DNA from: Takakia lepidozioides
Taxonomy: Eukaryota > Plantae > Bryophyta
Assembly (NCBI GenBank): GCA_030704615.1
Contig: CM060731.1
Coordinates: 48,546,001-48,610,000, forward strand
DNA length: 64,000 bases
Reading direction: 5' to 3'
Each line of letters opens with the position of its first letter. Position 1 is the first letter of the stretch. The position numbers and the translations under genes were made by a program. Shown here in pieces: positions 1-64,000 of the stretch. The notes under the pieces are model-generated. The model ran no database searches, was not told where the DNA came from, and was given only the letters and a program-made list of their open reading frames with translations.

Positions 1-143
1 CTTCTGTGCTGGGAGACTGGAGAATGCATTTGGGTTGGCAATGATTAGGTTCTCAAGTAGACAGTCCCACACTGACAGTTTTGATCAGGTTTGAGGGCTC
101 CGATTCTATGCTCCAGGTTCTTATTATTTGCGTGGACTGGCAG

Positions 144-3100
144 TGGTGGATGTGGTGCGTACAGATAGGCATCTTGAGTTTTACGGAGATGCGAAGAATA
201 TGGCACGGATGTCAGACATTCTGGCTGTATATGCTTGGATTGATCCCTCCACTGGTTATTGCCAAGGTGAACTTCATGCTTGTCCCCCTATTGTCATGGA
301 ATGACAGAACGGTTGATTGGTAAGCTGGTATTGCTGGCCTTAATGCATGGCTTCAAATGACAGTATTTCAAGGACATTTTCCATAGGCAGTCAGATGGGT
401 TTTCTCCCAAACAGCTATTCCTGCAGTAGCCTGCCGTGGGCGATGCAATGTATCATTGTGTGAGTCTCTCCCAGGTATGAAGTGACAGCAGGATTTGATG
501 AACTGACTCTGCAAAATGGCTGCCCTATATTCTGTGTTTGTTTCTGTCAAGTATCCTTATTTTTAGGAAGAGAGAGTTTTCTGCTGTTAATGTAAAGAAG
601 ATGAGGTTTTTTCTTATAAAGTGACCGCATGGAAGCTATAAACTTGTGTGAATCTGCTCAAGTGGGCATAGGAGTTCCATTCCAGCTTCTATATAGGAAG
701 GATAGGAAAGAACGGAGATCTCTTGTTGCAGCAATTGGTGTGCCCTCCACCATATCTTTATGCAGGAAGAATTGACAGCTACTATATTCGCCCACAGTAA
801 GCTTGGGCATGCACTAAGTTATCTGAGTCTATGACATAAGTTTATACAATTGCAGATGAAGTTGTAGCTAAAACAGATTGTTGCTTTGACAGGCATGAGC
901 GATCTGCTGTCCCCATTCATTGTGCTGTTTGATGATGACGCAGACGCATTCTGGTGCTTTGAAAGCCTCCTTAGAAGAGTGGTAAGCCGTAGACCTACCC
1001 TCCCCATGTAGCAAGTTCTTGAATATGCCGATGTGTGAGAGTATTGAATATTTTTGAATGTAAGAGGACAATCGGCTTGTAAGGTCCACATGGTCGGAGA
1101 GCCCCCAATGAGACATTGATAATGGATCAGATGCATCTACTGCAGTGGGCTTTAGGTCGAGTGTGCACCTTGTGAACCAGGTCCTTCTATTGAAACCAGT
1201 TATCAACTGTAAATGCTTCTGTGCCTTTCCCAAATTTCCCAGCAGCTGTACAGTCACTGCTTACTGTGGCCAAGGTCTCTGAATTGCCTGTGCTTTAGAT
1301 AGAGGAGAGATGCTTCCCTGAACCAACAAAGCAACATTCACAGTCATGTGATTCTTTACTGACATGACAATCGGGTATGCAGCGGCAAAACTTCCAAATG
1401 GAAGGGCCGGTGGGAGTGATGAAGCAGCTAGAGTCGCTGTCCAAGATCATGGAGTTGACAGATGCACAGTTGTTCAAGCATCTATTGATGGCTGGTGCTG
1501 ACAACTTCCTTTTTGCATTTCGCATGCTACTGGTCCTTTTTCGTCGAGAGCTCTCTTTTGGTGAAGCCCTTTACATGTGGGAGGTGAGCCCATTTCCATT
1601 CTTCACATGACATCTTCTCCCTTATCCTGGCCTAATTCCATGCTACATATTTCACACTACTTGGCCAACTGGTTTTCAAATGAAACCAAGTGCTCGTGAG
1701 GGAGGAAAAACAATTCTACACGCAAAGCTGCACTACAGATGACTTGATCCCATGGCACCGAGCATTCAAAGAACTTCATCCCTTCTGCATGGCCAGCCCA
1801 CAACTGCAGTGCATGTCTCTTTACAGCAGTGAGATAACGTTGTGGGAGTGAACCAAGTGACATGCTTGTGTGTTAGTTGCTTGTGTTCTTTACTGTTCAT
1901 TTGTGAAGTGTTCTAGCAAATGACATGATCCTGTTGTGGGTCAAGGGTCAGAAAGTCCAAAACCATTCCTATTACAGCAGCAGTGTTGTCTCATTGTTGC
2001 AGTCTGACCAAGCCAATATGTAAACCATTGGACTGATTGAATAGCTTGTCGTTTTGAGGTGAAAGGTGGGCACATGTCTGCTGTACAGAGGCAGAGAGAT
2101 TGAGAGACAACCCAGTAGTAGAGAGTTCACCTGCTGTAGTATTTCTTAGGTGTCCAGTGCGGTTGAGCTGGTTGTGGGGTGGTCTGCTAGATGATGTGGG
2201 CTGCAGACTTTGATCAAGCCATGGCTTGGGCTCTGGAATATAATTGCCTTGATGCACTTGTGTTGAGAAATTCCTCTTCATCAGTGGAGGATCAGTTGCT
2301 TGCTGAAGATGAAAGTTACCTGGTCCAATCACCTGAACCCAGAACTGCCTTCCCTGCAAGCCCCTTGGATCAGCCACACTTGACAACTCCAGTCACATTT
2401 GGCCGGAGCTTTTTGTTGAAGCGGAGTCCCTTTTGTGGCCTGAGACCAGGCCACTTCTGGCCCAAGCACCAGCATCGAACACCACCAACTGTCACAGGCC
2501 TGTTGGGACGAAATGGTGACGAGGAGCTCTCCGTGTTCTGTGTAGCTGCAATTCTTGTCCAGAATCGGTCAAAGCTTCTAAAGGAGGTCCAATCGATGGA
2601 TGATGCCATTAAGGTGAATTGTGTTGCATTCTTCACCATGATATGATGGAGTGATCACCATGATATTTTTCTCACAAGTTTATTTCCGGGTCTTAGAAAA
2701 TAGTAGATGTGGCACAAATACCCAGGCTGGTTCCTCTCATCCAATGTTGTGTGGTAATTGCCAATGGGGGATGGGCTATTTACAATTTGGTGTACGATCT
2801 CACAGTTTGTTGCAATAGTTGACAAACTCCATTAGGTTTGATTGGAGTAGTGGCTGCTGTATGACATGTCTGGAGGGCTTCAATAGTGGCATGCCACAGT
2901 CTGAGATTGAAACAGTCTGTTTCCTATAAAGACTTGGGTTGGTGAGGTAGCTGAGCAGTACTTAAAAGAGTTAAATGGGTTGCTATCAGATTTTCAACGA
3001 CATGGATATGAAAGTCAAGGTGCACAGCTGTGTGCATACTGCCATCAAACTGCGGAAAAAGTACCACAGTCAGGTAGGCCTTATTTTCCACCTTGTTTTC

Positions 3101-4000
3101 TGTACTAAGCATGTCCCCCCGACAGTGTGCATGCATTTAATTGTGCAAGCATGTTCATAAAGTTTGGTTGTCAAGTGGTAAAATGCATTCAGACTGACTT
3201 CATTCAATTGGTCTAATTTCAGCCAGAGGCTGGGAAACCACTGATGAGATTTAGCAGTGGAGGACCCCAAGATTTGGACATATAGCTGGCATGGATGCTA
3301 ACAGACAGTTGGAATTTTGTCTGGTTCAGTTGGCCAAGCGTATCGCCTTGGAGAGAAGATCCAGTACTAGACACCAGCGGGCCTTCCAAATTTAAAATTA
3401 TCATTCTTTTGGGATGGGCTTCAAAATCACAGCCCAAAGGGCTGTATATTCTGTCACGTAACTTTGAACAGTGGAGGTTTTGACTTAGGTCAGTCTCTCT
3501 CCTGTGCTGGTGCAGAAGCCGGAGGGAACTGCTACTTAACCTGTGGTAGGGTATTATTTCTGATCACTATTGAGTTGAAGGTGCTGGACTTGGTTGAATA
3601 CCCACTCATACTGTTTAATCGCCAGTGCTACGCGTGTACTCTCAAGATACACTTATAATTTTTTATTTGTCACGGTCTCTTTTCTCGCAAGCCTCCTCCA
3701 ATCTCTCTCCTCGTTAGCATCATGGCAATCTAGTCCAATATCATGGTTGTGTAGTGTTCATCAAAAGGTCTCTGTAGCCTGGGTCTTTGCCAATTGAATG
3801 ACAAGACGTGGGCATGAGAGAGTTGCTGCATCCTATGATGTGCAAGTTATTTCAAGAAAGGCGCCTTGGTGCTGTGAGTTCGTTAGTCAGATAGGTGGAA
3901 TATGTTTACAGTCATGAGACAGGTTGCACCTTTGTTTTTGCAGGTAAAGAAAGGAAAAGCTCTCGCGAAGTTCTTGGAGTGGGTTTTTTGCTTGACATGA
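144..4000 (+). CDS. TBC/Rab-GAP domain protein, 3' part (5' exons outside window); exons 144-266, 893-981, 1383-1583, 2191-2613, 2990-3073, last exon probably 3944-4000
   Basis: GT-AG spliced exons join in phase to give the TBC motifs VVDVVRTD..YAWIDPSTGYCQGMSDLLSPF..AFWCF, then FLFAFRMLLVLFRRELSFGEALYMWE and LSVFCVAAIL. The terminal exon is uncertain (alternative 3516-3539). Confidence 0.9.
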
Positions 4001-4880
4001 GAAGAGATGCTTGCAGCATGTGGTTGCCATCAAATGTCTTTGATTTGGAAGGACAGATGGAGATACAACATGTGATACCCTTGACAATTGTTGAATGGTC
4101 ACAAATCCATTGCAGTATGGTTACAGTCTGTTCGGGTCTTACATTTGCCATGTTAATCATAAGATTGCGATTTGTTTGCCTCAGGCACTATAAACTGGCT
4201 CTTTAAAAAAATGGAATAGAAACTTGGCTCCTGGATGGTTACAATAAGATCCAAAACATGCAATTGGCTTCAACAGCAGAAAAGATGGTGACCCTCTCCT
4301 GTGCTTGTACCCAATCATTCTGGAGTCAGGAAACTCAAAGTGTCTTGGACTACACCGAAGCGAGAATGGTTTGCTTATTTGACTTTAACTCACTTCCACC
4401 TCAACAAGTTTACTGAACTCCGGAAAAAAAACAGGGGTTAAGAAATTGGAGCGGTAGGAGGGGCCATGCAGAGTTGACTGTCTACGTTGCTAGACATAAT
4501 TGGCCTGCAGTTGGGCTGGCAACTTTTACGTAGATTCTACTCTTGGATCTATAATATTTTGACCAGGCTGACTATTGTAGTGCATTCCACACCCTCACCG
4601 GTTGGATTGAGTGAAAATTGTCAAAGTTCTGGAATGGGCTCACCTTGAATTGCTAACCTATGGAGGTAATTTTGACCCCCCCTCAAACACATACAAAATA
4701 TCCTAATAAAAACAAATGTAGAATACCAAACAACATGTTTATGGGAGGCAGAAGCAGGAAAAATGAACCTGTCACTCAAATAGCCTCAAATTTCATACTT
4801 TGCAAAATCTGAAAACCATAAAAAAATCCCACTAAAACACTATGCTCTCTCTTGTTGTGTGGTGAATGTTTCTGCAAATA

Positions 4881-5090
4881 AAGCCCCCCAAGTTTGGGTG
4901 GCCCTATCCATTAGAGAGTGGTCCACGAATTAAAAAGCAGGGGTTATAGTAAGCTAAACAAGGATTTGAATTAATAACCGTCATGTAAGAGGGTAAGTAA
5001 AGTAAAAAAAAAGGTAGGAAGGTGAGAGGTATTAAATTGGGGATGGTTCAGTCGCCGGTAAGAAGGTTTCTAGGGGTGACATGTGTAGGG
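4881..5090. repeat. Dispersed ~200 bp repeat, copy 1 (possible Mutator-like terminus)
   Basis: AAGCCCCCCAAGTTTGGGTGGCC...AGGATTTGAATTAATAACCGTCA...GGGGATGGTTCA...TAGGGGTGACATGTGT recurs at 50217-50435; lies next to a SWIM-family fragment. Confidence 0.7.
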
Positions 5091-5128
5091 TGGATGGATG
5101 GATGTAACAAGGTGGCGTGACGGTAGCC

Positions 5129-5619
5129 TCACTTATCTCGCCAGATGTCACTTTTTTGGGGGCTGAAATTTGCAATGATTTTGTTGATGCTTAGTCTTAG
5201 GTGCAAGTTGTGCGCTTCGCTGATGTGGGGGGCTAAAGCAATGCGACCACAATCATGTGCTGGCCCATGGCACATGTCTCCAGCTCGATTAATGCGTCTC
5301 TTCTCGTAGTACACGACCTCTGCAATCTTCGGGTCCAAATAGCATTGCTTCACTGCAAATCGACATACACATCCCCTCTTGATGCCTTCACCAGATTTCG
5401 TGTTGGACGTCCTCGATACTTTTGGTTTTGCACCTTGGCGGATACGACAACTCTTGCCTTTCTGCCCTTCTTCTTCAGAGGTCGCGGTTTCCACTTCTTG
5501 GCTGCCATGGCAGATGTAACCTCGAAGACGGCAAAAGTTTTATCCTCTGGCCCGAATGAGCAGTGGTACCTACGACAGAAAGCACATTGCATTACTGTAA
5601 TATGAGGGGATGACCGCAT
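5129..5619 (-). pseudogene. Frameshifted fragment of a plant SWIM zinc-finger / Mutator-like transposase-related protein
   Basis: Two overlapping frames give RYHCSFGPED and KRGCVCRFAVKQCYLDPKIAEVVYYEKRRINRAGDMCHGP, matching the YxCSxGPED / KRGCxCxFxVK...CHGP blocks I recognise from plant SWIM-domain proteins. Confidence 0.7.
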
Positions 5620-7852
5620 GGAAGAGTTCTAGAAGAAGGGGCGCCATGGAACTCGGGTACTAGTACTGTGTAGAGACACAGGAAACTCTGAACTCAAAAC
5701 AATCCTTCAACCCAAACATGATTGTCACACTAAGCAATGAATGGAAACAATATACTTGAAACTTGTATACTTGTACGAGAACCCCATGTTTTCAGATGCA
5801 GATTTTGAGAGGGTCCTCTATGAATCAACTGACTGAGGAAACTGTTGCCAAGATCACTCCTTTGACCCTACACATGACTGTTTCTGGAAACAGTTAAAGG
5901 AAACGATACTTCCAGCAAATTTGTAACATGTCAAGTTAAATAAGCACAGTGTGAAACTAGCTAGAATAAAGCTAGTTATTTGTATTTAACACTTGGATTT
6001 AGGTCAAGTGTTAAATCAAGTGTCAAGTTTAGTTTGACACCTGACCCGTCTTATCTTCACGAGAGCGGCAGTCGCGCGGCTCATCTCTCTCGAGTTGAGC
6101 CTGCGCGACCGAGCTCCTGCATCGTTTAGGACTGAGTGTGCTCATGATGGGAGTGTAGGTTGTTGTGGGGTGGAGTCCCCACAGCTTGGGGTGCCCCTGG
6201 CTCGACTTCTGTTTTAACGAGTGATGTTGAGGGATTTCATATTTCTTGTGTTGAGAGTGTGTGTCCTTTCAAGCTTTCTTATCACTCGAGAGAGATGATG
6301 CTCTTACCTGTGAGTGCAAGGTAGGAGTTGAGGGTTAGCACTTGTACGATTACCTGTGTGTAAGTAGTGCTTAGTTTTAGAAGCTTAAAAAACAAAAACA
6401 AAAACAAAATATGCAGGTTTCGATCAGCGTTGGTTCTGGCATGAGGCCGCCGGGCATGATGGAGCTACACTGCATGGAAGCAGCCTTCGTTTTGGTCGGT
6501 GAGGAGACATCGTGGAGTAGCAGCGATTGGCCGTTGGGAAACTGACCAAGTGCGAGACTTAAAGGAGGAGCCTGTGATCGAGCAGATGGGTAGAACTTCC
6601 GTGCCTGGAGATGGCCGGGCTGCTCGCCTTAGTTTGATGTGCACAGACCAGTGTTAAATTCAAACCAGGACAGACCAGAAGCGGTCAGGAAAGGTAACGG
6701 AAGAGCAGGTGGAGCTGGTGTAGCGGAGCCAGTTGAAGGAGGAGCTGTAAATCCGCTCCCTCCAGTAAATGCAGCGCCGGCAGGTAGAGCACGGCGCAGC
6801 GAGCTGGTTGAAGGTGCAGGCCCCGAGAGAGAAAGCCTAGCAGCAAAGCGATGGAGAACGGGGAGCCCATTGCTGGCATATCATCAACACTGCGAAACCA
6901 GGAGTCTCACAAATCTTCATGCTACTTGTGATTGTGGCTGGGAAAGCTGCTTTCACCTGGTCGATTATCTGCATAAGCAACCAACTTTCTGACAAAAAGG
7001 GTTGTTGGGGGCATTGTTGATTTCGGGGAGTGCAAGGTGCAAAGTCGTTTTTTTTAAGTGCTTCAGGTTTGTACAAAGCCAAGTAGCTGTTGCTGCCTTG
7101 CACCTTGGTTCCACCATTTTGAGGTGGAAAGTCGAATGGTGGTTCACAACCCAGCTTTCAACTCAGCACACTGCCCCGAGTCCAAGATTGTGGCGATACA
7201 GGTCAAGGGAGCTCCAGCTCTACTTGTCTCATCATTGAACACTTCCAACTGATCACTTGCCTCTACTGTCATTTCGGCGTCAAGGGTACTTACTTCTGCA
7301 CAGGCGAGCAGGGGAGGAAATGCGAAGACTCGTAGCAGGAGAAGCAATGCTGACGGATGAGGCCAGCGGACGAGAGCCTCCAAGGGTTGATGGAGAGGCA
7401 GCGGAAGGAGGCTGCAGATTGAGTTCCACTTTACTGAGGCAATCGCAAATTCCTGTAGAGACTTGATAACTGTATGATTGTCTCTCTTATACTGGAGCTG
7501 ATGCAGATGGACCCAGGCCTTGGGTCTGCATGCTGAGCATGGTTCACTTTCTTTTTCCTGGCAGTGAAGTTGTTTGTGCCTTGTGGGGGTGGTGACGGGG
7601 CAATCTGGTGCCTGTTGTCGCCGATCCCTGACCTGTAAATTGCACACTGAAGAAACACGAGTAGTAACAGGAAGGCGGAAACCATTGTAAGCCAACAATA
7701 ATCGCTGGTGAGAGATGCGAATTAGACCAAGTTGATGGAACTTCAAGCTGGTCTTGGCCTTGGATTCCATGCAAAGACGGCCACATTACAGCAGGCCGCC
7801 TGTCCATAAGCCATGAAGGTGCTGCGCAGTGCATCTGCTCTTGAAATCGCCC

Positions 7853-7963
7853 CAATTCCTGGTTTGTAGTCTCTAGGTCGAATAAGGCCTGGGCTACAGC
7901 CTCTTCGAACTCATCAGGCTCAAGCCCCTTCTCCTTCTGAATCTTCCTGCGTGCTGTAAACAT
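7853..7963 (-). pseudogene. RPS7: N-terminal fragment of 40S ribosomal protein eS7 (RPS7)
   Basis: [37 protein letters not shown] is the eS7 N-terminus; similarity stops abruptly after 37 codons. Confidence 0.85.
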
Positions 7964-8036
7964 GGCTGCTGCCTTGCCGTCCTGAAAGCTCGAGGAGGCA
8001 GGCCCACGCGCAGAGAAAAGCAAATCGCCTCCAGGG

Positions 8037-11000
8037 TGTGATACCCCACCCAACTAAGGTCGAGTTTTGGAGTTAATGAGCTCTTGGTGCCTGGAGAAGC
8101 CTGGAGGGGAACGGCCTCGGGACCCCGTAGATAACCTGGGAACAGGTTGTAATGGCAAAAACGTTTTGGTGTTAAAAAAAAAAAAAATGGCCTTTTTGAT
8201 CTAATTTAAATGTTTAAAGAGCCTGGTTGGTCATATCTTTGTCAAATGAGCTCCGTTTGACTCAGTTTTTGAGGGGATAGCTGCAGAAAGGGGAAATCTA
8301 TCTATCTGTTTTTGGGACTCTGCTAAAAATCTATGGAATTTTTAGAGTGTGAGTGTGTCGTGAAAGATCCACAATTCTGTTTCTAGAACCAATTCTGGCC
8401 TATTTGAGAGACAAATCTGTGGATGTCCTCCTTGTATGGCTGGGGGAAATGAGGACGTGATTGAAGGGCAAGTCTCTTCTCTTAGCCTGTGCACCAAAGG
8501 GGACAAGATTTATGTTTCCCAAGGAACTCAGACTGATTTGAGTGGAGAACAGTTGGACGAGTTGATTGCATACTGGGAGTCAGGTATTAGTAGTGGACAA
8601 CAAACTGCTGTGGTTGGCGTTGAGGGCCTCAATATCGCCTTGGACAGTCAGAACTCTGTTGGAACCAGCAGTTCTGCAGCTGTAGGTGAAATACCAAAGT
8701 GGGTGAAAGCTAGGCTTGGACCACAGCCAAAGACAGCCTCGGGGACCAAGGTGTTCAGCCACAAGGCCGTGGTGTACTGGAGCAGAGGAGCAGGAGCTAC
8801 ACAAGTTTGTGCAATTAGACATGGTTGCAGCCGGATACGCTCTGCACAGGGCAACCACGAGCGGGGGTTCATCAGCAATGACATGTTTGTTGTGCGTGAA
8901 GAGATGCAGTCATTCGCAATGAGGACACCCGCAACCGTCTCAAAGCTTTCGAGTTGAGAGACTATCAGACCCTATCTTTGTTTTCTTTAGTATTCAGTGA
9001 GCGAGAGATAGAGGAGTATTGCTTTGTCTCTACCTGGCAGAAAGAGGAGGAGGGTTGGTTAGAGCGAGCTACTGTAGCTTGGGACAAGGTTAGTGGCAGG
9101 TTTCTGGACATAGATATACCTCCTACACCTTACCATCATGCAGAGCGAGGCACTTTGAGAGAAGTCTGGCAGTTGATAGCATAGATCAGGATTAGATCTT
9201 GCTTGGTCGGGCTTCTATTCTTCCCCTCCATCTCTGTACTATTTTCATTACCTTGTACTTGTAGTTGCCAAAGCCTCTCTTGGTGGAGGCCAGTCAGTCC
9301 GGGGTTTTGGGCTGGGCTATTCTGCAGGATCAGCATTGCAGCTGGATTTTGGTGTGGGGGTGTTGATGTTTTGATTTCTTGTGTTTGGATCCCCCCCAAC
9401 ACCTGCATGCTTGACTGTGCGCCATGTTGGTTTTGTGTGGGCGCTTGCTTTCATAGGGATTAGGCCGGATTTGATCACCGGTCAATCCTAGAGTATGCTG
9501 TCGGTGGTGAGGCTGGAGTGATGACCAGCAAGACCACCAGTGTTTCTTCTATGGTGAGGCTGGGTTGATGACCAGCCAACCATAAGAGTTCTTGCGGTGG
9601 ATGCAGGTGCAGGTGCCCTGAGCCATTGGAATATGACCCTTAAACTGCAACAGGTGCCCACCCGTGTCACTATTAGATTAAGTACTAGAGCCTTATAGTG
9701 TCACGTGGAGGAGGTGCACATTGTGAGTGTCATTACGGAGTTACCCAAGGGTTTTGAGGGGAGTACGGCTACAGGCAGTAACAGTGAGAGTGGGTTCACA
9801 AGACGAGGTATTCGGTTCAGACCACCTTCACCGCCACCCTCAATTACTGTAGAGTCAGACACAGACTCGGAGGCTTCATCAACAGGTGTGCACTTTCAAT
9901 CGCCATTGTTGTGGGACGACATGGAGGAGATGTATGGAGCTACCAAGGGGCCTCATAGGTACTCTGGAGCTGTAGGCACAATTGAGTTGGATGACTTTAT
10001 CCAGGAGTTCGACAGCTGGTGTGATTTGCAGCAGATGCGCAATCCACAGCTATTCACCCCATTCATGGCGTGGAAGGGACTGTTCCAGCATTTGGAAGGC
10101 CCGCCTATGGACGATTACCACGAGTTCAGGCGAGGACATGAAGCAGAGATTGAGGAGTGGAGGATGTATTGGTCACCTGACTACGTCTCCATTACTCGAG
10201 GCACGACGCGACCAGTAGCTGCATCAGTACCAATAGCTCCCACTGCCAGCACTAGTAGTGGAGCAAGTAGTGCTGGTACTTCTGCAGGTGGTACCAGTTC
10301 AAAAGGTGCTACTACTCCTCCTGCCACGACTATAACACATGTGCCTAGATTCAACCCGGTGGTGGAGTTCTTCCAGGAGTTGCGGAGGAACTACCAAGAT
10401 GTACGGACAGAGAAGCTGCGAAGTTTGCAAGACTTCCAGCGCAAACCCAGTGAGAGCCTGCGAGAGGCGTACACTCGTATGAGGCGCTTGATAAGTGTCA
10501 CCCAAGGGGTTATTGAAGCTCAGGCAATCCAGTTTTGGTATGGAATTCTGGACAAGGAGCTCAAGAGAAGGGTGCGAGATGCAACCCTGTTACAAGCAGC
10601 CCAACCCACATTAGCAGATGTGTTTCTGCTGGCTGAGCGGATTGAGCTCAACATGGTGGAGGAGCGAGTTGTTACAATTGGATTTGGCAAGGACATGCCT
10701 GCACGGGGCACAGCTGTTAGCCCACAGGCACAAGGGACTGCCCAACAGCGTGGTCAGGGGGGCAAGGTTGCCCAGCCCAAGTTCCATGGAGCTTATAGGG
10801 GACCTCAGGTGCAGAGGCCCGTGACATCTTTTGCAGGCCAACAGCAACTAGGGGTGATATGTTGGACATGTGGAGGACCCCATGTCAAGAGAGATTGCCC
10901 AGAGAGTGGCAAAAGGCCGGCACAAGCACAGCCTGCACAGTTGTAGTGTGGGCATTGTGGCAAGTATGGGCATGGAGATGCCCAGTGTTATGACTTGCAT

Positions 11001-12935
11001 CCTGAGTTGCGCCCAGGCCAATTCCAAGGGAACAATGGTGGCCGGGGGTGAGGTGGACCAGCCCAAAGAGGACGAGGTGGTCGGGCACGAGGTGCAGGCC
11101 AAGGGCAAGCTCCACATGGCCAAGGACGCGGAGGTCAGGGTGTTGACCAAGGCATGGCCAATCGGCTTCAGCAGCTAGAGCAGAGGCTCGCTGCCATGGC
11201 TATAGCTCAGGCGGTACCGGCTCCCAGGCGGGATGGTCCACCTCTTGCTCCTGAGGGAGGAGATATGGAAGGCATGGGATTCATGTGCGGAGCAGCACTA
11301 CCACTAGAGCAGGTGGAGTCTGCTGCAGCCGTGACTCGAGGAGCAGCACGAGTTCCTGAGCCACGAGGTGCAGAGGTGGAATTGGATCCACAACGTGGGG
11401 AGGCAAGCCGTCAGGCGAGGCTTCCTCAGTCATTCACATTGGCGGAGACTGTGTCGACGCCATCCATGGCACCTAGTTCTCGCCCGACTGTTACCGAGAC
11501 GGAGGTTACTATGCCATTGGGGAGAGCTACACGTGCAGCACTGACACCTGCTACCAAGGCTAGTGCAGCCGGTGTGTTATTGGGGGCAGCCACCTCTGTG
11601 TGTCAAGCCCCATTGTTCTCGGCAACCATGATTGCGACGCCGGGGGTGAGGCCAGCTGCAGTGTTCAGACTAGCAGCAACACTCTGTGAGAGTGGGGAGG
11701 TCACTTCATCTTCTGCGGAGTTAGTGGAAGGTGTAGTGGCAGAGGGATCCTCGGATTTGAGGGTCAAGACTGCCACGGCTGCGTCCTGGCAAGCTGCAGC
11801 TGCCAGGTTGACGGAGCTGCCAGCTAGGCCAGCCTTTGAGCGCGCCATGGTGACACCTGGAGTTGTCTTGTTAGACAACCAGGGAGGCATTTTCACTTTG
11901 AGTGGACCGGCAGGCAAGAAGTACCGGCCACTGCGGGTCTTGTTGGACTCGGGAGCTCAGCCACTGATGTTGGGCAGAGCTGCTATTGCAGGTTTGGGCC
12001 TCATGGAGGCGGATATGGAGCCTTGTCCTTTCCAGATACAGACATCTCTGGGAGGATCAGAGCAGGCTCGGGGCATGACACGGCATCAGTTGGCCATTAG
12101 ACTACAGCCGGATCATCCTATCGATGGCTCAGTAATGCGAGCCAAGGCCATTGTGACAGACGCGGTCTCTTACGATGTCCTCGTTGGTGGGGCAGTGTTA
12201 TACCCCATGGGCTTCACCCTAGACTTTTGGGAGGAGTCAGCATCCTACAGGCCTGGATGGCAGTCAGGCGATGGTCGCCGTGCACAGCTCCCTGTGACAT
12301 TCATTGGGGGTATAGCGGCTGCCCAGCGGGGCAAGATGCCAACACTAGCCGCTTTTACAGCTGCAGTTAGTTGGCCTGGAGAGTTGCTGGAAGGCAATGC
12401 CCATGCAGAGGATGTGCCACCTCCAGCAGAGCAGGATAACATGCATGGTATGGCGGAGTTGCCTGCCATGGTTGCTCACACTCCATTGTGGGGTACGAGC
12501 AAGGATTTGCAGCAGGTTGCTGATCGACGTGTGCAACAAGCCTGGGTAGAGGCTTTTGTACCGTCAGGAGAGGAGGAGAGTGCGGGTATTGCACCAGGAC
12601 CACCTCAGTTGTCACCATTGGATACCACACCTATTGTGTGGCAGTATCCGGATGAAGGCATTTGCCTTCTGGACTTGTTTGGCGGGATCAGCACCGGATT
12701 GGCTGCTGTGCTACAGGCAGGTGTGCGGGTAAGGCGTTACCTGTATGTGGAGAGGGATGAGACTGCACGACGCGTCTCACTGCGCCATGTTGCTTAGTTG
12801 GTACAGCAGTACCCTGCTTTGTTGCGAGTGTCTGCAGTTCGTGGATACCAACAAGCCTTGCCAGCAGACATTTCGTTGCTGGGGGCGCTGGATTTGGAGC
12901 AGGTTGGCTCCATTGATCTGGTAGTGGCAGGTTTT
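8037..12935 (+). mobile_element. 3'-truncated LTR-type (probably Ty3/gypsy-like) retrotransposon carrying a C5 DNA methyltransferase domain
   Basis: Begins TGTGATACCCC (LTR-like start; boundary tentative) and contains an upstream ORF remnant and a gag-PR-MTase frame. RT, RNase H and integrase are absent from the window. Confidence 0.75.
9705..12935 (+). pseudogene. gag - two zinc knuckles - aspartic protease - cytosine-5 methyltransferase polyprotein, interrupted by 3 in-frame stops
   Basis: ORFs 9705-10946 and 11154-12797 share one frame, with stops at 10944 (TAG), 11049 (TGA) and 12795 (TAG). Gag-like LQDFQRKPSESLREAYTRM; knuckles CWTCGGPHVKRDC and CGHCGKYGHGDAQC; protease VLLDSGA...YDVLVG; MTase motifs LLDLFGGISTG (I), YLYVERD (II), PADIS (III), IDLVVAGF (start of IV). 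Confidence 0.85.
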
Positions 12936-12961
12936 TACTTTTTCTAACATTTTTCTGTATA

Positions 12962-13030
12962 GGGCCCTGGCCTGGTGGTAAGCCACTCGTGTATTGGCCA
13001 GTGGGTCTGGGGGTTCAAAGCGATTCAACC
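12962..13030 (+). mobile_element. tRNA-derived SINE-like head
   Basis: A-box-like TGGCCTGGTGG and B-box-like GGTTCAAAGC at tRNA-like spacing; no cloverleaf found. Confidence 0.4.
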
Positions 13031-13329
13031 CTGTCAGATGTCATCCTTATCCCTTTAGGCTAGGGGCTCTGCCCCGTAGTTTACAACTATTGTTTTAGCC
13101 AAACGCGCAACTAATTAATTTTCTATTTACTTGGACATTCTCAATGTTGTGCATCTAATCCCCCCAAACCATTGTAAACTTATTGTTACTAGTAATACAT
13201 AACATTCCACTCAGGATCTGTCCATATGTAATGTTTTTACCTACCATCTTGTATTATCTAGAACCGCCTCTACGCTATCCACATTTGCTCTGGATCTTGC
13301 TCGGGGTATAACTCCCTTACAATCACAAC

Positions 13330-13450
13330 GTCGGTTCTCTAGCTGGTTAGCTCGATGGTTTTTGCTGGTTCCTTCCCTGCGGGGGCATATGCATAACCGG
13401 CAAATAACCGCCGGATATGGATAACCAGATGCCATACCCGGGCAACACTG
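13330..13450 (+). mobile_element. Orphan right end of a hAT-type MITE
   Basis: AACCG/CGGTT-rich subterminal sequence ending CAACACTG, as in the complete MITE at 32245-32885. Confidence 0.55.
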
Positions 13451-13609
13451 GTACATACTACATGCTCTGCTTCTTTACAGATGTGATTAGTGAGTTGGAA
13501 AGTCACTAAGAACATTCTCCAATGCATTGTCATTTAAGGGTTGGGCTTAACCAGGTTGGCAAGTGATAAAAGAGGCCCAGGGTATGCTTTGACTTGCTTC
13601 CCGAGAGAC

Positions 13610-13930
13610 ATGTCTGCAAATGAGAGAACTGAAGAGTTTGTCCCTCCTGCTCTACCCCATCTGATCTCCATGGTTCGAAGCCAAGTGCAATCTCCAACCA
13701 CAGGTGCATTCAATCATATTGTCTTACAATGGCGTTACCAATGGCATGGAATCCCTGACGGAAACGAAGTGGCCTACGTTCCAAGGAGTCGTGTCAATGA
13801 TTTCATCATTGGGAGTCATCCCGTGTCGATGGACCATGCACTTTCCACAAACATTGCCAAAGAGGGTGTGCATAGGGATCCCTCTTTGCTCCACGCACCA
13901 ACAACGCCCTGTGTATTACAAGGTACAACG
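13610..13930 (+). pseudogene. N-terminal fragment of the same SWIM / Mutator-related family as 5129-5619
   Basis: VQSPTTGAFNHIVLQW...EVAYVPRSRVNDFIIG resembles the family N-terminal block (VQxP..F...L.W...VAxIPxxRVxxFIxG). Confidence 0.6.
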
Positions 13931-13989
13931 ATAAAGGAAACTCTTACACAACTGTTTTACTGGATCCATTTTAGGTGTTTCTACCTTAC

Positions 13990-14182
13990 CATGGAACCGG
14001 CATTTTTAAAGATGGCATAACCGTAAGAATGAGAACTGGACAAAAAAAAAATTCATGTATTTAATGAGAACCTGTAACCGAGATGTTTTTCAAACCTCTT
14101 GGTATACCCTGCCCAATTTTTTCAAAGAGTAGGCCATAACTGGGACCGGAAGATGGTGCTCAAAACTACTCGGCCAACACTG
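13990..14182 (+). mobile_element. Orphan right end of a hAT-type MITE
   Basis: GAACCGG/GAGAAC motifs, terminating CCAACACTG. Confidence 0.5.
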
Positions 14183-14329
14183 GTATGTACCTCCTCAATA
14201 TTGATTGATTAGCATTACTTCAGTAATAGATTGTATCAAGCATTGAATGTTAAACAACTCACCTAACTTAACTGGTTGTGGGCTTCCTTCACTTCATCTC
14301 CTCTCATTTGGGTTCTTGAGAAAAGATAC

Positions 14330-14877
14330 ATGAACTTTACAGATGTTCTGGCAGGTGTTGCCATGTTTTTGCCTTCTTCAGTTCAGTGACTAAAGACTCG
14401 CTTCAAAAGATCACAAACCACCTATACATCACAATAAAACAAGGGAGCACGATAAAACGTACCGTGGAGTAACTAAATATGCAGCCAGGATAGGTGCATT
14501 GGAACAAGGGCAGTTTCTCATCATGCTTAAGAAGGTGCTGCTTGAACTGTTTCTTCGACATGGATGTCCCACAGATGTCACATACTACCTAGCTATGTGA
14601 AACTCTTATGTGAGCTCTCAGTTTTCGAGGCATTGAAATATCTCTCCACAACCAGGCTCCATACATGCTACTGCTTTGTACTCAAAGGGCACCACTCCTG
14701 TCACAATACAACCTCCACAATTAGTAAAGTAACAAAGGCTATTCTGCAGTTGGTCACAATCTCTACAGCAAACCTGCACAATTAGCGACATAACTAAGGC
14801 TACTGTACGGAGTAAACAGGTGAGTTCTGTAATAATAGCCTGTTACTATCCAGCAACAACTAAAGACCCTGTAGTCC
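14330..14877 (-). pseudogene. Duplicated ~550 bp TFIIIA fragment (one exon, 14463-14697, plus flanking introns)
   Basis: Closely matches ~53555-54115 in the same orientation. The exon copy has TAT>TAG and a 1-bp deletion relative to the intact exon. Confidence 0.95.
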
Positions 14878-17054
14878 CATCATTTTCCTCACCTTTGCAG
14901 CATCATCCCAGCTGCAGCTGCAGCATAGATGTTTGACAGCAAAACGTAAGTTGGCGCATCCTATTGATCCCACTTGAGAATAGATGTTGCCACACGTTCT
15001 GCCATCTCTACATTGCCATGAATTCTGCAGGCACCAAGCAAGGCCTTCCACACCACAGCATCTGGTTTGATTGGCATTTTGTTAATGAAGTCCTCTGCCT
15101 CATCCAACTGCCCAGCACGGCCAAGAAGGTCCACCATGCAGCCAAAGTGCTTTACTGTTGGAGTGACGTCTTGACTCAGGGAATCAAAGTAGTGTCTGCC
15201 TTCATCCACTAGGCCAACATGGTTACATGCAGAGAGAACACATATAAAAGTGATACCGTCTAGCTTCAAGCCTTCCTTTTGCATTCCCTCAAAAAGTTGC
15301 AGAGCCTCCCTATGATAACCATGCCGGGCATATCCTGCAATCATTGCATTCCATGACACCACATCTCGTTCAGCCATATTGTCGAACACTTCCTTTGCAT
15401 CCTTCATGCTCCCGCATTTGGCATACATGTCCATGATCGTATTGTTCAGAACCATATTTGGTACAATTCCAGCTTTGACAATGTCACCATGGACCTCTTT
15501 GCCCTTTTCCAGGGCTGCCAGGCTGGCACATGCATTGCAAACGTTAACAAACGTGACCTCATTGGGTGTCACCCCTTCCCGCAACATTTGCTCATAGGTC
15601 GCCAAAGCCTCCACCCCAGGCCCATGTTGGGCATATCCTCCAATCATCACATTCCAGGACACCACATCTCGTTCAGCCATATTGTTGAAGACTCCCTTTG
15701 CATCCTCAAAGCTCCCACATTTGGCATACATGTCCACCAGGGCAGTGCCTAGAATAAGCTCTGGTACAATTCCAGCTCTCATGATATCACCATGGACCTC
15801 TTTGCCCTTTTCCAGGACTGCCAGACTGGCACATGCATTGCAAACACAAACAAATGTGACCTGGTTGGGTTTCACCCCTTCCCACATCATTTGCTCATAT
15901 GTCTCCAAAGCATCCTTGATGCTCCCACATTTGGTATACATGTCCACTAGGGCAGTGCCTAGAATGACATCTGGTACAATTCCAGCTTTCATGATGTCAC
16001 AATGGACCTCTTTGCCCTTTTCCAAGGCTGCCAGGCTGGCACACGCATTGCACACGCAAACGAATGTGACGCGGTTGTGCTTCACGCCTTCCTGCATCAT
16101 TTGCTCATAGGTCTCCAAAGCCTCCGTCCCACAGGCATGCAGGGTATATCCAGCCACCATCGCATTCCAGGAGACCACATCTCGTTCAGCCATATTGTTG
16201 AACACTTCCTTTGCATCCTTGATGCTCCTGCATTTGGCATACATGTGTACGAGTGTATTGTTCAGAACTGTATTTGGTACAATTCCGGCTTTCAGAATTT
16301 GACCATGAACCTCCTTGCCCTTCTCCAGGCTGGCACACGCATTGCAAACGCAAACGAACGTGATCTGGTTGGGTGTCCACCCCTCCCGCATCATTTTCTC
16401 ATAGGTTTCCAAAGCCTCCTCCGCCAACCCATGCTGGGCATATCCTGCAATCATTGTATTCCATGACACCACATCTCGTTCAGCCATATTGTCGAACACT
16501 TTCTTTGCATCCTTCATGCTCCCACATTTGGCATACATGTCCACAAAGGTATTGTTCAGAATCAAATTTGGAACAAGTCCAGTTTTCATGACGTCACCAT
16601 GGACCTCTTTGCCCTTTTCCAGGGCTGCAAGGCTGGCACACGCATCGCAAACACTAACAAACGTGACCTGGTTGGGCTTCACCCCCTCCCACATCATTTG
16701 CTCATAGGTCTCCAAAGCGTCAGGCAATTTGTTGAACACTAGGTGTGCATCCACAATGCTCCCACATTTTATATACATGTTAACAAGGGTGTTCTGTAGA
16801 AACAGGTTTGGCTTGACTCCACTTAGGAAAATGTGAGGATGCACCTTCTTTCCTGCTGCTAGGCCTTTCATCTTGATGCACTTTTGCAAGAGACAGACAT
16901 AGGTATCTGAATCTACTGAACTGCCTCCTTGGTTCAAGATTTGCAGAGGCGCTTTCAGGCATCCTGCCTCACATCGCATCCTTACATGCCCAGAACCGCC
17001 TGCAGAAATCTTCTGGCCTCCCTCTCTCAGTCCTCTTCCAGAAGCAGTGGTCAT
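14861..17054 (-). pseudogene. PLS-class PPR protein with a damaged E extension and no DYW domain; probable pseudogene (ORF 14961-17054)
   Basis: Repeated P-L-S triplets (DVVSWNAMIAGYAQHG / PNQVTFVCVCNACASLAALEKGKEVH / NTLVDMYAKCGSMKDAKEVFDNM) followed by an E motif. A stop after KWDQ is followed by DAPTYVLLSNIYAA and a frameshift to WDDAAKVRKMM; there is also an upstream in-frame stop at 17067-17069. Confidence 0.9.
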
Positions 17055-17179
17055 AGCACAGGTGCTTCATTTTATCAACTGTGCTGCCCCTGCTGCTTCC
17101 AGTTGACTGTCTAACCATGCAGGTTTCTTGCAGCTATGAATCCACAGCGGCTCATTGGTACTCTTTTGCTTGAAATCCA

Positions 17180-18162
17180 GCCGCCTATGGTGGATTGGGA
17201 CCCACACTCGGCGAAGGGATTGCGGCCAATTGCCCGGAGTCGGTGAAGCATCCAAAATATGGTTGCGAACCAACAGGCTCTAGGGAGCAGACAAATTCGT
17301 GAGCACCCTCGGAACCCATTTTGCCAGGCCGAGGGAGGTTATCTGCGCAAACGGATCAACGATGCCCCAACCTCCATGCTTTCTCTTCTGAGTAATATGG
17401 GCCCAGCTAACAAGAGCTCTACGATTGGGCTAGAAGGGTGTTCCCCCCAGATGAAGTTTCTAGCCAGAGCCTTAATCTGGTTAACTATGGTGGAGCCAGG
17501 GAACCACACCGCTGCAGAAAACCAACAAGAAGCCAAGAGAACCTGATTCGTCACTAAAGCTCTCCCTACAATGGAAAGGGTTAGAGAACTCCAATAGGCA
17601 AATTTTCTCCTTAGCTTAAGAATGACTGCTTCGCACCGCTGCTGGTCAGTGAAACCGAGCCCTATCAAATGCCCCAACAAGGTATGCGCCTGACCCTCCT
17701 GGAGCCAACGCAAACCGAACTCATGCCGCCATAGAGCAATGTGCGAGGTCAAGGAATTAGGTCGGAGCTTGGATAGGATACCGACTGACTTCGGCCAATT
17801 AATCTTGAGCCCAGACGCTCAGCAAAACAAGTGAAGAGTCTGGAGGGAAGACAATATATTACTGACAGAAGAGTTATCCAAGAAAAGAACGGTATCGTCA
17901 GCATAAAGAGAATTCTTAATACTAGCAGGCTCGGGCAACGAGGTATTTTCAAACCTTGAATTTGCTGACGAGAATCAAACAAGTGCCCCAGGCAGCCGCT
18001 GCCAGGATGAAGAGAAAAGGAGATAAGGGGCATCCCTGCCTCACTCCTGCCTCACTGAGCGATGCAATCGGAAAGCAGATGAAGGGACCCCGTAGGATTT
18101 TAACCCAGGCCAAAAAATTGTCAGAGAGACCCAGTTTTTCCAGAGCCCCCAAAACGAACGAT
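17180..18162 (-). mobile_element. L1/Tx1-type LINE RT, downstream part (degenerate)
   Basis: SFVLGALEKLGL..WVKIL, GVRQGCPLSPFLF, LSIVGRALVTNQVL..W..A, RNFIWG. Confidence 0.85.
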
Positions 18163-21100
18163 ACCCTACCTCCCGAGCAATAGATGTCACCGCATCGCGA
18201 ACCATATCATGAGACGCAGTACGCTCACTACCACATGGACAGCGGAGGAGATGGATGGCAAGGTCATCGATGGGCTGAAGACAGACGCAGGGTTGAAGGC
18301 CCAATGCCGAAGGATGAGGCAAACCGAAGGCAGAGCGCAGTAGTGAAAATAGGGGATGAGAGGCGAAAATGTGCGATAGTGGGTCGTGCTGTCAACCTGC
18401 GCATGATAGAAGTCAGACTCGATGCAACTCAGAAGAAGCACTTGAGAGCATGCCCGAAAAGGAATGATGGTGCACGCGCTCGGAAATGGACTCCTGAAGA
18501 TGGTCGAGGCCTTCAACAACCAACTGCTCAAATGGTGGTAGACATGCTCACGCCGGTGCCGGAAGAAGATCTCGTGCAGAGCGGAGATGCTGCTGGAAGG
18601 GTACTGTCGACATGTGCAACGGCGTCCATAAGGATGGGACGATGGTCACAGAGAAATCGTGAAGCGAGGGCTGGCGCCACCAATGCCCAACTGCCGAGGA
18701 AAGCTGACGGGGCGGTAGTGACAGTGGACAAAAGACCCACACCACCGGAAGAGACGGACAAGGTGGTTTGCTGTCGTGGCAAAAGTCCCTGAGCACCCTC
18801 CAGAGCTCCTGGTCCTAACAATCTCCCGAAGATAGTCATCATGGTAGTATCAAACCCAGATAAGAGGTGTAGGAAATCTGGGCTGGGTGGAACAGTGCGC
18901 AAGAGATATGAGGGACGCTGAAGGAAACATTTGGTCAAGATTCCATATGCTGCCTGTACATCTCCGAGCCTAGGAAGGAGATCGGCGTGGGTGGCATCCT
19001 GATGGAGTGCATCTTCCAAGAAGGACGTTGTGAACTGGGTGGTGCCAAAAGGGACTCCCAGGATTCTGATGCCATTGGGCGGAGCAATGAAGTGAGCAGG
19101 GAGGACAAAATCTGCAAGGAGACCGGACGGAGACCACACCGCACATTTGCGAGGTTGCACTGAAAGGCCCAGGCAGAGAGTTGGGTGACAAAATGATAGT
19201 AAGCTGAAAGTACTTGTGAGGCAGGGCCTACAATGTGCGTGTCGTCTGCCATCAACGGAAAAAGACAAGATGAGTGAACTTGTGCAGAAGCCGTGAGGGC
19301 GCGGACATGAGCCATGGCAAACAAAGGTCCTCCTAAAGGGTCGCCTTGGCGGGTCCCAACCTCGGACTGAATGATGGAGCACTCACCTAGGCGAGAATGA
19401 TGACTGTAGTATAGGGGAGTGGTGGATGCATAGAATAATCGAACAAACGGAATGAGCTGGTGGAAATCTCCTCCGGCTGAACGGAGCTCCTGAAAGATAG
19501 CCGCTCGTGACACAGTGTTGAAAGCGTTGAACCACCCAATCCGGATGAAGATCAAGAGCTGCATGAATCCCCTGAACCACCGCCTCGCAAACGTCTGGAG
19601 TGGCGATCCCGAACTGGTGCGGAAAGAGGTGTCCGGAGAAGGCATCTCGAAACTGAACACAAAGTGAGCGGCTGACAAGGCGGTAAAGAACCTCTCCAAC
19701 TGCGATAGGGCGGATGCCAGTACCTGAGGGTTTGCTCATAGCCAACAATCTGGAGGCCCCAAGGAGACGGGCCACTGGGGCAGGGATACGGCCAGCAGCA
19801 ATAAAGGAGCAAATCTGAAATAGCTGAGAGAAGCCACTAGCAGAGTCCTGTGGAGAGAAACAGTCGCGTAAGTGCTCATACAAGAGACCGGAAGGACCTA
19901 CCGCTGCAAGATGGGGACTGCGCGTGAAGGCCTGAGTGAAGACCTCCCGATCTAGCTTGAGATCTTGGTTTGGCTCGAAGTCCTCAACAAAAAGCGGCAG
20001 AATATCCTGAGCTGATGGGTGAAGAGCTTCGAGGGTAGTGACAGTATCCGGTGGAGGCGGTGGTGAGGAAGGTGCTAAAGCTTTGGGCGCGCGTGAGTAC
20101 TCGCCAACGCGGCCTAACATGAGACAATGACGAAGTCGCCTGTGGGCCGATGAGGGTGGCTGCGTGGAGGTGGAGGAGTGGGAGGGGCGCGTGCCGCAAG
20201 GGCTAGTGCCCATAATGATGCTCATCTTGCAGACTCTCCCAATCTCCAGATAAAAAACGGCGAAGACGGATGCGCGTCTTTCTGTGCCCTGACTGACCGC
20301 CACGAGGGGGCAAAACCAACACCACTGAGGAAATAACAAGAAAAGATACATGCTGGTATATCATCAGGATCACGAGCCAGCCTGTCTAAGGGTAGACGGA
20401 GTGGTGCCAGTTGGACCTCATGACGTAGTGTCACCGGAATTCTTGTATAAAGACAAGGCCTTGGCAGTCCTAGCTGAAATGCGCCCAGAACATCTAGCGC
20501 TGAAAGCCAATGCCAAGCAGAGGCAGGAGGTGGCGCGTGCAAGACACTGGACTGAAATGGAGAAGTACCATTTGTGTGGGACTGATGAAGAGCCACACAC
20601 GTGCGCTGGTGTCGCGCAAGCCCTCTGATGCGCGTAAAAAGACGACCGCAAGCTGGGCATGGGGTACGGTCGGATGGGAGAGGCGCCTGCTGTTGGGGTA
20701 AGAGTGATGGGGTCGGCAATGCAGGCTGCACAATTGGAGAAGAAGGCACGTGGAGAGGCTCATGACCAAGAGGAGTTGGGCTGCCTTGAAGTTGCTGCCG
20801 AGAATGGGATGGAGAACCTGGAGGAGAAGTGACTGGCGTGGGACCTCGAACCCTACCTGAGAGGCGCAGTGGGGGAGATGACGACTCTTCTTGAACTTGG
20901 TGTCTGGAGCTTGGACTCTGGTGCGCATCAGGAACATGTGAGCTAGGGGTAGGGGTACGTTGGCATTGGGGTCTTCCAAGAGGAGCAGGTCTTCCAGTAG
21001 GAGCAGTTGCGGCTGTGCTCAGCACCTCTCGTTGCTCTGGGGAGCGAACTGCCGGGGATGGTGGAGTAGGCAGTAAAGGGGTTGTGGTGAGGGCTGGAGT

Positions 21101-21295
21101 TGGCTGCCTGTACGGCGTCGGGGCTGAACGAGCTGGGGGACGAGCCGATCGAGGCCGCCTGACCGGCGTGGGGCCCACTGTTGCACAACGGCCGCTTGCT
21201 CGCTTAGCGCTGCTACCGCTGTCGCTACTGCCAACACCTCCACTAAGTTGGCGGCGCTGCAGGCCTTGCCGAGGTCTGGCGGCGACGCCGCTCAT
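18163..21295 (-). mobile_element. CRE-like (RLE-type) non-LTR retrotransposon, degenerate, nested in the L1 element
   Basis: Pro-rich N-terminus; zinc finger CPACGRLFTRIRGLARHQRTC; RT motifs GIRPIAVGEVLYRL, QFGIA, NAFNTVSR, GTRQGDPLGGPLF, MADD, GIRILGVPFG; C-terminal CVC...HLLRC..G.ER..HD.VRD. Confidence 0.85.
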
Positions 21296-21990
21296 CGTAC
21301 TTCTCGTGTCCAGCTTCACGGCATCAACTATTTTCTACTGTATATCCCCGTACTGGCAAGCGTGGTGTAAGGCCTCGATGGAAAGCAAGATGTTATCCAA
21401 AATCATTATATGTCTCATGAAGCCAGTTTGCTCAGGGCGCACCAACCTGTATAGACAGGGCTGAAGCCTTAAAGCAAGAGCTTTAACTATGATTTTATAA
21501 GTGGAGTTGAGGAGGGTAATAGGTCTATAGTTAGCCCTGTCCCTTTTTTTGAAGATCAACGCTATGACCCCTTGAGAGATTCGATGCATTTAACTAGGAT
21601 GTCATTGGCCATAAGCACAAAATCAACCCCGACTACATTCCAGAGGGATTTGAAGAATTCTACAGGACCGTCTAACCCCGGGGACTTGGAGGAGGCCAGG
21701 GCTTCAGTCGCCTCCATGAGCTCTGATTCCATAAAGGGAGCGTTAAGAGAGAAGAGAGAGTCATCCGTAGAGAGAAATAGTGGGAACAGAATTGAAAATC
21801 TGGAGTCTATGGGCTGCCGAGTCTATCGACGAGGGCGGACGAGCAAACAGATTTGTGAAATAATGAGTTGCCACCTCCGCCATAGACTTGGGGTTCGATT
21901 GTAAACATCACGAAGAGAACAAATGGAGGTCGCCAGGATGGCAAGGTTGAAGGAGGCAAAATATTTGTGATGGGTGGCAGCTTGGATAGC
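21296..21990 (-). mobile_element. L1/Tx1-type LINE RT, upstream part (continues at 18162)
   Basis: KSPG.DG, NYRPITLLNSTYKIIVKALALRL, EQTGF, ILDNIL, ending at VKLD..EK.YD. Confidence 0.85.
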
Positions 21991-22059
21991 ACCTCTGTCA
22001 TCGCCAACACTGTTAGAACCATAGATTTGTATTTTACTATTTAATCAATTAAAGAAGTG

Positions 22060-24615
22060 TTGTAGGGATGGAATCTCTATGGATCACAACAATGGACATT
22101 CGAAAATTTGTCATCAAAAAGCCAATAGATGATAGCCCTATCCCTACTCTCAGAAGAAAGATCGAGGAATACTTTCATGTACATCTCCCAGAGTTTTCAC
22201 TTTCAAGCTCTGTTCCAATCTCATGGGCTTCCTACATTGAGGCATACCCTGGTCTAAGTGACGGCCCCCCTCCACACAGGTTCTGGCCCTCATAAATGTG
22301 GAGCACCTATGCTCTAATCTGCCCCCCCCTCTCTGACATTTGGGTCCGTGAGAAGAGTAGTTCGGATCCCTGGTGCACACAACAGACTCAGTTTCGAACA
22401 AAGGATACGCTTCACAACGGTTTTGCAATGCTCTTTGCTCTGCTGGAGTCGGAGGAGGGCAAGCAATCCACCATGCAGAGAATCACAGCCAGTCTCTCGG
22501 AGGACTCGGTGGAGTCGGCCCAAGAATCCCTGGTGGCCATCAAATTAGGGGGGAGGTAGGAAGCTGCCAAGGGTAAAACTAAGCTCAATCGTGCCTCACC
22601 TATCCTCAAGTTGCCTTTTCACCCAAGACAACCAGCCAACATGGAGGCTCGGGAACTCCCCAATCCACTCATTGTCTTCATCTTCTCCAGGAAAACTAGA
22701 GATTTGCAAAGATGCATGGTACTATGCAGGAAGCCTGTCAACAAAAAAGGGAAGAAAACCAAAACCCTGCCATCACTCTGGTGGAGTCCCCAACTATGCA
22801 CTTGGCTCCAAATGAGAACCAAGCAACCCAGTCACTGTCAAACCTTCAGACGCAAACCATTGTAGCCTCCATTGGTCTATTTGTGGAGCCAACTCCCAGT
22901 CTGGCTCCAGCAGAATTAACTTTGGCCTGCACAAAACAATTCAAACCTATACCTGCATCTTCCATCCATACCCAGGCATGGGTGTTATTCATCCAACTCA
23001 TGTCGCCCCATCGTAAGCTCCCAAAAAACTGGTATTGGAATGTTCATTACTTCCTTTAGATAGGCGAGCAAGATTCTCACTCTTTCCTCAAGGCCATCAA
23101 ATAAGAGTCCAACTCTTGGCCCACCCTTCCCCTCAAATTCTAGTTAAAATCCACTCGTGGAATATCAGAGGGATTGGTTCCCTCTGAAACTTAAACTTAA
23201 AACCTGGCTTTCCCCATTGTTAAATCAAGAAACTATTATCCTGTTACAAGAACATAAACTTGACTTGGCCAAAATTTCCTCCTTGGGGGATCAACTCTGG
23301 CCTGCAGCCCATAGCTTTTGGAAACCAACCATAGAAGGATCAAGAGGAGGAACACCGATCCTTCTTTCTCCCTCAATAGCTGCCCTGATCCAAAAAGAGG
23401 AGATGTGGTTCCAAGGCAGAGCTCAATTCATCTCTATCATACTTCCCAATGTTGCGGGAACAATAGGCATTGTCAATTTGTACGCCCCAAACTCTTCAGT
23501 TGAGGGCAAACCTACACACAAAAATGGAGACCGAGCTCTCAGTGGAGCACTAGTTACTGATGGGTGACCTCAACATGGTCGAGAATGTAAAAGACAGGTT
23601 TGGAGCTGCTGCCCAGGGTCTGGGAGACGGTGAGGCCACATCATGGCAAAGAATTAGAAACAACTTCTCACTGTCTGAACCCTCCAAAGGTAGAGCTGCC
23701 GGCAACCATCCGTGTTTTACGTGGACACAACAGGGCAGGTGCTGATATCTGTATGGCCAGGCTAGACAGGCTTTACATCTCGCTAAGGCTACCCCCCTGG
23801 GCGGAAATGCTTCCTCAAGAGCCTATTTTCCAAGAGTTCAACCATGCATGCATTTCCTGTCAAATCAATCTCCCAAACCTGCCAAAAAGAGGCAAAGGAT
23901 GGTTCAGACTAAATACATCCCTGCTGCAATATCCAGCCTTTAAACTAGCACTTGAATCCGCTTGGGCCTCCACAACCAATGAAGTACTCTGCCAAACTCA
24001 AACAAACAACCATCACAGCTCAAACCCTCAGTACCCAGATAGCCATCCAGAGGAAGCGCAAAGTACTTGCTCTCAAGAAATGTCTTGGAACATGCCAAAG
24101 GCTCCTAGAACTTGGGAAACTAGATACATTATCGCTGCAAACATATCATGAAGCCAAGCGGAACCTTGAAGCCTTTGATTCTATGAGGGAGCAAAAGTTT
24201 AAAATTGCAGGCTGATATCAACTGGGCTTCAAAGGGGGAAAGAATGTCAAAATATTTCTTCGAGAAAGTCCAAGTTCGTAGAACCTCCCAGATTATCTCA
24301 GAGCTGCAAGACCCATTAGGTCACTCTTCCTCGGATCCCAAACAACTGGTTTCAACGGCGCACTCTCACTTTGTAGGGCTCTTCAAACAAAGACCAGACT
24401 CGCAAAGCATTACTGTGGCCAGAGAAATATGCCTGCGCAATCATCAAACCAAGCTCACCCAATCAAGCGCAGCCTCTGTGGCTGGGGAGTTCACTGAAAC
24501 TGAGCTCTCGAAAGCCTTGAAATTTATGTCCAAACGCAAATCTCCAGGCATAGACGGTATGCCTGTTGAATTTTACAGTGCCCTCTGGCAGGTATTATCC
24601 AAGGACTTGCCATTC
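22060..24615 (+). mobile_element. L1-type LINE, degenerate: possible ORF1 remnant, APE endonuclease and start of RT
   Basis: WNIRG, LQEHK, VNLYAPN, MGDLN, RLDRLY, FRLNTSLL, W..KGER.SKYFF and KSPGIDGMPVEFY across frameshifted ORFs. Confidence 0.85.
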
Positions 24616-25123
24616 AAGGGAAAAAGAAAAAAGAAGGGCTAAAAGGGCCTAGCACAAGTTGCTTGGTTGCATTAATTTGCCATGAAAGGAAAAAGAGAGA
24701 GAGAGGGAGGGCTAAAGGCCCTAGCACAAGCTTCTCGGCTGCATAATTTTGCCATGAAAGGACCAAAAAAAAAGATGGAGGGCTAACCTCCACGGAGGTT
24801 GTGCTGACTGCGCAGCTCCCTCCCCCGTACTCGTACCCGGCTGCTCCCTCCCCCCCGGCGCTGGTGCACTGCTCCACAACCAAACCCAAAAAATAAAATA
24901 AAATAAATAAAAAAATCCCTAGTGCGGGAACCGGATCCGGAACCGCCACTGACCCCCCAGTTCCAGTTCCAAGCCAGTTCCTGGAAAAACCCGCACCCGC
25001 CGGTTCTGGTTCTGGAACCGGCTCGTCCCTGCTCCCCCGGTTCCGGTTCCAATACCGGTTCCCAGGAACCAAAACCGGAACCGCCGGTTTCAACCCGCCT
25101 AAGTGGGTACCCGCACAACACTG
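24616..25123 (+). mobile_element. hAT-type MITE, right part, with an internal ~75 bp direct repeat
   Basis: Dense GGAACCGG/CCGGTTCC subterminal repeats; ends CAACACTG. Confidence 0.65.
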
Positions 25124-25920
25124 GTGCTAACCATCTTAGTAGAGGTTCTAAAAAGATAATAAATAGGTATGGACTGAGGGTGTCACCCTGGATGGTACCT
25201 CGTAGGACAGGAATAGGGGGGGTAGTACCATAATATGAGCCGGAGTATTCCGTAGTGCTGTTGGTATAGATGTTGCCAATGAGTTGGATAGTATCGATAG
25301 GGTAACCGAGGTCCGTCATGATTGCAAGGTCTGGCATGATCTAAGGATCCAAAGGCATTTTTAAAGTCTATATATAACAGATATCTTGTTTAGTGAGCTT
25401 GGCATCTTCGAGGGCTGAGAGGACGTATTATATTTGACGGGTTGTGCTATGTGTGGCTCGGAAGCCCTCCTAGGGGTCGCTTAGAATATGGTGTTGTTCT
25501 CCGTAATTGGATAGCAGCGTGGTCAGTGTGCTGGTAAACCATTTATAGATAGTGTTGGCTAGGGCTATGGGTCTGTAGTTAGGGTCTAGGAGGTGCGACT
25601 ATGTTTCCAAGTGGGGGGGATACGCTTGCGTTTGGTAACATTTTGAAAAAATTGAAAGAAGAGGGGTATTAAAGATAGGGTAAGCGCTTGTTAATATAGC
25701 GTTAGGGATCATATATGGCCCAGGGCTTTTGATTTGGTAGACCTTTAAGCATAGTCATAGAGATCTAGCGTGAATAGGTCATATATGCGGTCCGTGGGTA
25801 TCCCACGTTTGTCTAGTGAGAATCCGTCGAGATCATGCCATGGGTAATGCTTGACTTTACATAAACAGGTGGCGGGGTGGGGGTCCGGGGTAGGCCGTTC
25901 ATAATTAGTAATAGTAGATA
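25124..25920 (-). mobile_element. Non-LTR RT fragment of a third family (RTE/RTEX-like)
   Basis: NYRPIALANTIYKWFT, EGFRATHSTTRQI, DFKNAFGS, GTIQGDTLSPYLFIIFLEPLLRWL. The clade assignment is tentative. Confidence 0.75.
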
Positions 25921-26503
25921 CGATATTTGACAATTGGCCTTTGTCCCCACTTCCTTCCAAAAGAAAAAGAAAAAAACCAACTAAGTTGTTTGTTTTCTTT
26001 TTTCTTTTCTTTTTGTTTCCAAGGAAACCCGAGCCACAGGAGGGGAAAATAAACTCCTTTCTGAGCCATGCAGCATATCATTAGCGGCAGGGCCCAAGCC
26101 CGAAGACAACAGACCGACACCATACCACTGGGCCACATCCCTATTGTTGTTATTGTTGTTTATTTTATTTAATTTTATTAAGAGAAAGGGGACAGAGCCA
26201 TGTCACTCAAATTACCTCGTGAGAGGGCATGAGACAGTACATGACAAACCTATCTTTGCAGGCCTAGCTCACCTTATACCTTCCTTGTACACGCTACGCG
26301 TCTTAAGTTCATAAGAGTACCTCAAATTAGTCCCAATTTCTCATATATAGTCATGGCATAGATCAAAAGACCCGGGTACATGTCTATCATCACCAAGATA
26401 CCATGAGTATTTGAGTGTAGCCACCTTAATGTAGTAGAAAACAACAAATGTAGCTAACTCACAAGTTAATACGAAGACTCTCTACTGACACTAAAATAGG
26501 GCC

Positions 26504-26512
26504 CACAACAAT

Positions 26513-26543
<31 letters not shown>
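26504..26543 (+). repeat. (CAA)n microsatellite
   Basis: Read directly from the sequence. Confidence 0.9.
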
Positions 26544-28239
26544 TGATCTTGTCCTAATGTGAAAATTAATATTGCTCAACTATTGAATATAAAGGCCCAA
26601 AAAACATGAGGGTCGAGCTCCGCGCACTTAGCAGCTTTCCGAGGTCGGTCGGAAGCTCGCTTCTCTAGGCTTCTTCCCTCTGCTACGTTGTGGTTATGGT
26701 TTCTGACCACTTCGACTTCTGAGCCTCTCTCTTCCTGTGCCATTGTGCCGAAGGTTTTACGCCCTGCTTCTTGGCTTCTGTTCCTGCCGCTTCTCGGGGA
26801 AGGATCCCCAGCAGTCATTGTGTCTGGGTTGTCTCGTGTTTAAGAGCTCTGGGCTTAGGGCTCGTGGTTCCCCGTGCCTCCCTTGTTTTCAAGCCATTTC
26901 TGGCTTCTCTCTCTTTGCTGCGAGCTTCTGCTCATTTATCGGCCGGCTTTCTCCCCACAACAGTGATGACAATATACTGGAGCATATGTACACACCTTCT
27001 ACATGATCCGGTCACTATACATCGTTCTTGCTAACTGATCCCCTGTAACCAATGCCTTATGTCAGAATTTAGTTGGTCTTCGGCTCAAATGCTTTTTGGC
27101 TTTCCAATAGACAGTCTGTCCGCGCTCGCGTTCATCCAATAACGACACAGTTAATGCTTGCCAGAGTTGTATGTATGGGTCTCTGACGCATTCTGTCACA
27201 TCCGTGCCTTTAACGGCGCCTCGAATACTGGCCACCATTCCGATGACACATTTAACCACGTATAGTGTGAAGATTGGTGTACGAGTAAACGAAGAGACAT
27301 TTTTTGGGCTTATAGCAAAAACATTCAGTGTGAATCGTGCATGGCTTAATCTTTGTGTTTTACATAATAGTGTTAGATAGTCCTTTAGGGTTCGATTCCT
27401 TCCTCCCTGCAAAACAATTCTACCAAAACAATTCTCCAAATCAAGCAACAAATATTATATTAGAGGTAGAGAATCTTCAGTGTAGGAGGATCTTGGGCTT
27501 TACATTGTGCTATTTTCGCCAAGATCTTATATCAGATTACAAAATCGCCCTTCCAACTCCGTACTTAACATGCTTATTAGGGCCTCCCACAACCGCTACT
27601 ATAGTTCTACCAGCACCACTCCCCCCACCACCCAACCAACCCACACACCTAAAGAAGAACCCCCCTCCGCCGCCCCCTAGACCCCAACACCCATCCCGCA
27701 CTAACAACCCAACATCATCCCCTCCCCCAGTCATCCCCAATGAACTCTAACCCCCATAATCTCATCCCACCCTCCCCCAACCATTCTAATATAACCCAAA
27801 TGTGTTTTCACCAAAGCCATCCTATTAGTGAAAACACTCACATTTGTAGACTCATTTTGGGGCTACTTATGTAAGCACAAGTTACTTGTGCAAATTGGCT
27901 AACTTCCCACGAGAAGATAACTCTTGGTAAATTAAAGACAACCTCTTTAGACAATAGGTACGATGACTGCGACCCCACCCACAATCCGGCCCTACTAAAT
28001 ACCTTTCATAAAACTACCAACGTGCTTTACTTGTCACATATCCACCAACAACACGCGTCCTCGCCTCAACTCATAGGTGAAAGATAGAGTCCACACCCCA
28101 CTAGTTGCTCCCAACATATACCTCTACTTAATGGAATGTACCCGACTAGACATACTACAAGACTCTCCAGCCATCATGAGGGAAACTTGAAGACCAATAT
28201 CTAAGCTACACAATGGAGTTATCTTGGACAGTAGAGTGG

Positions 28240-31200
28240 CGCTATTGGCGCTAGAGTGGCGTTGCTCAAAGTGGTTGGATTTTATTGGTCCTACATTCTC
28301 TTTCACCACTCTAACTCCCAACCATTCGGATATCACTTGAAAGTTTTTATAATTGGTCCTAAACTCTCTTCCACATTTGTTAATTGTGGATACTTTTGCT
28401 TATCATAAAACCTCAAAACCCATTTGAAGCTCGTTCAAACTTATTTTCCAATTTGGATAGGATAGAATGGATGGAATATATAATTGAAATAGGTCCTAAA
28501 CAACCTTCCATTTTTTTTAATCATTGATACTTTTGTTTACCCTACATACTATACCACCAAAAACCTTTTTCCAATGTGTGAGGCCCATTCTTTTTCTTTT
28601 TTCAAAACTTTGTAGTAGGATAGAGTGGATTGGATTGAGATGTGGAGTGGATTGGGATATTTAATAGAAATTTGATAGGTCTTGAACATTCTCCAGTATT
28701 TGTTTGTTGTTGATATTTTTGCTTATCCTAAATCTTATACCCAAAAAACCTCTTTCTAATGTTTGCAGAAACTCATTCAAAAATTATTATTCTAACTTTG
28801 GAGGATGGTAAGAACTTGAAAATTTTGTAGGTTCTACAGACTTTTCCATATTTTGTACTTGATAGTACTTTTGTTTATCCCAAACCATGTACCGTAAAAT
28901 CTCATTATCATGTTTGAAGCTTATTCAGGTCATGTTTTTAGCTTTGGGGTACAATATAGTGGTTGGGATATTTGATTGAAAACTTTTATAGCTTGTCCTC
29001 AACAATACGGCATAATTTCTTGTGATTATACTTTTGCTTATCCTAAAACCTATACCCTAAAACCTCATTTGAAGCTTATCTAGATTTTTAGAGAAATCCA
29101 ACTTTGGGATACAATAGATTGGTTGAGATATTTGATTGAAAGTTTTGATAGCTCCTAAGTGCTCTTACATATTATTTTTGTCATTGATACTTTTTCCAGG
29201 CTTTTCTATCCTAAACCCTTTACCGTAAAAACTCATATCCATGTTTGAAGCTCATTAAAAAACAAATAGCTTTGAGGTACGATAGATTTGGAAGATTTGA
29301 TTGAAAGTTGTTATAGGTTCTACACGGTCTTTCATTTTTTTTTCTTTTTAAACTTTGCTCATCTTAAACCGTATACCCTCAAACCTCATGATTTTCATGT
29401 TTAATTTAGCTCAATGCTCAGAAAAATAAATTCTAGCTTTGCGATATGTCAAATTTTAATATTAGTTGGGAGATTTTATTGAAAGTTTTTATAGGTTCCA
29501 ATATATATTATTCAATTTTCTTTCTCATCGATACTTTTGCTCATCATAAACCTTATACTCTAAACCTCACATCCATGTTTGAAGCTAATTCAAACAAACA
29601 AATTCCGGCTTTGGGGTACTATTAAAGTTGTTGAGATATTTAATTGTTTACTAATTTTATAGGTCCCAACCAAATATTATTTGTTTTCATTGATACTTTT
29701 GCTTGAGATCCTAAACCCTACACCCCAAAAACCTCTTTTAACATTGAATTCATTCAAAAAAATTCTAAGCTTTAGGATAAAATAGAGCGGTTGGGATATT
29801 TAATTGACATTTTTTTTATAGGTCTCATGAACTCTTGTAAATTTGTATATCATTGATATTTTTGCTTACCCTAAGTGGTCACGGCCCTTTGCCTTGAGGA
29901 GGGGGAGTCGGGACACACGAGGGGCTGTCCCCGTGGTCGAGGCAGCAGCAGTAGTATGAGTGGGGCCTGAATGACCCAAAAGGGTAGAGGCGCTCACTAT
30001 GTGGACCCCCACAACTAGGGCGTGGGTGGGGGCTCCGAGTGAGGTGGTCGTAACATATGGAGTTGTAGTGGGGGTGGCATAGGACTTACCGCGAGGCTGT
30101 GCCTATCTAGTGGGAGTCGTGGAGAGCCTTGGGGCTCACCGCGGTCACCATGGTGGGTGGGCCAACGACTCATCATAATGAGTCGAGGTTCACAGTGTGG
30201 TTCACCAAAAAGGACTTGAACTGTTGTGACTCTCCCGCCGACACCTACAAAAAAAAATATAAAAATAGTAACCCCGAGAACGGTGCAAACCCATTAAATG
30301 CGCGACCAAAAGCTAGTAAAGTAAGTGATCGAGCCGGAAAGCAACCAAATGTGGGAAGCTAGTCCGGACTTCATACTTCCACTCATCCTATTTAGTCATG
30401 GTTGCATGGGGAAACAAAAAGGGACCGTTATGCCTGATGAGCAACCGAGCTCCGAGTTGGTCCGACGGCCAATATGGGAGTTAGGCGTGCGCACCGAAGT
30501 GAGTAATTATGATTTTTACCAAATTGAGGTGCGCAAATAAACCCTATATCCCATATTTTTTTTTTCCAAATATTTGAAGCTCATTTATTTCTTTTAAGTA
30601 AGATAAAGTGGTTGGATTTTTAATTGAGATTTTCATGGGGTCCTAAACACTCCCACATTTTGTTGTTGTCGATATGTTAAACTAGCCTAACCTTATACCA
30701 GAAAATCTTATTCTAATATTTGAAACTCATACAGATTTTTTAAAAAAAAATGTGGGGACAAGATATTAGAGTGGTTGAGATATTGAATTGAAAGGTTTTA
30801 TATAAACACTCTCCCAAATTGTTTTTGGTCATGCTTATCTTAAACCCTATACTTAAAACATAATTCCAATGTTTGAAGCTTGATTAATTTTATTTTCCAG
30901 CTTTAGACGTATGATAGAGTATTTGGGGTATTTACAAGTGTTGGACTGTTATAGAGGGTTGACCCGGTTATCAACCCGGTCATTGACCCGGTTATGAGGT
31001 ACCATACTCGATAGTTATAGGTTGTAGGAAAATTTCACTTGTAACAGACCCGTCGGGTCTTTGCAACGTGGTTTTTCCTCATAAACCCTACCCGGCTAGG
31101 GTTTGCTGTTTCTACTCGTTGTTGATACCAGCCGCCTTTTCTCTGTTGTCGTTCCTGGTATGAGCATGGGGTAAGGCGGTAGATATGGTAGGTTTAGGAA

Positions 31201-31860
31201 TGCAATCAGCGGCATATTTGGTGGATTCAGGAGCGCGATCTGCTGGGGATTTGGGAGGGGGCATTCAATCGCAACAACAATCGGCTTTGAATGGCCAAAG
31301 ACATGTAGTTGCATTATGCATGTGTTGAAGTATACATGTTTTGAATGTGTGCACTATGTTGACTAAACTATTGATACCCGCTGTTGATAACGTGCAATAT
31401 AACATTCTGCAATACCAGTCTTGATAACCGAGTCAAAAAATTACAGAACATGCAATATTGATACTCACTGGTAATAAAATCCATAAACTTTTTAATATTC
31501 GAGAACATGTCAGAGCACGAAATTATGAATCCTTCCTACCAGGAGGACCCGCATGTTATCATCAAAAGTTGATAACTTACTTGAAAATTTTTATATGTTC
31601 TAACTTCAATATTTTTTTGGTTGATAGTACTTTTGCTTATCCCAAACTATCACTCAAATGTTTGAAGCTCATTCAAATTCATCTTTTTAGCTTTGGGGTA
31701 CAATATTACAGTGGTTGAGATATTTGATTTGAAGGTTTTATAGGTTCTAAGCATCTTGCATATTTTTCTGTGATTCATACTTTTGCTTACTCTAAAGCCT
31801 ATATCCATAACCTCATATCCATGTTTGAAGCTCATTAAGTAAAACACGTTTCAATTTTTG
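28240..31860 (+). repeat. Degenerate AT-rich tandem repeat, monomer roughly 135-185 bp, in three blocks (28240-29875, 30540-30935, 31570-31860)
   Basis: Recurrent order GTGGTTG(G/A)GATATT - AAAGTTTTTATAGGT - GATACTTTTGCTTATCCTAAA - TTTGAAGCTCATT; about 13-14 copies by eye. Confidence 0.85.
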
Positions 31861-31867
31861 GGACACC

Positions 31868-31940
31868 AGGCAGAGCAGCGGGTTTGAACCCCGAACCACC
31901 AGGGCGACACACAGTGCACTTACCAGATGAGATACCAGCT
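31868..31940 (-). mobile_element. tRNA-derived SINE-like head
   Basis: Minus strand reads GGTATCTCATCTGGTAAG...GGGTTCAAACCC (A and B boxes). Confidence 0.5.
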
Positions 31941-32244
31941 GATGTGCAACTTGACAATAAGTTTTTCTTAAAATAATAATGTTGTTAACATTATAATATC
32001 ATAACTGTTAGCATTCCGCTTGCAAATGATAAGAACCACCTAAGTATACCCTATATATTTGAATTTTTCATTGGTGAAAAAATGGAAAATAAAAGTGTAA
32101 TTTTACTATTAAAATCCATTTCCAATCATTTTTTCAGATGGATATCTCATCCATGGAACTTAGTGTGTGTGATGACTTGTGCACACGCAACAGATTTGTA
32201 TGTGTAATACTTTCCCAACTTTTCTTGCGTGAGCAGGTTCAAAG

Positions 32245-32885
32245 CACTGTTGGACGGTTCTCTGGTTTTGGGTGAAAGAACCGCTGGTTCCGGATCTGGG
32301 TATATGCCCCCTTAACCTCGGGTATTAAAATTTCAAATACCCTAGTCAAGATTGAACCGACGGATACCAAAATCTATTTGGGGAGGGTAAGGGTAACTGC
32401 ATCTGACACATGCCCAGGGTATAAGGGCGGTTTTCTAAGGTTAGCGTGGAAGCCTTGAGGAAGAAGAAGGGTAGTGAAAATGCTAGAACTGAATGCCAAC
32501 AGGCCAACAGTGCAATCTAGAGGAAGTTTAGTGTTAGTTGTGCTAGAAAATGAGCTTAATTATTGACAATTGTGGCCATCTCATACATGCACATTTTTTA
32601 TTTATTTTGTCCATAATAACTTTTGAACTCATAATCGGGACTCGGAACCGGGTCATCTCTCGGTTCTCTACCCATATACCTGAGCACCGGATTTGGCGGA
32701 TAATTGCATTAAAGAACCGGTATAAAACATACCCATGATAATGTAACTCAGAGATATACCCTGCACCACAGGTTCTCTAACTGTCCATGTTTATAAGTAC
32801 CCGGCCGGAGTTTCTCTATTTACCTTCCACAAGATAGAACCTACCCTGCAGGTTCTACCCAAAACAAGAGAACCGCCCAACACTG
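32245..32885. mobile_element. Complete non-autonomous hAT element (MITE), 641 bp
   Basis: TIRs CACTGTTGGACGGTTCTCTGGTTTTGGGT / ACCCAAAACAAGAGAACCGCCCAACACTG, with an exact 8-bp TSD GTTCAAAG at 32237-32244 and 32886-32893. Confidence 0.92.
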
Positions 32886-35800
32886 GTTCAAAGCATCCAC
32901 CTCCCAACGGCAAACAATAGTCCTTGGGGATGAAAAGACATCATAATTTACTCTTCCTTTGGGAGAATCATCCTTTTGCCCTTAAGGCACATCCCATCGT
33001 CCTCGTAAAGAGCTCTTTGGGTGATGTGGCAATGCCATTGCTTATGAGGATGAGCGCTACATTTCATTCCACATTATTTGGATGCAATGTGACATACGTG
33101 GATGTCACGTAGCCAAATCTGGATGTCAAGTGCACTACTCATGGCAGACTATGTCTCAAGAGGAGGGGGAATTAGCGGATGTAGCTGCCCTCAGAAGTCT
33201 GGCGGCTCATCCATCCAGTATCCCCCCTCCTCTTGAACGCTATCTAGTCCATAGCTGAACCATCTTTAGAGATATATGAAGGCAAACATTTTTGATAAAA
33301 TTTTGCTGACTAAAACCTCATATCTGTCTTTATGAGTAACTTGGTGGCCTCATTGGCTGAGAACTCATGAAGGGCAGATATACTAGACCTGCCCTTCATG
33401 TGACTGGTTTACTCAAATAAAATCCCTTCATTTTTATAGGTCCCTTAAAAGGTAGAGCCCTCATTTGAAGGGCAAAATATTTACCCCTTCAAATTTCACC
33501 CATGCTCCCAACACAACAATCAATGGATATACATTAAGTTAGCCAATGCAAGCTGCACCTTTGCCATGCCATGCCATGCCATGCAGTGCCCAAAAAACAG
33601 AAAAAACAAAAGGAGATATATGTAGGAATGGTATACGTAAGAATGTATAACGCGGGTGTGATGACTGGAGGGAGATGCCCTGCATGATGATGCCACTCCA
33701 AAGAACGCGGCATTCAAATTTGTCACATTGCCACATGTTCAATACGGCACAGTTTTCACACTTCTGTAAACGGGCCCACTGATCCGTGCCTGCGACAATA
33801 ATCACAGCACAACGCGGAGTGTCGGCAACCTTCAGTGCCACACATCTAAACACAAGCACATCCCACTCCTAGGCAGGGTCCCGGGCATGCTCCAAAGCTT
33901 TTGGGTGGAAGAATCAGCGTTGCAGTCACATTGCACTCCCAATCTGCGGAAGCTACAACACAACAGATGAACAGGTGCAGCACGAATCTAGGGATGCTCC
34001 CTGCACTCTGGAGTTCAGCGAAGGTGGGTGGAAAGAGGCTCGACGGATGCGTAGCACCCTTCACTCGACACTATACAAGCTTTGGAGCTTTCCCGGAGTC
34101 CGTCGATAGCCTACTCGATCCGCGCGAGAGAGAGAGACACACACACGCACACGCACGCGCACGCGCAGCCGTGCACGGGCAAGTCCATCATCCATCCAAC
34201 TGTCATCCGTCCCATACCCCAGTCCATCCGGCGTCCGTCCTGTGAGATGCCACGCGGTAGGAGCACGCAATCCGTCCGATGTCCGACAGGTGGCGACGAC
34301 CCAAAGAGGGCACGACTCGTGTCACGTGCAAGGAGTATTTACTGGCTATACGCATCCAGTACACACGCTTGCCATACGCTTCATCCATATTTCGTACGCA
34401 AACTTTTGGTCATCCACCGTACCTCATCCAACTAGCATGTAGGGTTACGCGACGTGCGTAATTGTTGGCTTGATGGACGGTGGGCCAACAGAGCACGTCT
34501 ATTGTCACCTACACCACTTTCGTCGATCCCGTGATAAATATCAACTGAGATTTTCCTTCAATAATAATAACAATTATGATGATGATGATAATTACGTCAC
34601 TCCAACCACGCCTTTTGTGTCCCAAAATCTTAAGCAAATCGACGAATTCGTTGGGGGTATATACTCTCCAGTTTATGGCCCTATGTTTTTTTTTTTTTCA
34701 CAGGTGCGGAGACGACACTATTTTGGAAGTAGCACTAGCAAGTTCCAAATGTTGGACTTTGCCAAAACATTTTCCACTAAATGACCGGCGGGAGCGGCGG
34801 ATTGTGATGGGCTCTCTAGAAGCGCATCTCTTGTAATTCTAGTATATTAATTAATCGATTGTAATATTGCCCGAATATGTCTATCCAAACGCTCATCACA
34901 ATCCGGGAGCATCGGCAAGATTTGCGTGTTGAAGCACAGATTTGGTCCCCATAAATTCCCAAGTCATCTTTTTAATGTGTCACAGCTAATATACTATTGA
35001 CACGCATGCCTGCAGATCAAAATCAAATAATTTTCGTTAGAATCGTTTGCATCGACCGAACAAATTTGTTAGCAGTTGGTGGCATCTAAGTTACGTAGTT
35101 CCAGTCTATTGTGGACTAACTTAGATAATTGTAAGTTAGGTGGTGCCATCACGTGAAGCAGCTTCGAATATAGATTATCTAAAAAAAATCAAAAAACAAA
35201 AGCACAGCTTTGCTGTCATTCCCTGCGCGTATGGATGGATGAAAGTTCATTACCCCATCCACAGATGATGCCTGGAAAAGATTCGAAGGCCATTGCCAAG
35301 ATTGCACCACAGTCAACCAAGCATCCATGCTCTTTTTCCCGACGAAGCATTTTATTGGTTGACCCCAGTCTTTGCCCACCTGGCAGCCCGCAACTGGTGG
35401 GACCTACCTAACCTATGCCAAGTACAGTATGGCGGTTTGGGAGATAACGTGACCGATTGCCGGTGACTGCCGGTGACTGCCGGTGACGGCTCCCACGACC
35501 CCTTGCCACCCTAGTCTGACTCCATTTTTAGGCCCTCTTCTGTACCTGCAATGACCTAATAATATAACCAGCATTTCTAGATGAAGTCATCCAACCGAGG
35601 TTCGGATGATTATTCATCCAACAGACATTGATGCTTTCTGTACGGCGGTGGATGAGTTCCATTGACAGAGTCTATTCGAGTGTGGCATACCGTGGTGTTG
35701 TACGACCATTGCGCTGTCGTAGTTGACGGTTACCAGTGGAATGCTCAACTCATATTCATCCATTGGCTCTGATTCATCATCCATTCCCAGTGGATGAATA

Positions 35801-38800
35801 GTCCATGGCAGTAGATGAGTATAGAACCACTACTGGATGAATGATATAAGCGGTATCAACGCACTCGGACCAGACCGGGATCATTCAATAGCGGCGGCGA
35901 ACGATGCCGGTTTTTCCAGCGGATAAATAAATCCGGCATGGATTCTATCGCAATCTGAATCCCTGTGGCGGTGTATCCACCACGTCTCGTAGGTTGCAGT
36001 AGTAGTCAGAAGGGATTTGAACCCGGGACCCACATGCAGAAGGGGAAAGTTAAACAGTCAACCGTTGGACGGATGAAAAGGCCAGCAATCCATTATGGAT
36101 CAACTCGACCGGGGGACGACCGGGCGACCTAGCATAGCCGGTGGTCGGGCGTCAACGTGGCTGGGCTGACTCGTGCGTGCCTTGGTCGGTCCAGGCTGTA
36201 ACCGTCCGTCCGTCAGTGTCCGCGTCCCGCGCGCTCAGCCTCGGCTTCACGAATCTCAGTGAGGCTCGGGCCGAGCCTTCCGTCCGCCTGCTCCCGCAGG
36301 AATCTTCATCCGTGTGGTGCATCGTGTTGTGGATGGATGAAGGGATGGAGATGGGCATGGGTGGACGCCGTCTGACGCCCACACGGCGGTGACGCGCTGG
36401 CGGCCGCCGCAAGTGCAACGTGTGACGCCGGATGGCAGCGTCATGGACGACGTCGCCCTGTTGGGGTTTTAACTCTATCTTTATTACTATGTGGTTTTAT
36501 GGTGGTTAATATGTAATTATACTTGTTAAATTTGCCGGTACTAAACTTAGGGCTGGGATGCTGACAGCATTCATTGAATTGGTAGGTGAAGGGTAGCAGC
36601 CAGGATTACCTACAAATGAGGATTCATCCACCTAATAAGCCAATTGCTTTTTGGATTATAAGGGTTTTTAAATTATTTTCTAAATAACGTCTTAGAAGGG
36701 CAACACCTCTTACGGCCCACAAATCTGGACCGAGGGGGAGATGATAATATACTCTACTCCCGTCCCACCGACGAGGTTCAGGGGCCTGATTTGTAAGCGG
36801 TTGGTTGCTTGGATACTTTCCTTAAAAAAACATTTAACTGTTTGTTTGGAAGTTTTCTTTTGCTCTTTTTTTTGTTTTTGGTTTTTTGGAAGTTTATTAA
36901 ACAAAAAAAGAAAACAGGGTCAGAGGCATTGGAAGAACTTTATTTGGAATTATAGTGGGACGTTGTTGCGGAGTTGAACTTTGAAAAATTATTTGAAGGT
37001 TAGAGGAAAGATATTAATGTGATACGGAACGTGTCAAAATTCGATTGGAGGAACCAGACATGACAGATTAAAGCCTGGAGCGTGGTTTACAATATCTCAA
37101 TCATTAACTCCAAATATCATCCGTTCATGGGATTCATCCACGCATTAAGTGGGGTGTAAGACTGATGACGACGGGGGATTAACAACGTACATACGAGTAA
37201 ATTATTGTCGGGAAGGAGAAAACGTGAGGCGCGTAGAGCGCCGAGGCTGCAGGATCGGCCCGAGGCTGAAGGAACGGAAATATGGTGATAGTGCGCGAAG
37301 GAAGGAGCGAGAGAAGGAAGCGGTGGGTGAGCGAGGAGAGAGGGAGGGGATGGGGGCTGGCGATGGGGGATGGCCGGATGACTCGCGCATTCACTGCTCA
37401 TCGCACTCTGACGCTCTCTGACGTTATAATCTCATTCCGCGCCTGCTAAAAGGGGGCATGCCCGCGTGATCTCTATATCTCTGTCTGCTTTTCATTCTGG
37501 GGAGTGGGGAGTGTGCATGTATATGTTTGAGGAGTCATTAGCGCCTCGCTGATCTCGTGGGACGGAAATCTGGAGGGTTTCAGAGGTAGGTAATCAGCTC
37601 CTTTTGCGGCTGAAATCTGGCTTTGTGCTCTGCAGCTGTATGTGCTTCGAGAGTGGAAGTGAGGTGTGGCGTGTGTTGTTGCTTTCGGCTGTGGTTTTGA
37701 AGCTTCTGTTTTGGTGCGGGTTCCGCCTAATTGTAATGTTACGACAGCAGGAATTGGCTTTTGTTGCCTCAGACGTTCCGTGGGTAAGCATGAATGAGTA
37801 GGTCGCTTTTGTGGTGCGGGAACTCATGTGTTAGTTTTTGGGCTGAGCCACAATGGCCACCCGTAGGCTTTGCAGGCAGTCAGTCCCGGGGTTTGGCTCC
37901 AGAAGTCACAGCAGCCATAGCCCCCGGAATGTAATCGAATATGTTTCTATGTCGGGCCACTGCAGGTGGGTAGCTCACGTAGCTGATATTGACTCTTTGT
38001 TATCTCACTTGTTGCGAACATTAGAGGGTGTAAAGGCAACTTAAACATTTCCCTCTTAGCTACTTTGTTCTCTGGATGTGCACCTCTTTTATGCTCAAAT
38101 CCTTAGCTCGTTTCCGCAGCGGATAGCTGATTGATGCGGGTTCTAGCAGTTGCAATACGCTATGTATGCTAGAGAAAGTCCCCTGTCATGTGATGAGGAA
38201 TATGGAAAAGGTGGGAACTGCTTTGACCGAGAGAGCCTTTGGTGTTACATCTTTGCTTGTCATGGTTTCAATGTAGAAGGCCCCCCCCCTGTCTCTCTCT
38301 CTCCGTTTGATAAAGTCGTGGCCTGCTTCTTTGCTGTGTCTTTCTGTCTATTTGGCAGCCTTGTTACTTTCTCTGTGGAGTGATGATTGTCCTCTTACAT
38401 TGTCGATATTTATGCTCGACCTTAACCATGTAGACTGTATTTCTGCTAGAACATTGTGCTTCTGTCTTTTTGAATAGGGGTAACCGCCAGGCCTCCATAA
38501 CTCTTGATGATGACGAAGAGAATAGTGCAGGGTTAAAAGTGGGTGTAGAGGTTGGTTACCGTCTGTCCGTATAGGCTTCAACGTCACCGCAGTTGATCGG
38601 GTGACCTTTGCAAGCCAGGGAGGCCGGCATGACAGGATTTAACGTCCTAGATAAACACAGGGTGTTATTCGGATTGTTCAGCACTCTGATGATCGCACCT
38701 GTTCCAGTGGGGCAGTCATCCTAAGAGAGTTCACTTAGACTGCTCAAGCTTTTAAAGAGTGATTCGGTCCACTTAAATGAAGGGACTAGTGGTGTGTCCT

Positions 38801-39147
38801 ATTAATCAGATGCATTGTGTTTCTTCACATGAGTGTACTGCCAGTTCTGGCTTACTGTCCACTGTGGAAATGCTAGCTGATGCAACCGGTCAAAAGATTG
38901 CTAGAGTTTGTATCATGTGAAGTGGTTGTCCCTCCGCTTTTTAACTTTGTCAACCAGTCTACTAAATCCTGTGTGTTATTCTCTTAGCAGGAGGGTTACA
39001 GGGGATCCACCCTTGCAAATTGCAGCAACGTGAAGGTTGCCACTTTCTTAAGCCTTCCCCTCCATGAGTTGGCTGGCACTAAAACGAGTGTGCATGGTCA
39101 TCTAAGGAAGAAATAAGTTAGTGACTGCCAGAAGACCATAGGTGAAC

Positions 39148-41311
39148 ATGAGTGTGCAGTATAGGCCTGAGCTGGGTACCATCAGTCTGACACCACGGTT
39201 TCCATTAGACAGAGAGAGAGAGTACTTCTATGACACGGCCGCCAACTGCCAGCAATCATCAAGCTTCCAGTCTGTGAAACAAGCATATGTGGAGAAGCAG
39301 AGGCAAAGTCAATCTGGAGTAATGAGGTTGAAAAATCAGAGCTCTCCAATCTCCCCTCTCTCTCCACAAGAGTCATCACCAGTTCTGTCTGAGGCAGCTC
39401 CCAGCTTGCAGGGCTGGAGCCCTATTTCACATCATAGTGAAGTATCATCTCGAAGTGAGGCCTCTTTGGAAAGTCAGTCTCTTCAGGACGAAGCTGACTT
39501 TTACGGGCGGTCCTACAATTGCGGAGAGCAATCACACAAGACCTCCTCTTATCCTAGCCCGTCTTCTGTTCTAAGATCCACTAAGTGTGCAACACCATAC
39601 GACATGACAACTTACGATGCAGGGATAAGGCATGCCGCAGAAGAACACTATGCACAGGCACGGAGTGATTACGGGACCTCACAAATGTCTAGTGATGTGG
39701 TGCACATGTTGCAAATTCTGGAGACTGCATTATTGGGACCGGATGATGATGACACTGATCTGGCAGCACCTGTGTATCAGGGAAGTGATCCCCCACCTGA
39801 CGGAAGTTGGACAATGGAGGAACTGCTTGTTGGCACTTCTCCTCTTGACTGTCAATTGGAGATTCCAGGAAGCTCTGGTGCTGTTCACACTTCATATTCC
39901 CGGCAGTATCAGAATGCTAGTAATCTAGTTTATGAAGAAGCGATCACTGAAAGGGTGAGTCTCGGACTGTCTTGGTAGAGAGCCTTTAAATCGCTTGTAC
40001 CAGTAATTCTTTTGACGTGGTTTTGTTGTTCAAGACTCTTAGACTTGTATACCTTCTTAGGGACTCCCATGTGGTAGCTTAAGTTAAGGGGAGGAAGGAA
40101 ACATTTCCTCGTTGCAGCTATGTTAAACCTCGCGTTGCATGCTCCAGGTGACAGAGGCACAGCCAGTGAGAACACTCGTGGAGACTAGGAGTCGGCCAGA
40201 GCAATTGTTGGTGGCTTGTGCTGAAGCTGTGGCAAACAATGACGTGGCACTAGCACATGTGGTTATTGCACAGCTGAACCAGGTGGTGTCCATCTATGGG
40301 GACCCAATGCAGCGACTTGCTGCCTACATGGTAGAAGGACTTGTTGCCCGCATGGCTTCCACAGGAAGAGGCCTTTACAAAGCACTCAAGTGCAAGGAGC
40401 CACAGTCCAAGGACCTACTCTCGGCTATGCAAATCATGTATGAGGTCTGTCCCTACTTCAAGTTTGCATATATGTCAGCCAATGGTGCCATAGCAGAGGC
40501 CTTCCAAGACGAGGAGAGTGTTCACATCATTGACTTTGAGATTGCCCAGGGCAGCCAGTGGACCACCCTCATCCAAGCTTTGGCTGCCCGACCAGGTGGC
40601 CCCCCACGGTTGCGCATTACAGGGGTGGATGACCCACTGTCAGAGACCTTACCCACAGGTGGGCTCGAGGTACTGGGTGAGCGGCTGGGAAAGCTTGCAG
40701 AATCTGTGGGGGTGCCTTTTGTGTTTCATGCAGTGGCAAAGAAAGGGACAGAGGTGGAAGGGTGGATGTTGGAACGGCACGCCGGGGAAGCTCTTGCGGT
40801 GAATTTTGCACTTCAGCTACATCACATGCCTGATGAGAGTGTGTGTACGACAAATCCCCGCGATCGCCTCTTACAACTGGTGAAGAGCCTCGGGCCTAAA
40901 GTGGTCACACTAGTTGAGCAGGAAGCCAACACCAATACCGCCCCATTTTTGCCACGCTTCATGGAAGCCTTGAGTTACTATTCAGCAGTCTTTGAGTCTC
41001 TGGACATTGCTTTGGCCCGAGAAAACCAGGATCGTGTGAAGGTGGAGCAACAATGTCTGGCCCGTGACATTGTCAACGTAATTGCTTGCGAAGGTGCCGA
41101 GCGAGTGGAGAGACACGAAATGACGGGCAAATGGCGGGCACGGATGACCATGGCGGGCTTTCGTCCTTACCCACTAAGTGCTTCAGTGAATGGTACAATC
41201 AAGACTTTGCTCGAGTCTTACAGCGAGAAGTACAGACTCGAAGAGGAAGGTGGAGCACTGTTCCTGGGCTGGTTGAATCGGGCCCTTGTTGTCGCATCTG
41301 CATGGCACTAG
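39148..41311 (+). CDS. GRAS transcription regulator, PAT1/SCL1 branch; join(39148-39954, 40148-41311), 656 aa
   Basis: GDPMQRLAAYMVEGL, YEVCPYFKF, VHIIDFEIAQGSQW, LHHMPDESVCTTNPRD, RVERHE..GKW, VASAW; phase-0 GT-AG intron; probable 5'UTR intron ~37586-38989. Confidence 0.95.
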
Positions 41312-43744
41312 TTTTCTCATAGTGCGCACTCACTGTACATATAAGGTTTGCCTGGGTATTCTAACTTAGAGAACTGAATTTCCTCATTCGCCAAGACGAT
41401 GTAGATTCTATCATAACTGCCGTAATAACCTAGGTAGTTTTGGCAGTGGCCGGGACGTCCATTATTGTGGCAACAACAACTTACTCTGTTTCTGCAGTTA
41501 CTTTTCTCTTTGGCTGGCATCCAGGGTTTCAGCAAATCCCACTAGCAACAAGTTGGGCAGTTTTAATCAATTTTACCACTAACTTCACCTTGCCCGCCGA
41601 AACACTGTATCTAAAATGAGATGAATTTCACTTTTGTATCAAGCTTTGAAAATCTCGTTCACAGTCTGGTCATTGGTCATTGGTCTTCCGTCTCTTCTCT
41701 TTGAGTCAGTGTGTGGAAGCCTGTCATTGAGCCCTGGAAAGTAAGTATCTGCAGGTTCTCACAATTGCATCCTCAACCTTGCCCCAAATGTGTTCTTAGT
41801 TTTGGTGAATCAACAGAGGAGGCTTGTGATCTGCTTTTGCTCTGGCCGCCTTGTGTACCTGCCTATGGAGCATTGACTAGATCACTTCCCTTGATACTAG
41901 AGGAAGCTTTTACTGTGAGGTATTGCACAAAAAGGGGAACCCTTACATGTCGCCCTCTGCCTGCTGTCTTCTTGCCCCCAACTGTGTTCAAGAAATATGA
42001 TTAGTTCATCTGGAGAAACAACGGTTTTGCAAAGGAAACCAAATTTTCCGACAGTTCGATTCCCTCTAACTCCTGCAATCACTCATGCTACTCGTTTCGA
42101 AAATACTGTGCCCTATGGACGGGGAAGATGTTCCTATGCTTGCCTCGGTAGGATCTTTCATGGACGCATTGTTATAAAGCAGCCTTCAGCTTTCAAGGCT
42201 CCATATTATCTCACAGTACAACTTGGGTTAGGCTTGATTAGTTCAGACGACTAAGCCAATTCAAATCAAGTCTTAGCGTGTGATTATACACAAGCTCCAG
42301 ATTTCAGTGTTTTTGAGTTATTTGTAATCCCTCACTGCTCCCAGTAGTCCTTCGAAGAAGTGGAAGCGCATCTTTGGAGTACGAACAGCTAAGATCGAAA
42401 AATCCAAAATTCCTCGTTCTGATAGCAGTGTCAGAACGTCAGAACCTGATATATCAACTTCCCCCACCCCCCTATTCACACATAATCCCTTGCAAAATGA
42501 TCTCAATTTGACTTTTCCACACTCTTCTCTCAAGTTTGCTAGATACAGGTTCCAATTGTCATCAACATTAATTAAACGACGGTCGTATGGATCAAACTTC
42601 CATTACCCCTTCTGTGCAAATTTTTTGATTTGAGATTATCTGAAAGCTGATTATCCAAAGACAGAGCTCGGACCCACCTGCCCACATCCTGTAGAAGCTG
42701 AGCAGTTGCTTAGCATGTTCTTCAAGATTGTGGATGGCCCACCGTAGTCGTGGCACGCGTTTTACGCATCTCCATAGCCTCCTCCAACAGTTGAGAAGAA
42801 GAAAGAAGAAGCAGCAGAAAGCATGACTTGAACGATTGCCGGTTGGAAAAGTGGAATCCTCCCTAATGTTCTGGAAACACATCGTGTCAGAACTTTCGCA
42901 GCACTCACGTCTGCCGCGAGTGTAAGAGAAGTCAAATAGTACATGCCACGTACATATCTTGCTGTTGTTGGGTTGGCAATCATAGGACCCTCGAGGTGAT
43001 GCCTACAGGATCCGAGGAAAAATTATAAAAATTTAACGTGTTTCTACTCATCGCTGATCTAACTTAAGAAGATAAAACAGAGGTCAAACAATCTGAATAT
43101 GCGAGGAGATTTGGAGATACGGTTATATGCGAGTTCATTTCTTACGAATATCTGGATATAGATGAGTATATCCCAAGTCTGCAGGACATAAGGGCAGCTG
43201 GAATGTGCTGTTAGAAGTAAAGACTTGAGGGCAAGATGAGCGACTGCCACCCACAACTGTAGAGCGGCAGCTTCTGGACACTGGGATGCTCCGAGATGCA
43301 GGGTTCTAGAGACACACGGCTGGGCCGCCACCTTCCGTGGTGGGCCCACATCTGCTATTTTCTAATCTCGCGTCCTTGTTTTTAAAGCCTCTCTCCCATT
43401 GTCATTCCAATGTCGAAGTGTAAGCAGCCATCTTCCGCTGTGAAGTCTCGAGAGTGTTGAACAAGCTGTGTGAGCCTGTTAGTTTTTGCACGTCTGTGGC
43501 TATCTTGTAGTTAGGCAAGTGAGGTGATCTGCGGTAAGACTAGTGGTCTGATAATCCACCAAGATTGGGGCTTGCTGATTTGCTTGAAGACGGTGATATT
43601 CTACGAACCGGTTTACAGCGTAGGTGGATACCAGGTGATCGGGATTGACGTTGCTAGCTGTTTTGAGGGTTATTCGGCAGGGTTGAAGAATCTACAGATA
43701 CAGATACAGGGGAGCCTGTTAGAGGCATCAACCGGCAGCCTGCA

Positions 43745-44437
43745 ATGGAAAGAATGCCAGCCATGGGAACATGGATAGAGGTTGCCCCTTCTCCGATCAT
43801 CACGGTGGAGAAGCGCTCTCCCAGATCAAGCACCCTGGACACCATCTTAGAAGACAGCATAAGCTTTGCAGGGAGTCTTGTCTCTGGGGCTGCAGAATAT
43901 GCTCTGAGACCGCTGAGCAAAACCTGGTTCGAAAGTGCCCCAGGTCCTCGAGTCCTGGATTTCGAGAAGCATTCTCCGAAGTCAAGCACGCTGGACACCA
44001 TACTAGAGGAGAGCATAAGCATGGCAGGGAGTATTGTCTCAGGAGCTGCAGACGCCCTGAGACCACTTCGCCAGAGCTGGTTCGAGGTTGCCCCAGGACC
44101 TCGGATCAACGATTACGAAAACCCTTCTCCCAAGTCGAGTACGCTGGACACTATATTAGGAGGGAGTATGAGCATGGCGGGCAATCTTGTCTCTGGTGCT
44201 GCAAATGTCCTCAGACCGCTGAGCCGGTACTGGTTCGAAACTGCACCTGCACAGATCATCACTGTCGAAAAGCGCTCGTCTAAGCAAAGTACCCTGGACA
44301 CCATACTCGAAGACAGCATGAACATTGCCGGGCAGTTTGTCTCGGAGGCTGCCGACGCCTTCAGTTGGGGAGGTATTACAAAACAGTTCTGTATAAACAG
44401 AGACGCACTTCAGGACAATACCGGTCATGATGAATAG
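43745..44437 (+). CDS. 230-aa protein made of four 52-53 aa repeats (WxExAP...SPKSSTLDTILEE)
   Basis: Intact ATG-to-stop ORF; the repeats diverge at DNA level while keeping frame and motif. Confidence 0.75.
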   Translation: MERMPAMGTWIEVAPSPIITVEKRSPRSSTLDTILEDSISFAGSLVSGAAEYALRPLSKTWFESAPGPRVLDFEKHSPKSSTLDTILEESISMAGSIVSGAADALRPLRQSWFEVAPGPRINDYENPSPKSSTLDTILGGSMSMAGNLVSGAANVLRPLSRYWFETAPAQIITVEKRSSKQSTLDTILEDSMNIAGQFVSEAADAFSWGGITKQFCINRDALQDNTGHDE

Positions 44438-46144
44438 ATGCTCAGTCTAGAACTTTTGTCTGGACGTTGGATGGGCATCGATTTGGTATTGGACTTCAGT
44501 CCTCTGGGCTAGACAGGGCGCTGTAGTATGCCGAGGACTGGGCAACAATCTCCTGTCCGTGAGAGAGCAAGTCCAGCGTCTGATGCTCGCACAACCAGAT
44601 CGATCAGCCATCTGCAAGCCACTGGGGCGTGGTTGCCATCATCTCTATAGGAAGCAAATCTAGAGATTATCTAGACATATCTGAAGCTGTGTTTCGCAAA
44701 GTTGCCCACATAAAATTCTCGCGCCGTAGTTTGCAGACCTTCCAAGGACGAACTGTAAATTTCACTACAGGCGATAATTTGTTTTTAGGTATACAGGAGA
44801 ACACGATGTATACAACTTGTGGGGGGGTGAAACATTACTCTCTTCTCCACAGCAAAGATGATCTCCAAGTGTGGCATTTCTAGCCCAAGTTTCTCTTACC
44901 TGAAAGTTGATCTGTTGTTTATAACATGATAATTTTGAAAAGCAGAATGGGGGCTCAACCCACAACAAATGATACCATGGATCTAACATTTGGAGCTCTG
45001 TTTTGTGGAGATTCATATGTGCATAATAAGCCTTCATTAAACCTCCATCCCATCATGGATGTGAGCTCTAGCAACGTGTTCGAGGTACTATGGCCATGCA
45101 ATCTGTTACTACATTCTAGTCCTTGCCTATAGAGCCCAGCTCAGATAGGGGCAGTAGCTGCAAGGTGAAGTGGCTGACGACAAGATTTGGAAGGAGTCTT
45201 GTTTAGTCCCCGCACTTAGGGGCAGTAGGTAGCCGTGCAATGTATCTTTAAGTACTTACTTCAAGCTTTGGATACTCCAGCTTTGGAAGGAGTCTTAGTT
45301 CTGGCAACATACCTACATTTCTTATTTTTAAGGGAAGGAAGGCAGATAGTCTGAGCCACCAAATTTCTGCCCTCAATAAATAAATAAATGCGTGGAATAC
45401 ATGTAAGCCCTGCCCTATTGTAAATACGAATTGGTTATAAGATGATTAATATAATCTGAAAGGTTGCTAGTGCTTACACCTTCCTAGAATAATCCCTGAT
45501 TTGGATCTGCCAGTTTTTTGCAACTAGTATCATTTGTGTTACTTGACAGTCATTTGTCTATTGACATTATGAACTACATCTCATTTCAATATTTCATCCA
45601 TATTTATAGATGAAATATTCCATCTACACCTCCTTGAACTAATTCGTTTGCCAAGCAAGAGTATCCTTACAATGTTTGAGAAGTAGTCATGGGGCTGGCA
45701 AATATGTACCCCAAGTCGTTCAAAAAATCAAATCAACCAACAGGGTGGAAGTGGCTGTCCCAAGGAGGGTGGCTATTGCATGCGGGCCCACACGGCTATT
45801 ACATGCCTTGTGAAAGTGGCAATTGCATGTGGGCCCATTTGGCGGCTGCATACAAGCTCTACCGAATCTTCTAGAATGTGGTGACTCTTGCAGGGTGTGA
45901 GGGTGAGGGAGTTGGAGGCGGTTAGCAAAGAGAGTTAAAGAGAGGCACAGCCAAGAGAGAGTGCAAGAGAAAATGTACTCATTGTTTGCCGTAGCCTTGT
46001 GGCCATTGACTCCGTGCCCAGCTTAAGCGGAACACAAAGGGACAAACCCAGCTTTATCAGGGGACTGACACCGATTGTCAGTAGTGCAAGAGCTTACCCA
46101 ACAGTGTTGCAATGAAGAGGAGGGTGTCAGGGGTTTACAACAAC

Positions 46145-46145
<1 letters not shown>

Positions 46146-46177
<32 letters not shown>

Positions 46178-46187
46178 AGAGAGAGAG
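46146..46187 (+). repeat. Compound (TA)n(TG)n(AG)n microsatellite
   Basis: Read directly from the sequence. Confidence 0.9.
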
Positions 46188-46737
46188 AAGACTCCGGCCG
46201 AAGCCGGCGTAACTAAGAGCCACTTCGACCCTTTTCAAGGGTGGGCCCTATTATATATATATACTTATAGAGGGATTTTATGTAACACAGGTAATACTGC
46301 GTTCATTCTCTACATGATTTTTCTACTCTTCCATCCTGCACTTGGGGCACGACTTCGACGTTCCATGTCTATGGATTGATATTTACAGATTTGAGTAGAA
46401 TAGTACCCCTGAATACATTTAAAATATTCCTTAAATGTTCACAAAAAGAAAGGCCCAGGTTAACGAAAGATATGGATGATGTTTGCCAAAAAATGGATGA
46501 CCGCTTTGCCGCATCCACCAATGGATGAAGTTATCATTTTATGAATGAACAATTTCCTCATCCTTCAGCTCTATATATGTATTTGATTTCTCTTTTATGC
46601 CCATACTTCTATTTATAGATGCGTGCACAGAGCCAGGGCCGGGCGAAAATATAACCACATCCAACCAACACTTTAGGCATGTGAACACAAAGAGACCTTG
46701 GCATTTGGGCTTGTCAATAATGGACCATATTAAATGG

Positions 46738-48478
46738 TTTTTTTTTAATTTAAAAAAAAAAAGCTGAAGTGCACCACCTCAGCCGCTGAGTGCTTTTATT
46801 GAAGGACATAAATCGTCTGGGAGTTGCAAAATGGGGGGTAAGGAAAAAATAACCTTGTAGGAGGCCATAGAGGCTGAGAAATGAGTCATTGCTCTAGGAG
46901 TGACCAGTACAAGAAAGGAAGCAGAACTGAAGAACCGAATGAAGACAAAGATCGCATGAAGACAGAGCGTCCAAACAATCTACAAAAGCAGAATGGAGAA
47001 CTCAGAATTATATTCTATGCACTGCCGCGCTTATGTTTAGGCTGGCCGAATTGGGCCTTTGATTTGCCTTTCTTGAAGGATTTTCGGTGGCGCCAATAAA
47101 CCTTTGTTTCTTCGCCGTCAAGAGGAGAATGCTGGATGCTAATCGAGCTTCCTGCATTCTGGGATGATGTCAAACCACTGAATGGTCGAGTCCTGCAGCA
47201 GAGGACCCCCCCCCCCACCACGTACTGTCAAAGCGAGCAAACAGTTGAGTGTGTCTCCGGTCTGAGCACCTTTGTAAAGCTGCAAAAAGCACTACCCACG
47301 CTTTCCTTGCCTCAGATAATAAGTTTGAGTGAACCCTGAACAAGACCTTTTTCAGACAGGGACTAGTTCTTTCAAACATCAGAGAGCATATGTTCTTCCG
47401 AAGGTTCCACAGAGTGAGACCTCTTAAGGATTCCCAAACAGGGCAAGAATGCCAGATAGTCCCTCCTTAAAATTGAGAAGAAGAACTGGAATGGAGAAAT
47501 CAAATCCACTTAGAATAAAGAACTGCAATCAGATGCCAAACACTCATAGTGAAGGGGCATTGAACGGGACAATGTTCAATTGTTTCTTGAGCCTGAGTGG
47601 AGCATACAGAATAAAGAGAAGGGTTCTCAGAAAACATAGCACCAACTGGAATATTCGATTAACAATCTTCCATAGGAAAGCGGAGACCTTGGCTGATCTG
47701 TGTTTTTTCCAAACATCAGCCCAAGGAAGTGGGATGCCCAGGGATGTGAGACCACTTGGCAGACCATTTGCGATCGAATTTATGAGGTGGTCTGAGAAGC
47801 ATGTAACCCAGCTTGACTGAATAAGAGAAAAGGTGATCATGCTTTTTATTCATCCATATCCACTCCCTTGGGTCGAACTGAAGATCTTTCACCGGAGCAA
47901 AGATGAACTAGATCAGGTTCTGCGAGGGAAGTGACAATCCAGAAGGAATAGGATCAAATTTACCCGAAATGGCGCAGGAAACCTTGATAGGATGGAGGGG
48001 AGTAGTATAGGGAGAAGGGTTCGTTTAGGCAAAAATAGAGAACCATCCAGGTTAACATTGAAGCAACAATCTTCAATTTTATCATCTAGTGAGCGCTCAG
48101 CAAAGAAAGGTAAGGCTTTCCCATCATAGAAAAAACATAGGAACACAGGGAAATCACCTGTCACCGCTCCCAACAAAGAGCAATACGATAAGAGGAGAAT
48201 CCCTCTACTGCCTGACTAGTGGAGATGGAGGAACCCGAAACCACATCCCAAATATGAGTTACATGGGAGAGACCAGCAGCTTCCCATGGAGCCCATCTTT
48301 TAAAGCATGGTATAAGCAGCTCTTTATCACGGTTAAAGTTGCCAAATAGTGGCTGTCTTAGCCTCGTCTTAGCACTTCGTCAAAGGACTTAGGGCATAGC
48401 TGCACAAGAAAGGGTCGAATCTGGCACCAAACAGACCAAATGGATTGCCAGGCTTGCCAGCCTGAATTGGGAAGAAAG
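46738..48478 (-). mobile_element. 3' part of a degenerate L1-type LINE
   Basis: zf-RVT-like W..VWK...SAKVSAFLWKIV; AATAAA and an A-rich tail on the minus strand near 46738-46800. Confidence 0.6.
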
Positions 48479-50140
48479 GAACGCCCAAGATCCGGATGCC
48501 GTCAGATGGTGTGAGAAAATAGGCAGGTGGCGAAAAGCCAGATGGTAAACCGGATGGAGACCACACGACACACTTACGAGGTTGAGCAGAGAGCCCCATA
48601 GAGTGCAACTGGGTGATGAAATGATTGTAAGTCGGGAGGACCTCGGATGCCGGACCAACGATGTGGGTGTCATCTGCAACAGAAGGGAATAGACAACAAG
48701 GACATGCTTGTGCAAACGACGTAAGAGCGTGCACATGCGCCATGGCAAAATGAGGACCCCCTAATGGATCGCCTTGACGAGTGCCCACCTCGGACTGTAT
48801 GATACTGTAGTCGCCTATGCAAGAATGGTGACTGTAAAAGAGAGGAGCACCAGATGTATAGAACAGTCTGACAAAAGGGATAAGCTGATGAAAATCAGCT
48901 CCAGCAGAATGGAGCTCTTGAAAGATGGTAGCGCGTGAAACAATGTTGAAGGCGTTGTTGACGACAACTTGACGGACAACCCAGTCAGGATGAAGGTCAA
49001 GTGTGGCGTGGATCCCGTGTACAACATCTTCACAGCCTCCTGGAGTGGCAACGCCGAACTCTTTAGCCCGGGTGTGGCAAGATATCCGGAGGGGTTTGTG
49101 CAGCAAGAGCGTGTGCACGGAGATAGTGCTCTTCTTGCAGACACTCCCAATCAGATAGAAAACGGCAGAGACGGATGCGTGTTTCTCTATGACCAGCATC
49201 ACCACCGCGTGGGGGCAAGACCAAACACTACTGGCAAGAGAAGATGCCAAGCAGGATCGCGGGCCAGACGGTCCAGAGGCATGCGAAGAGCGTGTTGAAC
49301 CTCTTGTCTTAGTGCCAAGGGGATCCGTGTATAGAGGCGAGGCCGAGGCAATCCCAGATGAAAAGCGCCGAGGACATCTAGAGTGGAGAGCCAAACCCAT
49401 GTAGAGGCAGGAGGAGTGGGTAACGCATGTACAGGGATGGATAGAGAAGAACCGTTAGAGTGGGGCTGCCGAAAAGCCGAACAAGTGCGCTGTTGGCGGG
49501 CAAGGCCTCTGATCCGAGCAAATGGTCGTCCACAAGCAGGACAATGAATGCGGTCATCACCTGGAGAAGCTTGATTGGATGTCGATGGCGGCGCTGATGG
49601 AGCAGGTGGAATAACTGGGGGAGATGGCAAATTCATGAACTCTCTGTTGAACACGGGGTGGAGAGCCAGGTAGGGAGGTGAATAGCATTGGGCGTCCATG
49701 CACTTCGGTGGAAGGTCTCTGGAGCACAACGACTTTGGGTTGGTTTGAGTTCAAATGTACCACTGGTGCTGACTGGAGTTGTGTTGTTGTTGTCCGGTCG
49801 CACATGTACTGATCATTGCAGGAGGCCTGAGGGAGGGGGTGGACTGACCGCTCCTCAGGTTGTTTGTGGATATCAGAACTCGGGGGTCATGTGGAAGTGG
49901 TGTTGGTGCAGGTGATGGCGGTGTCGAGGTGAACGCTGGTGTTGGGAGATAGGATCCTGAATTGCTGTGGTGGGGATGCTGTGGACAATGGGGCTGGTGT
50001 TGGAGCATTACGGGGCCTTTGCGCGGGTGTGGGGCCCACCCTGGTTATTGACGCCTCTGCTATGAGGACATTTGCGGATGCGTGGATCCGTTGCTCGGCG
50101 GCTGCCCAATGCCGTGATCGCCATCCAACTCGCAATCTTT
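48479..50140 (-). mobile_element. Second CRE-like element copy, internally deleted
   Basis: CPACGRPFARIRGLARQQRTC, FGVATPGGCE, NAFNIVSR, GTRQGDPLGGP, VADD, GIRILGVPF; collinear with 18163-21295. Confidence 0.85.
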
Positions 50141-50216
50141 AGAACTCGTAATCTTCGCTTTCCACTCACTACTCACCCACCTTCGCTTCCGCGCTCTCCT
50201 CTCTCCTCTCACCTAT

Positions 50217-50435
50217 AAGCCCCCCAAGTTTGGGTGGCCTTGCCTATTAGAGGGTGGTCCAAGATTTAAAAAGCGGGGGTTATAGTAGGCTACACAAGGA
50301 TTTGAATTAATAACCGTCAGGTAAGGGGGTAAAAAAAAAAAAGTAAGAAGGTGACACCTATCAAATAGGGGATGGTTCATGCGCCAAATTGGGGTAAGCA
50401 GGTGCCACTGGTGGTTTGTAGGGGTGACATGTGTC
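50217..50435. repeat. Dispersed ~200 bp repeat, copy 2
   Basis: Matches 4881-5090. Confidence 0.7.
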
Positions 50436-51795
50436 CTATGGCAGCCTTCTAGAGGGGTCCCACCGCTTGAGGGGTCCGCCGGCTTCTAGAAGGGTCCCAT
50501 CGCACTCAGAGGGTATATAAAGGAGAGCCGGGCTGCCTCTTACTACTTACTAAACTAGTACCTAGAGGGCTCTGCACACGCAGGGCCCCAAAAAAACGTG
50601 AACTGCTTTATTTACTTGCAAAAGCAAGCCGTAGAATTGTCGTCACAAAACGTTATGTGAATCCTTTCTATAGCAACGCCATTAATATCTAACCTAAAGT
50701 GTGTGTATACAAGGTCGGATCATACTGAATTGTTGGCATATTTGGGTGTTTTGAATCGTACGTATTTATGATGCTTCGACCACACACTTGGATGACCGGC
50801 TCTAACCGGTCATATGACTGACTATAGTCGGTCCAATACGTATCTCGGAAAAATATATAAGCATAATATGCATCCATTGTACCAAGATACCTTTGTTGAT
50901 GTAGTTATATAGGGAGTCTTATAAAGTTGGATGGAAATGTTATTAGTATGGGTATGTGTTTATGTTATGCTCTCTAACAGTTGGCACTTTGGAGAAACGA
51001 CACATACTTAGCTAGATAGCGCCTCATTTCATGCGGCCTCCATCAGTAGTCGCACCCGCAACAAGAACCATAGCTGTATTAATTAATAGGGACGGTAAGC
51101 TCAATAACACAATTTGCATGGATTACATGCATTTTGTTTTTTCCCCTGGTGTGCATTTGACATGTGGGTGTGGGGTTTGTGGAGCTGTCTCTCTCTACCT
51201 TGGGGCTGGGGCTCTGCCACTGTTTGACTTCATGGTGGGGTTATTTTCCCCCACGAGCTCCAGTTACTGGGCTGGGAAAAACGAAAAGAAAAGCACAAAG
51301 TATAGAATAATCACATGTATAAAATGCACCCTATTGTAATTATGAATAGGTAGTAAAAATCTGGAATATAATGCATGTTTATGCTTTCCTGAACCATCCA
51401 TGACCAGCTTAGTGTGCTTTGAGCATGTCTAGTCTCTGACCCAATAAACTACATCCAAATTACATATTTCATCTATGAATATGGATGAAGTATTCCACGT
51501 ACACCTGTCTTCAACTAATTCATTGCCAACCGAGTCTAATAATGTTATATTTGAAAACCACTTGCATGGTCCTCCCCTTCCCTTCTCAAGGCCAAATGGA
51601 TCTTTAGCCATTAAGTATTTTTAGTGAATTTTCTCATACTGCTTCATCAAGTTTACAGAGAGTGCTGCAGTGCTCGGTATACATGGGGTGCCCCCTTCGG
51701 CTTGGGGTGCCCCATCCGGCTTCATGATCGGCCATGAGGGGTGCCGATTAGGTTTTATAATCACCATGGGGGTAGCCAACCATGTTTCAGGAGCG

Positions 51796-52098
51796 GCATC
51801 AGTTTTTGATCACGAGGAAGAATATTCACCTAAAATCCTTAACTTAATGGAATGGGTGTGCTCCTGACCCATTCTGCAGGGTAAGCAGCCAGGCGAGCCC
51901 ATTCCGTAACCCAGATGTGAACGAAAACATATGATATCAAAGTATCAATTAAGTTTCATGATTAGCATCAGTTTTTGATCCCGTGGAAGAACATTCATTT
52001 ACAATCCTTAAGGTACTGGAATGGGTGTGCTCCTGACGATTCTGCAGGGTAAGCAGCCAGGCGAGCCCATTCCGTAACCCATCAGTGAACAAAAACAT
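51796..52098. repeat. Tandem duplication (period 169 bp) of a hairpin-containing ~135 bp unit
   Basis: Copies at 51796-51930 and 51965-52098; each contains GGAATGGG...CCCATTCC. Confidence 0.9.
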
Positions 52099-52278
52099 GT
52101 AATTCTTAGTGCTGGTCTGAAATAGCATATAACACCAAAGTATCAAGCTGATGCTTCCCCCTTCTTGGAGCCCCTGATAATCCTATGTTTGATATAGTCC
52201 ATCTGTGAGGACACTGTTCCACAAAAGACGTGTCAGTCGGATCTTGCCTCGGTCTGGGCACTAGGGTCTTTGTCTATG

Positions 52279-55200
52279 TTATTTTACCACATGGTCTCTT
52301 GTCTCCATCTGTCGCCTCACAAGGTCTTCTACTCGTTGTAGTGTAACACGCTGTCGGCCGCCCCGTGGTTTCAACTGGAACTTTATGTCTTCAGCTTCGA
52401 AGTCCCCCTACATCAACCCATGAAACCCATCACAATGAGGATCACACCTGAAGATATGTTGGATCCATGAGATCAGTATAAGAACTTTTGAGGACATCTG
52501 CAATGGACAGGCCACTAGAATACACAATATAACCAACAACCACTACCACATCTTTGTAGGCTTTATCTTTTAAACAAAAATGAATCTAGCATAACAAGCT
52601 TCAGAGTTCAACCCTAAATCACAGTTCCGGCCATCAGTTGGAGTCAGATCACTCCATGGAGGTAGACCGCAGATCTCCAGCTTGAGAGAAGCAAGAGTTC
52701 GACCATGTTCAGCAGAACTTCACCGGTTTGAAGGCCTAGACTTCATATAATTGGGATGATGTCTCTCGGTCAATTGCCAGGCATTCCTTTCCGATTCAAT
52801 TTGGCTGGGCAGTTATGGAACATATTCCTAATTGACTTCGGATAACTGTACATATACAGAAGGGGAAGAGGCTCCTATTTACGCTAACTCCGTTTGGCGT
52901 CACATATATGTAGATACACATATACAGGTTTCATATGATACCAACTGCAGGCCCTTGCTCTTCTGTTACCTGTGAAGGTGGACGGTGCAGGCCGGACATT
53001 TCATGTTTATCGCGCACAGCTTTATAAGCAAAGCGCTTCCCACAACCTGTGTGAGAGCAGCCGTATGGCTTCAGTTCCAGATGCACAGCCCTTATGTGCT
53101 GGTCCAGGTTGGATTTCTGATAAGCACCACAAAAAATCCCCATGCACTTTACATAAGAATTTCAGTCACCCTTTAGGGGATGCCTGCAGCAAAGATGATC
53201 TCTACAGTAGGTCCCAGAAAGACAGAAAGCAGTGAGATTCAAGGACAAGTTAACCACAATATGCTTATGCACAATTTGGTGAAACTTTTACTCATTCTTC
53301 TGCAAGTTTGGGTAATGGATCTGTCCTGCTGCTCAAGGTTGGTCTATGTTGTTTCCATTGGCTGTACCCAAAAAGAAGGTTCCATTGGCCAGGGATTCCA
53401 TTTGGTGCTACTATATCCACTTTCAAAGTTTTCTTGTTGAACCTGCATTCACTCTAAGGATCAGTCCTCCTCCGAATCCAAGGAACGTCTAGATGTTACT
53501 TGCTCATGCACACAAGAGGCTTGTGCTGTTGTCACAGATTGGATAAGTCTTGCCCTTGAACTTTACAGAATGTTCTGAAAGCTTCTGGCAGGTGTTGCCA
53601 TGTTTCTGCCTTCTTCAATTCAGTGACTAAAGACTCTCTTCAAAAGATCGCAAACCACCTATACATCACCATAAACAAGGGATCACCATAAAACGTACCG
53701 TGGAGTAACTAAATATGCAGCCAGGATAGGTGCATTGGAACAAGGGCGGTTTCTCATCATGCTTAAGAAGGTGCTGCTTTAACTGTTTCTTCGACATGGA
53801 TGTCCCACAGATGTCACATACTACATAGCTATGTGAAACTCTTATGTGAGCTCTCAGTTTTGTGAGGCATTGAAATATCTCTCCACAACCGGGCTCCATA
53901 CATGCTACTGCTTTGTACTCAATGGGCACCACTCCTGGTCACAATACAACCTCCACAATTAGAAAAGTAACAAAGGCTATTCTGCAGTTGATCACAATCT
54001 CTACAGCAAACCTGAACAATTTGCGACATAACTAAGGCTACTGTGCAGGGTAAACAGGTGAGTTCTGTAATAATAGCCTGTTACTATCCAACAACAACTA
54101 AAGACCCTGTAGTCCACACTGACCATTTACTATTGGCAAGTTTCCAGTTTCAAGATCTTGAATAAGAGGCTCTCTCATTGTATGCTTTTGTCCTGCAGGT
54201 TCAAAACCTTCAGTGGAGTTCCTCCTCTTGGTTCAGAAAAGCAATGTGTATAGAAAACTGTAGTTGCAGGCCACGCTAGCGTGACCAACGTGTCTGAAAA
54301 TCTTTGAGGAAATCCATTGTTTCACCTGTGATTATCCCTAGTATAAGAAGGGTCACTTGTAACCCCATCTCCAACTGAACAGAGGTATTGCTCTAAAATG
54401 ATACAAGTTAGCTGCAGATGGTGTCCAAATCAGTTCTACAAAAACCAACATTGAAACTGTGTCAAAAACTACTGCACATTTGAGTAAGTGTACCTGTATA
54501 TTCCATCTAGACACAGAGAACGTTGCCTGTAGATTTTTCGGTGGATGCAGCACCGGGACTTCCCAGGAGGTCACCCATCCAAGTACTATTCCGGCCCAAA
54601 GGCGCTTAACTTCAGAGTTCTGATGGGATCTGGTGTAGTAGCCTTGGTATGACCGCATCACTCCCATCTACAAAGTGATCAATGAATGCAAACCTGAATA
54701 GTTATAAAAGTACTTTGAATTGCAGGGGAATATATGAAACCAAGTGTCAGTAATCCACTCAAATACAAAAGAAAGACTGGTCAGCTCTGGTCAAGAGAAC
54801 ATTTTCATTGCCTTATGGATGTTTGGGAATTCAGATAAAGCAAGCTGTCTGGTCCACCCACCCACAAAGAAAAAGGAAAGCAGATAAGAAGTACCACTGA
54901 TCTTCGGCTGACTTTGCGAGTTAGACACTGCAACGATCTATTTCTCTACAACTAGACGGGACCCAGCATGCTGTTGAAAGATGGCGTCCCGCATCTAAAT
55001 GCCCATGTCATGGCAAACAGCTAATTGAGAAGGCTGAAACATTAAGGTGTGATCAGGTCAAGGTTGAGCATCCACAGTAAGAAGAGGCAGGAGCCAGAAT
55101 TGAAGTAAATGACTAGCAAAACGACTGACAGCTTACCATGGACATTATCTTTGTGAGTCCGCAAGAGAGACGGATAGCGAAAGGTTTTGCCGCAGCCTGG

Positions 55201-55446
55201 CTCGGAACACTCAAGATTTCCTTCTGATGCTCGCCTTTTACGATACCCCCCCAGTCTGGTTCCCCATTTCTCGTGCGCCTTGAGGTGTCTCTGCAGGTTT
55301 GCCTTAATGGTGAATGAAATCTTGCAACCCTCTACTGTGCACAAGAAGATTTTCCCCTGATGGGTTAATAGGTGGCGGTTGAGGTGATCTTGCCGCTTGT
55401 ACGCTCTGCCACAACCGGCCATGGTGCATTCAAAGGGTCTCTGCAT
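52279..55446 (-). CDS. TFIIIA: Transcription factor IIIA with seven visible C2H2 fingers; exons 55446-55137, 53934-53699, 53116-52970, 52407-52279
   Basis: In-phase GT-AG exons; YKRQDHLNRHLLTH, KSNLDQHIRAVH, RFAYKAVRDKHEMSGLH and the plant TFIIIA tail GDFEAEDIKFQLKPRGGR. The start codon at 55446 is inferred. Confidence 0.92.
54494..54667 (-). promoter_or_regulatory. Predicted 174-nt 5S-derived poison cassette exon of TFIIIA
   Basis: Acceptor tttgtag|ATGGGAG and donor TATACAG|gtacac; inclusion after the phase-1 donor at 55137 gives TGA at 54614-54612. Confidence 0.75.
54542..54660 (-). rRNA. Full-length 5S rRNA sequence (119 nt) embedded in a TFIIIA intron; probably exonized rather than a free gene
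   Basis: TGATGCGGTCATACCAAGGCTACTACACCAGATCCCATCAGAACTCTGAAGTTAAGCGCC...GGATGGGTGACCTCCTGGGAAGTCCCGGTGCTGCATCCA; single copy; no adjacent oligo-T terminator. Confidence 0.95.
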
Positions 55447-55659
55447 CTGAATCACCAAGTATAAACATTATATTGTCAAGGTTGCTGATGCAGCAACTAC
55501 ACCAAACAGCCGTCTGCATTTGAAAGACATAATCTGAGAAATCACCATAAACTCAGTACCTTCACAGCTTGCCTCGCGCCTTCACACTTTCCCAATCGGC
55601 GTCTGAGAAGTACAATTCCCAGTGAGATCCCTGAAGTCGGCAATGTCCCTTCATGCCAT

Positions 55660-55761
55660 AAACCCTAAAATGGAAATTTGCCTCTCCTTAAGCCCCGGTC
55701 TGTAGTCTGTAACACAAAGGGTAGCAAAAGGGTACCTGCGCCTGTAAATTGTAAACCCTAA
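55660..55761 (+). promoter_or_regulatory. Two telo-boxes (AAACCCTAA at 55660 and 55753) in the TFIIIA 5' region
   Basis: Exact motif matches; telo-boxes are typical of plant ribosome-biogenesis genes. Confidence 0.55.
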
Positions 55762-56013
55762 AATCTGGTCCGATGTGGTCTTCGTAGACTTGTGGTCTTC
55801 AGAGAAATTTTCGGATTGGCATTGGGCGAGAGTACGATTTGTTTCTCGTGATTGCCAGAGAGCCAAAGGCAGAGGAGAGAGAGAGAGAGAGAGAGAGTGT
55901 AATTATTGGAAAGACGTTTGTTTGCCGTAGCTTGTGGCAACAAATTGGAACAGCACTACCTTTGTGAGTACCGTCATATAGACAATTTATTCGTGTCTGC
56001 CTCAATCGCAGAG

Positions 56014-56122
<109 letters not shown>

Positions 56123-56124
56123 AC

Positions 56125-59100
56125 ATGGAGGAATCACCATTCCGATCGACAGTTTTGAGAGGAAAAGTGGCGCTGCTTACAGGTGGGGGGACAGGTATTG
56201 GACTTGAAATTGCTACGCAATTTGGCCTTCATGGAGCCAAGGTTGCTATCATGGGACGGAGGAAGCAAGTGTTGGATGCGGCCGTTATCGATCTTGGAGC
56301 CCTCGGTATTGAGGTGAATTCTAACGATTTTGATGTAGCAGGAATAGGAGTGAGGGGAAAATACTGAGTGGTTGAGGATGGGTTTCGGACAGGCCATAGG
56401 AGTGGAAGGGGACGTTCGGAAGAAGGAGGACGCCGCCCGAGTAGTAGAGACAGTGATTGAGCAGCTCGGGAGACTTGATATTCTCGTCAATGGCGCTGCT
56501 GGCAACTTTTTGTCTGCAGCGGAAGATCTCTCTCCTAATGGTTTCAAAACAGGCAAGACTCTCTAGGTGTCTTTCGACCACCAAGCAAAAGCAGACCAAT
56601 TCAGGTGGAATTCAAAAGTGAGACTTGGTTTGTCGGTTTTCTTTCTTTTCTTAGCGTGGCTATCCGTCCAAGGCCATCCTAAATTTTCGCTTCTGCCCTG
56701 TTCTAGGTACTGATCTTTCTGTATCTAATGTTTGCTTTGACAGTTATCGATATCGATACTGTGGGCACATTCACCATGTGCCATGCGGCCGTGCAATATC
56801 TGAAGAGGGGAGGAAAAGGGAAGGGCTCCTCGGAGAGCGGGGTTATCTTAAACATAAGCGCTACTTTGCAATTCACAGCGCAGTGGTACCAGATTCACTT
56901 ATCGGCAGCTAAGGTCTCTCTCTGTCTCTGTCTGTGCCTATCACAGATTTCTTTTGCTCTGATGGAGTGCAGTGGGTATTTTTAAGAGCTGACCAAGAGC
57001 GACAGTTGATCTAACTGCTGCCACCCCTCTTTGCAACATGATCTGAACCTTGCATGGATTGATGCCATGATGAAGATGATGAAGATGCAGCTTTCTTCAC
57101 ATGGGCAGGTTGACCCATTACCTTGAGGGATGACAGTGGCCACATTCTGTCATCCATCAGCCACACGACAATTTTATCCCTCACATACACTCACACACAC
57201 ACACACACAGCTGCTTTACAACTGGGCTGGTTGACTATTGACAATGGTGTGAGAAGCAAAGTCTTTATATCCAGTAGCACAATTTTGAATTGATGTTCGT
57301 TTTTAGCAGGTTGTGTTATTTGTATCTGAACAGAACAAGCTGGTTGCAACTGTGCAGGCAGCCATAGACAGCATCACTAGAAGTTTGGCTCTGGAGTGGG
57401 GAACAGACTATGGCATTCGAACTAATGGGATTGCACCTGGCCCTATAGCTGGCACCCCGGGCATGAACAAGCTGGTGCCAGAAGAAGCTGGGGTCAAGGT
57501 ACATGAGTGGGTGCCCTTGGGCAAGATGGGTGAAAAGTGGGATGTTGCCATGGCCTGTTTGTTCCTTGCGTCTGATGCAGGTCAGTCTCCCCCTCCCCCC
57601 AACTCGTTCTGCAGCCATCTATATTCTCTCTGTGTCTCTTAATCATCTGCATCTCGAGGGTGTCTGTTGAGCTGTATGCTCTGTAAGTGGTTCAAGTTGC
57701 TTGACATCAAACTCGTTATTTTTTTCTTTCTTTCTATCTTTCTCTTGATTTACCTCGTTCATCTAGTATCAGCAATGAAGACAAGACAGAGAAGTACTCA
57801 TGTGATGTTGTTTGTCATAGGCTTGTGGCCTGAGACCAACAAGAGAGAGTGTTGTTTAGTTATGTCAAGACTAGTTAGGTTCTAGATCATCTACATCTAG
57901 TTCCTGAAAGTTTAGAGACATCACACACCTGAACCATGTTCAGCCCTTTCAACATTAGATCTCTATATGTCATTCCCTAAACCACGATCTCGAGGCTGAG
58001 CCTAATTCCCTGGTCCTGTCGTGGTCGAACTTTTGGGCTGCTCACAGACAGCAGATTGAGGTGTGTGTGAGGTGCTTTCTAGAGGATATCTGGAAAGCCG
58101 AACTAATTGGTTATATCAAGGTGAGTCACACTACTGGGGTGAGCCCCTCACAAAGGTAGTGCCTATTCCCTATGTTTCCGCAAACTGGGCGCGGGGTGTG
58201 TGGCCACAAGGATACGGCAAACAAAGTCTTATTAACCACAGGACAATAGAAACCAGATTCTGAACTATAAAAGTTCGAGATCCAGTCAAATCATTCATAG
58301 ACTTCAGGTCTTAAGGATGTAGAAAACCTTCATGCATAGTTTCCTTTTGAACAAGCTCGTATGGTTGTTGAGAAAGTTAAGAAACTTAACAAGGTATCCT
58401 ATCTCAGGCCAGCTGTATACCTCATGTATGGCGTAAGGTTAGAAACCAGGAAAGAGGTGGTAGCTTGAGCCATCAGAATACTATTGAAAGTGCCTCATAG
58501 TGTTTCATACCATGGCTTATTCAAAATGCTGTCTACCATCACTAAATGATCAATGTGTCCAAGCTTAGGAGAGAAGTCATGTCTAAGAAGGAAGGTTTGA
58601 AGTAGAGGAAGCTTTTCCTACTTCTTCACCTATAATCTAAGATAGTTCAATCTCTTGAGACCTGTCACAGCCATAGACTATCATAATACATATATTCCAC
58701 AAAATAAGAAGATAACCATAAAACCAGATTAAGTGCATGTGGTAGCACTTGAGAAAGCATGGACCAGTAATGCTGCAGGTCCATATCATAGACCAAGCAG
58801 CCAAGCTAGCCCTCAGTTTTTCGTTGCCCACTTAGCCTTTCTTGTATGTTTACCATCTAAAGAAAGTGAAGCTGCCTCACCTAGTCTCATCATAGGCATG
58901 CACACACGACCATAGTTAGTGTCAATATGTGAGAAATACCAGATATGGTGCCACCCACTGAGGCAGCCTTATGTACTAGAGAGGGCTGCTAACAGCAATC
59001 CATTCTCTAGGAAGAGCATATTGCAGCTCCTTAACTCCATTCTGTAAACTCATAAAGAGCAAAAAGTGGCTCCTTAATGAGCACACCATAGGTCACTACC

Positions 59101-59493
59101 GTCTTTGCCACTTGTGAAAGGTTTACCCATTACTAAGCATGGGTCACACCTAATGTATATTCTGAGTATTTGATTGTAACCAAGGTACCATGGATTGTAA
59201 CTAGATAGCATGACGGTGAAAGCATCAGTTCCACCTACAAGGAGTGATGATGAAAAGCCTGTCTGATTAATACATGAATGCCACACTTTGGGTAGTATAC
59301 TGGAACTCCAGTTGAATGATCGTGTGATGCAGGTAAGTTTCTGAATGGAGCTACAATTCCTGTGGACGGGGGTGAGTGGCTTTTCAAACCACGCCGAGTG
59401 TCAAAAGAAGAATTACGTGGTTTTGGGAGGGCTGTTGAGAAACGATCAAGGGAGGGGCATCTTTCTAATGTGGCACTACATAGTAAGATGTGA
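56125..59493 (+). CDS. DECR2: Peroxisomal 2,4-dienoyl-CoA reductase (SDR family); exons 56125-56313, 56393-56552, 56744-56913, 57358-57580, 59333-59493
   Basis: [61 protein letters not shown]; C-terminal PTS1-type SKM. Confidence 0.93.
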
Positions 59494-61051
59494 ACAAGCT
59501 ACTGATAGAAGGTATGTATGTTGGAAGCTTTTAGATGTAACTGTCCCATCCCCTGTCGAAGCTGATCTCGAGGAGTTATAGCTGGGACTCTGGCCCCATG
59601 ATGTATGGGCATGTGCTATTTCAGATTTTTCAGTCTTAACTGCTGAGCTGTCTTCAGACCACTTATGTTAGGCTTTCTCTCTCTCTCTTTCTCTCTCTAT
59701 GGCAAACGTCTTATGATTACATTCTTTCTCTCTCTTTTGTATTATAAGTCTGGAGCATTCTATGATTGAAGTTATGACAGCTAGTCACTGTTATACAATT
59801 TGTCTCAATCTCTTAGATTAATTATCCAAGATGAGACTGCAGTAATTTTGGTTTGCTTCCTCTTTTTATTGTTTCTTCGTCTTTGTGACTCTCCTTGGTG
59901 TTTGCCTTATCCGTTTTTTCATTTTAAAAGCTCTTCTTTACCGTGGATATGGATATCTCATTTTTTCGATGATTACCTCTCAAATTGCGAGTTGAGAGTT
60001 TACTGTGCTCTGACGTTGATATATTTCAGATTCGGTATTGTTTCCTTACTCCTTTGTATAATGTTCAGGATCCTGAAGACTGGGAGAAAAGTCCCTTGGC
60101 ATGGAAAATGAGTTGTATAGACTATAGACCACTGCTATCCATCCATTTCAGAGGGTAGTGGTTGCGTTGATGGGCATGTAGTTGTATCTCACAGTATTGA
60201 TTCCCTCTATCTATTCTTTTTATGTCAGATGTTTGCCACCTGCAATCTTCCAACTAAAATCACTTCAAACTCGTGTCAGTGCATTGCTTGCCAGAACAAA
60301 AGCTTGACTGAATACTAGTGGCTAAATGACTACAATAGCAATTGCTGTTCTATGATAGTTTCCATTGGGATGTACAATGAACGACAGCTTTTTTGCTGAA
60401 TTGTGAGATATTTCTCTCCTAAACCAACTTTCTTTCTTTCTTTCTTTCCAAACATTATCTTTTATCGATTATCTTTCTCTCTTGAGCAGGTAGCCCAGTG
60501 TATGGGTGTTTGTGCCTTGCCTGCGCACAACCTAGGTGATCCTGGGTTCACTCCTTCAACATGTGCCTTCAGACCGTCCATTGGGCCCTCGATGGCCTGT
60601 GTGTTGAGCAGTAGGCTCTGTAAATTCACTGGACGTTATAGTAACTTTCTTTCTTCTTCCTTTCTTTCTCCTTAAGTGTAAAAAGTATTACCATCTGCAT
60701 CATTTTGACCAAATGTCTGTTTAGTACACATTCAATTAATTCAATTAATTCATCACAGCTCTGTCGTAACTCTAAGTCTCCGTTTCCCAGTTGTTGTTCA
60801 TAGAGAACGTGCTTACCACTAACTATATGCAAGCCAGGCAGAGGAGTCTGTGACATCATAACTCACTAGAGCTCATTACACAAAACACATGGACCATGTG
60901 GTAGACAAAGCTGCTGATCAGAGCATTGGGAGACCACCCCATGAGAATACTGAAGATATTCAATCGATACAAGACTTGCAAACTTGGTACATATATCGTC
61001 TGTGATACAGCTCTGCACCCACCATTTGTGCAACACATACATCATGGGCAG

Positions 61052-62158
61052 TTATGCTTTCTTTGCAGCTACGCTATCCGCCGGTTTTGCAACTTCATCC
61101 GAACTGCCACTGATTTCGGGTCGTTTGGGGCTCCTCTCGTCTTCTTCGATCTTCACCTTTCCGGTGACAACAGTGCGTACAGACCGCTTTCTCCTAGGCA
61201 CAACTGCTAAGCCTAGAAAGTGAGTCCGGAAGTAGCTGGAGCTTTCTTTAGTAGACTTCTGATCAGCAACTGGAACTCTTGAGGTTGAAGTGAGCGAACT
61301 CGGAAGGGTGGAAGCGAGGCCCGAATTCTTGGGAAGAGCGTTTTCTCGAGCTAAGTCCCCTTGCAAACCCCCTTGCAAGTTTTCCGTACAATTGGCATTT
61401 CGCCCGGTTGACGAACTTCTATGCAAATCCCCCTCCTGCTTGACGACCTGCCCCTCCCACGATTTAGCCGATTCAGGAGATATTTTTATTTGGATGTTAA
61501 CCAGCTGGTGTCTATCTGCGTCGTTGATAGTTCTGCCATTCTCTGTAGCGTCATCCCCACCTGCTGTAGAGGTTGGAGCAGAAGCAGCTGCATCTGGTTC
61601 TAGAGATATAGCTACTGCAACTTCTGATAGTGTGGTTAAGTAATTCCTAGTGATTGAGTTGGTGTCCAAACATTTGTCTTGTGATAATGACCTCAGTTTG
61701 CACCCCAATGAGCAGAATTCAGCCAGGGAGTCTTTCTTCAGACGCCATCCACATATGGTGCATAGTAAGACCTTGCTAACCTTCTTTGCCTTCTCATGAG
61801 CCTTCTTCTTGTACTTTTCAGGCACATAAGCTGATCGAAGATAAAAGATTTTTCGGGCGTTGATCATATACTCTTGGATTCCGGTAGTATCTACACGATC
61901 TTCAGCGTCTCTCAGACCTTCTATGTCGTCAACGTGGATTGCATTTCTCCGAGATGCCATTCGCACCTGCAGATTGTCATGTCCTTGGTGTTTGCAGGAG
62001 GCCAGGTTACAAAACGCAGATTTGCAGATGTGGCCTTCATGGCATTTCAGGCAGAAGAAATTCAAACATAGTTTGCTCTTCCGACATTCATTGCATGGAC
62101 CAAAGTACTCTGCCTCCACGAAATCCTTCATCCATTTGGGAAAGTCTTGGCCAGCCAT
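61052..62158 (-). CDS. PLATZ-family zinc-binding transcription factor, single exon, 368 aa
   Basis: PKW....YFGPC, NFFCLKC, HQGHDNLQVR, DTTGIQEYMINARKIFYL, CTICGWRL...FCSLGCKL. Confidence 0.88.
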   Translation of the reverse strand: MAGQDFPKWMKDFVEAEYFGPCNECRKSKLCLNFFCLKCHEGHICKSAFCNLASCKHQGHDNLQVRMASRRNAIHVDDIEGLRDAEDRVDTTGIQEYMINARKIFYLRSAYVPEKYKKKAHEKAKKVSKVLLCTICGWRLKKDSLAEFCSLGCKLRSLSQDKCLDTNSITRNYLTTLSEVAVAISLEPDAAASAPTSTAGGDDATENGRTINDADRHQLVNIQIKISPESAKSWEGQVVKQEGDLHRSSSTGRNANCTENLQGGLQGDLARENALPKNSGLASTLPSSLTSTSRVPVADQKSTKESSSYFRTHFLGLAVVPRRKRSVRTVVTGKVKIEEDERSPKRPEISGSSDEVAKPADSVAAKKA

Positions 62159-64000
62159 TCAGCTCCGGTGCCCTGCTTGAATTCCCTCGTCAGGGGTACG
62201 CTCCTGTACATATGGCCAACAGATTTCACGTACAACAAGTGCTAGCTAGCCTACTCACACAAATTTATCTTGCAGGAACTTGGAAGCCGAGCTACAAACT
62301 GAAAGATGCATGAATTAAAAGAGATTTTTGGACATGAGTTCATGAAACAATCAACTTGACAGGAGTCTTCTACCTTCAGCACTTTCCAACAGATTTAGCT
62401 TCCACGAGAGCCGGTGAAAACAAAATCTATGATTCAAAAGACTGATCTAGAAACTGATATGAGGGAACATAAGGTCAACAAGCGCAACTCAGCAACTGCA
62501 GTGCACCACAGTCATGCAATTGTATCTCGTGAAATCACATAGATGCATCAAAGTCTGTGGTCCGTGGCTGCCTTTTATTACGAACTGTGCCGGCTACAAA
62601 AGAAAGATTTGTCTAAATCTTTCCCCCACTTTTTCCCGCTCTTCTTTTCCAGACTTGTGTTCTCAGAACCGGGACAAGTAGTTTCAAATACACACAGACA
62701 TATATATATGGCAATTACTTTTGTTTTTACCAGAAAGGGGACGGAGCTCTTTTTGGGTTATGTTTTTTTTGTTTGTGCATACATGCTTTTTGGGCATTAC
62801 TTTTGATAATTACTTTTCAAAATTTCAAACATATATATCACATTTTTGAGTTAAGAAAAAGCAATTCCCCCTCCTCAAGGGCCTGATTGTGGGCAGGTTT
62901 CCTTTTTAAAATAAAAAAATAAAAACAAATTTCTTTTCCTCCTGTTTTCTTTTTCAGGATGGGAAAAAGGAGACGGCTTTAATCCTGAAGCTGAGATTAC
63001 CTCTAGGAAGGTAAGCTATTCCTTACATTCCATATTTTCCTGAACAGTAAATATTTGTTCTTCATTCTTAAGATTGACTATAATTTGGATAATTTTGCTA
63101 TCTCTCTGACCGAATGACCGAGAGTTGATAGAGTGCGATGCTTGTACTGATCTATCGGTTTGCTCAATTCACCAACATCCAACAACACACCCATAAGATT
63201 TCGCAGAGATTCCATGTCCATAGCTTTTTGGGGAAGGTCTGGAGGCTTGGGAGGCACCCAAGTCATCATTCACCAGCGTCGGGTGAAGCTGATTATACCT
63301 TTTCCAGTGCCACAGCCTGGACAGTTAATCTTTTGCATGCTGCGAGGCTTCCCTCCAATTCACTGCAAACAGGAAATCTAGACTGGGCCTCTTTCTCTGC
63401 GACCTCAGGAGAGCTAGCCCAGCTACAGCGAAGAGCACACACAGCACCCACCATCGCAGATTTTACTCTTGTAGTTGAAAGGTGTTATGAAAGCCTTGAT
63501 CATCAATATTGAATCTCGATCTCTGGGGAGTAGAATTGCGCACACTGGTCGAGTTATGCACACCAGGATATACTGCAAAGTGCAAGCGCAGTTCGGGACA
63601 AACCAACATTTGTAAATTAGAAGCCTAGGTGTGCAATTAAGGCCCGACTCGTGACTCTTCGTTGTTGACCCTCCACAAAGGTTAGGTTTCATCTACATGT
63701 TAGGTACGCGAATCGCCTCAATGGAAAACTGCTCTTCCGGACGCAAATTATCGTTCTATCTAGAGCTATATTATGACTAGTTCAAGTTCACACTTGTAGA
63801 ATATAAACGCACACATCTCATTCCTACCTCCAAACCTAGCTCTTTGATCACTTTCTCTGAACTCATGGATGTGGGATGTTACTTGACCTCCAAAATGCTT
63901 GCTACACCGCAAGTGTTTAACTTGATTCACGTTCATTTCTATCTCGAGTGGAAATCTTCTGAATGATCATGTAGTCCTCTAATATTCTGCCCTGTGTGAT

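Follow-up and report, generated by a model that had tools for sequence, protein, structure and literature searches.

A decayed Ty3/gypsy-type retrotransposon copy from Takakia lepidozioides encoding Gag, protease and a predicted DNMT3-like methyltransferase

Results

A decayed Gag-protease-methyltransferase frame

The window analysed here, a stretch of 64,000 nucleotides of Takakia lepidozioides DNA, harbors a single forward-strand reading frame of 1081 residues (9702-12944), in which translation meets exactly three in-frame stops at 10944-10946, 11049-11051 and 12795-12797. The ATG at 9921 is the likely start codon of ORF1 (Table 1). The original prediction of gag, two zinc knuckles, a DSG protease and cytosine-5 methyltransferase (MTase) motifs in one frame was borne out, with CCHC knuckles at residues 387 and 416, VLLDSGA at residue 746 and the MTase motifs LDLFGG (residue 990), YLYVERD, PADIS and IDLVVAG.

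Table 1. Features of the element copy and its borders in the window
Feature	Position	Strand	Evidence
Multi-copy 5' region (leader or repeat) of the element	8110..9920	+	Contig depth rise in run X2; X6 bridging contig
Upstream open frame inside the repeated region, 197 aa stop to stop, ATG at 8436	8364..8957	+	ORF listing
ORF1 Gag-PR-DNMT3 (DNMT3-like part predicted), decayed (three stops), 3' end cut	9921..12933	+	52% identity over 972 residues to Marchantia P0003
Gag capsid region	9951..10697	+	Pfam PF03732, E=0.002, which fails the curated cut-off; phmmer and tblastn to P0003
Two CCHC zinc knuckles, first stop between them	10860..10988	+	Motif scan
Aspartic protease (LLDSGA)	11880..12305	+	Weak Pfam matches (E 0.05-0.07); motif scan; tblastn
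Predicted DNMT3-like C5-methyltransferase, N-terminal 93 residues, motif I to just before catalytic PC	12657..12933	+	77% identity over 93 residues to the complete Marchantia P0003 MTase
Unrelated moderately repeated DNA in place of the element's remainder (truncation junction)	12934..13468		X1 depth drop; loose ends behind 12933 in X1, X5 and X6

Searched alone, the MTase fragment gave no match to the Pfam profile PF00145, a miss explained by truncation of the copy before motif IV; the profile check proposed beforehand thus failed for the fragment and succeeded for the homologues, 17 of 26 of which passed. The best PDB matches of the fragment were to DNMT3A, at only E=0.049. It grouped with the bryophyte rows in the MTase tree (support 100/99).

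Homology to the family stops at 12933, so that the copy ends, as predicted, before the catalytic PC dipeptide. In runs from the same organism, loose contig ends behind this position continue in frame as WPCQG (43 contigs in X1, four in X5 and one in X6). Contig depth, taken as evidence of repetition and not of copy number, fell in X1 from ~500,000 to ~4,000 past 12933 and to 36 beyond 13468. At two of the three stop positions the window copy stands alone, ~99% of the X1 depth and all of the X5, X6 and X7 depth having a sense codon there. Run X7, guessed to be RNA, was left out as expression evidence.

On the 5' side, X2 contig depth climbed from tens to hundreds and thousands between ~8110 and 8300, and one X6 contig (depth 82) bridged 8436-9607. 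Loose contig ends before 9347 in all runs except X7 mark a second 5' variant. The upstream open frame matched neither Pfam nor the Atlas, and single-base insertions distinguish other copies of it. A TGTCGTG at 8356 was considered as the element end and rejected, since other copies differ there. Elsewhere in the 64 kb no other MTase, reverse transcriptase (RT), RNase H or integrase of this family was detected; no LTR pair or long repeat was found around the copy, and Rfam and tRNA scans of the window were blank. The window copy is a dead, 3'-truncated member of a multi-copy Ty3/gypsy-type family.

Relatives and complete element architecture

Homologues (26 in total, among them 16 named Marchantia, one Calypogeia and one Sphagnum) were collected, the relatives in these three genera being 37-63% identical. 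The MTase-bearing fusion is present in six named bryophyte species and in Calypogeia. Complete relatives have the order gag-PR-DNMT3-[in-frame stop]-RT-RNaseH-integrase-PHD; GAG-PR-MT-RT-RH-INT was found in 12 of 52 metagenome loci, whereas the window copy has only gag-PR-MTase. All 26 loci holding both protease (PR) and RT carry the MTase between them. The claim of an LTR lineage with its own C5-MTase in this position therefore stood, with one amendment: the MTase ends ORF1, and a conserved stop precedes RT.

The intact locus L014 consists of open frames of 1369 and 1047 aa separated by TAG CAG TTA, with Pfam matches to PF00145, RVT_1, RNaseH, H2C2, rve and PHD. Its ORF2 gave Ty3 Gag-Pol as best PDB match (E=4e-98), and the PHD of its integrase resembles histone-reading PHDs. 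The frames of L014, L015 and L011 contain protease and rve and no tyrosine recombinase family; a DIRS element was rejected and the predicted preference for Ty3/gypsy upheld. Full-length ORF1 copies with all motifs occur in Marchantia polymorpha (P0003, P0390, P0397 and P0398); Mp4g09160 and Mp5g06330 are examples of Marchantia loci with an intact MTase. Neither introns nor DUF3444 were found in the Pfam-scanned homologues and element frames.

The methyltransferase of the relatives

In relatives the MTase motifs are complete and in canonical order, I-IV(PC)-VI(ENV)-VIII(RxR)-IX-X, and intact copies keep the catalytic PCQ, ENV and RxR. The enzyme had been announced as DNMT3/DRM-like; the DNMT3 half of this label held and the DRM half was rejected, as the motifs are not permuted (VI-X before I-V). 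A structure model of the MTase (pLDDT 88.8) had DNMT3A/B as closest folds (TM ~0.7), with ~21% identity to human DNMT3A in the structural alignment, and sequence and model alike were closest to DNMT3A/B, far above DNMT2. By motif order and modelled fold, the predicted enzyme is a DNMT3-like C5-methyltransferase.

Among L014, L015 and L016 the dN/dS of the MTase was 0.10-0.12, similar to that of PR. Judged by this ratio of ~0.1, the MTase of the relatives is under purifying selection. Two young Sphagnum-type copies gave 0.71, which is expected because decay follows insertion.

A conserved stop between methyltransferase and reverse transcriptase

An in-frame stop lies at the same place, the end of the MTase, in 21 of 21 in-frame loci, a number that exceeds that of independent copies because near-identical loci (L032/L034, L022/L024 and L001/L013) were counted, and that omits L006, L027 and L028 (insertion, or duplicates of L026 and L023). 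The codon after the stop is CAR in 19 of the 21; the full CARYYA occurs in four and is missing from 17, and eight stops are TAA. Since MTase and RT are in the same frame, one protein would result if the stop were read through. The first Met of L014 ORF2 is residue 117, within RT. The stop context, known from relatives rather than from the window copy's own family, appears read-through-like. In the Sphagnum-type family an ATG lies three codons downstream of the stop, so that re-initiation or splicing may be at work, and in some relatives (P0041, P0083, P0489 and P0491) MTase and RT share one frame.

Ends, target sites and priming

The end structure was read from relatives as well, not from the window copy's own family. 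Their layout is A-coding-B-A-B or A-coding-B, with each part TG...CA; A-coding-B-A-B is complete in L034 and L042 and partial in L005. No relative with resolved ends was flanked on both sides by the same full LTR (TG...CA). Of the fuller copies that had been predicted, PCQ, ENV and RxR followed by RT-RH-INT were thus recovered in relatives, but the expected paired LTRs were replaced by A-coding-B(-A-B). All four loci having both ends (L023, L025, L034 and L042) are flanked by 4-bp target duplications. The pair L001/L037 has a matching 4-bp flank, yet is only 97.5% alike and was not counted. These ends and duplications would fit integration from a DNA circle.

A purine tract precedes B1. In four of nine copies the stretch that follows A is complementary (16/16) to a site within A, against a control maximum of 14, while the other five did not exceed the control. 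The putative self-priming region of L034 had a fold z of -4.0.

Distribution and kinship

The order gag-PR-MTase was also detected in Klebsormidium and Closterium. Klebsormidium nitens GAQ93235.1, which we take to be a KnitGypsy copy, is colinear with the family over gag-knuckle-PR-MTase (E=8e-15). In chlorophyte elements the MTase lies between RNaseH and integrase. Both the streptophyte-type and the chlorophyte-type layout have the INT-PHD tail, and mean MTase identity across the two is 36%. MTase distances rise with RT distances (Mantel rho 0.39, n=84).

The MTase tree comprised 22 of 74 layout-B rows, without host DNMT3s and with partial phage-type matches as outgroup. Its base is a polytomy, and the K. 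nitens row lies in this unresolved base of the element-MTase group, apart from the bryophyte rows. The RT tree was a quick tree without outgroup and without the K. nitens RT. A scan of viral contigs yielded 30 loci, all partial phage-type MTase matches of 27-53% identity. Judging from sequence, the bryophyte family is probably of the same kind as the charophyte element and not a separate land-plant invention.

Discussion

The reading that we favor, with moderate confidence, is that the window holds a dead, truncated Ty3/gypsy copy encoding Gag, protease and a DNMT3-like MTase, and that the newly made cDNA of the element is the likely substrate of this enzyme. Leaky UAG-CAR read-through would supply RT, RNaseH and integrase, and the MTase, lying before the stop, would accordingly reach the level of Gag. 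It would be packed in many copies per particle, be freed by the protease and methylate cytosines of the cDNA before integration, so that new copies would arrive pre-marked, mimicking host chromatin or resisting deamination. The original prediction had likewise suggested that cDNA methylation might serve self-silencing or mimicry. Reverse transcription likely self-primes, and the integrase likely cleaves circular cDNA at the palindromic B/A joint instead of linear ends, its PHD finger likely steering targeting via histone H3 tails. The lineage is likely old and common to the bryophytes and the Klebsormidium element.

Rather unlikely, in our view, is that in an otherwise identical element the MTase has RNA or an RNA:DNA hybrid as its substrate, or that it works in the particle as a decoy or a binder of nucleic acids instead of methylating cDNA. 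The MTase does close the Gag-level ORF; in the main text of de Mendoza et al. (2018; PMC5890265), RNA methylation is suggested for the ORF1 DNMTs of LINEs, and KnitGypsy-Dnmt3 expressed in yeast gave no methylation, an outcome that its authors call inconclusive. The same text, however, describes CG methylation of DNA by the related SymbioDIRS Dnmt3, and the retention of PCQ, ENV and RxR in intact copies, together with a fold and sequence nearest the DNA-acting DNMT3A/B and far above DNMT2, argues for a DNA substrate.

That land-plant, charophyte and chlorophyte elements took up DNMT3 independently or swapped it horizontally, which would make the land-plant family a separate invention, seems a doubtful proposition to us. 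It would accommodate the different MTase positions of the two layouts, the polytomy and the placing of the Klebsormidium row; the colinearity of GAQ93235.1, the shared INT-PHD tail and an MTase identity across layouts well above that to human DNMT3A speak against it, as do the same odd A-coding-B-A-B repeats described for KnitGypsy (PMC5890265, main text).

An enzyme working mainly in trans on host chromatin in the nucleus, where it would silence rival elements, older copies or defence genes, is distinctly improbable. Synthesis at Gag level, deduced from the position of the stop, would yield excess enzyme, and the integrase PHD is similar to histone-reading PHDs; yet the MTase is without a targeting domain, and polyprotein packaging favors action of the enzyme inside the particle. 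The K. nitens methylome, moreover, is not unusual according to the main text of de Mendoza et al. (PMC5890265). A single event joining a gag-PR fragment to part of a host DNMT3 or DRM gene, or a chance motif match, to which the window fragment's lack of a PF00145 match might point and which the original prediction had named as its alternative, can practically be dismissed, because the MTase is found in every locus with PR and RT and sister copies of the same organism carry it on into PCQ, the fusion recurring across bryophyte species without introns or DUF3444 in the Pfam scans.

The closest known element is KnitGypsy-Dnmt3 of K. nitens, which, as described in the main text of PMC5890265, has a Gypsy domain set, an intronless DNMT3-like domain under purifying selection and A-coding-B-A-B repeats like the bryophyte family. 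The latter differs in its land-plant host and in an MTase cut off from RT by a conserved stop, whereas the KnitGypsy MTase is described in the Pol ORF with RT; that main text is silent on PHD, read-through, target sites, Marchantia and chlorophytes. The dinoflagellate elements SymbioDIRS-Dnmt3 and SymbioLINE-Dnmt are likewise described there as retrotransposons bearing a C5-MTase, and SymbioDIRS-Dnmt3, whose enzyme methylates CG in yeast, has A-coding-B-A-B repeats as in the bryophyte relatives. They are, by that description, DIRS (tyrosine recombinase) or LINE elements, while the bryophyte elements encode a DDE integrase together with an aspartic protease. Tcn1, Tf1-Sushi and other REXdb clades share PR-RT-RH-INT and 4- or 5-bp target duplications (Neumann et al., 2019; PMC6317226), and self-priming is predicted there for Tcn1 in mosses; the parts of that paper describing these clades mention no MTase domain. 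Set against Tcn1 and Tf1-Sushi as described, the bryophyte family carries an additional MTase, its repeats are permuted, and a PHD finger takes the place of the chromodomain. Host DNMT3 (PpDNMT3a/b; Yaari et al., 2019; PMC6453930) resembles the element MTase in its DNMT3-type catalytic domain and fold, but is a cellular gene with a C-terminal DUF3444, a domain that the Pfam scans did not find in the element frames; host DRM has permuted motifs, unlike the element.

More tentatively, and with less than even confidence, we propose one ancient green-plant lineage with an active DNMT3, whose range would take in chlorophytes, charophytes, mosses and liverworts. In land plants it would produce a capsid-level enzyme via a leaky stop, methylate cDNA in the particle, read chromatin through the integrase PHD and integrate by DDE chemistry from circular cDNA cut at an internal palindrome, and its intact ORF1 copies would stand unlabelled in the Marchantia polymorpha gene set.

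DNA methylation is the chief plant defence against transposons, and an element keeping its own de novo MTase would therefore turn this defence around. No report of a retrotransposon-borne DNMT in land plants or chlorophytes was found in the literature searched. New here are an MTase-bearing retrotransposon family in land plants and its conserved stop before RT, the kind of element being already known from algae. Two further oddities of LTR-element biology, the putative read-through stop and what looks like integration from circles, can each be tested separately. The Marchantia methylome paper counts five methyltransferase genes, and the element loci are absent from this count. Difficult hosts kept the 2018 work from settling what retrotransposon DNMTs do; with full-length ORF1 copies in Marchantia polymorpha, the question can be addressed in a genetic model.

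Decay and truncation of the window copy

The frame recognized in the original prediction was recovered over 1081 translated residues, with its gag region, protease (PR) and C5-methyltransferase (MTase) motifs and with three internal stops, at 10944, 11049 and 12795. A motif scan identified a pair of CCHC knuckles, VLLDSGA as the protease motif, and the series LDLFGG, YLYVERD, PADIS and IDLVVAG. The gag region matched PF03732 with E=0.002, under the curated Pfam cut-off. No Pfam match, PF00145 included, was obtained for the MTase piece, and its best PDB match, DNMT3A (top 16 of 31 rows), reached only E=0.049.

To see whether the fusion is real in this organism, contigs of public sequencing runs were compared with the window. 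In four runs, coverage of the span 8800-13600 was highly repeated through 12933 and then dropped steeply. The first two stops were replaced by a sense codon in about 99% of the depth in run X1 and in all of it in runs X5, X6 and X7. Past 12933, the loose ends of 43 X1, four X5 and one X6 contigs continued in frame into WPCQG, the catalytic motif IV. Together with the sense codons at the first two stops, this marks the window copy as a decayed and truncated representative of a family that possesses the catalytic centre. The remainder of the element was not found within the 64-kb window. The PPR, GRAS and PLATZ genes nearby show a land-plant host, and the closest relatives suggest a bryophyte.

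By contig depth, repeated sequence starts at about 8110-8300. At 9347 two multi-copy upstream sequences meet one leader (loose ends in X1, X2, X5, X6 and X8); this junction suggests two subfamilies differing in their 5' part. An open frame 5' of gag in the repeated region had no family match and may represent an additional 5' ORF found in one subfamily. Behind the truncation point lies a T-rich stretch resembling a 3' splice site. The 7 bases past it are identical to the continuation seen in the family itself, which may reflect microhomology at the break point.

Features of the window
Feature	Position	Strand	Basis or remark
gag-PR-MTase frame	9702-12944	+	translation
Open frame 5' of gag, followed up to 9180 by a protein-like stretch in a different frame	8364-9180		
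Truncation point, T-rich stretch ending in AG and 7 matching bases	12931-12970		
Host PPR gene	14961-17066	-	Pfam
Host GRAS gene	40127-41311	+	Pfam
Host PLATZ gene	61052-62158	-	Pfam
Decayed RT piece	24783-25340	-	weak RVT_1 match; unlike RT of the MTase-element family
Decayed RT piece	48369-49454	-	weak RVT_1 match; unlike RT of the MTase-element family
Dispersed AT-rich array	28360-31860		degenerate units of ~160 bp
Duplicate pair, ~530 bp	14346-14877 and 53583-54115		39.2 kb apart, 95-97% identity

Whole elements and the in-frame stop

The PR and MTase query returned 26 longer proteins with 37-63% identity (16 from Marchantia polymorpha, one each from Calypogeia fissa and Sphagnum fallax, eight unnamed). 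PF00145, which the window fragment failed to match, was passed by 17 of them, the remaining nine being short, cut or without motif IV. The complete order GAG-PR-MT-RT-RH-INT was present in 12 of 52 metagenome loci carrying relatives, and the MTase lay between PR and RT, as predicted, in all 26 loci holding both. The gag-PR-DNMT3 fusion is real and family-wide.

The intact locus L014 has two open frames, one of 1369 residues and one of 1047. Its ORF2 encodes RT, RNase H, H2C2, rve and PHD domains, Pfam detected no recombinase, and Ty3 was the best solved relative in PDB, which agrees with the proposed preference for Ty3/gypsy over DIRS. In 21 of 26 examined loci MTase and RT shared a single frame, and all 21 had an in-frame stop at a common position (13 TAG, 8 TAA). 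CAR followed in 19 of these and the full CARYYA in L011, L014, L015 and L016; UAG-CARYYA is described in the accessible text of PMC4132726 as the tobacco-mosaic-type read-through signal. Because L014 ORF2 has no Met ahead of residue 117 while Ty3 homology begins at residue 79, read-through is favoured for its RT frame. Unlike L014, the Sphagnum-type family has an early ATG in ORF2, and four layout-A proteins, in which the MTase follows PR or precedes RT, had no stop between MTase and RT.

The methyltransferase

The complete Calypogeia domain matched DNMT3A (E=8e-11), followed by DRM (4e-7 to 2e-4), HaeIII/HhaI and DNMT2, so that of the suggested DNMT3/DRM likeness the DNMT3 part stood and DRM was weaker. 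An AlphaFold model of the L011 domain (pLDDT 88.8) was closest to DNMT3A/B (E about 1e-19, TM 0.7). PC, EN and R-x-R were conserved in a nine-row alignment of both layouts. Among L014, L015 and L016 the MTase dN/dS was 0.12, 0.11 and 0.10, similar to the protease (0.09-0.10); the window fragment against L005, L011 and L021 gave 0.11-0.13 at near-saturated dS, and two young decayed copies gave 0.71. The proposed function of the family's MTase has good prospects for testing in Marchantia.

Distribution and trees

Later searches added the bryophyte hosts M. paleacea, Riccia sorocarpa, S. troendelagicum and S. jensenii, the charophytes Klebsormidium nitens (GAQ93235.1) and Closterium (GJP34393.1), and the chlorophytes Hariotina, Scenedesmus, Haematococcus and Monoraphidium. 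GAQ93235.1 and the window frame were colinear across PR and MTase (E=8e-15, 23% identity) and, weakly, across gag. A profile search yielded 540 representatives at E<=1e-30, inspected at the higher ranks. Layout A accounted for 53 of 222 classified proteins, its named members being streptophytes, and layout B (MTase between RNase H and integrase) for 132, its named members being chlorophytes; 34 were MTase alone and three had no MTase.

The same MTase family occurs in chlorophyte Gypsy polyproteins (P0092 from Hariotina, P0421 from Scenedesmus, P0081, P0082 and ~130 unnamed), ordered PR-RT-RH-MTase-INT-PHD with a weak Tudor-like match in P0092; no paper on these was found. Three element-type MTase or polyprotein sequences under bacterial names (P0160, Obscuribacterales; P0341, Leptolyngbya; P0085, Spirochaetia), on 2.4-2.7 kb contigs, likely come from plant or algal DNA that was binned with the metagenomes.

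A quick RT tree (84 rows, no outgroup) separated the 10 layout-A rows from the rest by one branch (SH-aLRT 99). The MTase tree comprised 60 rows and had eight phage enzymes as its root. There the window fragment joined Marchantia, Calypogeia and Sphagnum-type rows in a nine-row group (100/99), layout B formed a single group (86/94), and the base, which includes the Klebsormidium row, was a polytomy. MTase and RT distances covaried, with rho 0.39 across all rows and 0.92 within the 10 layout-A rows, near-copies among them. Because the trees lack host DNMT3, a single capture of DNMT3 by the element lineage is rated only as likely.

Comparison with KnitGypsy-Dnmt3

The K. nitens element KnitGypsy-Dnmt3 is described as having Gypsy domains with DIRS-like repeats; it was inactive in a yeast assay that its authors rate inconclusive (PMC5890265; De Mendoza et al. 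2018). The bryophyte family works alike and is probably its kin. It differs in host range, in its in-frame stop and, judged from the main text of that paper, in its PHD tail; the main text mentions neither Marchantia, chlorophytes, PHD nor read-through. PMC12344493, citing it, gives the range in its accessible text as 'streptophytes and dinoflagellates'. An element-borne DNMT in land plants is unreported in the accessible parts of PMC11982613, PMC6453930, PMC5784723 and PMC9861306, and none was found in the openly accessible literature, consistent with the view that no such family had been established; the main supplement of PMC5890265 may bear on domain order and range.

Element ends, priming and integration

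End structure was derived from the Sphagnum-type family, not from the window copy's own; L005 gave partial matches of 89-100% to named Sphagnum proteins. In L034 and L042 the order was A-coding-B-A-B, where the repeat parts A (339 bp) and B (about 113 bp) each run TG...CA and a purine tract precedes the first B. Four loci had a terminal B alone. A 4-bp target duplication was present in all four loci with both outer ends (L023, L025, L034, L042). At the B|A joint a short inverted repeat is centred on two bases; this joint is present also in the distant L014.

A site within A, lying some 25 bases below a TATA-like box, can pair with the bases that follow the first A (16/16 in four of nine copies; the other five not above control). 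This pairing would fit self-priming, which the accessible text of PMC6317226 gives as predicted for Tcn1/Tf1. Primed in this way, standard reverse transcription would yield a B-A...B-A molecule, and the integrated A...B-A-B form would be that molecule circularised and then cut at B|A; the A...B form would come from a one-repeat circle or from B-by-B deletion. We infer that Sphagnum-type copies may follow this circle route.

In L023 (13619-14515) and L028 (4923-5819) the 3' end is rearranged into an inverted internal piece, partial A, the primer site and then B; despite this, the target duplication of L023 matches. Repeat pairs of 650-810 bp, 72-76% identical and with at least one member inside the element, were observed in L006 (2438-3077 and 4811-5457), L025 (2162-2812 and 11086-11729) and L042 (6476-7282 and 10286-11076), and are likely a small non-autonomous element that inserted repeatedly.

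What the first reader, a model, noticed from the sequence alone, without database searches (positions are those of the whole stretch)
54494..54667. Near-intact 5S rRNA exonized in TFIIIA, in a different intron from the known P5SM exon
Seen: a complete 119-nt 5S sequence lies sense within the TFIIIA intron, has no adjacent T-run terminator, is bracketed by AG and GT sites, and gives an in-frame TGA 18 codons in. Known: land-plant TFIIIA is regulated by a 5S-derived cassette exon (P5SM) that binds ribosomal protein L5 and couples to NMD; in angiosperms it is a diverged mimic between fingers 2 and 3. Here it falls between the fingers equivalent to 5 and 6 and is almost canonical 5S with the internal control region intact. 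Inference: an independent or repeated recruitment of 5S into the same gene, or a copy kept current by gene conversion; it could sense TFIIIA (as DNA and RNA) as well as L5. Whether moss orthologues are already described with this position needs a literature check.
Basis: partly seen in the sequence, partly recalled or inferred. Interest (0 to 1): 0.8.

Follow-up and report, generated by a model that had tools for sequence, protein, structure and literature searches.

The report
Fresh 5S rRNA poison exon in TFIIIA
A moss-type plant has spliced an almost unchanged copy of 5S ribosomal RNA, carrying a stop codon, into the gene for its own 5S transcription factor, in a different intron from the known plant 5S-mimic exon, so this feedback device seems to have been invented twice in one gene.

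Summary
A complete 5S rRNA (Rfam 110 bits) lies sense at 54661-54542 on the minus strand, inside a 174-nt cassette exon (54667-54494) of a TFIIIA gene. Transcript contigs of the same organism show both predicted inclusion junctions and the skipping junction. Inclusion gives an in-frame TGA at the 19th codon.

The cassette sits in the ancient phase-1 intron between the fingers that match angiosperm ZF5 and ZF6. In Physcomitrium, Ceratodon, Marchantia, Arabidopsis and a Ginkgo model, the 5S-like element lies between ZF2 and ZF3. There the ZF5|ZF6 intron, checked in the four fetched loci, holds no 5S.

This gene has only seven fingers and lacks ZF2 and the canonical cassette. The 5S body matches genuine moss rDNA-linked 5S genes at 118 of 120 positions. 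Canonical mimics match at 59-73%. It has no TATA box and no T-run, which points to an RNA-mediated insertion.

Best reading: an independent second exonization of 5S that works like P5SM. L5 sensing and NMD coupling are inferred, not shown.

The scan found the sister copy earlier on another piece of this genome (s1-476563). I rate this a new variant of a known kind.

The parts
55137..55446 (-). First coding exon of TFIIIA. ATG at 55446-55444, and the product starts MQRPFEC. It holds three C2H2 fingers equivalent to angiosperm ZF3, ZF4 and ZF5, and ends in phase 1 (CAT G|GT).
   Evidence: Translation. Exact transcript contigs 55137-55302 and 55273-55448. tblastn and protein comparison with Physcomitrium, Ceratodon, Triticum and Arabidopsis TFIIIA. 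No in-frame ATG in the putative upstream exon.
54668..55136 (-). Upstream part (469 nt) of the ZF5|ZF6 intron, removed when the cassette is included.
   Evidence: Joint 54667<>55137 with GT..AG ends in X1 and X2.
54494..54667 (-). 174-nt cassette (poison) exon: 6 nt, then the 120-nt 5S body, then a 48-nt tail.
   Evidence: Both flanking joints and the skipping joint are seen in transcript contigs. Stops in frame.
54542..54661 (-). 5S rRNA body, 118/120 identical to genuine moss rDNA-linked 5S genes. The differences are at 54581 and 54565.
   Evidence: Rfam 110.2 bits. Comparison with 32 metagenomic 5S genes. Folds into the three-way 5S junction.
54612..54614 (-). First in-frame stop (TGA), 118 nt upstream of the next exon junction. 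TAA follows at 54608-54606.
   Evidence: The TGA is native to the moss 5S sequence.
53935..54493 (-). Downstream part (559 nt) of the ZF5|ZF6 intron.
   Evidence: Joint 53934<>54494 with GT..AG ends, on a contig of the sister copy or an allele. The donor ACAG|GTACAC is intact in the window.
53699..53934 (-). Exon with the ZF6 and ZF7 equivalents and the first half of ZF8.
   Evidence: Joints. tblastn.
52970..53116 (-). Exon with the second half of ZF8, and ZF9.
   Evidence: Joints 53116<>53699 and 52407<>52970.
52279..52407 (-). Last coding exon (GDFEAED...RGGR tail typical of plant TFIIIA), with stop TAA at 52281-52279.
   Evidence: tblastn to plant TFIIIA C-termini.

Best explanation
This is an alternatively spliced, stop-carrying cassette exon made from a nearly unchanged 5S rRNA. 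The 5S was inserted, most likely through an RNA intermediate, into the ancient phase-1 intron between the ZF5- and ZF6-equivalent fingers of a seven-finger TFIIIA gene. That gene has lost the ZF2 exon and with it the canonical 5S-mimic (P5SM) exon of land plants. Shown: the 5S is spliced into mRNA, the exon is also skipped, inclusion truncates the protein after three fingers, and the position differs from that in other land plants. Inferred: it works like P5SM. When ribosomal protein L5 (uL18) exceeds free 5S rRNA, it binds the 5S fold in the pre-mRNA. The 3' splice site lies only 6-7 nt before helix I, so binding favours skipping and gives productive TFIIIA mRNA and more 5S rRNA. Otherwise the exon is included. 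The stop, 118 nt before the next junction, then sends the mRNA to nonsense-mediated decay or yields a three-finger stub. Because the copy is still essentially 5S, TFIIIA itself could also bind it, as RNA or as DNA. That is speculation.
For: The 5S is full length and sense. Inclusion and skipping joints with GT..AG ends appear in two runs of the same organism, and the sister copy uses the same exon. There are in-frame TGA and TAA stops. Finger equivalence to ZF3-9 was checked against fetched proteins. No ZF2 or ZF1 occurs anywhere in the window, and the ORF opens at MQRPFEC. The canonical cassette lies between ZF2 and ZF3 in Physcomitrium (40.5 bits), Ceratodon (39.7), Marchantia (59.9) and Arabidopsis, and in a Ginkgo protein model. 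The ZF5|ZF6 intron is orthologous and phase 1 in all the fetched loci, but there it is short in all but Sphagnum and holds no 5S. The cassette is 118/120 identical to genuine moss 5S genes that sit behind the LSU rRNA and have a TATA box and a T-run; the cassette has neither flank. After the two gene copies split, the 5S body shows 1 listed change in 120 nt. Over the same split, the 48-nt tail shows 3 events and the coding exons differ by about 4-7%. Literature for the mechanism in angiosperms: PMC3378873, PMC3355732, PMC6164485.
Against: There is no test of L5 or TFIIIA binding, of NMD sensitivity, or of regulated switching. Contig depths cannot rank isoforms. Near-identity to 5S could mean a young, not yet decayed insertion, or gene conversion, rather than selection. 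The 54494>53934 joint is documented only on the sister copy or an allele. The count of 5S-body changes rests on a truncated table (19 rows not shown). Whether this genome holds another TFIIIA copy with ZF2 and the canonical cassette could not be checked. Angiosperm TFIIIA-7ZF is reported not to bind 5S rDNA (PMC6164485), so the role of a natively seven-finger protein is itself open.
Confidence: 0.68

Rival explanations
1. Passive retroposed 5S pseudogene. A dispersed 5S copy landed by chance in a TFIIIA intron and is included at a low level through fortuitous AG and GT sites, without any regulatory role.
For: This genome holds other dispersed 5S retrocopies (scan notes s1-459580, s1-479332, unchecked). 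The copy is almost undecayed, as a young insertion would be. No regulation was shown, and contig depths are low.
Against: Two gene copies that differ by about 4-7% in coding exons both keep the exon, its junctions and an almost unchanged 5S body, while the 48-nt tail drifted. The host is the one gene family in plants known to use exactly this device. By a rough inference, the target is a 1.2-kb intron in a genome of at least 325 Mb. The gene has lost the canonical cassette, so a replacement makes sense.
Confidence: 0.14
2. This is the same ancestral P5SM exon, not an independent one. Either it was relocated by rearrangement, or ZF5|ZF6 is an old alternative position, and gene conversion with the rDNA 5S genes keeps it close to 5S.
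For: The exon size (174 vs 175 nt in Arabidopsis) and the stop-to-junction distance (118 vs 121 nt; PMC3378873) are alike. The 3' splice site abuts helix I, as in Physcomitrium and Ceratodon. The Physcomitrium and Ceratodon mimics share the moss-type CCAGAU/CUCUGAAG helix III pair with genuine moss 5S, so mimics may track 5S.
Against: There is no similarity outside the 5S body. Identity to the canonical mimics is 60-73%, no higher than their identity to genuine 5S. Homology ends exactly at the mature RNA ends. Sphagnum fallax TFIIIA, which also lacks ZF2, has no mimic at all, which fits loss followed by regain.
Confidence: 0.12
3. A working Pol III 5S gene nested in the intron. It would act as a 5S gene or as a DNA-level TFIIIA binding site, and its splicing would be incidental.
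For: The internal control region is unchanged, since the body is 118/120 identical to genuine genes.
Against: Genuine moss 5S genes have a TATA-like box near -28 and a T-run directly after the 3' end. Here both are missing, and the first T5 lies about 70 nt downstream. The spliced use as an exon is documented.
Confidence: 0.05

Closest known systems
P5SM (plant 5S rRNA mimic) suicide exon of land-plant TFIIIA (Hammond et al. 2009; Fu et al. 2009; described in PMC3378873, PMC3355732, PMC6164485)
   Same: Same gene family. It is a 5S-derived structured RNA inside an alternatively spliced cassette exon, and inclusion brings an in-frame stop. The exon is about 175 nt, with the stop about 120 nt before the next junction. 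The 3' splice site lies a few nt before helix I.
   Different: It lies in the ZF5|ZF6 intron instead of ZF2|ZF3 (the 'third exon', 'after the first two ZFs'). It is 98.3% identical to genuine 5S (Rfam 110 bits), against 59-73% (at most 60 bits, and undetected in Arabidopsis). The host gene has seven fingers and lacks the canonical cassette. There is no sequence similarity outside the 5S body, so it is probably an independent origin.
[quoted passage not shown]
   Same: The 120-nt transcribed region is identical at 118 positions, including the internal control region and the native UGA in helix III.
   Different: It has no TATA-like box, no GTCG-type start context and no T-run terminator. It is a single copy inside a Pol II intron, and it is spliced into mRNA.
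Dispersed 5S retrocopies and 5S-LINE chimeras noted elsewhere in this genome by the scan (s1-459580, s1-479332, s1-479386; unchecked AI notes)
   Same: A whole 5S RNA copied into a new place without its promoter and terminator flanks.
   Different: No LINE tail, poly-A or convincing target-site duplication could be shown here. This copy has been recruited as an exon.

Membership tests
P5SM-type suicide exon of TFIIIA | 5S rRNA-like structured element inside TFIIIA pre-mRNA, sense strand | tested here: met
   Rfam 5S 110.2 bits on the coding strand. Host identified as TFIIIA by its best named relatives and shared intron positions.
P5SM-type suicide exon of TFIIIA | The element lies in an alternatively spliced cassette exon (both included and skipped forms exist) | tested here: met
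   Joints 55137>54667, 54494>53934 and 55137>53934 in transcript contigs. The 3' joint is documented on the sister copy or an allele.
P5SM-type suicide exon of TFIIIA | Inclusion introduces a premature stop well upstream of an exon junction | tested here: met
   TGA at 54614-54612, 118 nt before the junction, then TAA.
P5SM-type suicide exon of TFIIIA | Position between the second and third zinc fingers (third exon) | tested here: not met
   Here it lies between the ZF5 and ZF6 equivalents. The canonical place was verified in Physcomitrium, Ceratodon, Marchantia and Arabidopsis, and in a Ginkgo protein model.
P5SM-type suicide exon of TFIIIA | Common descent with the canonical exon (similarity beyond what 5S ancestry gives) | tested here: not met
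   60-73% identity to canonical mimics, the same as their identity to genuine 5S. No similarity in the exon flanks.
P5SM-type suicide exon of TFIIIA | L5 (uL18) binding promotes exon skipping; the included form is an NMD target | not testable with these tools
   This needs binding and splicing assays and RNA-seq with NMD blocked.
Functional Pol III 5S rRNA gene | 120-nt body with an intact internal control region | tested here: met
   118/120 identical to 32 genuine genes.
Functional Pol III 5S rRNA gene | Upstream TATA-like box and a T-run terminator directly after the gene; place in the rDNA unit | tested here: not met
   Genuine genes show these features and sit about 350 nt behind the LSU rRNA. 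The cassette has neither flank and lies in a Pol II intron.
TFIIIA | Array of C2H2 fingers orthologous to plant TFIIIA, with shared intron positions and the GDF..RGGR C-terminal tail | tested here: met
TFIIIA | Nine fingers (eight in Physcomitrium, Ceratodon and Marchantia) | tested here: not met
   Seven fingers, starting at the ZF3 equivalent. The Sphagnum fallax protein likewise lacks ZF2.

The most novel reading that the evidence does not exclude
TFIIIA genes capture fresh 5S rRNA copies as poison exons more than once. After an early moss lineage lost ZF2 together with the ancestral mimic, a retroposed 5S was recruited anew in another intron. This rebuilt the same L5-sensing feedback by convergence. 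Because the new copy keeps an intact internal control region and full TFIIIA-binding surfaces, it may add a direct TFIIIA-sensing arm, as RNA or as DNA, that the old diverged mimic lacks.
Probability: 0.2. Interest if true: 0.8.

Novelty: new variant of a known kind. Interest (0 to 1): 0.64.

Why it matters
The 5S-mimic exon of TFIIIA is the textbook plant case of a structured RNA that controls splicing by imitating a protein's natural partner. It has been treated as one ancient, fixed event at the base of land plants. A second cassette in another intron of the same gene would change that picture. Here it is made from an almost pristine 5S, in a lineage that lost the first cassette. That would show the device is easy to evolve and strongly favoured. 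It would also offer a natural 'time zero' mimic to compare with the diverged ones, showing which 5S features are needed for sensing and which are free to drift. Finally, it raises the question of how a natively seven-finger TFIIIA serves 5S transcription.

Tried and rejected
1. The whole-library HMMER search with the first exon was swamped by poly-zinc-finger proteins. Only a handful of TFIIIA hits were usable.
2. The word search with the same exon found only P0028. Its contigs L003 and L004 hold a lone pseudogene exon with a stop and no 5S, so they were dropped.
3. Target-site duplication: the repeat TTTGTAGA at 54674-54667 and 54442-54435 is at chance level. Two 8-11-nt repeats were found and about two are expected.
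4. LINE tail: no match of the cassette tail or flanks elsewhere in the window, and none in the scan's index.
5. An exact junction pattern found nothing in metagenomes.
6. Rfam does not detect the Arabidopsis mimic. A purpose-built model R1 does (79 bits) and still finds nothing in the Sphagnum fallax locus.
7. The TGA as a sign of selection for a stop was rejected. It is native to moss 5S, and a TAA follows in the same frame anyway.
8. Fu 2009, Hammond 2009 and Barbazuk 2010 are not held.
Exons were searched one by one by reference.

Full report
**Observation.** Rfam finds exactly one 5S rRNA in the 64-kb window. It is full length, at 54660..54542 on the minus strand, with 110.2 bits against a gathering score of 38 (again). 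The sequence shows an AG just before 54667 and a GT just after 54494. The isolated 125 nt fold into the three-armed 5S shape. The thermodynamic z-scores are unremarkable. They are no argument either way.

**Gene model and transcripts.** The host is a minus-strand C2H2 zinc-finger gene.
- One run search gave two runs of the same coded organism, kept as contigs.
- The contigs cover exons and leave most intron bins empty, and they carry GT..AG joints. They are therefore RNA-derived.
- The joints define these exons: 55446(ATG)-55137, 53934-53699, 53116-52970 and 52407-52279.
- They also define the cassette 54667-54494. Joints 55137>54667 and 54494>53934 show inclusion in both runs. Joint 55137>53934 shows skipping in X1.
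- Exon translations are open and give seven intact C2H2 fingers and a plant-TFIIIA C-terminal tail, about 273 aa in all.
- The cassette is 174 nt, a multiple of three. Read from the split codon it gives D-GSDAVIPRLLHQIPSEL-stop. The TGA is at 54614-54612, 118 nt before the next junction, and a TAA follows two codons later.

**Which copy the contigs come from.** The runs hold two further versions of parts of this gene.
- One version matches a 534-bp pseudo-fragment in this same window (14346-14877, 95.5% identical, with a stop and a 1-nt deletion).
- The other is a sister copy, about 93-95% alike in its laid contigs. The scan reported it on another piece of this genome (s1-476563).
- The contig with the 54494>53934 joint carries three differences from the window (54515, 54526, 54540), so it belongs to the sister copy or an allele.
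- The window's own sequence is matched exactly by the contigs with the 55137>54667 joint and with the skipping joint.

**Position in the gene.** Fetched proteins settle the finger numbering.
- A Triticum TFIIIA (P0111) and the Arabidopsis protein (P0293) have nine fingers. The window's fingers align to ZF3-ZF9 of these.
- The window ORF opens after a TAA at 55470-55468 and starts MQRPFEC. A putative upstream exon has no in-frame ATG.
- No ZF2-like or ZF1-like sequence exists anywhere in the window. A divergently transcribed gene starts about 700 nt upstream.
- I fetched the loci of Physcomitrium patens, Ceratodon purpureus, Marchantia polymorpha, Sphagnum fallax and Arabidopsis thaliana.
- Rfam places a diverged 5S-like element between ZF2 and ZF3 in Physcomitrium (40.5 bits), Ceratodon (39.7 bits) and Marchantia (59.9 bits).
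- In Arabidopsis the element is too diverged for Rfam. BLAST and a purpose-built covariance model find it at 1552-1692, again between ZF2 and ZF3.
- A Ginkgo protein model (P0144) reads through a 5S-like exon at the same place.
- This agrees with the literature, which speaks of the 'third exon', of a stop 'after the first two ZFs', and of conservation from moss to flowering plants (PMC3355732, PMC6164485, PMC3378873).
- The intron after ZF5 is orthologous and phase 1 (CAT G|GT) in all six genes. It is about 110-300 nt in the four genes that carry the canonical cassette, and it holds no 5S there. In the window it is 1,202 nt.

**How close to real 5S.** A degenerate 49-nt pattern from the cassette, scanned over JGI metagenomes, returned 32 contigs.
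- All carry one and the same 120-nt 5S, while their spacers differ widely.
- Where the contigs are long enough, the 5S sits about 350 nt behind the 3' end of the LSU rRNA on the same strand. This is the linked rDNA arrangement described for bryophytes (PMC6739443).
- These genes have a TATA-like box near -28 and a T-run directly after ...GCATCCA. Rfam scores them at 109.1 bits.
- The window cassette matches them at 118 of 120 positions. The canonical mimics match at 59-73%.
- The two differences are at 54581 and 54565. In the Rfam alignment both fall in the internal-loop part of helix IV and look compatible with pairing. That is my inference.
- At 54581 all other contigs laid in X1 read the genuine base, so that change is private to this copy.
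- The UGA and its helix III partner are native to this moss 5S type. They are not an adaptation.

**Origin.** Similarity to 5S begins at the first base of the mature RNA and ends at its last. The promoter and terminator flanks of genuine genes are missing, and no similarity to the canonical exons exists outside the 5S body.
- This is the footprint of an RNA-mediated copy, not of a moved P5SM exon or a DNA copy of an rDNA spacer.
- I could not show a target-site duplication or a LINE tail, so the route stays inferred.
- Both gene copies have the cassette, so the insertion predates their split.
- Since then the 5S body shows one listed change in 120 nt, while the 48-nt tail shows three events and the coding exons differ by about 4-7%.
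- For neutral sequence at about 6%, some seven changes would be expected. My Poisson estimate for one or fewer is about 0.007. It rests on a table from which 19 less-supported rows were left out.
- The body is therefore held by selection or by gene conversion.
- Sphagnum fallax TFIIIA also lacks ZF2. Neither Rfam, BLAST nor the model R1 finds any mimic in it. This fits loss of the old cassette in early-diverging mosses and a regain here.

**Mechanism.** Exonization, skipping, the premature stop and the new position are shown. The rest is inferred by analogy with P5SM.
- L5 binding to the 5S fold, next to the 3' splice site, would favour skipping and productive mRNA.
- Inclusion would give NMD or a three-finger stub.
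- Binding of TFIIIA to this near-native 5S, as RNA or as DNA, is possible but untested.

**Limits.**
- The organism is coded. By protein distance it is none of Physcomitrium, Ceratodon or Sphagnum fallax.
- I could not search the rest of this genome for another TFIIIA copy, nor compare the cassette with its own rDNA.
- Contig depth cannot rank isoforms.
- The three primary papers are not held. No held paper links TFIIIA with Takakia or Sphagnum.
Exons were handled one by one by reference.

Noticed in passing
window 14346-14877 (minus-strand sense): A 534-bp duplicate of the ZF6-ZF8 exon plus flanking intron of this TFIIIA gene. It is 95.5% identical and carries an in-frame stop and a 1-nt deletion. 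Contigs in both runs match this fragment rather than the main copy, so it appears to be transcribed.
   Followed up: partly
L005 (Sphagnum fallax TFIIIA locus, gene 3001-6185): The Sphagnum fallax TFIIIA lacks ZF2 and has an extra finger between the ZF4 and ZF5 equivalents. Its ZF5|ZF6 intron is about 1.1 kb. No 5S-like element is detectable anywhere in the gene or within 3 kb of flanks, by Rfam, BLAST or a P5SM covariance model. This is a possible case of a land plant without the 5S-mimic switch.
   Followed up: partly
L001 2906-3022, L006 2465-2584, L002 3048-3171, L007 1552-1692: The canonical mimics of the two Bryopsida mosses carry the same helix III pair (CCAGAU / CUCUGAAG) as genuine moss 5S. 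The Marchantia and Arabidopsis mimics have the G-C version, as in the Rfam consensus. The mimic may track its lineage's own 5S, through co-evolution with L5 or through gene conversion.
   Followed up: partly
L008-L039 (32 JGI metagenome contigs): One invariant 120-nt 5S rRNA sequence is shared by 32 contigs with very different spacers, several of them behind an LSU rRNA. They are probably many moss species, and they show how slowly moss 5S evolves.
   Followed up: partly
window 52408-53701: A contig in X1 joins 52408 to 53701 with non-canonical ends (TA..CG) and one extra letter. This skips the ZF8/ZF9 exon. It may be a variant of the sister copy or an artefact.
   Followed up: no
window 55880-56130: A long (CT)n/(GA)n microsatellite of about 230 bp lies in the roughly 700-bp gap between TFIIIA and a divergently transcribed short-chain dehydrogenase-like gene that starts near 56130 on the plus strand.
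   Followed up: no
P0144 (Ginkgo biloba Gb_35789 protein model): This annotated protein reads straight through the 5S-mimic exon (translated 5S-like stretch ...GWVTSCEDP...) between ZF2 and ZF3. It is an annotation artefact that nonetheless marks the cassette position.
   Followed up: no
window 55446-52279 (whole gene): The default product is a seven-finger protein, equivalent to the angiosperm TFIIIA-7ZF variant. PMC6164485 says that variant does not bind 5S rDNA. How this protein serves 5S transcription is unexplained.
   Followed up: no
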